Source: Botryllus schlosseri (taxonomy: Eukaryota). From it: a DNA stretch of 64,000 nucleotides. Position numbers and translations under genes: made by a program. Position 1 is the first letter of the stretch. Every line of letters starts with the position of its first letter. The DNA lies in NCBI GenBank assembly GCA_051294905.1, contig CM119372.1:10604001-10668000 (forward strand), given 5' to 3'. The notes below the pieces were generated by a model. It saw nothing but the letters and a program-made list of their open reading frames with translations. It was not told where the DNA came from and did no database searches. Below are positions 1 through 64,000 of this stretch, in pieces.

Positions 1-432
1 GTTTTGTAACTGTTCCTGTGTAAGAGGAATGAGCAATGAGCATCCACTGTCTTTCAAAGAATCTGCACTATATGAACTTTGTATTCCTAATATTGAATGG
101 TGGGCTATCTGGCTAACATGGTACACCAAACATTTACGCCTTCTGAGTGATACTCCTTGATTGCTCACGGCTAAGATGTCTTTATGTCAGGGTCTGTTAA
201 TCATTGTTTTATTGAACTTTGGTGTTATGGAGAAATGTTCTTTACTAATCGAGTCATTCAAGGCAAGATAGAACAACATTAATGGTCATCATCCATCACT
301 TTGTTTCACTTCACCTGGGTATACACAATATTTGTTGACAACTTGGGAGGTTACTGACAAATTTCACTTTGGCCGCCTCCATTATTACCCGTTCAGTAAG
401 AGATATTATATATTACCATGTGCATATTGACT

Positions 433-740
433 GACAAGATAGCGTAATGGTGAAGCGTCCGGCTTCTTGATCGGTAGGTCGTGGGTTCGATCCCTGGCCG
501 GGTCAGACCAAAGACCTGATTAGTAACACTGGTATTCATGACTTCCCTGCTTGGCGCTCATGCATTACTGGGATAGCATGGAGGGGTGGTGCAAGACTTA
601 AAAAGCCGTAAAGTCTATATCTGCACCTTCCTTGTCCAGCGGCATATGCACATCATGCACTCATGGTATGCACACAGATCGTGTGTATGTGTATCATGAG
701 TCGGTGTATATGCCGCAAAAACATCAAGGACAAAAATAAA
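433..740 (+). mobile_element. tRNA-derived SINE (probable MetaSINE-type), copy 1
   Basis: A-box-like TAGCGTAATGG, B-box GGTTCGATCC, central GGTCAGACCAAAGAC...CTTCCCTGCTTGGCGCTCA and A-rich end. Highly similar copies at 39283-39593 and 54914-55226. Confidence 0.85.
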
Positions 741-1291
741 GTACCGGTACGTCCTTTCCTATATTTGATGTACTCGCTAACAATTGCCTTGAAATTTGTA
801 TGAATGGTTCACACCTTTGGCCTTTATTCCCTACTTGCTCTTTGTGGCTGCAGACGAACTATGGCCTTTTACAGTGATGTATTTCCTTTGTATTTCCTCT
901 ATATTGCTTTGTAACAGGTGGTTGTGTTGTGCATTGCTTGAGGTAACGGTTTTGCTTTGGGTTTTACCTTGCCTGTTGTACGTGTGTTGACACTTGACAC
1001 GGTATATTTGTAGTTTTGTTTCTGAACAATATTTGGCTATTTTGATAATTGATAATAATTGTAATGAAAATGGTGTTCGACAAACTATTGCAATGGTATT
1101 TATTTCCGTAGCCATGTATCGGCTACCGACAACTAAACAAATTTGCAATTTTTTCAACCACTGGTTTGGTAGTAGGCTACCTAATTTTGACCATTATTAT
1201 TACTGTGTCATATTTGGGTTGGCTAAATTAATTCTGGCAGCAGACTCTTTGAAGTGAAAAATTGCGAGTTCTCCAATTTGATATGTGTGGT

Positions 1292-2146
1292 GGACCGTGG
1301 ACATAAGAGCATGCGACTTTAGAGGATGCGCCGCTTTGGCATACGACAATTAGGCATGTGACACGTGAGCATGTGGGTTAAATTATGGGTTAGGGGTAGG
1401 TTAGGGTTGGATTCATGTTTGGGTTAGGGTTAGGATATATATAAGGGTTAATTTCAGTGCTATGTTTCCGGTTAGGGTAAGTTTTTGGATTGTAAGTCAC
1501 ATGCTGAAGTGTCCCATGCTGAACTCTCGTTTTCCATTGTGTCGCATGCTCATATGTCGGGCAACCAAGGAAATAAAATGCATTTGTGGAAATTCACGCC
1601 CTCTTGTACCCCAATTCTCGGTTTAATCCACATGTAATATATATATAATTCGTTTGTTTGTATTGGTTTCTCGACATATGAGCGTGCGACACAATGACAC
1701 GGAAACGAGAGAGTCACACACAAATACGTGCTGAAGTATATGATACATTCAAGTAATATATTCCCACGCTCTCAAGATATATGTGCGATAGCAGTTGTTG
1801 ATGTCATAAGTGGGTTAGTCCCTTCAATTCATCTACCGTCTATGACTTTGTAGTCATCGTACATATTTCCCTTATGGATTGCCCTCAACACTAATGCAGT
1901 CATACTTCCTTCGAAGACGGTAACGTCCGGGTAATTACGTTTTCACAATTTACGCAGCTATATATCGCACCCGACGTTCCTTTACGCTTGGGATTAGGAT
2001 ATATATAGCGGTTAAGGTCAGGGTTATGTTTCGATTTAGGGTTAGTTTTGGGGTGATAAAGTCAAATGCTGAAGTGACGCATGCTAAAGTATCCCATGCT
2101 CAAATGTCGTTCTCCATTGTGTCTCGTGCTCATATGTCGGGTAACC
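1292..2146. mobile_element. Two adjacent MULE-like MITEs with internal TTAGGG-like repeats
   Basis: Inverted ends GACATATGAGCA(T/G)GCGACAC / GTGTCGCATGCTCATATGTCGGG(C/T)AACC define units at about 1292-1567 and 1666-2146, with GGGTTAGGG tracts inside. Confidence 0.6.
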
Positions 2147-2438
2147 GTGCGTGGTAGGAACAAATTCGTTATGAATCTGCCTTCTATTGATGCCGTGGCA
2201 TACTGCGAAACCGGCGTACACTACTCATTCTTTTACAGCAGTCGTCATCTGCTTTACATACATTCAAATTTGATTATTGTTACTCAACTGAAAGGGGTAT
2301 TATTTGTCTCTCGTCGCCTGTATCACATACCATGTAATGTATGTTTGACAATTATAAAAATTTTTTGAACTTAACCGGTTGTAAATATTGCCTACTGTAT
2401 TTCATGGTTGACGGATAAATAAACTATCTCTCGCACAG

Positions 2439-4810
2439 ACGAGAGCACGGGACTGTCCCGAACATCGTGAAAATGTGCGTGGAAGAAGTCGAACGGCGGG
2501 GCATGGAGGAAATCGGGATATACCGAGTTTCCGGCGTCGCGTCGGAAGTGAAAGAACTGAAAACGTATTTCGACACGAGTAAGTTGCCATCCTGCGTAGC
2601 GTGCTTTCCTTTCTGGGTTATTTATTCGATTGTCGCGTTTCATGTCAGATCGTAGAGACGTATCGTTGCTGATGAGCAACGTCGATATCAACGCGGTCGC
2701 GGGAGTTCTGAAGTTGTATTTCCGAGAGCTGCCGGAACCGTTGTTCACCGATCGGAAGTATAGGTGAGCGGAGGATTTCTTTGCGGAGTTCACCGCCACA
2801 GTTCTAAGATTGTTGCAGCACTTTGTAGCAAAGATGGTCACTGACCACTGCTTGGCGATGAAGCATTTCTACTTCTCCCTAGTATTCGAGAAGGATTTGT
2901 CTACTGACATTACTTCTTCAAGTGGATATGACTTTCGAATTTCACAGTTCTCAGCATTTTGCGTAAAATTATACCAAAATACCTATCTTTTTACTTGGTA
3001 ATCGCTACTTCAACTTGTACTTGTAAATGCTACTGCTTCCATTTGAGTAGAAACGACTACTTGACTACGTCCATTTAGTACCTCCCATTTGGGTCACCTG
3101 ATCCGGGAAGAAATTTTCAAACACATTGTTTGTGTGGCCTGACTTTTGTGCCAATACGTGATGTTCTTCATTAAGCATTTATTTGGTGTTCCTCGGTTGA
3201 TATTTTTCATATCATGCTGTTCTGTAAACTGATGTCGATAGGAACCAGGAGTAGAGCTGGGCAAAACGGGATGATTCGATTTTCAGTCGAGTGTTAGGAA
3301 TAGAGTCTAGTCCAGTATTTGAGTAGCCCACTACATATGACGACGTCGTAATGGTAATGATGACTTGAAAAGTTTGGATATCTATCTTTTTTGTGGCCAC
3401 AAGGCGTAGAAAATAATCATTCCAGCCCTAACCACACACGAGTCGTTCAGTCGTGTAACTTTAATCCTTTTACATTGCAGTGAATTTGTGTCAGCCGTCA
3501 GCCTCGCGGATCCCGAGACGAAACACAACAACATCTGGCGGCTACTCGCTGATCTGCCCGCTCCGAATTACCACACGCTCATGTACCTGAGACAGCATTT
3601 GCTGAAGTGAGTCGGCTGGTGTTTTTGTCCACGTTTCCGTATCGTACACAGCACCTGCTTTTTGCAGAGTCGCTGATAAGGATTCCGTGAACAAAATGAC
3701 CTTGCACAACCTGGCCACTGTCTTTGGACCCACTCTACTTCGGCCCGCCGAAGACACCAGTAAAGGCGACTCGAAAGGGCCGGATCTGATGATGCTGAGC
3801 GCTTTGAGGATGGACGTTCATTACCAGGTGCTTTTTCCGTACCTTTTTCTGCATTTCGATCAACTAACTCACTTTTTCACGGAAGGCAACTTAGTTTTAC
3901 TGCTTGGATTTTATAAATTAGAAATTAGATTTGGCATGTGTTTGCATGATTTTTGTAAGCCGAATTGTTATAATAACAAGGCGAAATAGCCACTGTATCA
4001 CCACAACCGGTTATATTTTTTAAAACTGCACTTATTTGCACTGTCATCAGCGTTAGTCGAAAGTCGCCGCATCTGCTCAACTGCAAGAAGTGTGCGGCCA
4101 ACACTACCTTTTTGAACTGCTTACTCGACCACTTTTGGGAATTAAATTTTCTTATTTCGCTCTGGAGTAGTTTTTAACATGTCCGAAATTCCGTCAGAGT
4201 CAGTAAATATAGTTAATCGACGGACCGTCTCTACTTGAAGGTCGGTGTGTTGCTGTACTGCCTCGAACTTCCGAGAGTGCCCGAGCTGGGCGCGAAGACC
4301 ACCGGGTCGAAACTCATGGCCAGCGTCGTGGAGGCGGAAAACGAAACCGACTCGGCAACCACTGTCCCGAAAGTAATCGGGTCGACTCCGCAAGTCCAAC
4401 CCGGGAACCTCTACGCCAAGCCAGAGCCGGGCGCGAACAGAGTCCAATTGACGAGATCAGCCACGACAGAAAGCCTGGGACCCGGCCCGAAATCCGAACG
4501 GTCCATCCGCCGCAGTACCGGATTGTCATCGTCGTCTGCGGCGCAGTTACGCGAGCGTTACCATAACTACGAGGAAGTCGAGATATCCCCCTTGGCTAGG
4601 AGCCCCACAAAAAAGCAGCAACCCGCCAGGACGGGCTCTGAGAACTCGAGCAATAACAACAGCGGTGTGCCGAAACGCGTTGGCAAATCTTCGGTGAGGC
4701 AGGGCGTGGCCGTGCCGCCTCCGCGTGTACCGCTGAAACCGAACAAGCCGGTCCCGGCGCCTAGAAAGCCTTCCGTGAAGAAGCAGTCGACGCTGGTGAC
4801 CGACTTGTAG
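2439..4810 (+). CDS. BCR/ABR-like RhoGAP, last five coding exons (gene begins upstream of this exon set)
   Basis: Exons 2439-2578, 2649-2763, 3481-3606, 3668-3827, 4241-4810 splice in frame at GT-AG. Translation [27 protein letters not shown]...[19 protein letters not shown]...[19 protein letters not shown]...QVGVLLY closely matches the BCR/ABR GAP domain. BCR vs ABR is not resolvable, probably a pro-orthologue. Confidence 0.93.
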
Positions 4811-4852
4811 CCTCGTGAAGCTTTTTTAAGTTTGTTTTATTCTGCGGTGAAC

Positions 4853-5542
4853 CGGGGCTGTGGAGCTGGAGTTTCGTTAAAGTTTCTATCGTCGGGATCG
4901 CGGTAATTTTGTGACTTTGTAACCATAGTCGGGGAAGCCTGAGGTGGTCAGTAACGAAGTATTCCAAATATGACTTCGACAACTAGTCTCGTTCGACTGA
5001 TTAGCACGAATAGTTATCTAATTTGTTACATGTTTCTTTGTTCTAATTTTAATCTAATTTGTGAAAATTTTCTGTGCTCCTATTTTAGCTCCACTCCAAA
5101 TTGTAGTCTAATTTTGCAAACCGAAAACTTTCTAGTTGTCCAAGTCTGCTCCAAGTAGAAAAAACCTACTTTCTCAAGTGGTGATAATTTGCTTGTATTT
5201 CTACTTGACTTCTGGCTAGCTCTAGAATGCTTACTTATTTACTTAATGGAAAATCGCTACTTCTACTTCAGTCAACATTTATGCGTTACTGCTACTGCCA
5301 CTTGAGTAACAACGATGGCTACTGGGAAACACATACCGGCAAACTTGGTCAATTCACTACGTAACAATAATGACTAAAACTGTAATGAACGTATAATTTT
5401 TGGAGTAGATTTACAACAATGTTGAAGTCGAAGTTTTTGTGACCAAAGTAGTAGAGTTGGTGTGTTTAAGGTTTCCGGAGTCAACATATTGGAAATGTCA
5501 AGGGTCGGAGACGGCGGTAAAGTTACAGACTCCACAGCCCTG
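4853..5542. mobile_element. hAT-type MITE in the BCR/ABR 3' UTR
   Basis: TIRs C(A/G)GGGCTGTGGAG / CTCCACAGCCCTG; perfect 8-bp TSD CGGTGAAC (4845-4852, 5543-5550). Same family as 37249-37670. Confidence 0.85.
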
Positions 5543-6337
5543 CGGTGAACACTATTTTATAACTTTATTTCATAAAATCTTAACCATCATGTAACAACAT
5601 CTTTATCTCTACTCTTATTAAATTACCGTGTAATTATTTTATATCGATCTTATTTCTCGGTGATATCTTATCTGTGCGTCGGGTAGCAAATACTTACCGT
5701 TTCGCTACGGATTTGCATTTGATGATTACAAGGATAGCATATTAGCCGCGAAGGCTAAGCAATCGCCTACAGTGTAGGCCCGGCATTGGCTTGTATTGGG
5801 TTTGTCTGCGAATGAGATGTATTATTGATTCTTAACCCTTTGCACGCAACAGAATCATATGTCAGTACGGACTTTGTAATTCCATGTCATTTCAGTTACA
5901 TACTATTCATTATCACAGAGCCAAGTTTCATTCCGTCGACAGACATCTAGTAATACATTCGCTTCTATTATTCAGTCGAACGCTGCGTTTCGCTTTAACA
6001 CAGGCAGTCTGTATGTTGTGCAATATCCTTGTGATGCCGTTTAAACATATTTCGTTGTGAATGAAAATTGTGCTGTATGTACAATACACATATCCTGTCT
6101 AATTGAGAGGTGATGAATTGAGGTTTATTAGATGTCTCGGGCGGCATTTGAAAATTGATCGTAGGAGAACAGACAGGATGGCGTTTTGAAGATCAGGTTT
6201 GGGTAGAAAGAAAGCAAAGAAGATCAAATACCTCCAGGACTAGGACTGGCTGGAAGTTTTATTTCAGAAGACATCTTCCTGACATATGCACCTTTTTCTA
6301 CAAGTTGCAAAATAACAGTATTTGTAATTTTGTTAGT

Positions 6338-6552
6338 CGCGATAATCCCCCTTGGCTAGGAGCCCCACGAAAAAGCGCCAGGACAAGCTCTGAGCAGGTC
6401 GCGGTTGTGCCAGCTCCGCGTGAACTGATGAAACCGGATAAGCCAGTCCCGGCGCCTTCCGTGAAGAAGCAGTTGACACTGGTGACCGACTTTTATAGCC
6501 TCGTGAAGCTTTTTTCAGTTTGTTTTTCTCTGCGTTGAACTGGGGCTGTGGC
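6338..6552 (+). pseudogene. Degenerate duplicate of the 3' end of the BCR/ABR terminal exon and proximal UTR
   Basis: Aligns with about 4578-4863 (ATCCCCCTTGGCTAGGAGCCCCAC...CCTTCCGTGAAGAAGCAG..GGTGACCGACTT...CTCGTGAAGCTTTTTT) with several deletions. Confidence 0.8.
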
Positions 6553-7270
6553 ATTTTCAATTTTGTTAGCTGACTTGAAGTTTTGAAAGAAACGACTTCT
6601 TGGCCAGGGCGACTCGGCTTATACGCCACCGTTTTATCGACCTGCCCTTTTATACCTTGCTTATCTGTATATCCTATTTCACTCAATTGCATTTTACAGC
6701 GTGTGCTATTGCGTTGCACTGTTACAATTTGCTTCAAGTGACTAGTTCAGTCCAAGGAAAGACAGGGGAAACAAATGATTCATTCATGCATTCAACGTGA
6801 TGTATACTGCCTTATCTTCAAGAAACCGCATTTTAAAGTGAACATACTACTGCACTATTCATTCGCAGCTGAGACCCAGACATTCATCTTTTACATGATT
6901 TCAGCATGTTCGGAAGTCTTTCAATACGCAATAGTGCTCAGCTTCCGAAAATGAAGCCTCACACAGGTATGCCACTGTTCAGCTTCTTCCAGTAAGACTA
7001 GTTTCTCAAAATTTTGAATCGAAGCTGGTAGCTTATTTTACAAACCCGAAAAAATATTTGGTCCTGGCCCTATGTTCACAACCATTGCTGATCTTATTTA
7101 CAAATATTTCGATCCCCTGTGCATTTCTGTCGAAGACAATGGACAAAGAGAGGCAGAGAAACAGTTTGTTCGGCAATAAAATATAAAATTAACTGCATAA
7201 ACACATTATGACATCAACTGAACCCCAGTAGCAATAGCGATTAGGTTTGATGCCTGCAATAGATGTAGGT

Positions 7271-7626
7271 CAGTGGTTCCCAACCTTTTTTTGACTCATC
7301 GCCCCCCCCCCCTTCTCAATCTCAACACAAATTTCGCCCCCCCCCCTCCTATTTACTGATCCGAAAGAGGACATATAATCGGAAATATATTCACCTAACT
7401 CTGATCGCCGGTGAGTTTGCAAAAAAGACCATTTTTCCGGGGTGTTCGGTGCTCGGAAAACCAGTTTCCGCGTCTACTTTCTGTTAAGCTGACCATTTTA
7501 TCGCTTCATATGACCGTGCTAGTTAATTATATACATCACTGAACGTTCTCATATTTTCACCCCCTCGTTTCTCAAAATCACACACTACTAAAGGGGGGGG
7601 GATTTCGCTCATGGTGGGAACCGCCG
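7271..7626. mobile_element. hAT (Charlie/Buster-like) MITE
   Basis: Ends CAGTGGTTCCCAACC / GGTGGGAACCGCCG; TSD ATGTAGG(T/A). Confidence 0.75.
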
Positions 7627-7709
7627 ATGTAGGATTTTAGCAAACATAAGCACAACGGTAGATCTACGAATTTATGCCTCATTCCAATATTTAGTATTTG
7701 CTAAAACTG

Positions 7710-10683
7710 TCAATGTTCCAATGACTTAATAGTGTCTTCGGTCAAAGATATATTCGAAGGTTGCCACCGACTTCCGGCAACTCTAATCTGCAACTTGCAT
7801 TGTTTGATTTTCCATCGATTGTTATCGTTCATATCTCTTAACAGTCCGAAGCACTGTTCGAATACACCGACTACCCTTTGAAAAGACCCGGTGTCGTCTC
7901 TTTCCAAAGTCCCACATACGGCCACTTTTGCCAAACCTTCAGGCGATATAATCCCCCTGAATCCATCTTGCGTTGTATTCGGATTCAGAATGACTCTTTC
8001 CTAAACATATATAAATTGATCATCTACAAAATAACTTGAATAATATATTATAGATCACGATCAAATAACACCATATAATTCTGCCCTCGGACAGCACCTA
8101 TTGAAACACGTCGATTGCGCCAAACATTTATTAGCAATTAGTTTTCCATAGTTGCTAGTGGTCGTTCTCCTATTCATTTAAATGACCTCAAATCTACCAT
8201 TATAAAGATGCAAAGGCTGATCCTCTGCTGCCAGAAAGAACATCTCTATACCCTGAAAATATTTCATGAGAGTTATATTGTCGTTCGGCTATTTTACAGC
8301 CGAATATGTGTCTGTTGTACTGTGCCGTTGTCATTATTAAATCACAACGATAAAATTCTTTCTATATTTCGAATTTGGTTAACCACATCATGATTATAAT
8401 ATATTCGTATTAAAATAAACCCGAATATTTTCGTATCACCAAATACGACATCACTAGCATGGAAATTCGAGAATTGAGGCTTAAGATTGCTTAAGCTCAA
8501 TGAGCCTACTATTTTTATATCATACACAAAACTCCTTTGTCAATAATAACATGATTCAGGCAACATCAATAGATTGTGCGTATGCATGCAAATGACAGTT
8601 GCATTGTCAAATCACAAAATATTGTTATTCGCTTCCAGAGTACAAAAAAATAATTGCAAACACAAGCAGTCATAGCGCTACATAATATAAGCCAAGTAGG
8701 CTACCTGCAATATTAGGGAAGATAGTTTTTCAGTTACTGCTTCAGCATCCTGAAATTCCTCTTGTATAATCTCCGCGGCGTCTGTCATCGCGCCAAAAGT
8801 AAGCCGCGTGTCAGGCCAAAAATGCTGCGGTCCCCAGGATCCTGGATATGTCTCTGGAAGTTAAAACATTTTGTATCGCACACTTTAAATCATGCATAAC
8901 ATGCATGAACATATAATTGTCTCCGGAATACGATTTGAAAAGTGAATCACACATTACTAATGCACGCATACATGTGTAATTGCACACCATCTGTTCGCGT
9001 CATACTGTCACTGACATTGGCATATCATTTCACAGTATATCAGTGGATCAGAGCCTCACATTGGCAAAAGCATCTGCAGATTCAAGTAACGGAAATGAAA
9101 ACTCAGCCTACTGAGCATTGTAATAGTAGGATTTGAAAGCAACATACCAGAGATGAGCATGGATTAGGATAAGACATTTTTTCAGAACGGATTAGGATTT
9201 GGATTTACCTATTTTCTGGGAGATTGAAATGTTGTGTGGCGAATGGCGACAACCTTTATTCAGATCAGGTATTAATGTACATATGGTTGCTAGGTTATCT
9301 TGAATCAAGTGAATCGTTGATTGTGAAAGAAAATTTACGAATCCCTCCATGGCATAAATTAGTTTTTTTTTTCTGAATTTCCAGTTGGAATCGGATTAGA
9401 AATGGACTTGAACAGGAAAAAGTTATGGATTAGGATTTGGATTTGAAGGTTCGGATTTGGATTGGATTAGGACATGGAAATTTCAAATCCGCTCATCTCT
9501 GCAACATACGTCTCTTTGCAGGCAAACATTTGGCCTAAATCGGAGCTCGTTTTTTCTTAAAGGCTGGCTCATGTATCTAGTATAGGAATCTGGAGTTATG
9601 GATCGTCAATCTAATGTCAACACCACATAACCACATATTGGATGTTATGGCCTCCTTAGGTCATATTCTAACATAATTACATAATAATCGATACCTCGGA
9701 GACCATTTAGCATTGGGTAGAACCAGTTGACGAATTCGAGAGCAATTTTAGCACCGTCATCCTCACGATTCTGAATGATTGTGTAATTGTTGATCTCGGT
9801 ATGGAATACCTGTATTGGATCGCTCCTGGTCTGTGAAATTACAACATATATTAGAGATTCATTAACGCCTCAGCAGCAGATTTGGTGCTGAACTTTACCA
9901 AAGTTCAAGTTGGAGTATAGCTATCCAGGAGGAATATTTAGAAGATTATGAATTCCTTCTTGAAATAGGCTAGGACAATGCGTCACGTGAATGAAAGAAT
10001 AACTTGCTTCAGCTTATATAATCACAAGATGCATCTCGACGACTTAGGCAAGAGGTAGGCCTATATTCCATACCACTTCATGTTTGATGCATACGACTTC
10101 ACTTTCATTATGATGAAAGTACATCCATAAACAACATTACAATGAACAGAATTTAAAAGGTAAAAAGTAGCCTACATGCTTCGACTGTAAAAATTGTTCA
10201 ACCTGTAGTTGGGAAAATTCACTATTTGACAGCAGTATACCAATCTGCTAACTTTCCGATAATATTCAATGCTGCAATTAAGTTTCACCTGAGACACATT
10301 GGATGCTAGACTGGTTGAAGAGCCCTTCCACAAATCCAATATTTTGCTGATGAGTTCGGTTTTACTGGACTTTGGGGTGACACCACTTGCTTTTAAAGAC
10401 TGAAGATATTGAAACAAACCATCAGCTTTGACTTTCTTGCGACCAAGCAGCTCTTCTGGTGACTTGGTATACAATACGATAGCATCTATCGCCTCTGAAA
10501 ATCGATTGAAGTATTATTATGCACCTTAATGTTTTAACAATCAGCATCCCAGTACGAATTACCTTCTGATGTGATCGGCGCAACGAGTCTGTTGGTTACT
10601 GTTTCGCAAAGGGATAAAATGTCTGATGATGGAAGAATACGTAAAAGGCTCTTGCAATTGCTACTTTCTTCAGGAGATAGCAT
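7710..10683 (-). CDS. C3orf38: C3orf38 homolog, 5 exons, complete
   Basis: Exons 10683-10563, 10494-10289, 9830-9695, 8853-8705, 8000-7710. Motifs LCETVTNRLV, SPEELLGRKKV, EFVNWFY, WGPQHFW and GVFEQCFGLLR...WKIK match human C3orf38 as recalled. Confidence 0.9.
9148..9501. mobile_element. hAT-type MITE with GGATT(A/T) repeats
   Basis: TIR CAGAGATGAGC / GCTCATCTCTG; perfect TSD CAACATAC. Confidence 0.85.
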
Positions 10684-11328
10684 TATAAAAGGAATGCCGG
10701 TACCACACCATGAGGACAATTCCAGTTGACAGAGTTACTGCACTCTACTGAAAGATACCACTATCAATGCAATGATTTATCTGGTTATGCATATAGTTCT
10801 GAGCAAAATATGAAAATTTAAACAATAATATTCTAATTAGCAAGTATGACGCATGGGTAAACTTTTGATGTGGATACTGGGTAGCTGCCCCGTTTCCGAG
10901 AGCATGATTTCTATACCACAGGGAGTAAAGAAGGTGTATCGGCCGTCCATCCTATTTCGTTCAGAAATCGTGCCATCTCTCTCTCTCTCTGCAGTCTGGA
11001 AGCCCTCACTAGTCACCAAACAATGCCTTCGGTGGTAACAAATGTAGAATCTTCTATAGTAGCAGTATAGAATACACAATTTTTGTATAATGTAAATTCA
11101 CTAACTATATGCTCATTGCTCAATGCTCACAGTACTTGCTCAGTCTCAGAGCTCCTGTGCTGAGTGTGCTCCTGCTCAGTGCTAAGTGCTCAGTGCTCAG
11201 CTCACTCACGCAAGATTTCAAGCGAAATCCGAAAAGGGGACTTCCCGAAATAATAAAAACACAGCTGATCACTTGTGACAAAAATATATTAAAGCTTGAC
11301 AATTCTACGTAAGGAAATTTAAAATAAA

Positions 11329-11480
11329 TTTGAAATAAATCTTCTATTACACAGTATAAATTGCAGTCATATGCATGCATATTCTTGTCGTATTCGCATG
11401 AATGCACAGGCACTGTCATCACCAATCAGCGCAGCAATGAGGCGTGAAAGGCGCAAAATATCTCGTAAGTTTGGCGCGAA
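11329..11480 (+). promoter_or_regulatory. CHAF1A-proximal promoter with E2F and CCAAT motifs
   Basis: CCAAT 11422-11426, E2F-like GGCGTGAAA (11441) and GGCGCAAAA (11450), consensus TTTGGCGC (11470-11477) and CHR-like TTTGAA (11329), all within 100-250 bp of the ATG. Confidence 0.6.
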
Positions 11481-11578
11481 GCTGAGTATTGTTTGCTGGT
11501 GCCTTACGCATACAATTGAAGCGATATTTGCAGGTTACATCGCTACTATATTCCAGTTCTTTTAGTGAGGAATAAGCA

Positions 11579-14500
11579 ATGGAATCTCCCTCAGTTAAGA
11601 AGCTCAAGCAAGGTATTTGTCGGTATATTTATATTGCGTGGCTGTCAGACTGCGGTACAACAAATCGATTCTGATCATTTTTATTTCCATTTTCTAGCTC
11701 AGTTACCACTCCTGCTCAACAAAGGCAGTCCAAGTGCCAAAAAAATTTCAAACGCGGAAAAGGAAAATGCTTCAACTGCAAGGTAATGCAGTGTACTCTT
11801 GAGGCTGCAACTTCAGCACCTTACAGCCAAAAAACCAAAATGAAAAAGCTATCGAAAATTGTCTTTGTAACCAGCTTTCATATGATACCCCACTCGCTTG
11901 AATATATTTATAAGGTTTTGCTCAATTCGCATTCTAAATTGCATAACGCTTGACCGATTTCGGACCATCGATCAAGTTTCGCCTCAATTTAACCTCTAAC
12001 ACTATACCTCATGGCATTCAATACCACATGAGAATATAGATCAATAGACTAGATACTCCGTAAAACCCAGTGCCAAATCTCAACTGTAATCCAACATCTG
12101 TTTACACCTTGAATTTTACATTGATAAACCGGAATGCTGCAGAGCTAAAATGACTAATGAGCAGAAAATCATCAATTTTTCAAAATGATGTAACTTTTGA
12201 CCCCGGGGGTCAATTTTCCTCAAATAAACTTTATTGTGTTCGAAATTAACTCATCTATGCATGTAACAAATTTCAGAAGATTAGGAAATGTGGTAGTTCC
12301 AACTTTTGTTGTCCAGGTTGGGAATGGCCCCAGAGCAGAATTGGTGGCAACGGCACGCGCAGCGTCACGCGAGCATTTATAACTGATCACGCCGATTAAT
12401 GAATTATGCTGACATCACAAAGCGATATCATAGTCCAGATCCAGAATAAGGCGCTTGTGCTTTACAATGAACGCAAGCAAGCGTGGCATTTGCACAACAG
12501 CGAATATATACGGCGTAACCCTAGTCCGGCGTATACCAGATCTATTTGGCACATTGCGTCGTTTAATAAGTACGGTAATTCAGGATCGAATCACAGCGAT
12601 AAATATTTCCGTCATGCAGATGAAATATTCCAATCACGCGAGAAATCCGTCTGTCACGCACAAAAGGTTGTCGAAAACGACCAACGATTCCAGTCTGGCA
12701 GTATCGCAGTCTTGTGGTGTTTCGAATTGATTAAAATTGTTTATAAACCGAATCGAAATGAACTCTAGCTAGTCCAGTTAAGTCATAGAAAAATGTGACT
12801 TTAGTTATGACTCGAGTTATCCCAACACTGTCGAATAGCAGTAAGCCTCACATTGCTTGATTTAGATGAGAAACTGCCCATAGCATATCATGTATGTTGT
12901 TATTGTTTACATGCCAATATTGCACAATACAATATATGTATTTTACAGTGCTGCGTTATCCGAAGACGCTAAGGATCGAAAAGTGAGTAGTTGTAAATTC
13001 AGAATATTATTTCAAAATATATGGGCCTAACAATTAAATGTCTCTATTTTCAGAAGAGGATCAGTCAAGAATGCATGGTCATTGACTTAACTAATTCTGA
13101 TATCGCTGAAAAAGATAAAAATGTATCTGCAGAAAGCTTGGAAACAGGTAAAACTTCATTGGCATGACCATACTGTGATGATTATTGGATACGGTATGCT
13201 TCATATTGGCAATACCCACTACTTCAATATGATATGATAAATAATTTTGTATTGCCGCTGTTTCAACAATTTTAATGCATCTTAAACACGATCTACCTTG
13301 GCATCCTTTCTCACATCATGTTTTGACTAAGCAATTACACAAGTAGTGTTTTTGATATGAAGCACAATAATCTGATAATGGGGTGTATTTGAAATAGACC
13401 TACTAAGCTTTTAAAGTGATGAGAGATTTAATTAGCTGCAATCGCAGACTGTTAGTAAAGAATTTCATACCTGCTGTTATTCGTGCGTTAGTGTATATTG
13501 GTGACACGTGAAGAATAATATTGTTCATTTCTGTAGGCTCCAAAAACCCTAATTGTTGTCTTCTACTCAACACTCAAATTACCCTTATTTTTACTATGAT
13601 AACATGATATGACCATGAATAGCCTACTGATTGTAATAATGGACAAACTGATAAATGTGTCGTTTTACTGAGATCCGTGATGGCTTAACACTGTAGTATT
13701 ACATTTCTGGCACTTACCGTCATACGAATTTTAGATCGTAAAGCATCTAAAAAGCGACGCAAGAGAACCTCTTCTCCTATCACACCGAACTCCAAACGAT
13801 CAGCAGTTTCGGGCCGTGATGCCAACCCATCCACAAAGTCCGTCCCAAAATGTAAGCCAGGGACGTTGCAAAAAACTCCGAAAATCATGGTCACCCCGGC
13901 GACACCAAAATCCGACCTCATCGGATATTTCAAGCCGCTGAAGCAGAAAGCAACCGAGAAAAGCGTCGAACCGAAATCGAAACCCGACGTGCTAACACAA
14001 ATGGAATCAGAACGTGTGAAAGCTGCCAACAAGGAAAAGCACAGGCACGCGCCTCTTGCCAGTATTCTAAGACGGAAAAGGAGCCGGTCCAAGTCGCCTC
14101 CTAAGTTGACAGACGCGAGCGCAGATGAGGGGTGTGTAGGGAAAGTCAAGAAGTCTGATATGGACGAGAAAAAAGGCGATAAAGATACTGAGGTTGGTGT
14201 TGAGCGCGGGGTTGTAACCAAGTCGCAAGGTTCCGAGGCACAAGTCAATCTCAGTTTTGACTCGAGTCAAGTCCGAGTCATGGTGTTTTGACTCGAGTCC
14301 AAGTCATTATGTTCAATTCTCAGTTCAATATGGTTCAACCCACTTTTTCAACTCCGCTCGAGTGATATAAAATGGCTCGCATTCATAATAGGGTGATATG
14401 GTAATTTTCCTCAGTCTTAACAGTTTCTGGTCCTATTTTCCAAGTATTAGGACTGATAGACGAAATGCCAATAATGTGATAACTATTCTTCAAAGTTGCG

Positions 14501-17500
14501 ATGGAATGTCTGTCTTGGCCGCCCTAGTCTGAGTCGAGTGATTTTACGCATTTGAAAAATGACTCAAGTCGAGTCACTAGAACCCTGGTCAAACATACCA
14601 GATACATAGCCTTACTTTTTTGTCAGCATGGCTATATTGGCTATACAGTATACACGCCTCCCAACCTGGGGCCTTTTGCTCATGTTACTGAATGTACGCC
14701 TAAAAATATCAAGTACTGACATAAGGACCTGCCTCATGAAATGTGTTTATCCATGGTTATGTGTTTTGGTGCATTAGAACTGTAACGACAGCATCTCCTT
14801 ATATTCCTATCATGTTTGTATTGCTGTTGTCCCACAGAATGTTCTTTTTCTGGTGGTTCCAAAAGGTGACTTGAGGATTTCTTCATATTTTGCTGGTAAA
14901 GTTTGCTATATTTATAGATGCCTTCATGTTTTAAAAATGATTTACAAACTTTTGGGTGCCTGTATGCTGGATCTGTAAAGAGCATAAAAAAGAGTACGGG
15001 TCTGTTAGTGTCACAGATCGCGCGCACTTGCAAAGTGTTAAACTAATATACTAACTTATTCTTCATAGTACATTCATAATTATCGGTTGGTAAAAGTCAG
15101 TTTTGTTGTCTGTCACCAATTCAAGAACTTCTAAATAAATGAATAAAATTATCCTCTTGCATTCAGTTTTTAAACAGGTCGGTAACGGAAGTCACCGAAG
15201 TAATTGTATGTTTCTGCGTAATTTCGTAGCTTCCTGATGCTAGATTTCGTCATTTATCTCAACAGGAAGAGGTAGCTGTGAATCTTGATGATTCCGACGT
15301 CGGAGATGAAACGGACAAAGATAATAAGGGTTCCATGCCGGAGCCAGCAGCGAAGGACGACACCAAGGTGAATTTCAACTCAACAAATCACTGCTTCGGA
15401 ATATATTTATTGCGTTTTCCAGAGCGGAGTTCCATCCCAATGTCCCGGTGAAGAAGCGCAGCCTGAAAATCCCCAAATTGGCGCCTCTGGTTTGACCCAG
15501 ACTGTTTCTGTCGACGAACCTATCAATTCAAATTCCGAAGCGGAATCCAATGAAGGCAATGATATAGCGGCAGCAAGCGCGAGTGATATCAATATATCAA
15601 ACGCCTCATCGGCGGATGGGGTGGACAATGATGTTTCCGATCATGTTAAAGCCCCGGTAGTGCCCTCCGAACCATGTATCGCAATCGTTTCCGACGATGA
15701 AAAATTAGAAGGGGATGCCGTAGTGGTCATCGATAGCATGGACGACGTGGGTACGTCGCCGAAAATCGCGCTTCGAAAGTCTCCGCGCAGAGTTCGAGCT
15801 GCTAAAAAGCCGGCATCGGTTGAGGATTCGAAGCCAAAGGTGAGTTCGTCGTGAAATTTTGGCTTTGACTCGATTTATGTGACATGTGGTTTAGAGTAAG
15901 AGCCGCAGGAGTCTGGAAGCCGAACGTCGGAAAGAAGAGAAAGAAAGGGAGAGGGAAGAAAAAAGGCAACAAAGAGAACAGCTCAAGACGGAGAAAGAAA
16001 GGGAAAGGATGGAATTGTTGAAGAAAAAGGCAAGTTTCGTTTTGGTTCAGGCGTACCCACGTAAGCTCCTGTATTTGCAATTTCGGTTGGTTTCGGTTTG
16101 ATGATTGACATATTTGTTACAAGTCATGAAAGAGAGATATAATTTTTTGGGTGTTGAAATCATATGCCCTTTATCTCTTGAGAGTTATAATATCAACGAA
16201 AATTACCTTTCTTATCCACGAAGTTATACACGCGCTTGTGAAAACGACATTTTTGTGCAGTTTTGATCGTCTTAAAAATTACAATGCGATAAAAATGCCA
16301 CTGAATCTTTGGTATATATCTGGATCATAATATTTATGGTCTCAGAAAACGTATGTATTTTTCAACAATCCAAATCATTAATACCGTTATGACGGCATTG
16401 CAAGTCTACCCTACTAGTAGCCAAATATTCTATTCGCAAACGAATAACTCAGATCACACAATTTTGCCCTCTAACACACGATTCAATCTTGATTCGTGCT
16501 TTCTAGAGTTATTGTCATAGTCTGTGACTGACATATAACAATATGGCAAGTTGGCGACACAGGGATAACCATCTGGTCGTTGTATTATAGGCATATTTTA
16601 ACCCGATTACTAGGTACTACAAAAGTGAATAAGAATGACCTCTTTTTAAGTCCACCCCCTTTTTAAAATGTGCCCCTTATTATTCTACGGGCTACTTCCC
16701 TTCGGCACGTTTCTACGCACCAATTTCTTTTGACGTCTGCTGGTATCTCTTGTACTGATACATCGGTGTTACAGGAGGAAGAAAAAGCCCGGAAGGAGGA
16801 GGAGAGAAGAAAGAAAAAAGAGGAGGAGGAAGCGGCAAAAGCCGAGAGGTTGAGAATAAAAGAGGAAGAACGGAGGAAGAAAAAAGAGGAAGAAGAAGCC
16901 GCTAAAGCCGAGAAATTGAGAAAACTAGAGTGAGTGTTGAAAGAAAGTTGTACGGGCATTAGCTTAATATCGGTTTTTGCTTTCAACTGTTCAGTGTTTT
17001 TATTTATTTTAATAATGTATTCTGCACCTATATCCAAGAGTTACCAGAGCAATAATATGTCTGTAAGTGGAGGTTTAAAAGTAGACCACTTTGCTGGGTT
17101 ATGACTAGAGCCCGACCGATTATCGGCTCGCCGATAATATCGAGTCGATATCACACTTGGAACGAAATATCGGTATCAGCCAATGGTGGTAAAAAAATAT
17201 CGGCCATTTTCTTGACGTCACAACATGGTGACAGGGAGTCAGAAGACGTGAGTTCTTCAATGCTTGTCGGTAAATTATAAAAATAAATGGCCAAGATGCA
17301 TATAGTGCATACAGGAAAGTAGGCGTGCCACTGTGAAAAATATACTTTCACCGCTATGCCCCACTGACGTAGTGGGAATCCCCCTGCACCCTGCAGTGAT
17401 CGATCACCGAAGACAGAGAGTATAGCTGGCTGGATAGTTATCTGCAGAAGATTTCAATCGATTAGAGAAATGAGTACTTCATCCATGCTGGACTGACCCT

Positions 17501-20500
17501 CGTGATCATAAGAAAAGCGTCGCGTCGAAACATTTTCTGTAGATAGTGCTGGTGGTGTCTGTAAGAAGCTGACAAGCCGAGGCTCGGTACCAACCAACAG
17601 AGTGAAATATACCAGTAATGTATGAAGTCATCTGACTGAGGCCTGAGGGGCCACCATGATAGGAAATATGCGAGCATAGAGTGCAAGAAAATCTAGCAAA
17701 TGTGGAGTAAAGCCAACAATTTATTCAAAAATTTTTGATTCCATGATGACATGGACCGATTCTAACAAAAAAACGTAAAATATTGATCAATTGATTGTTG
17801 AAATGCTGGTCATGGTCAAGACCCAAGGGGATGGGTGGAGCAGTAGCAAACGTGAAAAATTTGAGCTGTTTTACACTGCCAGAAGAATATTAATATTTGG
17901 TGGAACCATTGAAGGAAAGATCCCCTGCAAGGGAGCGGTGGAACCGAAATGAAGAAATATTTTCAATTCTTGCTGTGCCACCAACTATGGTACCAAGTTA
18001 AAGACTGCTCACTGTGTTTAGTACTATATACATCATTTATGAAGACCAGAGAAGTTGAGAAATTGTGCTTCGTGAACTGTAATCTGCAACTACTAGGCTG
18101 GTGCTATTGATATATTTTTATAGCCCCTAGATCAGTGGTTCTCAACCTTTTTGGCCATCACAGACCCTCGCGGACCCCCTTGAATTTTAGTTCAAATTTA
18201 GCTCAATTAAGAGGCAGCCGTCACATGTCCTGTGGAAATATGAACTGTAGGCTTGTGATAAACAGCAATAGAATGTCTTTTCTTTAAAATAAAACCATAC
18301 TATTCATGTAAAAATTGGGGAGACCTTTATTATTTCAAAGGTTATTTTGCAGCTGCATTTTTTGAAGTTCGTGGTCGTGTGTTGAACATCCGCGTCTTCG
18401 ATTTGATATGAACGATGAGTGCCGAAAATCCATTTCCACAAAGATAGATGGAGGCTGATGCAATCTTAACGCTTAAGTTATCATACGTCCTCCTTTTTCA
18501 AGTTTTTGAAAATGTCCTCCAACTCCGAGGACGCCTAAATGTCCTCTTTTTTCCAATGCGTCCTCCTTCACAGCTTTTACATCTAAGATTATGGATATAT
18601 TCGAGTGAAAATGTGCATAAATGACGCTAAAGGTAATTCGTGGTCAGATAGCAACTAACGACTTTTTTTAGTCAACACCACTTATTTCGAGAAAAAGTGT
18701 GTAAATCGGAATTCAAACTAACGTAATGACCTTTTTTTAGTCAACCAATCAAATTTGTCAGCAAATATAACGAAATCGGTTGATTTCAGTTTTCATCGAA
18801 GAATTGATAAAAGTGTCCTTATTTCCCTGTTCCAAAATATGGTAACCCTAATTAACGATTAACGATTCCGACGATACTTTTGGTGTGATCGCAACCAAAT
18901 GATGAAACAGATTTCTAATGAACATATCTCGTACTGCCTAATAGTTTTTATCTAGCATCTCATCTTGAAGTTATTCTGGAATAGTGGATAACTGGATATG
19001 TATATCACGGGATAAAATGGATTTCGTGTCAAGTTATCAATCTCTTCATTTGGATAAATTAGGGAACATATTTCAGAAGTTTTTATTTTAAACGACTGTT
19101 CACTACTTTGATGAGACCGATAACTTCAAATCGAAAAGGTTTTGCAGAAGTGACGCTGATTGACCATACTATATCTCCACATTTTTATTTTTTCTACCAA
19201 CCCCAACAAAACGTCTCTAAACAGCAATATGTTTGTGTTAGTAGGTTATAGGTAATTCGGCAATTAAAATGAATTTGGACTGCAGGATATTTCATGTCAG
19301 ACGATTAGTATGATGATGTGAGTCATGAGGCTTTACCAGTTGTGGTGCGAAACTGCCTCATGTTTTCTAAAATAGAATAAAAAATGAAAAATTAGGTTAT
19401 CAATCATTTTGAAAATTTAGAGGTCTCGCGGACCCCCTGAAATTGCTTCACGGACCCCTAGGGGTCCGCGGACCCCCGGTTGAGAACCACTGCCCTAGAT
19501 CATTTATTTCATGTTCAAGCATAGCAATGGCTGTGAAGTTGTTGAAATAAATACTCTTGAGGTGCTAAATATGGGCCTTGAGCTAGATTCCATATCTTTT
19601 GAATATCGGCTGAATTTATCGGTGAAGGTACTGGATATTGGTTTTATCGGTATCGGCTCAGAAATCCAATATCGGTCAGGCTCTAGTTATGACAATTTGT
19701 AGTTGAAAAAACTGTCACTAGGTTTAGCCAAGTGGGTCGTAAAGAATTTCTAAATGCTAGAGTTTCCTGTTCAATTTGCCAAATATGCCAAACACCTCAT
19801 CTTCTCACTATTAGATGAGCAAATACATGTTCTCTCCTCCAAATTAAATTGCCTTTTTTGCCTGTGATCGCCAAAGCCGTGTTCCCTAGGGTGGAGTGAA
19901 AAATGGAAATTTTTGAATTTCAAAAAAGGGTCTTGATATGTGGTGCCAAATAGTAAACAATTAAATTCTGTCATAATTTTGGGTTCGTACACCGTCTAGT
20001 GGTCGTGCAATTTCACCGAACGAGCCGAAAACAGGTAATTTCGCCATATCTTGATCATCACTTACACTAGACAGTCAGTTTTGGGCTTAAAAGATGCAGA
20101 AGCAACATGTTTCTATCTCACTTCCATAGAACTTACTCTTAAAAATGAACAGAAAAAAAGTTACAAGCAAATTTCTGATTTTATAGGTAAAATTAAGCAC
20201 TGAAGCAGTGGGTAGGATGTCAAAAGCGTGTAGTGATTAATCTTATGACTGAGGAACATACCCTATCAATTAGAACCACTTTTTAAAACTTGCTCAAACA
20301 AATGAAACCCTGTCCAAGCATAAATAGGGCTCGGGCATCGAATAAAGACTGCTAAAACTGTATTTAAAACAGCGTCCATTGGTAGTGCAGCGTCACGATA
20401 TCGGTAAGTTTATAACAACGGCTGAGATTTCTTACCAAAATGCTGTCGTAGGGTTTGTATCATATCTGTCACAAAGCTCCTGAATGAAAGCGCAAAAATT

Positions 20501-23500
20501 GAAAATACACATTCAAAACACAAACATCAATTCTATTCTGGAAACAGAAAATTTTAGTAGCAGTATCATATGAGTGTCAGTGTGCACGAACATTAAAATC
20601 ATGTTTAGTATTGAAAGATTTCATCTGCTTTCAAGACTTCAGTTTTCGTCTGATGAGGCTATCCCTACGTTTAAATCCTGAAACATGGGTAGATGCTTCA
20701 GTAACCACGTTTTAATGTCTTTCCACTGCCTGGTTGTGGCAAGGATGACTGAGCCTTAATGGTGATGATCTTAGGTTTTCCACCTCGACATCTGACAAGG
20801 TCTTGATTACAGGCAGCTGTTCAATATCTTTGTGGTTTCAGTTGACAATTTGGTGGAAAGATTAAGCCTTGATGTTGATAACTGGAATTCGGAAGAAACT
20901 GATGCTTAATGTCGCTGTTTTTAGGTTTGGTGTCATTTATATATATCTTCCTTCAAATTCATAATTGGAATTTGGTATGGTATGGTTGTTCTGCGCATAG
21001 CTGTAATCTTGTTAACTGTAAATCTTCGGACGTTTCCCTCCTCGTCACCAAAGCATTCCCAGCAAAATATTCTCTGGATGTTCAAAATGAGCATTTCTTC
21101 GTAGCAAAGATAGTGCAAGGGAGTGAATTCGGTTATCAGTCAGCTTTGTGACACGGGAAACTATATTGTGGAAATTTTAGCACCATCTACAATGGAATTG
21201 TGCATTTTTATTTCAAACCATAACGGAAAATAGACCTCCATGCAAAATTGAGCAAGACAGTTCAGATTTCTCGATGGACGACTCTGTCCCACATAATACT
21301 TTGAAATTTGAGATGCGAGAGTCAACCATATTGAATGAACGACGGGCCAAGCCTCTAAATATTGCAGATCTGGTTCCAATTTACGACTTTGAAGGAGGAT
21401 ATATAAATGAAACCAAAACCTAAAGCAGCAACATTGACACCAGCATCACATTCTTCCAAATTCCAGTTATCAACATCAAGGCTTAATCTTTCCACCAAAT
21501 TGTCAACTTAAACCTCAAAAATATTGAACAGCCGCCTGCATCGCAATCAAGACCTTGTCTGATCACGAGCTGCTGGGAAACCTATGATCATCACCATTAA
21601 GGCTCAGTTATCCTTGCCACAACCAGGCAGTGGAAAGACATGTGACAGTGGTGACATAAGCATCTGCTCAATGTTTCAAGATTTAAACGTAGAGATGGCC
21701 TCATCAGACAAAAACTGAAGTCTTGAAAGCAGATGAAATCTTTCAATACCAAACATGACTTTATTGTTTGTGCACACTGATACCCATGTGATACTGCTAC
21801 TAAAATTTTCTGTTTCCAGTATAGAATTGATGTTTGTGTTTTGAATGTGTATTTTCAATTTTTGCACTTTCATTCAGGAGCTTTGTGACAAATATGATAC
21901 AAACCTTACGACAGCATTTTGGTAAGAAATCTCATGAGGGGGTTTCATTTGTTTGAGTCAGTTTTGAGAAGTGGTTCTAATTGATAGGGTATGTTGCTCG
22001 GTCATAAGATTAATCACTACACGCTTTTGACATCCTACCCACTGCTTCAGTGCTTAGTTTTACCTATAAAATCAGAAATTTGCTTGTAACGTTTTTTCTG
22101 TTCATTTTTAAGAGTAAGTTCTATGGAAGTGAGATAGAAACATGTTGCTTCTGCATCTTTTAAGCCCAAAACTGACTGTCTAGTGGAAGTGATGATCAAG
22201 ATATGGCGAAATTACCTGTTTTTGGCTCGTTCGGTGAAATTGCACGACCACTAGAGGATGTACGAACCCAAAATTATGATAGAATTTATTTGTTTACTAT
22301 TTGGCACCACATATCAAGACCCATTTTTGAAATTCAAAAATTTTCATTTTTCACTCCACCCTAGTGTTCCCGTGTTCACAATAATTTTAGAGCTAGATTT
22401 TCTTGACAGTATTCTTGATTGAAGCGTGAAATTGGACGGTGTGTCATCGTATGGTTCTCAACCTTTTTGTCTTCGCAAACCCCATTTGGACCGTCACGCA
22501 GCTCCGCGGACCCCCCCCCCAAAGTATTAGTTCGAATTTAGCTAAATTATCGCGCAACTGTAATCTGTCTGGTGCAAATAGTAACGGTAGGCTAGTGAGG
22601 AACAGCAACAAAAAATTTTCTCCTGAATATAACTTCATACTATTTATGTAGAAATTGGGTAAATTTTCATTATTTCAAAGCAGAATTCTGTAGCTGCATT
22701 TCTTGTCTGTTGGATCTGGAGTACGGATGCGTCTTTCAAAATCAAAACAGCATTGTTGTGTAGTGCGAAAAAACTGTTCGTTAAACGTTGGTAAATAGAT
22801 GAATTTAATCTTGCGGCTCGATTTGTGATTTGATTTTGGCTGGCTGCTTTACGCCTTCAAATTATTGACAATTTGCGTTCCATGTATCGAGTATCTCAGT
22901 CGTGTATTCAATTGTAATTTCTTCTTCAAATCTTTAGAGAAAGGAAAAGAGAAAGAGAACGCCTAGAAGCGGAGAAGAAATTGGAAAGAGAGAGGAAGGA
23001 GGAAGAAAAAAGGAAGGAGAAAGAGAAGAAAGAATTAGAGAGACTGCAGGCAGAGAAAGAGAAGCAGCAAGCTGAAGAAGAGAAAGTACTGCACAAGCGC
23101 TTGCTGACTGTGCCAATGACTTTTCCATAGCAATTCTTGTGTTTTAGAGAAAGAAAAACGAAAAGCGTGCGGAAGCTTTCAAAAACTTTTTTCGGAGTCC
23201 AGACAAGGCGGCGTCTGTCAAAAAAGTAATCCTTTTTATGGTGATTGCCATGGCGACAGACTGGCATCGTGTTTTGTGCGTTTTCAGACCCCGGAAAGGA
23301 TCGGTATCTTTGTGCCTTTCCAGCCCAAACAGGACATGTTTTTGGCGCCGATTCATCGCAGAAAACTTTCTCCGAGAAGAAAGACGGCGTTTGAGGATGC
23401 GTTTTCCGGACAGGTCTGTGTTGTTTTCGCTGTCTGTAGAGCAGTGAAGTCTAAAGGAGGGTAGAATCGGGGAACCCTGTACCCCTTTCTAAGCTTGACT

Positions 23501-26500
23501 CCATTTTGAAATCCCTTGCTGTTCTCTCGGAGAGATTAATCTGCTCACCCCTATTCTGAAACTATTCGAATATTGTTCATATTGTGTCTTAACGGCATTG
23601 TTGTAAACCTTCTTAACCGTTTCGCACCGGCGTGTCTATTTTTCGACATGCCGGTACGAGAGAAGGGTGCCGTAATTGAAACCACGATATATTACATATT
23701 AATCGTGCTAGGTCGTTGTTGTTCATTTCTGTGAATAGATATTGTTTGTACAAGTTCATTGATACCTTGTTATTTCATATTTATTATATCGAAGACGTCA
23801 AAATCGTATATCAAACACCGTGGATAATTATGTTGCAAAATGCACTGTGTCGGCAATTCGCGCGTCATTGACCACAATCAGATAACGTTCTGTATGTTTC
23901 GTTCTAGCCGCCTTCGGGCATAGTTGTTTCATTATGTCAATAGCTAGTGTCCATACAAGTCCACACATATCTTCATATCTGATATTAGTTACATCTAAGC
24001 TGATCAAAAGCTATGTGATAGGCCGCGTGACAAAAATATCCGCCGAAGCATCATTTCGCAGACACGCGCGTTCCTCGTACCCGCCATATACACTGTCGTT
24101 TAGTTGGTTTTATTCGTCATAACCAGCTGTAGTTTGTTGCTATGAATAGCGATTGTCAGTTTCTGTTTATATTGTGCTAAAGCAACGATACTAGTTAGTT
24201 CTATACCGCTCAAGGTTTCATTTGAAAACCGGGAAGCGAATTCCGTCAGACTACCGTACCAGCCTCAAGCACATGGCTGAATACCCGTCACATAACGTGA
24301 AATATATCGTGTTCTAATAGGCATACACCTTCATAGATTGTGTCTGTGAATTGTTGTTGTCTATATGATTCTAAATAACGGCTAATGGTAAAGTATAATT
24401 CGGAATACATACAATATTACTCAGCGATTATACCTACGCAAAAGCGTGCGTCTGGGTATACAAAGAGCTGTCGTACATCGATATATATCTTACGTTGTAG
24501 TAATGATAAGCATTTGCAGTAAATCGTTATGGTAAGGACTGTAAATATCCGTCTACGAACACTAAAATTACTAATATAGGGTCACAACAGTTAGAGTTAT
24601 AAGCCCTCGAAGTTACCATACGCGCGCGAATGACGCGCTATGACTCACTCTCTCTGCGGTCTGCCGCGAGCTGACTAAAACGGTCGGCATTGTTTTGATT
24701 AGAAATTAGCGCCTGCTAGACGTAGACCGTCGACTCAGGGCTCTCTAGAACGATGAATTCTGAGCATATACAATACACCAGACTGTATGGTCGTCGAATA
24801 CCTATACTAAGGTTCATAAGGTCCGCAATTTAGCATTTCTGTTTCCAACCAACGTTTTCACGGCTTGCTCTTGATATAAGTGGCCAGACACAGAGCTCGA
24901 AATGATTTGAGTGGCGCAATCGGATCCGCGTTGAAATTCTGAATCGAACGCTACCTTGTTTACCGGGCTCCAATCCCATTAAGGCACAGATTTTCGATTT
25001 TGAAAATTGAAGTAAAATTTTTCGAAAATTGCAGCCGTTGCCATTCGGTTAACGGCCTAAATCTTGGAAATTAGTTAAACTAGATTATACCCCCACACCC
25101 AGTCATCAAAAGCTCAAAGCTTCCCCTGCTTTGTGAGTAAGTCATTATTCACATATCCGTACTGAATTATGTAACTGGCCAACGTTTATGTGTATTGAGA
25201 ATTTGGCACGAACAAGATTATCTGATCCTTGTATTGGCATTTGTACATAGATTTAACCCGATTAATCCATTAGAATGTAGAACATTGTCTGTTTTCAAAA
25301 TATCCCTCCTCTCCCCTATTGTTTAACCTCTCCCTCTTTTTCTCTCAGCTGGTTGCGCTCCTGTCTGTGGACATTTCGATTTCAGTTTTATTTCTCTCTG
25401 TGTACAGGATTCGGTTTCGGATTATCTCAAGGAAGTCGCCGGGAAGCCCAAATTTTTCTTCGGTCCGACAATTCCAAAGACTAGGAAAAAGTTTGTGAGG
25501 TCGGTCTTTTACGTCAGGAATTTCTTACCGGACGCTTATTATCTGACGATCTTCAGCAATACTTAACTCAATCCTCAAATTTGACTTTAGTTTGATCTCT
25601 ACACCCTGTATTTATCTTTACTGGAAAATGCAGAATTGGCACATGTCGCATGACACATTCCATGTGACTTCTTCAATTCTCGTATATCTGGACCTAAGGT
25701 GGAAAAAGAGGCCCAGAAACTCTCTTTTATCTGTTTGAATAAATATGGTTAGAGTGAGAAAAATGAATCCTCCAATATCACATGGGAGTTCACAGAAGTG
25801 AGTTGAACCAGACTTGAACTTGACTCGTACTCGACACGCTGCTCCCTAACTTGGACTCAGACTTGACTCAAGTCATGACTATGAAAGTAAAATGGACTTG
25901 TGACTTGGTTACAACTAGGGCTGGGCACAATGATTCGAGTACTCGAATCTGAATCGAGTAATTATTTCAGTGATTCGAGTCGAGTAGTAAAAGTCGATTT
26001 TTTCGAGTACTGTAGCTATACGCTCCTCGCCACTGCACGTTAATTTATCAACGATAATTATAGTTTCGATACAATTTCTCCCTGTAAAATCCTTGAAACA
26101 TTGACTGGCCGTATCGCAGCATGCGAGACATACAGTACAACGCTACGAACGTTACTGAAAATATATATTTCCGAAGTCATGATCATCTCACTACATTGTC
26201 ACAAAGTGCAATGAAACCCGTATGGTAGAAAAAAGACCGAACTATCTTTGATGTGATCAATAACAGGCATTATATTATTTGTGGTGGCATGAAAGGTACA
26301 TATTTAAACTTTGACATATCACATTGTATTATTACGTCATAATGAGTGATACTCGAATACTCGACTCGACTCGAAGCATTTTACGTGATTCAGAATCGAA
26401 TCACTCAAGTACTCGATTTTGCCCAGCCCTAGTTACAACCCTGCATGTGACCGTCCTGAAAATTTGATGTCGTAAAATTGCAATTGTATCAACTCTGCTT

Positions 26501-29500
26501 GGTGCGTTCTCTTTAGTTTGGAAGACGACGGCCTGGAACTTGTGGACGACGGCGTAAGCTCCCAGGCGGAAGTCCTGCGTGCCAAATTTCTCTCTTTTCA
26601 CACCAATTACCGACCTCCCTACTTTGGGACGTGGCGCAAGAAATCGAAGGTTCTCAGCTACAAGGACCCGTTCAAGAAAGACAACGTGAGTTTTGAAATG
26701 TGCGCGGCAGTTTCAGCGAGTTTAGGATCCAACAATCATTTCAGGATCTGTTCGATTATGAGTTTGACTCCGACGATGAATGGGAGGAGCCCGCAGATGG
26801 GGAGGATATTGATAACAGCGAAGGGGTGCGTATGGAATTGCTAATCTGTTTTTGTCACCGATCACCAGAGTTGATCAGAATGGTCAGCGTTGCTACTGAA
26901 AGAGATTGTTGATATACCCTATTCTTTACAGTTCTCTACTAGTTGCTGACGATGACCCTTGGCGAGTGTCAGCCGAAATTATTTGGTTTTATTTCAATAT
27001 GAATATATTAACAATGGTATAGTGAAGTTCTGATTCTCCAAGTGTCTCTTCAAATAGAAGGAGAACTTTCCTTTTAAACTCCTACTCAATGCTCGAGTAA
27101 AAGTATCAATTTCCAAGACATGTGAAAACTACATCCAGTAGAGGTAGAAAATGAGATTTCTGAAAACTACTCAAGTTTCAAAAATTGGATTTGGTCGAGG
27201 CGGGGGGGTGGGCGTACTATTACCGGTTAATCGGTTGCGGCTATTTTTGTAATTGCAAGATGTGTCATCCCAACTAACACAAAATGACCGATGATGGTAC
27301 AAATATGCTCATCTTTCAGAAATATATTCGGTTACCGTGATACATATGCTTTTCATGCGGTTGTCATTTCACTCTTAAAGGATTCCGACTCATCCCAAAT
27401 CTACTTTGTACTTTTCTAAATCCAAATTGTATAAAGTAGGTAGGTTTGACTAAAAAACTGTTTGACCGGAAGTTGTCTTAAAGGCATAACCAATAAAGTT
27501 AACCTACTTGAGCACTCCAAAAAAGTATAAGTAGCCTACTGTACTGTACAATGCAATAGTATATTCATATTGAAATAAAACCAGGTGATGAGTGTCAGCC
27601 AGAAATATTCAGTTTATTTCAACGTGAATATACTCTTCTGCACCTCCAAGAGTATGTGAGTCTCTGACTAGAATGAAAGCATTTATTCGTTTTTTATCGC
27701 AGGAAGATGAAGGAGAAGGAAATGAGGAAGATGAGGACGACGGATTCTTTGTTCCTCACGGATACCTCTCGGACGATGAGGGAATCGGAGAGGAGGTCTG
27801 CTTTTCGGATGTGATTTGCCCGTTTCACATGACCGAATTGAGTTGTACGCAGGGCGAGGAAATTGTCCAAAAGCCGGATCACAAGCTGAAGCAGAAACAG
27901 CTCGAGTTCGAGGCTTCGTTCAAACGGAAACTCACAAAGTTGACGCCGCTTGTCATAGGATGCGTCTGGAAAGACAGCGCCGCCGCGATCGATAAAGTTC
28001 ACAGAGACTTGTTGGACAGTTATAAGGTGGGTTGTGTTGGTAGTGTCGGTGACTATATCATCATCAGATGGCTCGAGTTATCAAAGATGAGAAAGGTCTG
28101 AATCACCTGAAATCTGTGCCATTACAGAACAGATTACACAACAGACTGGGACATTTTGATGTTCGTAAATTGTCGCCGAGGTTGCGTTTTACCAAATGCA
28201 TATTTGATTGTTCATGAGAGATCAGGGACTTGGTAATTGACAGCGCTGTCGGACTCGCTGGCAAACTTATAAGCGCAAGTTCGTCAACATGAGAAGCTTG
28301 TATAATCGGCATTTCCTAATGATTTGATGCTATTTTGGTAAATTTGAAAAAAATCCAAACCCCTTCTTTTTTTGCGGCTGGCTACGCGCCTGCCAACGCT
28401 ATCTACATTTGTTTTTTCTTCTTGGTTTTGTGTGAGTGAACGCTGTGATTTTTAAAACCGTCAACAACGTTCCATTTCGCAGCCGATATTCCTGTGCAAA
28501 ACTCCGATACCGGTGACGTCAAGTAACGGCGCCGACAATGAGAGAGATTCGCCAGCCGACGCTAAACCCGAAAAGAACAAGACCAAGCATTCGGTGCCCG
28601 AAGAAGGTGGGATATTTAGACTCGATTCCGGCTGCGATGATCGAACCTAGTCGCGTATCGTTTCGATTTAGCAATGCCCGACCTGATCAGGCTGTTGCAT
28701 GGCAATCCGTTGAGCCTCAGTCGCATTGTTAACGAATTTCAAACGTACTGGAGAGTAAAAAACACAGATGCTTCTGCCGGGGTCGGCCCCATCTCTTTGG
28801 ACGATTGCATGGAACAGGATGTTGAAATTGAAGGTTGGTTACGTTTTGATTTTTACACAGCAATAGAGTGCCGAATATCTGCAACGGATGTTGTTAGTTT
28901 TTCTGTGCTTTTGTCTTGTAGCCATTATGTATGCCTGTGCCGAAACAACATTTCGTGTCAATGTCGGGCCTTTGTAATAGCACTAAGATTACGGTTCAAG
29001 TTTGCACATCAACCGTGTTAATTACGACCCTCTTTTATTCAGAATCTGCCGATGCGCAGCCTGAGCCCATGATAGTCGGGAAGCCTTCCACAGAAAAAGA
29101 CATCAGTGCGACGCCCACAAGCAAAAACGGCGATTTTGAAATTTCCAAAGCGCAGATCAGGCTCAAGTGCAAGGAGATCGCCACTTACGAACGAAAAAGC
29201 AATATGAATCGATCCTGCTGGTAAGCTTTTGATAACTTATACACAATGCTGATATCTTTACTGTGGAGGCTCTGATAATTCCTGTAATGTGCTTACAAGT
29301 AGGCGATGACATTTTGACGCACACTGTGACTCGGTGGTGAATAGGAAATGACTCGAGTCAAAACTTCAAAGTAGAACTGACTTGTGACCTCATGGCTTGA
29401 TTACAAACCTGGAATTAGCAGTGCAGGTTGACAACATGTACTTACGTCCTCCAAAAATGTAGAAGTACTTTGTTATTGACCACCCCTGCGCATTCAGTAC

Positions 29501-30878
29501 ATGGCGGTACAAGCACACATAGCATATTTTGCCTTTGTGTGCTAATTGTCGTATCTCTACAGGTTTGTCCGCGACACCATTCTCGCCGGTTATGATTTCG
29601 GCCGCAACGGTGTGCCGGTACCTTGTCGCTGGAAGTACGCTACGGAGGTGCCAAAAGTGCAGTTGCTCGTGTTTCCCGAAGTGAAGAAGGCCGCGGCCGC
29701 AGAGAAACCGCCGGCTCCCGGCACTCCGAAACTGAATCCCGCCGCCAGCATCGCCAAATTCGCCTCCAAGGTTTCGCCGAAGGCCATCTTGGAAAGCAGC
29801 AAATTGAAGTGAGTCTGTCGCGTGAACATTTTACCCAGTGAGATACTGTGTATGCCCTTTGGGATCATCATTGATTCCGTCTGTTACTTGTGGGTTTCGT
29901 TTGGATGACGATAAAGACTCTCTCTCCCAGGGAAGCACAAACGTGGTGCGTGGGTTATGAAGGCGATACCTGTTAGCGATTGAGTAAACTTTGTAAAATT
30001 TGTACCATCTAAAATAGTACATTGAGCTTAAGCACTCTTCGCCCTGATTATTCGAAATTTCATGCTGGTGACGTCATAATTTGTGATATGATTGTTGATA
30101 AGCAATGTTCTTTGTAATTCTCTACTGGTTGCTGACAATTAACCCTAACCAGTATCAGTCGGAAATATTCGAGTTCATTTCAATGTGAATATGTATATTG
30201 AAGTTCTGTACCTCAAAGAAGCTTTTCAAATTTTTTATCTCCATTTTAAAACATGCGTGCCAATTTTTCGGGACTCTCCTGGCTCGAATAGTAACAAAAC
30301 TAATCGGGAAAGATCGATTTCCGAGGCATATATTCACAAATTTTTGTCAGGTTCTAAATATTTTAGACAACTAAGAATACCACGTAAACTCCTTCCGATA
30401 ATATGAATGATAACGATGAAGTTAACATCTTCTATAATCCAGCTTGTTACACACTGAAATTCACGGCTTCAAAGAATTCTGTGTGGCCAAGGTGCCCCTT
30501 CGCGTACTTATATAAGTTTATTTGACCTTTTCAGACACGAAAAAGTCAAAATCACCCACCAGCAATCGCGAGCTTGTTCCATTTCGAAGTTTGCCACCGA
30601 AAAGGTGCGTTGACACGTCCCGATTTGATCGGCAATTGATAAAAATATTTACGGAACTTCTCTCGTTCGTTAAGAACTCCCCCGACGACATCATCGAAAA
30701 GAGCGCCCAGAAAATTTGCGAGGAAAACCGTCTGAAGGCAAAAGAGGCCGCAAAAGTGAAGCCGACGGTACCACCACCGCCGCAGGAAGGCGTGTCTGTG
30801 ATACCGTCTAAAGAGGCGATTCAATCGTTCTTTAAAATGGACAGTAAGAAACTCGGGGAAAAGTCTACAGGCGAATAG
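11579..30878 (+). CDS. CHAF1A: Chromatin assembly factor 1 subunit A (p150), about 22 exons, complete
   Basis: Exons 11579-11612, 11698-11782, 12949-12982, 13054-13147, 13735-14192, 15266-15367, 15423-15839, 15895-16029, 16775-16929, 22938-23085, 23148-23225, 23288-23413, 25408-25490, 26517-26685, 26745-26825, 27703-27795, 27853-28026, 28483-28606, 28672-28833, 29043-29220, 29563-29808, 30535-30604, 30675-30878. Shows N-terminal KKLKQAQLP, VIDLT SIM, KER helix, KFLSFHTNYRPPYFGTW, DYEFDSDDEWEE, DGFFVPHGYLSDDEG and winged-helix LIRLLHGN. Confidence 0.93.
12326..12700 (+). repeat. Unclassified dispersed repeat (second copy inverted at about 52375-52730)
   Basis: About 370 bp alignable by eye to the reverse complement of 52375-52730. 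Confidence 0.75.
14206..14588. mobile_element. GACTCGAGTC-repeat hAT MITE family copy
   Basis: Ends (C)GGGGTTGTAACCAAGTC / AACCCTG; aligns to the 34103-35008 and 56081-56660 copies. Confidence 0.75.
18133..19492. mobile_element. hAT (Charlie/Buster-like) element nested in 17106-19685
   Basis: TIR CAGTGGTTCTCAACC / GGTTGAGAACCACTG; perfect TSD CCCTAGAT. Confidence 0.88.
18473..18850. mobile_element. hAT MITE (TAGGGTTACCATA type) nested in 18133-19492
   Basis: Right end ATATGGTAACCCTA with a degenerate left end; aligns to 57789-58407; TSD 6/8. Confidence 0.7.
19887..22363. mobile_element. Foldback hAT (hATm-like) derivative with ~1-kb inverted arms and transposase remnants
   Basis: Termini TAGGGTGGAGTGAAAAAT / ATTTTTCACTCCACCCTA; perfect TSD GTGTTCCC (19879-19886, 22364-22371); transposase-like fragments HSIWLTLA..VYFPLWFEIK..DGAK (-) and YPCHNQAVERHV (+). 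Confidence 0.88.
25916..26431. mobile_element. hAT MITE inserted into the TIR of a GACTCGAGTC MITE
   Basis: TIR TAGGGCTGGGCA / TGCCCAGCCCTA; perfect TSD GTTACAAC, which is part of the host end GACTTGGTTACAACCCTG. Confidence 0.85.
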
Positions 30879-31248
30879 CTTGAAGGTTGCACCGGAAAAA
30901 TATTATACAACTTATACTATATTTTCCTTTCTGTGAAAACGATAATCATCTGTCTGCCTTTCAAGTCAAGCATGCCTCTTACAAACAGCGCATGGAATAA
31001 TTTAATTTCATCCCTTTCTCGCATATGAGAAACAAACCTGTTTAAAAGTAAGTGCCGTATTGAGCGATAGAAAAGTACGGTTGGTTGCTCCGCGCCGAAA
31101 ACATTTGCTTCCGCTACCCGTATCGAATTGATTTAGTAAATACTAATCGCAGTTAGCGACGTTACATCCCGACCTCTGTATGTAATGTCAATAATTTCAT
31201 TGAGCTTTTCTTCCTTTTGGGTATGAAATAAATGCAGATAAAGTTCTC

Positions 31249-34200
31249 TCAATTCTGAGTGATCATTGTGGTGCCGCTTGCGAGTCCGTCAGTGGCTGTG
31301 ATGGACGGCAGTTGTAGACTGTTGCTTTCCACAGCTTGTGGGGTCTCTTCCTCGTTCTGTGTTGTGACTTTCAGAATGCCTTCGATGTCGTCGATCGCTT
31401 CCTTGAAATTTGATTTACCCTGTAAACCAGATGGAGGTGGTCAGAGTAAATGAACTACAAATAGGTGCTAATTTTGAAAATGATATCTTGAGATAGGGCT
31501 GTCTCACCTGGTGGTGGCAACTTGCCTGAAAAAAACTGGATGGAAGTACATTGTTACTGACCACCTCTGAAACCAGGAGATAGGCTGTCTTAGATGTACT
31601 TGATTTACGAAAAATTTCGATCCTATTTCAAGCCTTCAAAAATTTCGATCCTATTTCAAGCCTTCAAAATTCAGAACATATAGGCATATTTTAGAATTTC
31701 ATCCCGGACCTAGTTTGAACAGTGAAATTCCGGACATGTCCGGGAAATTCCGGACATGTCCGGGAAACTCCGGACGTATGACAACCTTATCATAGTTGCG
31801 TCGTACAAGCATCAATACACCGATGCTAGTTTGTGACTGATGCCTGACATTGCCATGATCAGAAGAGGTCTCTGAATTTGGAGTAACTATGGTGAATGCG
31901 GGACTCTCTAGGTGTTGACTGATGCTTTCATGGTATGTCAACCATCTGTGCAGAGAGCGTAGGATGACACATAGTTATGGAGAAGTAAAATATTACTTTA
32001 TATAAGGTCATGTTCTATACCAGGGGCGGGCAACTTCTCCATTCGGCGGGCCGGATATAGGAAAATTAAGTATTAATCTAAGACAGCCTATCCATTCTCA
32101 GATTAGTTGAATTCCTTGTGAGGTGGTAGGGTACTTCATCCCAAATGCAAGGATATTTGCAGGTTATGTGTCCGATCAGAGTCATGTTCTACATTTTCAC
32201 ATCCGAACATCCATTCACAATGGTAATCCAGCCAATGTATTGTATTGATTGTGTCTCCATTATACTCTTGTGCTGTCTCAAATCCTATAATTAATCGAGG
32301 CGTTTATGATAGTTACGACAAAATAGCTCTTCACCTGCATATTCGGAGCAGATATCTCCTGGTGGATCACTGATAGACCGCGTGCGAACGAGGCCAACGT
32401 TCCTGGAAGGTCTTCGCCAATCGTTCTGCATAAGTGACACGAGCAAATACTTATTGGGGATATATGTCGAGAATTGAATTGACTTATCTTACAGCATGCC
32501 CATTCTGTCCCTTTTCGATGAGTTGACCAGGGTGAATATGGTGCCCTGTCGCTCTTTGATATCAAATCCTATGCCGTGCGCCCTGCACATCTTCAAATAA
32601 AATGGTATTGATGTTAGAAACTGGAGTGGAAATAGTGTTATTCCTGACGGAACAAGTCAGGTGTTTGGTAGTTCAGAGAGGTGGATGTCTCAATGCATCT
32701 GAACTGGCACAGGTTAGCTAGTCTACCATGAATATGACATAAAAACATTATGACGACGCCGCTGGTCGATCTATACTTCAAAGACATATCGTTTTATGAA
32801 CATTTGTAGCCCTTAGCCACATGCTTTGGATGCTGTAGTATGAATTAATCATCGAAACGATAATCTAAACATGATTGTTAGTCAGAATAGATATATGAAT
32901 TCAGTACTCCAAGTCGCTTCAACACCTTCCTGTCTTTTCACTGTATCGCGTTTTTGTGGTGTTTTGAACTGATAAAGATTGCTAATAAACCAATGATGAT
33001 GATGATACTGGGAAGAATTGACACGAACTGCTCATTGAATAATTAAAATCAAGACTCGTCGAGCCGTAACTGAAGATTTTTTCTATCAATAACGTACTCT
33101 CTGTCGTACTAATTTTGACAAGTAATAAGCAAACAAGAAACTTCTGAACTAGTAGAAAAACCAAGCTAGGTTGAGCATGCAGTTCTATTATTTATTACAT
33201 CACAGTAGTTGCGATATCAGTTATGAACTGTGAGAAACATGAAACGAAATGCATATATGTGCTTTTAGAGTCATTGTATCACTGACTTGGTGATCTAATC
33301 CTAACGTTACCTGAAAAAACACGTTGTAGTGCACGACGGCCATGTTGGAATGTATGAGGTTGGTGCTCATAACACAGAATCTGTTCAAGTTTGGAGGCGG
33401 CTGAAATAAAGAAAGACATGCATCGCTGGTAGTTGCGTTGAAGAGACTTGCTTGTATTTACAAAATTTACCTTTTCGACAACTTGATGCTCTCTACGAAA
33501 CCGGCCGAGCTTCTCTTTAGGTGGCGGGAGCACACGAAAATCACATTTTGCGGGATCAAAGGTGCCGCAGGTTACAAACAACATCAGTTGTGTCATGGCT
33601 AAATTGTCACTGAAATAAAGAACGCAAATTACCGATGAAATAAAGCTAATAAGATCTTTTTATATGCATGCTTCTTACATATTATGACTACCGGTATGTA
33701 AGATTTGCATTAGATATTTTGAGTGCCACATTTGAAACAGTAGTGCTGCTCATTTGAATGACTGAAATAAAGTTGTTTCGAGTTACACATTGACACTTTC
33801 TATTTAAATCAATTGATTCTAACACATAATCACAACCTTGAGCATGACCATAATTGGCATTGTCACTCAAATGAACTTTAACCAAGATTGTTACTCAATG
33901 AACACAATTTTCATTAGGCTATGCATTCAAATGAGCTGTCAGCCTCAATCACATATTGGCAAATGCAATCATTAAGTGCTGCCTGACACAGTGTCAATGG
34001 CACGATGCCCAAAATACGAAGAAATACAATAGGTAAAAACTCAATGCCATCATCAAAGATCAGATCAACACAATCCAAATGCAGGCTGGCCATGCGCAAT
34101 AACAGGGTAGTAACCAAGTCACAAGTCAATCTCACTTTTATAATTTTGACTCGAGCCAAGTCGAGTCATTTTCAATTCACCACCGAGTCAAGTCCGAACC

Positions 34201-37200
34201 TAAGTCAACTAGTAAAGTGCTGAGTCCGAGTCCAAGTCATTATGTTCACTGTTCAGTTTTCAGTTCAATCCAGTTCAACCCACTTTTTTCAACTCTTCTC
34301 GAGTTATTTAATGACTCGCATTCATAATATAATAATTTTCCTCAAAGTTTCTGACCCTATTTTTCCAGTATCAGAAATGATAGACGAAGTACCAATAATG
34401 TGGTAACTTTACTATTCTTCGAAGTTGGAATGAAAGGTCTGCCTTGCCGTCCTAGTCTCGAGTCATATGACTTGGTTCAAGTCACGCACAAGTTCTACTT
34501 GAGTACAAGTCGAGTCATTTTACGCATTTGAAAAATTGAATAGTATATTCATATTGAAATGAACCCGAATATTTTCGGCTGACACTCGTCAGGGGTAATC
34601 GTCAGCAACTAGTAGAGAATTGGAAAGAACATTGTATATCAACAATCGTATCACAAAATATGACGTCACCGGCATGAAAAAACTCTGTCAACAGAAGGAG
34701 TTCGTGTACCACCTAAAAATAGTACATTGAACGCTCTCTCTTTCATGCCGGTGACGTCATATTTTGTGATACGATTGTTGATATACAATGTTCTTTCCAA
34801 TTCTCTACTAGTTGCTGACGATTACCCCTGACGAGTGTCAGCCGAAAATATTCGGGTTCATTTCAATATGAATATACTATTCAATTGTATATTGAAGTTC
34901 TGTACCTCCAAGAAGCTCTTCAAGCATTTGAAAAAATGACTCGAGTCAAGTCGATTCACTAAAAAATCGTGATTCGAGTCAGACTCGAGTCGAGTCATTA
35001 CAACCATGGGCAATAATATGAAAGAGAGGTGCGAATAGTCTCATTTTGAAACCAACCTGTAACCAATTGTGAGATCCGTAGCCCATAATACTTGTTTGAA
35101 TTCGTGATTTATGTAGGTGACAAAATCGATCGAAAAGTGACCGACGACTCCCCTGGCCCGTGACGCTTCAGCGATTCTCACACATGTAGCCTCCAACTGC
35201 GCTGGTTCCACGGAAGCCTGCACAATGCACAAGTGACGCATTGGGACCAATCATTTGAAAGCGGCAACATAATCGCCAGAGGATGTCAGTAATGAAATTC
35301 TAGTGCGGTGGTTCCTAACATGGACGATTTTGAGAAACAAGGGGGCGAAAATACCAAACACAGCCAAAAAATGCACGTGAAGACGGCTTATTCTGTGTAT
35401 GACGCGAAAATTTACTAAATAAATGGTCAACCCAACAGAAAGTAGTCGCGGAAGCCGGTTTTCCGAGCACCATCTGGGAAAAATGACCCTTTCTTTAGTC
35501 AATTCACCAGCGATCAGAGTTAGGTGAATAATTTCCTGTTTATATGTCCTCTTTTTCTCACTTGTAATTGAGTAGAAGTGTACAGAGAGAGTTATTTCTA
35601 CTTTGAGTACAAACGATGACAACTGCGACCACCACTTACTTTTGGAAATCACTACTTCCACCTGCAGAGTAGAAATTTACAGATCTACTTCTACATCTAC
35701 TCAAGTGCCAACGCTGACTGCTTGATTATCTCTGGCAATCGCTCACTTGCGGCACAGACACTCCCCAGCTCGTCAATTCGTTTCCGGCGTGAATTTGATC
35801 GCCACAGGACAACATTTGCACGAGTCCAGTCGGGTCTATGAACATATCGACGGTGAGACAGGTGATGCTGTCCGAGGGCGGGAATGCTTCTATCACTCCT
35901 CCCTGAATTTTGAGATGATATTACGGACAACGTGATGCAAAGCTTATAATATATTATATTATATATTAAAGTCACAGTAACTCACCTGGCTAAGAAATGC
36001 TTCTATAAAGCCGTTCCAAGTCTTGAAGCCTTCCGCGGAGGCCGGTTTCGCGTGTCTCTCGAGACATATCGGAATCTCATTCAGCATCTTGTTGTAGGCG
36101 GCGTCCTGCAAAACAACTTGAAAATGAGTGAAATGAATGAAAATTTTTGACGTGAGGTCACGTGTCACCGACCATGGCATGACAAAAAAGATTAATTTCC
36201 AGGTCAAAATCAATTCCCGTGACACAGCCAAGATGCAAATGCAGAGGTCGCAGACACTGAGACGAAGGAAATAAATATAGGGTCACAATGACGAAAACGA
36301 GAAAAAAAATATGTTAGTTAAGTACAAGTAAAAATTAGTTGTTATACGCAACGATTTGGGCACTAGAATCCGAGTCGAGTCGATTGGCTTTATCATAGTA
36401 TCCAAAGCATTTTTGAGTGGTGATTAACCCAGAGCATCATCACATAGTTAAGGTTAACAAACAAGGAAACATTTACTTGCTAAGTCTAACTGGGGTTCTT
36501 TTCTTTGCTGTTACATGAAGGGTACATATTTCAACTTTGTAATTCGCTCTTAATATGTATGGCGTCATAGTGAGTGGTACACTACTCGAGGTTTAATACT
36601 TCCAACCACTGATATACCTGCGCCCATCTTTTACTCCACTTTTCGCCGTAACGAATGCTTTCTTTCACCATCCACGCATAACTCGGCAAGTATCTGAAAC
36701 ATATTCCGCATCGTTATCATCTTCAAGCCTTTGCCGACATCCAATCTCACTTAGCGATATCGATATAAGCGATTCCACGCCCTCCAAAGCCATTATCGGT
36801 TTTGAACAACCATCTCCTAATGTACGGATTATCGCAAACAAGCCTCGATAAGTTCTCGTGCAGCTGCGGTAACGAATACACATCATGTTCCCCGGGCGGG
36901 CACATCGCTTTGGCGGCAGCAAATATTCTTCTAGCGCCGGACTTACTGCTATAAAGGTGACAAATCTAAAGAGATATCATGTCAGTTACTCGTGTTCAAT
37001 TTAATGTTATCAAGCCAACGCACCTCAGGATCAGATCCCAGAATGGGAATTCCAAGGTCGTCAGCTACAGCTACGTCGTCCTTGTGTACGATGGACGGAA
37101 CTAAATAAGCCTCGCGGCCTTTGATCAAACGCTCTATTCTCTTCATAGCGCGGGGGCTGTACTTTAGCAAGGACGAAAGGCACATCTGGTGCGTCTGCGT

Positions 37201-40200
37201 TGAAAATAACGTGACATACATTTATTATAATCCTGCTTTCAAACATCCCAGGGCTGTGGAGTCGGAATCGTGGTTTCAGAGTTTGAGTTTTTTTATATTT
37301 TCTCTTGATGGAGTGGTTGTCGCAGCAATTCTGTAAAACCGTTTGGAGCCAGAGTTTGTCAAAAAGACTCCAACAAATATTCTCAAATGTTACTAAAATG
37401 TGAAGTTGCAGTTGCTGAAGTATCAACTCTTTTATGTACCGGTATGGTAATGAATTCGACGTAGGATGACCTTCACACACTAAATTTCTTTGTGTGAGAG
37501 TGAGCACAATATCTTTTTAATTCTAGAGGTAGATTCACTTGGTTAATAATACTAATAACTACAAATGTAATTGATGTATAATTTTCTGAATAGATTTACA
37601 GGAATGTCAGGGTTCTGTGAAGTAAATATTATAGGAGTCGGTGGTAAAGTGAAACAACTCCACAGCCCCGAAACATCCGGTGTCACTTACTGGAAATTTG
37701 TTCAGCGCTTCCGGTACAACGATAGTGAATCGACTAGACAAGTCTTCGACATTGGCTGGATCGGAATTCTGCACGGCCGACCTGAGCCCGAGTAATTTTA
37801 GGTAGTAATTCTCTAATTCTTCACCGATAGGAACTGGAGATACGTATATGATGTCGACATTGGGATCTGAAAATAAGGCGACACGGTCAAAGTAGTAATC
37901 ATTGCTCCACAAGCAGAGGTACAAGTAACGCCCTAAATTTCTACTCAATCACAAGTACAAGTACCTATCTCAAGTAGAATGATCTGAAAAGTGTTATGTT
38001 CGTGTATTTACGTTGGCCGATAGAAATCAGTTTGTCTCCTATTTCTAACAGGGTAACGTCTACCTGACGTACGAGCAGGACTAGCTGCAGGACCTTGTGC
38101 CCTATTCCTAACCAATGGACAAACAGACAAACTGATTTCTATCGGCCAACGTAAATACACGAACATAACAAAAAGTACTAAGTAAAGAGTTTCAAAAAGT
38201 CGATATTGTCGAGATGATGCATATTTTAGTAGTAAATCGGAGGGGATTACTTTAAAAATTTCAAGATGAGTGTTTTTTCGTAACTTTGAAAAATGACCGA
38301 TGGCACTACAAATAGAGCAATTCCGCCCAGATGTTATGATAATTTCACTCACAAAAATGATGCAAACCCATCAAAAACCACTTTCTTCACATTTGTACTG
38401 TACAAAAACCCAAGTATAAAAGTAAGCAGTTTGGCATCAAAAACTGTTAAGAGAGGAAGTAGTCTGAAAACATTAACACTTGACTAAGCAGTGCAATAGA
38501 CGAACCAGTTACTGACCACCTCTGAAAATACGGAAGCAGAAAACTTCCTACAATACGTATTTAATTTCAAAAAACAAAAGCGTGGGCAGGAACAGTGTCG
38601 AATGTGCTGATTCCTAGTCGAAAATACCGCACTTTATGATATCATTATGACATATCAAACAATCACAAACCCTGCTGACCGTACCTCTCAATTCGCACAA
38701 CCTTCCCATTTGCGCATTTTGTTTCCTGTCAAAATGCGGAACGCCTAATCGTACGTGAGACGGATAGCCGAGAGAAGGGATATGAATCACGATGCGGCGC
38801 GACGAGCAGATTTTCGTCCACTCAGAAGCCAGGGTCTGGAAGTAGAACTACAATTGGTACGTGTCTCTAAAGCAGGGGCGCCCCATTGCTGCCCGAGACT
38901 AGGCTGCTGGATTGTCCCTATCACGGTGGTTTGAAGATATTGCTATTGAAATATGACTCAAATAAAGACTCAAATCAAAAACATTCAGATATGATAGTAC
39001 GTTACTTTTCGTAAAATGTAGAAGTAGTTAGTTACTGATCATCTCCGAATCAAACTGACATAAGGTAGTCATACCTTGGATCGTGCATGAAAGTTTTCAG
39101 TTTGCATTCTTCTGATATTCTTCAGTTGCTTTCTCATCCGTGTCATGCGCACGTGCAATATCCAAGATATCGCAATCACTCCTGCGGCCCACCTAACAAA
39201 TATATTCAACGTTGTTCCCACATAATCTCTATTTCTTTCCACACACAAGCAGAAACAGCGTAAAATAGGATAGATCGTATTATATTTTTGTCCTTGATGT
39301 TTTTGCGGCATGTACACCGACTCATGATATACATACACACGATCTGTGCTTAATGCATACCATGAGTGCATGATGTGCATATGCCTCTAGACAAGGGGGG
39401 TGCAGAAATAGCCTTGTAAGGCTTTCTAAGTCTTGCACCACCGGTCCATGTTATCCCGGTACTACTGAGCACCAAGCGGGGAAGCCATGGATACCAGTGT
39501 TACTAATCAGGTCTTCGGTCTGACCCGGCAAGGAGTTGAACCCACGACCTACCGATCAAGTAGCCAGACGCTCCACCATTATGCTATCTTGTCGGTAGAA
39601 TAACTAGGTTACTTTAAACTTGTTGAAATTTCGCCCAAATTTCATGAGTCTCCAAAATATATGAAACAAACCTGCTCTCGAACTGAACAAAGAATAACGT
39701 CCAGGATAGCAGGTGGCTCAAAGTCGTGGCCCCAAAGTCATATCATGCGCTGCGTAGTTATACTTACAATACTATAAGAGATGTTGCCTTGTTGTGTGTT
39801 GGTGAATACTTATTTAGGATGCTTATATATTTAATAACCGTCCAAAGATGTGTAATATAACGATATTTTCAGGTGTAATTAAAACATTATATAGGCATAA
39901 TTACAAAGACCCAAGAAATGGCAGAGATTATTATCACCTCTGTTTCCTGTATATCAAGTAGCTTTTGCGAGCACGGTATCTCCGCCATGTAGCCTGAATC
40001 TTTGTAGCGGCAACATTCGTTCCATCCGTACCACGAAATCTCTGACCCGGCACAGCCATCAGCTTGGCGACAGATTCAGCATTTTCCAGCGTTTCTATTA
40101 GTTCTTGATGCGTTGGTTTGAATTCCATTTCGTACTCATGTGCCAGCTCGACAAATCTGCATTTCAGAAATCAGTTGTTACAATGTACAATTCGAGAAAA

Positions 40201-43200
40201 GAACAGATCTGCATTCATCAATGATAAAAAGACATAATTTTGATGGAAGCATTGTAGTGGGTATCTTAGACAAAAATGAAAAGTAAGTTTCTGTTGTAGT
40301 AAGATTCAGACAGGGATTAGAGATGTGCCAAAAATTATCCAATTCTCTACTTGTTGCTGACGATTACCCTTGAAAAATGTCAGTCGAAAATTTTCGGGTT
40401 CATTTCAATATGAAAATACTATTCAATTGTAAGTTCTGTACCTCAAAGAAGCTCTTCAAAGAAATTATTAAAGACAATATAATACATGATTAGGTTGTTC
40501 TATGAATTACATTTTTCCAGGACACTCATTGTCATTGACTGAGTGTCAACTGAATCTCGTGACCAGGGTCATCCAACTGGAGCCAAATCCATGTTGGATT
40601 GATTTTTGCCAGCTGTGCCGAATAAATGAGCCCGAGTCTATTAATCTATAATAGTCGTACAGCAGATAACCAAGTCATCATGTTTACACTACCTCCACTT
40701 CTACTTACTTAGAATTTTGTAAAGTAGAGTGGAATTTGTAACAACGACTGGCCAGAATAGGCCTAGTATCACAGTAACTGACTGTATTTTAGAAAATTGC
40801 ACCTATTTGCCGTGTCATTAGTCATCACATGCAAATTACGAAGATGTACTTTGCAATTTCGAGATTAGCTACCTCTGATTAACTGCTAAAAATAGTTAGG
40901 AAAATTATTACTTTAGTAATTTCAAGCCCTTCATTTTCTATTTCTATTAGTAGTCGTTTTGACGTCTGGTAAATCACTACTCGTACCTGTAATTGAGCAT
41001 AAATTCAGGGTGCTACATCTACTTTGCCAATCTCTGCGTACATATAATCAGGCCTCCACATATTCCAATAATTTTTTTTACAAAAAATTCTTTTACAAAA
41101 TTCAAGAAAACTGTCCATACCTGTCACCGTGCACTCTAGCAACAGGTACTGCGTAGTCACACAATAGTCTTTGAAGTCTTCCCAGCATCGTGATGATCGG
41201 CCCCCAGTTTAACAAATACCGTTGCCTGAACGCAGCGAATTCGGGGTCCAAGGTAGGCGGATTGAGAAGAGCGCCGTCGCGGAGATTGAATTGGTATCCG
41301 TCCGACACTGGCACGAGCTGCGACCCTTCTTCTTTGAGAGCGGGGGTCACGGGTGGGGGTTGCGGGTGATCCTGGATTAAGTCTGGAATTAGCTGGTTTC
41401 GCTACGCGCGGTCGCCTTCGGAACGTACCATGATTTGAAGAGGCGCTTCAAATGTCGTTAACGTTAATGGTGTGCGGGATACGAGCGAATTCGCAGACTT
41501 GTGGTGTGATAATATCGGAGAGTGAATCATAACTGATCGAACCTGAGGAGATCTTGTGCCTGCAATTGTGATTAGTAGGGCGGTTTTTTTTTGACATGTC
41601 AAAATTTGTCAAAATTTTGTCAAAATTGTAGCGTTAGGTCAAAATTTGTCAAAATTGTTCATAAAGTCAAAATTTTTTTGACGTCTGTATTTTGTTTGTA
41701 TCGTAGATTTTGCGCTGTCGGTGAACGTATCATTTGATATTTTACAGCTTGTAGCCTACTTTATAGGCCTACTGTTGTAAACGGCTAATTGTCTGCTCAT
41801 ACTGAATCATAAACGGTCAAATAAATCAAATAGGTGGACATGGTATTATGGTCAACGTACCGCAATATCCTAACTGGGCATCATTCTTATATTGAGAAGC
41901 GCATGATGAAAAATTGTAATAGACAACATTGTCAGAATGAAGCAACATGGTGTGTCACCAGTAGTGTATGCACAACTTGAGTGTTGTCAACCAACAACTG
42001 CTGCTGTTGAACGTCCTTGGCAAGTAAGGACATGCACTTTTTACCCAAGAATATAGGAAAGTATCTCTCGTTGTACTACAATTTTTTTCAAATTATTTCC
42101 ACCATAATACGTATTGCAACCACTGGAATTCTTCATAGGATCAGATTTCGTTAAAATATTGTTTTTTATATGTACAAAGTTGCCTGTTTCTCTGCCAAAA
42201 ACGTTTTTTCAGGCCAAACTACTTTGTTGGGACAGCCAGTTACAACCGGAAATGTAGGTAACTGGTACAATTTTGAGATTATTTGGGAAAACACCTAATT
42301 TGCATACGTTAGGTCAAAATTTGGTCAAAATTCAAGTTTTTTAGGTCAAAAAAAGTCAAAATTTTGATTTTTTAGGTCAAAATTTTCTTTTTTTGGGGTC
42401 AAAAAAAAACCGCCCTAGTGATTAGTAATATTTATCGCCTTGGTATCGTAGTGTAGACTAGCCCGTGTTTACTATCTTATCTCTGAAATATTCATGCAAT
42501 ACCTACTGTCCTTAATCGCTTGCACATTTTATAAGATGATGCCTGTGTTTTCTCATTAATCATGCCTGACTCTTGTCAGCAATGTTCCCTCTAAGCTGCG
42601 CACGTGCGCAGTGCTGACACGGTCTCTGCGCACAGAAAATCTAAGCTCCGCACAAAAACCTTAAGTGACGACCCTTTTTTTAGTCGTTACGCACTGTTGT
42701 CCAAGGGTCTGCGCAGTGAGTTAGTGAGTGTGCGCAGACTTGTCAAAAATTAGAGGGAACATTGCTTGTCAGCATATCTTTTTCTCTACATACCAATGCA
42801 CCAAGTTCAATGCATCTTTAAGTAACTTCTCGAGGTCATTTCGACAAGTTTTTCGTAGTGATACGATGCTATTTAAACAACGAACGATTATTATCAGTCA
42901 TACGGTTGATTGACTTATTCTACGCTCAGAAAATCCTATACTCATCAAGATAGAGTAGGATGGAAACGGCATAGTGGACAAGAACTATAAGAAGCATGCC
43001 TTGGAAAAGGTAATGCCCGGAAAATAATTCTTTCAAGTACAACTAGAAGAGCTGGGCAAAATCTAGAATCCAGGTGATTAGATTCGAAGCCGAGTATATT
43101 AAGTGTCGAGTCGACTATTCGAGAACCACCTATTATGACTTGAAAACAGCAATAATGATATGATATGTATCTTTTATGCTACCACGAAGGAAACGATTCC

Positions 43201-46200
43201 AGTTCTATACGATCCAAAATAATTTTGCATTTGTGCACCAAGACTATTTCATAGTGCTTCATGACCAATGTGAGGATCGATCAAAACCCGACTCATACGA
43301 CTTGACTTAAATCATTGCAATTGACACTCTACTTAGATTTCAGTACTGGAATCTTTGTGTTCAGCACTATCTATGATATAACGTCACTGTTACAGAAACA
43401 CAGAAAATTACTAACCGCCAGACCGTGTCCTTGATTGATTGGCACTAGAGGGAAGGCCCATTGGAGATCCAGCCACGTCATCAGATGTGCCCAGTCGTTG
43501 TGATGTGTCATCGCGAATTGTGTTTCTGTCGTCCAGATCATTATGGGAAAGGTCAAGCTTGATAGACGCCATATGATGACTGTCTTCTGCAGTAAAACAA
43601 GTTTGATCGGTAAGGGGTATTTAGCAAACTTCTAATTGGGTTTGCGACTGATTGTACTTTCAGTGCTGACGTACTGAGTTGGATAGTAACGAAGCACTTC
43701 TACTTTTCTTGGAGTACTGAAATAGATTTTGTGTTCTTGTACTGGTTACTCGAGTGGCTATCTTTTTAGATAAATTCTACTAGACTACAGTTTTTCAAGC
43801 AAAACGAATCACTTATTACACCTTGGAATTTGAAAATCACAATGCCGTTTTGCGATAAGTTTGCATCACTTTTAAGAGTGAAAATTTCAAAAGAACCGCA
43901 TAACTGAATATCTTTTTTGAAGATAGTATTTGATTATGATGTAGTCATTTGGAGTTAGTTGTGAAGATACATGCTTTTTGCAACCACTTACTTGAGTACT
44001 TGTCATACCCTTTCACTTTCCACTTCCACTTTAAACAGTTTCGACATGTCCCGAAAATTGCTACTTATATTTTGTAATACCGAAATTTTCCATGTATAAT
44101 GCGCAAAATTTTACCGATTTTTTGTCCTAAAATCGGCAGTGCGCATTATGCATGGGTACAACAAGTCTTGAAAAAAATCTCGCTCGAACTAAAACTTGAA
44201 ATCACACCTTTCTTCGTGTTTGTTGTCAATCGCGCATCACACTCAGCCATCGTGCCCATTAACCCTACTCCCGCGGTCGGCCTCCAGGCCAAATTTTAAT
44301 GCATCAACCAAAAAGTTCATAAAACGCGAACAACGGGACTTGAACCGACGCCCAATATATCGCCGTGATCAGGAAATAGCAGCCTAACCAACTGAGCTAC
44401 TCGGAAGGCTCAGGCGAGAGAGGTGACGATGATATTGAAACCAGTCTACGCGATTTCTCAAAAGTGAAAGAGAAATTTGTTTTTCGTTTTCACGTGACGT
44501 GATACATAATCCTTCCCATGGTGAATGACCACGTGGTTGTCTTACATATCAATTTCGGCATTCAAACAAGACATTACTGAGCTTGAAATCTTTACGCAGC
44601 CGAGCGCACCGCGACTGGGAAGTTTTCGTTATAAGCGTTACTCACGGCCGCCGCTGATTACGTCATCGCGATAGAGGCAACGCGCGATGTAATTCGTGTT
44701 TATTTGGCTTTGCCTGGTCCAGTTATATAAGTCCAAATCCATGTTACTGATCTTATAGATACTATTGATCGTACATAACTAACAAAATGTTCAATTTGCA
44801 ACTGCACAAGGCCATCGTAAGTAAATATATTGCCTTGTTTGACACTTCTCATAGGCGCGCGATTTCTCTTGTTGCTTCATTTCATATCAATTTGAAACGT
44901 GTTCTACACATCGAATGTCCGATACAGGTTCGTCAGTATATGGGCATATGATCAACATCTATTCAATGAAGTCCACAGTAACTTCGTGTAACATATAAAA
45001 CGTATGATTCAACTGTCTGTATGATGTTGTTATTACAGGCGCGAGTACCATACACTCGCGCCAACTTACACACCCATGTCTGCAGTGTTTAGCACTGGCG
45101 TCGTGTAACTTATATAAGACCAAACTTCGTGATACTGATCTTGTTGAAGTGTTATGGACTGCATCTAACTATGTGTGTAACATTCAACTGTATAAGACAA
45201 TCGTAAGTGAATGTATATGGCCTTATGCGGCAATGCTCATACGTGCGCAGCATTTTTCATGTAACAGAATATTGCTTTATTTCACACAAATTTGAAGCGT
45301 GTTCTATCCAACTAATTCCCGATATTATGGTTGCAATGAACTCTTGCGATCAACAACTACTCTAAAACGACAACTGTGTCTGCTTACGACGTGTAGAACG
45401 GAAGATATAAGGAATTATAAGATTAGCGTTCATTCAGGCGAACTGAGCTACACATTGTATTTTGTGGGAAACGTTTTTCTGTATTCAATCTGCATTTTGA
45501 ACAGGTTATGCCATAAGGCAATGGGTTATATATAGCTGGTCGTATGCGTATCGACAAACGCTATTTATAGACGATCATTGCAACCGTTTATGACCCCTAC
45601 AACGCAAGATGTCGTTAATTGATTGAAGCGTGTTTGTGAAAAACTGTGCATGGATCCTCTAGGATCCACCCGCGGCGAAAGGGTTAATTCGTATTATCGA
45701 TGTTGCGCGCTGCCAATTAGCGAGATTCATCTGCGCTGCACAACAGCACGCGATGTTCTGCCGAGTTGGTTTGCGATTTGTACGCGAGCGAAAGTAGGTC
45801 ATTGATCCTCGCTAATTTATCGCTTCAGCAACAGGCCTGAACATTCGCATCTATAACACAAGCCATGTGCGCAAGATATAATCGCTGGCCTAAACAGTCG
45901 CATCTCCAACAGGCCTGGTGCTCATGATATAATCGTTGGCCTGAGAAATCGCATCTATAATAGGCCTCGTGCACAACATATCGCCGCAGGCTTGAACTAT
46001 CACGTCACGGGCCTCGCAGGCTTTGGCTGCTATCTACAATCGTTTGGGGACAATGCCGTTAAGTGTATAATGATTACTGATTAGCGATAGTTATGTCATG
46101 ATTGTTCAGCAGTGACATCGCAAAACAGAATGACATCGAATTGCCGCGAGCAGACTTCAATGTGCGTAATCGATTTCTGTAAATACTAAAACATAACCAT

Positions 46201-49200
46201 CGCCGGTAACATATCATACGCGAAAGTTCGTCAACACGAGAAGCTTGTATAATCGGCATTTACGCATGTACTGTTCATGTACTGCGGATGCAGGGTGCAT
46301 ACCAGTGTTTTAATGACTCGAGTCAGACTCGAGTCAGACTCGAGTCGCGATTTTTTGGTGACTCGACTTGACTCGAGTCATTTTCTTTTTAAATGAAAAA
46401 TGACTCGACTTGACTCGAGTCAAAACTGTAAAAGTGAGATTGACTTGTGACTCGGAACCTTAGGTCACAACCCTGGTGCACACTGTACATGAGTACAGGC
46501 TTTTTCCCAGAATCAACATGCCATTTTCAGGGTGCGTATTACACATGGGGGCGTATTATACATGGAAAATTACGGTAATTATAGATTTATAGAATTACTT
46601 CCACTATTATGGAATTACTAGTTCCACTTGAGTAGCGTACACATCAGTAGATATATACAGTATTTCAATTAGTTAACATGGCCAACTAATGATTGAATGA
46701 GTCTAAATTTGGTTATTCACAAAATATTCTCATAACAGACACAGAAATTATGCCAATTGGTGCATTTTCACAGACTATCCGTTGGTCATGTGGAGTTTCA
46801 CACATTCCCCCCAGCCCAAATTACCTGCGTTGTGACTACTGGCGGAGAGCATATGCTGACGAAGATTTTTCATGTCCGACATGCTATGAAACGACATTTT
46901 CTTGTGGTGAACCGGGGAGGGGTCGAGTGTCAATTCGGCAGCTGGGGGTATTAAGCCCCGTTCGATAAGACTCAGGATGCCTCTCCTTGCATCCTTCAAA
47001 ACAATGTTACAAGTCTTAGCATTACAGTGTAGCTGCTTCTGGTCAGATACTTAGATAGAGTAGTTTTCTATTTAGCACTAATCCCAAATTGGGACACAAG
47101 TTGAAGCGTCGTTACTACACCGAATAGATATACAAAGTATTGACGAGGGCCGCTAATTTTTAATAGGAGCACTGACCAACGAATAGCATGGGTCAGGGGT
47201 TCTGAACCTTTTTGCGGTTGCGGTCCAATAAAATTTGAAATGTTGGCGGGCTGGTTATCTTTCAAAAATCAAAACTAAACCAGAATGAAATTACCGTACA
47301 ACAAAAGCATGCAACTCGAAACAAAGAATTCAATTTAATGACGAATTAGCTGCTGTTACTTATCATGCAAGGTTATATTTAAAAAAAAAGTACTGCAAAG
47401 TTGACGCGGTTGAGAACCATTGGTACAGACTCATTTTTTATTTAAATTCATTGATAAGGAATCGCAATAACATACAGTTTGCAACATGTTCCACTACTGC
47501 AACTTGAATGCTTTCAGAAGCCAGCACATAATGTACCAGGTTTGAAATATTGTCAAGTGGATTGAAATATTCCGATAGCTTAACCTGCGTTAATCAATTG
47601 TTGAACACCACATATCCGACACGTCATGCTAAATAACTAGTCTTGATAGATATTCACCCGAGCACTTTTGACAGTCGGTATATACTTTTTTCTGTTACGC
47701 TTGGCATTGAAAAGCAGTATCAAGCAAACGTACCTTCTCCGAAATTGCCGGAGGCGGAAGCGATGGGTCAACTCTATTGGCTTTCGGTAAGACGGAAAGA
47801 TGATCGATGGTTCTTCCTCGTGTGACGTTGATTGGTTGCAACTAGAAATTGAACTTTCTGAAGCCCGTCGAATTAAACTTGCGTTTCGCTTGCAGCTTAC
47901 CTTGGGCTGTCGTCCTTGGGGAACGGGAGGTAAGCCGATACCGTAGGACCGATTAAGAACATTTCGATTGAATAAATTCTCGGGGTTCAATAATGCTTTC
48001 AGTGTTAGGTTCTTTTGCATCTGAAACAGCATCGGACATTACCAGAGGTGGTCAACATAGTCAGCATCCGTACTCAAGTTGAAGTGAATTTGTTGTAGTT
48101 GTAGCTGTAGCTTTTCAAGACACCGCTTATGCCAGGGGTGGCCAACCTTTTCGGCCCATGGGCCACATGAGATTTACGAACCATTGCACTGGCCACGTGA
48201 ATGCTGATGTCCTTTTTTAGTCATCCGATAGGGGTGAATTGGATTAGGTAATGGAGTAAACAAGACTAATATTACCACGGGTCAAAATCGATAACAATTA
48301 TGCCATGAAAAATCGGTGTGAAGTTATGTCCTAGCCGCGCCAAGCGTGATATTTTTTTAAAGTAAATGAATGAATTCGGAAAATAACAATATTACTTGCA
48401 TATATTGTGGGTTGACTCTATATAGCCTACTGCTGGGCTCATTTGGTAAGGACAGGATTATTTGGCGTTGATCTTTCTATGAGCGCAGAGGCAAAGACGC
48501 ATGTTGGACGACACATTCTCTAATAATTGCGAATATAGTTCGACTCAATTCTGTCAATTGGGGGTGTTTTCAATTTTCGGGAGGAGGCACCAATGCTAAA
48601 AGCAAGCATTCGTGTGACAATAAATCACGCAAAGTGCTAAAAAAATATCAAGTCAAGAGAAATCTGCCACAAAATATTCTACTCAATGGTCAGGGTCATG
48701 AACGAAGATCTACTAAAAATGTTGCTGCCCCTGGCTACGCAAATGCGTTGGAACTGATATATTTTAGTCATCGACATCCCAAATTTAGCGATCAGGCTAA
48801 TCAAACTATGGCTAGCCTTGCAAGTTCACAATAAATTACCTGGGTAATTTATTTTTGTTGTTGTTATAACGAATTTCAAGAATTACCTCACGAGCGACTG
48901 AAAACCTTTTCGCGGGCCACTGGTTGGCCGCCCCTGGCTTATGCGGATGAAGTGGCGATGAGGAGCCTAGATAAACCTCCAACACTTCGGTAGGAATTCT
49001 GGAGTCAAACTCGATCGGATTAGAACCCGCAAACCATTGGTGTCACAACTGTGGAACGTACCACTGTGCTATCTCGTCACGAATTTGTTCTATTCAATTA
49101 CACGCAGATGTAGCGATTTTTGAGACCTGTCCAAATTACTTCAAAACTTTAAAGTACAAAATGAAGTTTTGTAAAGAACTCAAGGAAGTAGTTCCAACTT

Positions 49201-52200
49201 GAAGATTTGGTCGAGGGGTCGCATACTTTTGGCAGCTAATCGTAGATGCATACTTTCAAATGCAGCAGCCACATTTGCGACTAATGCAAAATGACTAATG
49301 CAACTGCAAAACAATTGTAATTTTCGAAATTATATTCAATTGCCCTGTTACAGGGGCTATTTCTCACAGATATGACAATTTCACCAATAAAAGTAATGCA
49401 AATATACCCACAAACTAGTTTCTACTTCAACAAAATTCAACGTCTAAAACATGAAGTAGAAGTGGAAGTAGCCTAAAACCATAAATACTTAGTGCAAGTA
49501 GTCAGAACCTACTTCAGTCCTCTGAAAAAGTAGAAGTACATCGTTATTGACCACGTCTGATCACAACAATTGTAGCGTGACATAATTAAATATAATATCA
49601 CCTATTCTACCACTTACATTTTGTCCAGGAGAGTCATGATATACGGACGGATGTAAGACCGGCCTTTCCGCTTTATTTTCTGTCGGTCTGCTTGGGAGTC
49701 GAAGCACAGCTCGAGAGGCCAGTTGCCTTGATGCCTTTGAAGAGTATGCAGATCCAACTCTGGTGCTCATGTCATCTAGTGGTGGCAGCGTCGCAACTTG
49801 GCTGTTGATCGTGTTGACAACAAAGTCGGTTCTTTGCTGGAAAAAGGTTGTTGTTACCAGTTTTCGATAATATTGTACAGTGGGATCATGATGCCATAAA
49901 GCAGGGGTCGGCAACCTTTTGCTAGTCGCGGGCCAAATTTCGGGTGTACAACCTTTTGGCGGGCCGGATTTTTTCTTAGTAGCCTACTATATTTTACGCT
50001 CACTTCGGTATATTATCCTACATTGCTGCAATCTCAATCATACCAATCCGAAGACACATGTATTTACACTTCAACGACACAGAATAATTGCGACAATTGA
50101 CGCAGCTTGCTTTGTGAAAGGTTTTCAACTTCTGGTAACAAGTCAGATGAAACAAGAATCAGACCCTATTCAAAATGGAGGTCCGATCTTAGCTTGCTCT
50201 TGGTGAATTTCATTGTTCAAAACTATTGTTCACATGCGTACGTGCTTCCAAAAATCGATGCAATTTCTTTTGCATTGCTGGTCAAGCTGGGATAAAGACC
50301 AATTTCAAGAACGTACTCTTTGTCAAAGTCATGCAGCGATATGCTCTTTGTATGAAATTTGTCACTCAATTCAACTGCATCGCATTTCAGAAAGGCCCAT
50401 TTGAAATTTTCAGGCAATGGTATTGGCGTCCACATTAAACAGAGTACTGAATAGTCAGAATCCATTTTGTAGAGAAGGAATGTCGGAAAAGCGGGTGAAT
50501 ATTCAGTAGTTAAATTTCGTATCACAGTTACAAATGTAGTGTTGGTACTAGGTTTTCTCTCCTCCAGTATAGGAAAGTGAGCATAATTTTCGTTGTACTG
50601 TTGACATTTCCAGAGTCACAGATTTGTTTTGAATGCGCCTCAACATCTCATGTATGTAGTTGTTTTCCCCCTGAAGTTGCAAGTTCAATTTGTTCAGATG
50701 TGACGTTAAATGTACCAGGAAAGCAAGATGAGATACCCATTTTCGATTACAAGATTATGAGTCGGCGATATTTGTATTTTCGAGGAAAGTTGCTATCTCA
50801 TTTCTCAGTTCATACACTCGTGTAAGCATAGCTGCTCGACTCAATGAGCGACCATGACAGATATAGGCCTACATGACATCGCTATATTGATTCTCTGCTT
50901 CTAGTAATATCTGGCGTAACTGATTAAGTTGATGAGACAAAAATCATATTAACAGTTTTCACCATTGTGGCCAAAACACTATTCAGGTTTTTTTGTCTTG
51001 GCACACAATGCCTTCTGGAAAATCAAACTATAGACAGGCTAACTAACATACGAGGCTAGTTATCTATAATTGAATAGTTTGAGATTCCGTCACTGCGTCT
51101 GAGATGCTCCAAGCGCTTTTGAAGCAAAGGAAGAACACCTTTATTGTCACACCCCGTTAGAGTGATTAGCCCTTTAAAAAAGCATGGAACACCTTCGGTT
51201 GCGAGATACACCTGATTGATAAGCACTGATCCAGTCTAGTCTATCTCCATCTCCTACTTCAACCACCTTCGTTTTATGGCGTAACAATAGACTGATACGA
51301 TGTAGGCTTCCATTATATCGTAGCAATGCCGCATTTTTTTCATGCATCGCTGCACTGCAGATTGAAACTCATTATGAAGCGGCGGGCCGTATTCTTGTGA
51401 TAACTAATTATTATGTCGCGGGCCGGACGATTTCGCATGGCGGGCCGGATCCGGCCCGCGGGCCGTAGGTTGCCGACCCTTGCCATAAAGGGTAAGTAGG
51501 ACCGTAGCGTTCCCCATATACATAACCTGATCAAAATCAGGGCTTCTCATTGCCTCAATTGCTAAATCTTATGGTGTCTTAGCAAAGAAAAGCCCATATA
51601 AAGACCCAATGAAGGACTTAATATATATTGTTTTATATATTATACAAGTAAGTGAGGAAAAGCGTCTAAAGAAGGACACTCAAAATATCAAGATCGAATA
51701 CCGTTACATCAGGCACTAGCCTGAACCTGAAGTGGACATTAGATTAATTGGTTGTTTCGATATCCTTGTACCTGTTCATTACATATCATTGTGTTTTGTG
51801 TATTGCATTGTACGTTGTGTGTCTTGAGCGGACACAAATATAAAAGCCTACTATTACTATTTATGTCATTCATCCTATAATATACAATACCAGAGGGAGG
51901 AAGTCATAACAACACAGTTATCGCAATGACCGCAATTTTATTACAAAAGAATACAAATTTTGGTGTTTTCAATCAATATATATATTCAACTATATTTACA
52001 AACATCTCAAAGGCAACAACGAGCACTATACCTGGAGGCCCTGTTCTGTCCTTTGAATAGCATTCTCTATGGCTGTCAGATCTATTCCCTGTAGCGCATC
52101 TTCGCCGGCATTCGCTATTTGATTTTTGACACGTTGGAGGTCTTCCTGTACCTGATGGAGTGCATATTGGTGTAAAAATTCGTACTTACACTCTACATAC

Positions 52201-53988
52201 GCAAAATAGGAGAAAGAATTTTTTTAATTGGTTTCAAGTCTTTGCCAGTGCCCAGCGGGTAGCCCTTCACTAACGAAGCTTGAAGTATGTCCCAAACTTG
52301 AATATTGAACATATTTTTTCATGAATATCGAATCTTTTGGTTGAAAGAGTAATTTCTAGCTAAAGTCCCCGCTGTCCAGACTGGAATCGGTGGTTGTTTT
52401 CGACAACATGTTGTGCGTGACAGACGGATTTCTCGCGTGATTGGAAAATTTCATCCGCGTGACGGAAATATTTTTCGCTCTGATTCGGTACTGAATTAAT
52501 TATCAAACGACACAATGTGTTAAAATAGACCTGGTATACGCCGGACTAGGGTTACGCCGTTGCGCAAATGCCACGCTTGCTTGCGTTGATAGTAAAGCGC
52601 AAGCGCCTTATTCTGGATCTGAACTCCGGTATCGCTTTGTGACGTCAGCATAATTCAATAATTGGCGTGATCAGATGCAAATGTTTGCGTGACGTTGCGC
52701 GTGCCGTTGCCGCTGATTCCACTCTGGCCCGCTGTACACAAATAGGGTCAAGTGTAGAATACGGCCAGTGATCCCCATGACCATCACCGATCAATGTTTC
52801 ACATTAAATGTCAAAACTCATAGTGCTTCACATGAACACGTCAAAATAAATTGTTTTTATTTTGCCTGTGGAGAGTCGGATATTAGGGTTGCCGGAGATG
52901 GGATATTAGGGTTGCCGGAGGTGGGATATTAGGGTTGGGGGAGGTGTGATATTAGGGTTAGGGGAGGTGGGATGTTAGGGTTGCCGGAGGTGGGATATTA
53001 GGGAAGGGGGATATTAGGGTTGCCGGAGGTGGGATATTAGGGAAGGGGGATATTAGGGTTGCGGAGGTGGAATATTAGGGTTGAGGGAGGTGGGATATTA
53101 GGGTTAGGGGAGGTGGGATATTAGGGTTAGGGGAGGTGGGATGTTAGGGTTGCCGGAAGTGGGATATTAGGGTTGCCGGAGGGGGGAGATTGGGGTTAGG
53201 GGTATGTTAGGGTTGGGGGTATATTAGGGTAGCCGGAGGGGCTGGGGTTAGGCCATCCCAAGATTAAGGTTGGGGTGATGGATATAGATCTCCTAACCCT
53301 AATATCCCCTCCCCCAACCGTAATATCCCACCTCCCCTAACCCTAATATCCCACCTCCCCTAACCCTAATATCCCACCTCCCCCAACCCTAATATTCCAC
53401 CTCCGGCAACCCTAATATCCCACCTTCCCCAACCCTAATATCCCATCTCCGGCAACCCTAATATCCCCCTCCCCCAACCCTAATATCCCACCTCCGGCAA
53501 CCCTAATATCCCACCTCCGGCAACCCTAATATTCCCAGCATCCCTGGTCCCCCAACCCTAATAGCCCCTCCGACAACCCTAATATCCGTCAGTCCGTCAC
53601 GCCACAGGAAAGAAAACAATTTATTTTGATGTGTTCATGGGAAGCATTTGTTGGTGTAATGTGAAACAGTGATCTGTGATGGTCATGGGGATCACTGGCC
53701 GTATTCTACACTTGACCCCACAAATATGCAATCAGAATATCCTTCTATAATCCATGTAATCTATATACACTTAAAATCTCGTTACGTTTTGCCTAATATA
53801 GCAGGTGAGCATCGATTATTCTCCAAGTTAAAGTAATTTATTAAAAAAATTTATAATTGTGTGAGCTCACGACACCGATTGTCCGATTCCATACAGGCTT
53901 CTTCGGCCTACTGCAGCTGCAGTTGCAGGGTATTTACCTTGACCAAAATATGTCCAATACTCTCCAGACTTGGCTGCAACTCCGTCAT
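31249..53988 (-). CDS. IQCH: IQ motif-containing protein H, multi-exon, apparently complete
   Basis: First exon 53988-53938 ([17 protein letters not shown]), then 52151-52032, 49836-49618 and further exons carrying [13 protein letters not shown] (~46990), PGQRFRG...[18 protein letters not shown] motif (~40000), [36 protein letters not shown] and [11 protein letters not shown]. Last exon 31419-31249 ends in TGA. Confidence 0.93.
34563..34596 (-). ncRNA. Putative minimal hammerhead ribozyme, inverted copy (sense to IQCH)
   Basis: Exact reverse complement of 34824-34857. Confidence 0.6.
34824..34857 (+). ncRNA. Putative minimal type I hammerhead ribozyme
   Basis: ACCC-CTGACGA-G-tgtcagc-C-GAA-AATATT-C-GGGT: intact CUGANGA and GAAA core, stem I ACCC/GGGT, 1-bp stem II, palindromic stem III, UUC cleavage triplet. 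Confidence 0.6.
37249..37670. mobile_element. hAT MITE (CAGGGCTGTGGAGTC family)
   Basis: TIRs present; perfect TSD AAACATCC. Confidence 0.85.
39283..39593 (-). mobile_element. tRNA-derived SINE, copy 2 (IQCH intron)
   Basis: Reverse complement aligns to 433-740 over its full length. Confidence 0.85.
41576..42417. mobile_element. hAT MITE with GTCAAAA subterminal repeats
   Basis: TIR TAGGGCGGTTTTTTTTTGAC / GTCAAAAAAAAACCGCCCTA; perfect TSD GTGATTAG. Confidence 0.88.
42580..42764. mobile_element. Short hAT MITE
   Basis: TIR CAATGTTCCCTCTAA / TTAGAGGGAACATTG; perfect TSD CTTGTCAG. Confidence 0.85.
44263..45683. mobile_element. piggyBac-like element nested in the pogo-like element
   Basis: TTAA-CCCTACTCCCGCGG ... 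CCGCGGCGAAAGGG-TTAA (imperfect TIR, TTAA on both flanks). Confidence 0.55.
45834..46020. repeat. About 51-bp degenerate minisatellite, ~3.5 units
   Basis: Units begin GGCCT(G/A)A.. and contain TCGCATCT and GATATAATCG. Confidence 0.7.
46303..46475. mobile_element. Short inverted GACTCGAGTC MITE copy
   Basis: Family ends present; TSD GTGCA(T/C)AC. Confidence 0.75.
48133..48936. mobile_element. hAT (Charlie/Buster-like) MITE
   Basis: TIR CAGGGGTGGCCAACC / GGTTGGCCGCCCCTG; perfect TSD GCTTATGC. Confidence 0.88.
49902..51482 (-). mobile_element. Internally deleted hAT Buster/Charlie transposon with a C-terminal transposase remnant
   Basis: TIR CAGGGGTCGGCAACCT / AGGTTGCCGACCCTTG; perfect TSD CCATAAAG; minus-strand remnant ..[19 protein letters not shown] resembles the hAT dimerisation domain. 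Confidence 0.85.
52745..53718. mobile_element. Foldback/MULE-like element with inverted telomere-like G-rich arrays
   Basis: TIR GGGTCAAGTGTAGAATACGGCCAGTGATCCCC; TSD CACAAATA (52737-52744, 53719-53726); ~22-23-nt unit GGAGGTGGGATATTAGGGTTGCC in the left arm and its reverse complement in the right arm. Confidence 0.85.
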
Positions 53989-54116
53989 AATTATCTTGTT
54001 GAATGTTGAATTGTTTGTTGTGAATATTCTTCTTCCAGCTAATGTAATTTCACCATTTCTATTTCTGTGGCGGGTACACCACAATAGCAAAAGCAACAAC
54101 AACACCAGCTGCTCCT

Positions 54117-54153
54117 GCTGCTTGGCAACTGTAATCCGACACTAGGTGGCACT
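54117..54153. promoter_or_regulatory. Candidate RFX X-box and CTCF-like motif upstream of IQCH
   Basis: GCTGCTTGGCAAC (54117-54129) and CACTAGGTGGCACT (54140-54153), 130-165 bp upstream of the ATG. Confidence 0.5.
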
Positions 54154-54163
54154 TAATGGGTCT

Positions 54164-54801
54164 CATCATCATCATCATTGGTTTATTAGCAATTTTATCA
54201 GTTCAATACACCACAAAAAATGCGATACAATGAAAAGACAGGAAGGTGTCGAAGCGACAAGGAGCAGTAGTAGTAGATAGTATAGAAAAAGAAAGCGACA
54301 ATAAATAGGGCGGCATGTCATGGGAAGCGAGATCGATAGGTCAGTCGTGGTCCGGTAATCTTGAGGATGGACTGTATTTATTTAGTAGTAATTGCTTGTA
54401 TTTCGACTTGAATGTGGACATGCTCGTCGACTGTCGGATGGCCGGCGGGATACTGTTCCACACATCAGGTCCGGCATATTTGATAGAGCGATGATCTTTT
54501 CGGTCGATCATATGATATTTGGACGACGTGGACGCGCGTGTGTTGTACTTGTGCGCTTTTGATTCCGAGGTAAAGAAGTCATTGAAATATTCGGGGCAAC
54601 GACCGCAGTGGAACTGATACATAAACTTGGCGATTTCTAGTTTCCGCATATCTTCTATGTTTAGGACGCCGAATCTCTTCAGCAGCGACTTGTTGGATGG
54701 GCAGCCAGGCCCCTTTGGGGCCCTAGCTATGATTCGGAGTACTTTATGTTGTAGTTTTTGCAGTGGCTTGAGTGCAGTTTTACTGGCAGCCCCCCAACAG
54801 A
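54164..54801 (-). mobile_element. 5'-truncated CR1/L2-group LINE copy
   Basis: Near-identical to 59402-60060; ends AATAAACCAA(TGA)n; TSD GGGTCT (54158-54163, 54802-54807). Confidence 0.9.
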
Positions 54802-54913
54802 GGGTCTGGCCATGGATTTCCAATGATATTATCATTATTTTATCCATGTCCAGAGTCCACTTGTCCAGTCCATAGAAAACTGAAACTAATTTAGTTTTCC
54901 ATGATATGTAAAC

Positions 54914-55226
54914 GACAAGATAGCGTGATGGTGAAGCGTCCGGCTTCTTGATCGGTGGGTAGTGGGTTCGATCCCCGGCCGGGTCAGACCAAAGACCGGA
55001 TTAGTAACACTGGTATCCATGACTTCCCTGCTTGGCGCTCATGCATTACTGAGATAGCATGGAGGGGTGGTGCATGACTTAGAAAGCCGTAAAGGTTATA
55101 TCTGCACTTCCTTGTCCAGGGACATATGCACATCATGCATTCATGGCATGCATATGCACAGATCGTGTGTATGTGTATCGTGAATCGGTGTATATGCCGC
55201 AAAAAAACATCAAGGACAAAAATAAA
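54914..55226 (+). mobile_element. tRNA-derived SINE, copy 3
   Basis: Aligns to 433-740 over its full length. Confidence 0.85.
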
Positions 55227-55339
55227 CTTCGTTCTTTCCTTTCCTTTCCATTATGGAAAACTAACCATTCATCTATGTATATCGCTGTGTAGGATCAATC
55301 TGTGTTAGGAGACAGAAAATGCTATTTTTCAATCAAGAC

Positions 55340-55623
55340 AATAAATACAGTCCATCCTCAAGATTACCCGACCACGACTATGACCTATCGATCTCGCTTC
55401 CCATGACATGCCACCCTATTTCTTGTCGCTTCCTTTTTCTATACTATCTTTCTTACTTTCATTCAGTGTGCATGCCTCCTCTTTACATCGCCTAGGCCAA
55501 GGTGGGTGTCTGATTCCATAGACAACTCCTAGTCGCTTCGACATCTTCCTTTCTTTTCATTGTATCGCATTTTTGTGGTGTATTGAACTGATAAAATTGC
55601 TAATAAACCAATGATGATGATGA
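55340..55623 (+). mobile_element. Short LINE 3' end, same family
   Basis: Aligns to the LINE 3' UTR with a (TGA)n tail; another short 3' end lies at about 32905-33006. Confidence 0.85.
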
Positions 55624-55648
55624 AGACATTCCTCATATATATTGCTGT

Positions 55649-57673
55649 CAGAGTTGGATCAATTACATTATTTCAGTTCAATTACAATTACAATTACAAT
55701 TACTTTCATGCATGTTTCAATTACATTACAATTACAATTACTCCATGCTAAAAATATCAAATTACAATTACAATTACAATTACTCCTTGCATGCTTCAAT
55801 TACATTACAATTACAATTACAATTGCTGCTGTTGAACATGTAATTGAATAATGATAAATTCAACTGTGCTCCTTAACAACAATTCACGTTTCATTCATGA
55901 TACGCAAATACCCGGTAATTAATAAAAGAAAAACGTTTTCGAACTATTCCAGTATGCAGTATGTCGTTGAAAAAAGTATTATAATCATGCACGGGTTGGA
56001 TTTGCGTATATAGTATATAATTAAAGAAATAATATTATTTTTATCGAGGGACGTAGGAATTAGGATGAGGGTGAAAACAACAGGGTTGTAACCAAGTCAC
56101 AAGGCTCCGAGTCACAAGTCAATCTCAGTTTTATAGTTTTGACTCGAGTCATCTTCAATTCACCACCGAGTCAAGTCCGAGTCCAAGTCACCAAATAGAG
56201 GGTCGAGTCCGAGTCATGGTATTATGACTCGAGTCGAGTCCAAGTCATTGTGCTGACTGCCCAGTTTCCAGTAAAAGGCTTGTTAAATCCACTTTTTATA
56301 ACTATGTTTGGTGATATCGAATGGTTCGCATTTATAATATACTAATTTTCGTCATTTTGAGCTGTTTCTGGACGCGTTTTCAAGTACCAGTACCAATAGA
56401 CGAAATCTCAGTAGTGTGATTACTTTACTATTCCTTGAAATTACAATGAAACGTCGGTTTGGCAGTCTCAGTCTCGAGTCATATGACTTGGTTCGAGTCA
56501 TGCGCAATGACTCGAGTCCAAGTCGAGTCAATACACAAATTGACTCGAGTCGAGTCGAGTCATTTCCGTATTTTGAGAAAATGACTCGATTCAAGTCGAG
56601 TCATCTGAAAAACGTGACTCGAGTCAGACTCGAGTCATGACTCGAGTCATTACAACCCTGGAAAACAAAACCGTGCTTTGTCAGATAAGACGTTATATAA
56701 TATCCAGTGGCCTGGTTAGTTAGCCAGACGAAGTAACGATGCAGCATCGTGATCTGAAATCGTATTGTAGATTGCCAACCCACGGATAGATGCGCAAGAT
56801 GTGAGTAACGGATGAATGCACCGACAAACGTACTGCAGAGCCGGCTAAAAGCAGCAAACTTTGTAGTCCTAGAGCTGGCGATTCAGGCGTCCAAATTTGA
56901 TGCATCTGGTCTTTATCGTAAGCTGTTGAGTGTTGATGCACTAATTCGGAAAATACAAATTAAAATCTCGTCAGGGCAATGTAACTGCTCCAAAATAGCC
57001 GTTTAAGGCCGACTGTTCTGAAAAGTGAGAGCGCCGCAGCAGCATGACCACAACAACGACCAATTACTCCCAGCGATTGTTCCGAACAATGCCGATTCCC
57101 AGACTTTCACGACTATTTTGGGATGGTACCATTGCCTGTAAATATATTTTTATTGCGGAATCAGTGCGACACTAGCTTTCGATTAGGACCATACATATCA
57201 AATTTCGACGCTTGGATCGTTAACTATGGGACTATCAATTCTGCTGCTTTTAGCCGGCTCAGCAGTTCGCTTCACAGCGTATTCAATCGTGAGTCACGTG
57301 TTGCGAATCCATCCGTTGGTTAGTAATCTAGTAATTGTATACAATGGCAGCCGAGGCCAGCATAGCGGTAAAAATAAAAAAACTTCGCCCGCAAGGGCGC
57401 AGTCAAGGGCTTCCGCGAATGGATCCACCAAATTCCTTGTCGACATTTAAAGAGAATGCATTATAAGTCAATTATTTTATGTTGTGCTTGTCAGGTCTCA
57501 ATAGCAATTTAATGTAATTTAAATTGTAATTGAGCAAAATTTTTGTCAAATTACAATTACAATTACAATTACACAAAATAAAAATGCTTCAATTACAATT
57601 ACATTACAATTACATTGAAATATGTAATTAATTACATTCAATTACATTACAAATTACAATTGATCCAACTCTG
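55649..57673. mobile_element. TIR element with (ATTACA)n subterminal repeats
   Basis: TIR CAGAGTTGGATCAATT / AATTGATCCAACTCTG; flanks TATTGCTGT / TAATGCTGT. Confidence 0.8.
56081..56660. mobile_element. GACTCGAGTC-repeat hAT MITE nested in 55649-57673
   Basis: TIR CAGGGTTGTAA / TTACAACCCTG; perfect TSD GAAAACAA. Confidence 0.9.
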
Positions 57674-57788
57674 TAATGCTGTGACCTGACTTTTGCACCA
57701 TTTACCCTGTATTATATATTGTATCACTGTAAGCGACTATGATTGTATTATACCCGGGTAAATTTCCCAGATCAGTGTGCGAATAGCA

Positions 57789-58407
57789 TAGAGTTACCAT
57801 ACGTCCTCCTTTAGGAGGATTTGTCCTCCTTTTTCATGATTTTGAAAATGTCCTCCGAGGACGTCTAATTGCCCTCCTTTTTGGCAATTCGTCCCCCTTT
57901 ACAGCTTTTACAGCTAAGATAATGAAGATATTAGAGTGAAATTGGGCATAAATGATGTTAATGTTAAATAGGAAATTCGTGGTTCGATCGAAAGTGATGA
58001 ACGACCTTTTTTTAGTCAACCCACCAAAATTTTCAGCAAGAATGGCGAAATCAGCTGATTTCAGTTTTGATCAACTAACTTTTCTGAAGTGGTAAAAGTG
58101 TCCTCCTTTCCCGATTCCAAAATATGGTAATCAATCAATCAATCGCGTTTATTAATATTTTCATCGTTTCAAAACATCACAAGACTGCGATACAATGAAA
58201 AAAGGAAGGTGTATAAACAACTTGGAGAAGCCTTTAAGATTATATAGACACTCACCTTAGCCTAGGCGAAGTAAATAAGAGGCATGCACCCTGAATGAAA
58301 AGTAATGCAGAGAATGTAGGACGCAAGCGACAAATGAGGTGGCATGTGGCGGCGGGCGAGGTCGATGTTAGGTCGTGGTCCGGTAATCCTGAAGACTGGT
58401 AACCCTA
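57789..58407. mobile_element. hAT MITE interrupted in its right TIR by a LINE 3' end
   Basis: TAGAGTTACCATA ... TGGTAACCCTA; aligns to 18473-18850. Confidence 0.7.
58131..58396 (-). mobile_element. LINE 3' end, related subfamily with a (GATT)n tail
   Basis: Diverged match to the LINE 3' UTR; TSD TGGTAA (58125-58130, 58397-58402). Confidence 0.75.
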
Positions 58408-58464
58408 TAATTATTATAGTATAATAGCAGGATTGTAACCAAGTCACATGGTTCCGAGTCACGA

Positions 58465-60062
58465 GCTATCTAGTCCAAGCTATCTAAAAAAAGCCAGAGT
58501 AGTCCCTGTACACAAAGCTGGGGATAGAACTAATGTCACCAACTACCGTCCGATATCCGATCTCCCAAGCATCGGGGTTGTATTCGAAAAGTTGCTCCTC
58601 TCCCGCCTGTCCTCCTTCCTCGCCAAAATGTCTGTCATTTCCCCTCAACAATTTGGCTTCCGAAACAAACACCAAACCGCTCATGCCCTCTTAACAGTGG
58701 CCGAACAGTATTATGATATCTCAGAGAAGCGAAATGTGGGATGTAGCATTTTTCTCGACCTAAAAAAAGCGTTTGACTGCGTAGATCACAAAATTCTCAT
58801 CTCGAAATTGGTGCGCTACGGACTTCGGGGCCCACAACTTGAGCTCATGAAAAATTTCCTCACTGGACGCCAACAAATGGTTGCGATCTCAGACACCTTG
58901 TCCTCTCCTCACCTGGTGACCTGTGGTGTGCCCCAGGGCTCAGTACTTGGGCCGGTCCTTTTCACCTTATATGTCAACGACATATTTGAAACCTCCTCAT
59001 TGAACACCACACTGTTCGCTGATGATACTCACCTCCTCTCTTCCGCATCTTCGACGGCAGAGCTGGATGCCCTGACTGGTGACCAAATGCCCAAAGTCCA
59101 TGAGTGGACGGCCCAGAACAACCTTTGCATAAACGCCGCGAAATCGCAATTGCTGACAGTAAATTTAAAAAATAACCTAACCGTTAATATCGCTGGTCAG
59201 CCCGTTTCCAACACAGATAATGCCAAATATCTCGGAGTTTTACTGGACTCGAACATGTCCTGGAAGAGTCATATTCAGTCCCTAGAAACTAAGTTATCAC
59301 CGAAGTGCGACCTGTTCTACAGCCTTGGGCGCTTCATGCCAGCATGGGTTCTTCTGATACTCTTTAAATCCTTAATCCAATCGAAGTTACATTATGGCAT
59401 CCTCTGTTGGGGGCTGCCAGTAAAACTGCACTCAAGCCACTGCAGAAACTACAGCATAAAGTACTCCGAATCATAGCTAAGGCCCCAAAGGGGCCTGGCT
59501 GCCCATCCAATAAGTCGCTGCTGAAGAGATTCGGCGTCCTAAACATAGAAGATATGCGGAAACTAGAAATCGCCAAGTTTATGTATCAGTTTCACTGCGG
59601 TCGTTGCCCCGAATATTTCAATGACTTCTTTACCTCTGAATCAAAAGCGCACAAGTACAACACACGCGCGTCCACGTCGTCCAAATATCATATGATCGAC
59701 CGGAAAGATCATCGCTCTATTAAATATGCCGGACCTGATGTGTGGAACAGCATCCCGCCGGCCATCCGACAGTCGACGAGCATGTCCACATTCAAGTCGA
59801 AATACAAGCAATTACTACTAAATAAATACAGTCCATCGATCCTCAAGATTACCGGACCACGACTGACCTATCGATCTCGCTTCCCATGACATGCCGCCCT
59901 ATTTCTTGTCGCTTTCTTTTTCTACACTATATTCTTTACTTTCATTCAGTGTGCATGCCTCCTCTTTACATCGCCTAGGCCAAGGTCGGTGTCTGATTCC
60001 ATAGACTACTCCAAGTCGCTTCGACATCTTCCTGTCTTTTCATTGTATCGCATTTTTGTGGT
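58465..60062 (+). mobile_element. 5'-truncated CR1/L2-group LINE with reverse transcriptase (one frameshift)
   Basis: ORFs 58448-59476 and 59407-59889 carry NYRPIS, QFGFR, FLDLKKAFD, GVPQGSVLGP, FADD, KYLGV and a C-terminal YNTR..GPDVWNSIP..FKSK. Endonuclease is absent. Confidence 0.93.
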
Positions 60063-60793
60063 TTGGATGAAAAGACTCTCTCTCTCTCTCTCCTCTGCAT
60101 TTCAATAATAGTAATCTGCAAAAATTTCGAAATTAGAGACGGAATCAAAAACCGCATTGCATCAGGATTCCATTTTTTCGAATAGAAACGTATCCGAATC
60201 CCAAAAAGCACTGATCGGTGCATTTCTAGAATCCGTGAATTGCCTTATAATAGATTCAAAAAAAGACCTACTTGATCACCTCCTGTCGTTATACTACTAA
60301 CACAGTTGCCCTACCTCGCCCAGACATTGCTTCATTCATCATTTGCTACCATCGTTTAATTTTTATTCTATTTTCCTTTTTCAACTAAACATTTTTTACA
60401 GCCAGATTGTTCAGAGTCAAGTGTACCTGTTTGATGCTGGTGTGATCAGACTAGCTGACCTTCACGGTCTTATCGATCATTCCTATCTAATACCGAATAC
60501 TGTGCATGCATATTTTCTGTACCACCATCACTGCCGATTGTTATGTATTTTGGTTAGATGAAAATAAAGACTCTCTCTCTCTCTCTCTCTCCGGATCTTC
60601 GTCACCTCTGCTTTTCGTAATTACCAGGCACCTGGCATTTTCACCGGTCTGTCGCTATTATTATGTCACCGTAACGTGTGAGGATGTGGAGTGTTGTTGT
60701 TGCTTCAGCTTCCAGGCGGCGGGTTGATTAAAAAAATTGCTACACTATTTATTGGAAAGTGTTTCGCTGTTATTATAGAGTTCAATTTGCAAC

Positions 60794-63700
60794 ATGTCGA
60801 TATTACAGAGGATCGCGGACATAGAGTCAGAGGTAATGTTTTCTCTCGATTCTGATCGGTTTATGCACTCAATTTCATAATTTGCTGTTTATCACGGTAT
60901 ACGTCGGTATATTTGTAATGTACGAATTCCACAAGCTACAGATAAATTGAGTCAAAATATTCATTTTTAATCATCATGCTTGTTACACTGCGGGGCATTG
61001 TATAAGACACATATAATATCTTCTTCTGACTTATAGCTCTTTCGAAAAATTTGGATTTGAATAAAATAGTATTTATGGTGGGCACCACTATAATAAATAA
61101 TTAAAGAGGGTCACCGTAAATACTATTTTATTCATAATCCAAATTTTTCGACGGCAATAACTCCGCTTACACTGGTTGAAATTGAACCAAATTTGGTGAA
61201 TGTCGTTTCTATACATAACCCAAGCCCAACACTTTCATGGGGTGAACAGAAAATTTTCCAATTTATTCATATATAATAAATAGAAACTTTCTTCTCCTGT
61301 AGCAATGCGGCTACTGGTTAGATTGAACCAAATTTGGTGTGTAGGCTTCAATTAGGTAACCTAACAATTTTATCGAGTAGGAAGTCCAAGTAGCCAGTAC
61401 GATTTGAGAAAAAAAGTCATTTTTGAAGACCCCTACTTGCCAGTTGCTAACCATAAGCATCTGATCTCTTCTCACAGACTTAGCACAGTCATTTGAAATC
61501 AGTAACCTCACTTGTCACGCCGCAAAGTCGGCTCTGTCACGCGAGAAAAGCCTCCATCACACAGGATTTATTTCAAAAAATAAACGGAGATATTGATTCC
61601 TTTCCCTTTCTATTGTTCCGACTAATGTGATTCCAGGTCTTCAACTGATTCATAGTGCATTCACTCACCTTATGCCGTAACTCTAATACCTTGCACTTAA
61701 TGGGCACTAATACCACAAATTACTTGTTCTGACATCCTTGCCTAGTAGGAATGTAATTCCTTAGACCAGCCGACATTGCAGCCTAATATCTGCCAGAACG
61801 ACATTTGCAAATATCCATGATTCTAGATGGCCAGGACGCAAAAAAACAAAGCCACCTCCGGCCATCTTGGACTGCTCAAAGCTAAGCTAGCCAAGTTGAG
61901 GCGAGAACTTATAACACCCAAAGGTGGCTCCGGCGGGGGAACAGGAGAAGGTAACATTGCTGCGTCTGCAATTATATACGTGCAAATATAATGAGTGATC
62001 CTACATTACCCAGGTTTTGACGTCGCAAAAACTGGCGATGCCAGAATCGGATTTGTTGGATTTCCTTCTGTTGGAAAATCAACCCTGTTGAGTAATCTTG
62101 CAGGGGTGTACAGTGAAGTGGGTGCGTATGAATTCACCACTCTAACAACGGTGCCGGGAGTGGTCAGGTATAAAGGTAAGGTGATATTAGATTTCATAAT
62201 GTGATTCTAAGAAGCTGCGAAAATCAAATAATGTTTTGCCGACCTAAGAAGCTCTACGGTGAGTACGGAAATTCGAGTCGTGGTTTTGAATCTGTGACTT
62301 ACTTGCCATCTGCAGCATCCCTGTATTTTGCATGTGAATTTGATCGCCTAGCGTAGGGATTATAAGTAACTGAATCATTTCCAGGTGCGAAGATACAATT
62401 ACTGGACTTGCCGGGTATCATTGAAGGCGCTAAAGATGGAAAAGGTCGAGGAAAGCAAGTTATTGCAGGTAATTTTTCAGTTTACCGCGGCAACATACGG
62501 TACGGTGATATTTCTTGGATCCATCTAGAAAAGGAAGTGCTTCACTGATTTGATTTTGGATCATTTATCCATAGACTATATACCTCCAAATTTCACTCAG
62601 ACTACTGACTGTGATTCTGATTGAACAGACCCTTTCAACAGCAAAATGTAGCAAATTATGTTACAGTCCAAAACTTCATGATTCCATCGAGATATGTTCC
62701 GCGCTAATAGGAGCATGTTGATTGCAGAAAAGTTATTGTTGTCGAATTGTTGTTGTTATTGTTGTCAATTTTCAATTTGCCATACCTGGCTGATCCCGCC
62801 TCATAATATATGCATAATCCCATGGCAGAGTCAAATTTGACTGCATGTATGGAACTCCTGACCTTGGCAACGCATGGAACTCAATTTGAGAGTTCCTGTT
62901 TGGTTATTATCGTACGTTTCTTGTTGTATTTCCCAGTCGCTCGGACTTGCGGCTTGATCTTCATCGTTTTGGACGTTTTGAAACCGCTTGGAGATAAGAG
63001 ATTGATTGAACACGAGTTGGAAGGTTTCGGTATCCGGCTCAATAAGAATCCTCCAAATATCCATTTCCGGAAGAAGGACAAAGGAGGAATCAACTTGCAA
63101 TGTTTGGTAATGTGACCCGTTTCATGCTATCTTCCGGCGATGCGATGTGTCCGAACTTAACCCGTTTGCTATGATGGAATTATTGTCTATGTTTTCACTT
63201 TTAGCAAATGTAATGCATATATTTGCTTCGTACCTACCTATGAATACTCATCAGATGCTTATCTTTTCTGCCGTCATATCAATTTTTAATCGATCTCTGT
63301 TCCCGCCAACCCCAATGTCATTTTTTGCACAAAGTAGACTGATAATATTGCATGCCTAAATCAGCCGCTTTTGTATTGATCTTTCTAGGTTCCTCAGAGT
63401 GAGCTGGACTCTGCACTCGTAAAAAGCATATTGTCGGAATACAAGATTCACAACGCCGACATTATTCTAAGGGAAGACGCCACTTCCGATGACCTTATCG
63501 ACGTCGTGGAGGGGAATCGTGTTTATATCCCGTGTATATACATATTGAACAAAATAGACCAGGTTTGATTTGTTTATGCTGAGCTGGCGCTTTCAGTTTC
63601 AAGTACCCAAAGAATGTCCAGTATGAGCAATGAGCATTCAGAAATTTTGATTCCAACCAGATTCATCCCTTGTGCCCAGTCGCGTCCTATTACTAAACAT

Positions 63701-63861
63701 TTTGTCCATTGTTTACTGTGATGAGTTCGTTCTCAGATCTCCGTCGAGGAACTGGATATTATTTACAAAATACCGCACTGCATACCGATATCCGCTCATC
63801 ACAAGTGGAATTTTGACGACCTCCTCGAAATGATGTGGACTTATCTTCATTTGGTGAGAAT
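60794..63861 (+). CDS. DRG1: Developmentally regulated GTP-binding protein 1, first seven exons (continues past window)
   Basis: Exons 60794-60832, 61827-61950, 62014-62175, 62385-62468, 62937-63106, 63389-63562, 63737-63861. Translation [67 protein letters not shown] is DRG1-type. Confidence 0.96.
61042..61151. repeat. Inverted repeat (~40-bp arms) in DRG1 intron 1, followed by two AACCAAATTTGGTG repeats
   Basis: TCGAAAAATTTGGATT..ATAAAATAGTATTTA(T/C)GGTG and its reverse complement; likely a TE remnant. Confidence 0.65.
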
Positions 63862-64000
63862 GTAAGGAATCTGTTCCAACTGGTTTGAAATGCTTGATTA
63901 GCTGTTTCATTTTTATGCAATATAGTTGCGCAGGGGAAACATATGCTATTTAGGGATCAGTAGTAGAGCTAGTTTTTATTATAATCATATTATTTTCGAC

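Follow-up and report, generated by a model that had tools for sequence, protein, structure and literature searches.

Two inverted arms, each holding a hammerhead ribozyme motif, raise the question of which mobile element left them in the genome of Botryllus schlosseri and what sort of ribozyme they encode. The locus lies in a stretch of 64,000 nucleotides of contig CM119372.1 (hereafter the window, to which positions refer), where a first-pass annotation had read it as a young Penelope-like element (PLE) insertion carrying a minimal type I hammerhead in both orientations. The analysis described below makes it quite probable that the insert, 390 bp in total length, is a 5'-truncated, head-to-head PLE end, likely generated by priming on two strands, and that its hammerhead likely has a 6-bp pseudoknot in the place of stem II.

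Architecture of the insertion

The two arms (34534-34679 and 34741-34886) are each 146 nt long and 100% complementary, as the first-pass annotation had described, and are separated by a spacer of 61 nt. An extension of 37 nt (34887-34923), also reported there, continues the direct arm as a tail, which genome copies match at 98-99%, and the hammerhead motif was found in both arms (plus strand, 34824-34857; minus strand, 34563-34606). The features of the locus are as follows:

34103-35008, no strand: MITE-like host repeat bounded by short terminal inverted repeats; it predates the insert, without which it measures about 500 bp
34524-34535, plus: left copy of the target-site duplication (TSD), 12 bp, its last 2 nt overlapping the arm end
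34534-34679, minus: inverted arm, comprising a 5'-truncated 3' UTR, the hammerhead and the beginning of the ORF; its end is the 'short' site (+19 from the ATG)
34563-34606, minus: mirror copy of the hammerhead, with a predicted cut after the C at 34567, derived from arm symmetry
34680-34730, plus: final 16 codons of the PLE ORF with its stop, where the endonuclease domain ends, matching residues 833-848 at 100% by tblastn
34741-34886, plus: direct arm, pseudo-LTR part, with 3' UTR, hammerhead and the first codons of the next ORF, from comparison of arm and ORF
34814-34819, plus: leader hexamer, predicted from covariation to form a 6-bp pseudoknot with loop II (34837-34842)
34824-34857, plus: type I hammerhead core, with 4-bp stem I, CUGANGA, 1-bp stem II, GAA and palindromic stem III
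34868-34923, plus: start of the PLE ORF, 18 full codons (34868-34921), its ATG 14 nt past the predicted cut
34887-34923, plus: tail of 37 nt, its end being the 'long' site (+56 from the ATG)
34924-34935, plus: right copy of the TSD, 12 bp

The spacer between the arms codes for residues 833-848 of the element ORF, and the arm end together with the tail codes for its first 18 residues. The earlier statement that this copy has no ORF holds for a whole ORF and fails for its two ends, the last 16 and the first 18 codons, which are present. Moreover, the direct part of the insert matches, at 98.4% identity, the ends of an ORF of RT and GIY-YIG type that is intact and 848 aa long (locus L033), which bears out the Penelope-like assignment: the insert is a truncated, head-to-head end piece of an abundant Penelope/Poseidon-type element. 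Both arms run continuously over the predicted cut site, and the template was therefore uncut or re-ligated there.

With respect to the target, the 10-bp TSD previously placed inside a MITE stands as a duplication in a MITE-like repeat, but is best read as 12 bp with 2 nt shared with the arm end. This host repeat gave 5,821 first-look candidates genome-wide, the top copies being 80-85% identical. What had been taken for an empty site near 14547 is a paralogous, shorter copy of the host repeat in which the target is present once, and not an empty allele; a strict site pattern matched one of 19 other host-repeat loci (L240), where the target is likewise single.

Further fragments of the same element family lie in the window at 30050-30235, 40338-40460, 26904-27056, 27547-27637 and 8396-8433, the five being older or shorter (83-89% identity) and 27547-27637 forming a tiny inverted pair. 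The endonuclease region of a sister PLE family is weakly matched by tblastn (37%, E 2e-9) at 8047-8127. Nested inverted repeats of 310 bp at 97% and 563 bp at 88% occupy 20000-22249; their inner arms contain a CTGATGA...GAAA motif with an unconvincing stem I, and the motif pair at 20650 and 21674 was rejected as a second PLE ribozyme for lack of stem I. The open frames at 54341-55000 and 58439-59889, whose C-terminal part is repeated, presumably resemble fragments of LINE-type reverse transcriptases, judging from their motifs.

The element family and its protein

Many copies of the direct part occur at 98-99% identity in the 495.5-Mb genome (2,258 candidates, 40 scored), and such near-identical copies support the presumed youth of the element. 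A 33-letter pattern of the ribozyme has 3,561 exact matches in the same genome (1,801 + 1,760), against none on either strand (0 + 0) for its reversed control, and so the motif is not a product of chance. A looser pattern, for which some sites were counted twice, gave 3,063 matches against 68 in the control. Longer copies reach an intact 848-aa ORF (loci L033, L097 and L100), and on one contig three ORF starts follow each other with a tandem period of 2,692 bp, each unit comprising a single ORF and, 14 nt ahead of its ATG, a single hammerhead. The link between arm copies and an RT plus GIY-YIG ORF that the Penelope-like reading called for is present in the genome, full tandem units included.

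The 848-aa protein matches RVT_1 above the cut-off (E 8e-9) and shows DKG, YVDD and, at its C-terminus, GIY-YIG-type motifs. Its last 139 aa match the Pfam GIY-YIG family weakly (E 0.019, below the cut-off); this domain scores above the cut-off in both homologues scanned (P0012 and P0085, the latter aligning with the ORF over its full length at 42%) and reaches E <= 0.1 in 13 of 30 alignment members. Searches of solved structures with the ORF protein returned weak RT matches alone, with no GIY-YIG chain among them, and a database search yielded 813 homologues among 8,000 candidates scored, nearly all of them without a name. A single ORF with a PLE-type RT and with GIY-YIG at its C-terminus, tandem units, pseudo-LTRs (pLTRs), an inverted copy, a 30-40-bp tail and a TSD are all features of EN+ PLEs. 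A CX2-5CxxC Zn-finger within the linker that joins RT to EN marks the Neptune and Nematis groups (PMC8557442, in the part available), and this pattern is absent over the entire 848-aa ORF. The family fits the Penelope/Poseidon type by the criteria of that work, an assignment made by features; the tree that was built comprises homologues without a name and one protein labelled reverse transcriptase.

At least five further PLE families with intact ORFs reside in the genome (loci L108-L137, L139-L141, L151 and L163-L165), several of them in multi-unit tandems with periods of about 2,722-2,825 bp. Besides, four copies of the 5' part of the ORF are spaced by 359 bp in inverted tandem pairs at L095-L096 (G000:C1:37767676-37768840), and these may be short pLTR repeats without coding capacity, similar in size to retrozymes.

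The hammerhead core and its stems

The motif of the direct arm has a CUGANGA / GAAA / NUH core, with stems I-III in the order of a type I hammerhead:

34824-34827 with 34854-34857, plus: stem I, 4 bp
34828-34834, plus: core box (CUGANGA)
G34835 with C34843, plus: stem II, a single G-C pair
34844-34846, plus: GAA
34847-34852, plus: stem III palindrome, 6 nt
34853, plus: C17, with cleavage predicted 3' of it

Cleavage after C34853 is predicted from hammerhead numbering. The first-pass annotation had described a minimal type I hammerhead of the published kind, which does not hold for stem II. Between the two core boxes G34835-C34843 is the sole pair that can form, and stem II is therefore one base pair, in contrast to the long helix II of the published motifs; a helix II of at least 3 bp, as defined for minimal hammerheads by Cervera and de la Pena, is lacking in the window hammerhead, while the 6-nt palindrome does correspond to their minimal palindromic helix III. 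Loop II (34837-34842) is complementary to a hexamer immediately upstream of stem I (34814-34819), and this covarying Watson-Crick pairing of loop II with a strand on the side of stem I is what defines pseudoknot hammerheads. The comparison of related sequences makes it likely that stem II is replaced here by a 6-bp pseudoknot. A helix IV is not apparent by eye in the leader region of the alignment, and the proposed scan with hammerhead models (Rfam at gathering thresholds) gave no match in the 64-kb window.

Comparative support for the proposed pseudoknot

Sister families of the same genome, with ORFs 57-69% identical, keep the pairing of leader and loop II with different letters (for instance GCTGAC/GTCAGC, ACTAAC/GTTAGT and CGTGCC/GGCACG) and have another palindrome or near-palindrome as stem III. 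Two metagenome loci with protein segments 51-53% identical show the pseudoknot form with yet another leader/loop pair, and their motif has no match in the B. schlosseri genome at one mismatch. In these metagenome relatives (L174:2232-2270 and L175:575-611) the 3' strand of stem I and the ATG overlap, and in L174 the ATG lies 3 nt past the predicted cut.

A structural alignment of 16 representatives, picked by hand from 72 motif variants, left 99.1% of 224 cells paired when the pseudoknot was included, with two-sided changes in 9 of 14 pairs overall (5 of 6 in the pseudoknot and 3 of 4 in stem I). Positions 3 and 8 are C-G in nine of these sequences, U-A in six and U-G in one, and the G10.1-C11.1 pair is invariant in all 16. 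None of 500 shuffles, which ignore relatedness, reached the observed paired percentage or score, and controls with a slid register were 23-41% paired. In an unselected recount, 58 of the 72 motif variants form at least five of the six pairs in the fixed register and 14 form four or fewer; counted as distinct leader/loop types, 26 of 40 reach five pairs or more, compared with a null mean of 15.4 and with none of 5,000 null draws attaining that number. Among regions fetched for their unusual loops, blind to the leader, 8 of 14 pair and 6 have four pairs or fewer.

More distant PLE relatives (34 loci, best-segment identity 27-60%) contain ten motifs, every one of which has a long helix II, the pseudoknot type being absent among them, and the variant thus seems confined to one subclade, a taxonomic range that rests on the two metagenome loci and these 34 more distant ones. 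The 34 distant contigs (L259-L292) are filed in prokaryotic MAGs, and probably represent eukaryotic contamination. In viral contigs, none of 36 pattern matches was confirmed. Preferential conservation of the ribozyme among young copies, which the first-pass annotation had expected, goes in the right direction (minor alleles 12 of 3,254 in the ribozyme against 64 of 5,958 elsewhere in the arm) but is given little weight with 74 copies and non-independent sites.

Folding, transcription and possible role of the predicted ribozyme

The predicted minimum-energy fold of the monomer (-10.5 kcal/mol, z -0.66) is non-catalytic, with a trapped core, and folding of the single strand, a method blind to pseudoknots, produced no signal (z -0.6 to -1.3). 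Modelled without the pseudoknot, the three-way junction scores unfavourably (+5.2), and a self-duplex of stem III is marginal (-0.2). In four RNA runs, 3-6% of each being sampled, no pile-up of molecule ends was seen anywhere, and such libraries may lose cut ends. RNA reads on the element fall almost solely on the repeated end, on both strands; 65-97% of the aligned reads continue into unlike sequence, and depth over the 5' part of the ORF is near 0-2, a pattern that looks like host read-through of truncated copies. The two orientations of the window copy, moreover, are no source of a dimer partner, since a given transcript includes a single sense copy, with its own antisense arm ahead of it. 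Whichever the direction of transcription, the antisense arm is made first; a 146-bp duplex therefore likely masks the sense ribozyme, and the window copy is likely silenced in this form.

For the family, our best guess is that the ribozyme processes transcripts of tandem loci into RNA of unit length. In all eight family representatives examined, 3-24 nt separate the predicted cut from the ATG downstream of it, and viral type I hammerheads located just upstream of ORFs support cap-independent translation (PMC13725137, in the part available); by this precedent, a role in translation is a fair hypothesis. Both facts also favour a reading, to our judgement rather unlikely, in which the fold serves mainly as a scaffold, whether for protein binding, for RNA dimers or for the start of translation, and cuts weakly or as a by-product. 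In this regard, minimal PLE hammerheads were poor cutters in vitro (PMC4209133), and the ribozyme of an anole element required protein and had no reads ending at its site (PMC11167929, available part). However, conservation of the catalytic positions and of the C3-G8/U3-A8 pair extends over families with ORFs 57-69% identical, as expected under selected catalysis, and the viral translation effect itself required the catalytic base (PMC13725137).

A second possibility, which we hold for distinctly unlikely, is that the pairing of leader and loop II acts as a brake or switch that keeps the RNA uncut as a template. Templates are indeed continuous over the cut site, RNA ends at this position were not seen in the four runs, and the anole element with ribozyme mutants still inserts in vitro (PMC11167929). 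On the other hand, the pairing leaves all core nucleotides, stem I and the invariant G10.1-C11.1 free, and in the window family the leader duplex (-9.6 kcal/mol) outcompetes the hairpin that traps the CUGA core (-4.7 kcal/mol). Equivalent pseudoknots, furthermore, accelerate cleavage: activity has been described for a 1-bp stem II combined with a 6-bp pseudoknot (PMC3088659, PMC11300833, as far as the available parts go). A supporting role of the pseudoknot in catalysis is what we prefer.

Element ends and integration

Thirty ends chosen regardless of the tail fall into two groups, 17 at +10 to +24 and 12 at +50 to +60, with one elsewhere; those of the window copy are +19 and +56 relative to the ATG. 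A TSD of 8 bp or more flanks 29 of the 32 head-to-head pairs and is missing from the other three. Every one of the 29 TSD-bearing pairs combines a short with a long end, 10 of them coming from loci chosen by the ribozyme pattern alone and the others from a tailed query that preselects one long end. Their TSDs measure 12 bp in 16 pairs, 13 bp in nine, and 11, 14, 15 and 16 bp once each, so that 25 of 29 have 12-13 bp and 12 bp is the mode of the family, with 77% AT. Arm and internal lengths differ between copies, and the arms are truncated independently.

Positions 2-5 of the TSD match the next bases of the element at 2.23 against nulls of 1.47 and 1.45 for short ends (n=26), and at 2.96 against 1.90 and 1.59 for long ends (n=26), whereas positions 7-11 show no excess over the nulls. 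In the window copy, which is a poor example in this respect, microhomology is absent from the long end and amounts to 2 nt at the short one; a right-end microhomology was considered for this copy and rejected, as the continuation of the element differs from the target. The combination of one short and one long end with 12-13-bp TSDs suggests that both cut strands prime, and the simplest reading is a cut with a 12-nt stagger in which both 3' ends prime at preset RNA sites, short pairing setting the register. In vitro work with an anole element described cutting of both strands, a pair of internal start sites that delimit the tail, the use of uncut RNA, and initiation without homology at the start site (PMC11167929, available part). 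No statement on twin priming of PLEs was found in the literature searched.

It has been proposed for rotifer Penelope elements, from palindromes at inversion junctions, that the inverted arm derives from self-priming or fold-back on the antisense template (PMC3846280, available part) and not from two target ends. Applied here, such a fold-back alone would leave unexplained the rule of one short and one long end (29 of 29), the 12-13-bp TSD, the target-matched registers at both ends and the independently truncated arms, which makes it very unlikely. The idea that a fold-back DNA transposon or a faulty assembly accounts for the locus, with a chance motif, as its perfect inverted arms and the silence of Rfam might suggest, hardly deserves belief, being already contradicted by the ends of an RT-element ORF inside the insert, the variable arm and internal lengths among copies and the motif counts (3,561 against 0 in the control).

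Relation to known systems

The element class and the layout of an inverted arm plus tail are already known. The comparisons that follow draw on the available parts of the sources cited. With EN+ PLEs of the Penelope/Poseidon clade (PMC3846280, PMC8557442), the family shares a single ORF of about 850 aa with RT followed by a GIY-YIG-type domain, partial tandems, a pLTR with the first codons, an inverted 5'-truncated copy, a 30-40-bp tail, a TSD and a linker lacking the Zn-finger. Pen2a of the rotifer Adineta, for example, has a pLTR with first codons, an inverted pLTR, a 31-bp tail and a 9-bp TSD (PMC3846280). The TSD of the rotifer examples compared is 8-10 bp, in contrast to the 12-bp mode of B. 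schlosseri, and the hammerhead architecture differs; the strict rule of one short and one long end is, unlike in the rotifer PLEs compared, quantified here. The Poseidon element PAc of Anolis (Frangieh 2024, PMC11167929) shares two-strand cutting with extension, AT-rich targets, two internal starts, an uncut RNA template and the lack of RNA ends at the ribozyme site. Its starts lie about 111-118 nt into the ORF and need no homology in vitro, whereas those found here are at about +18 and +54 with an excess of matches over 2-5 nt, and the PAc cut falls inside the ORF while ours is predicted 14 nt upstream.

As for the ribozyme, the minimal type I hammerheads that metazoan PLEs carry (Cervera and de la Pena 2014, PMC4209133) have in common with it the type I topology, the location in the pLTR, a short stem I, a palindromic stem III that implies dimers, the G10.1-C11.1 pair and a covariant U3-A8. 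Their helix II is long (3-7 bp in the descriptor, usually 5-8 bp) instead of one base pair plus a leader pseudoknot; the rows examined of the supplementary alignment have a multi-pair helix II, and the word 'pseudoknot' has no match in supplement file 2 of that article. The ten motifs of the 34 distant PLE loci are of the Cervera and de la Pena type and not of the pseudoknot type. Dimer-dependent cutting has been described (PMC4209133, PMC6765202), and by analogy the palindromic stem III would be consistent with it. Pseudoknot hammerheads (Perreault 2011, PMC3088659; PDB 8YDC, PMC11300833) likewise have a helix II that is cut down to one pair or gives way to a 6-bp pseudoknot helix beside the core. 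The tested 1-bp-stem example, however, is a type II metagenome ribozyme, whereas the window hammerhead is a predicted type I motif hosted by a retroelement and has a minimal palindrome as stem III; in 8YDC the partner of the pseudoknot is an extra stem-loop (helix IV), in place of which we find a single-stranded leader 5' of stem I. Non-LTR retrozymes (PMC7229834; bioRxiv 2026.07.22.740005) are likewise non-coding, hammerhead-bearing and PLE-related, but consist of tandem units joined head to tail, whose type I ribozymes are canonical. The window insert, a head-to-head truncation of an autonomous family, has no head-to-tail non-coding monomers; its arms are head to head and the tandems in the genome are coding.

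What is new is a predicted hammerhead of pseudoknotted dimer type, strongly supported by covariation across families, together with the regular statistics of the junctions. No pseudoknotted PLE hammerhead was found in the literature searched; Lunse et al., on PLE hammerhead dimers and outside that search, may already describe one.

Proposed mechanism and implications

Transcription of tandem loci would yield RNA with two or more hammerheads. In such RNA the helix of leader and loop II may stack on the single G10.1-C11.1 pair and brace the core, while the palindromic stem III would pair across two units, and cutting would therefore need a dimer, perhaps also the element protein. At integration, the endonuclease would cut AT-rich DNA at positions about 12 nt apart; priming would start near ORF position +18 at one 3' end and near +54 at its counterpart, and base-pairing with the RNA over 2-5 nt would fine-tune the register; two short cDNAs would then join head to head. 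The window copy would have been dead on arrival, its ribozyme masked by its own antisense arm.

A bolder proposal, which we put forward tentatively and consider rather doubtful, is that a subclade of Penelope/Poseidon elements has a hybrid hammerhead, absent from the literature consulted, in which a brace of the fast pseudoknot type is combined with a palindromic stem III, so that cutting would be efficient only when two units pair; the same dimer would present the +18 and +54 sites to the 12-nt cut, and the cut just before the AUG would serve translation. If true, this reading ties the dimerisation of the ribozyme to the two-armed insertions.

The form of ribozyme described here escapes both Rfam and the published minimal descriptor, and pseudoknotted PLE ribozymes may thus be undercounted. 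Moreover, its natural compensatory variants offer a test of whether PLE hammerheads are poor catalysts or have been assayed without their brace. Finally, this young family, which has intact ORFs and whose ends exist in thousands of nearly identical copies, provides clean junction statistics for the mechanism of Penelope integration.
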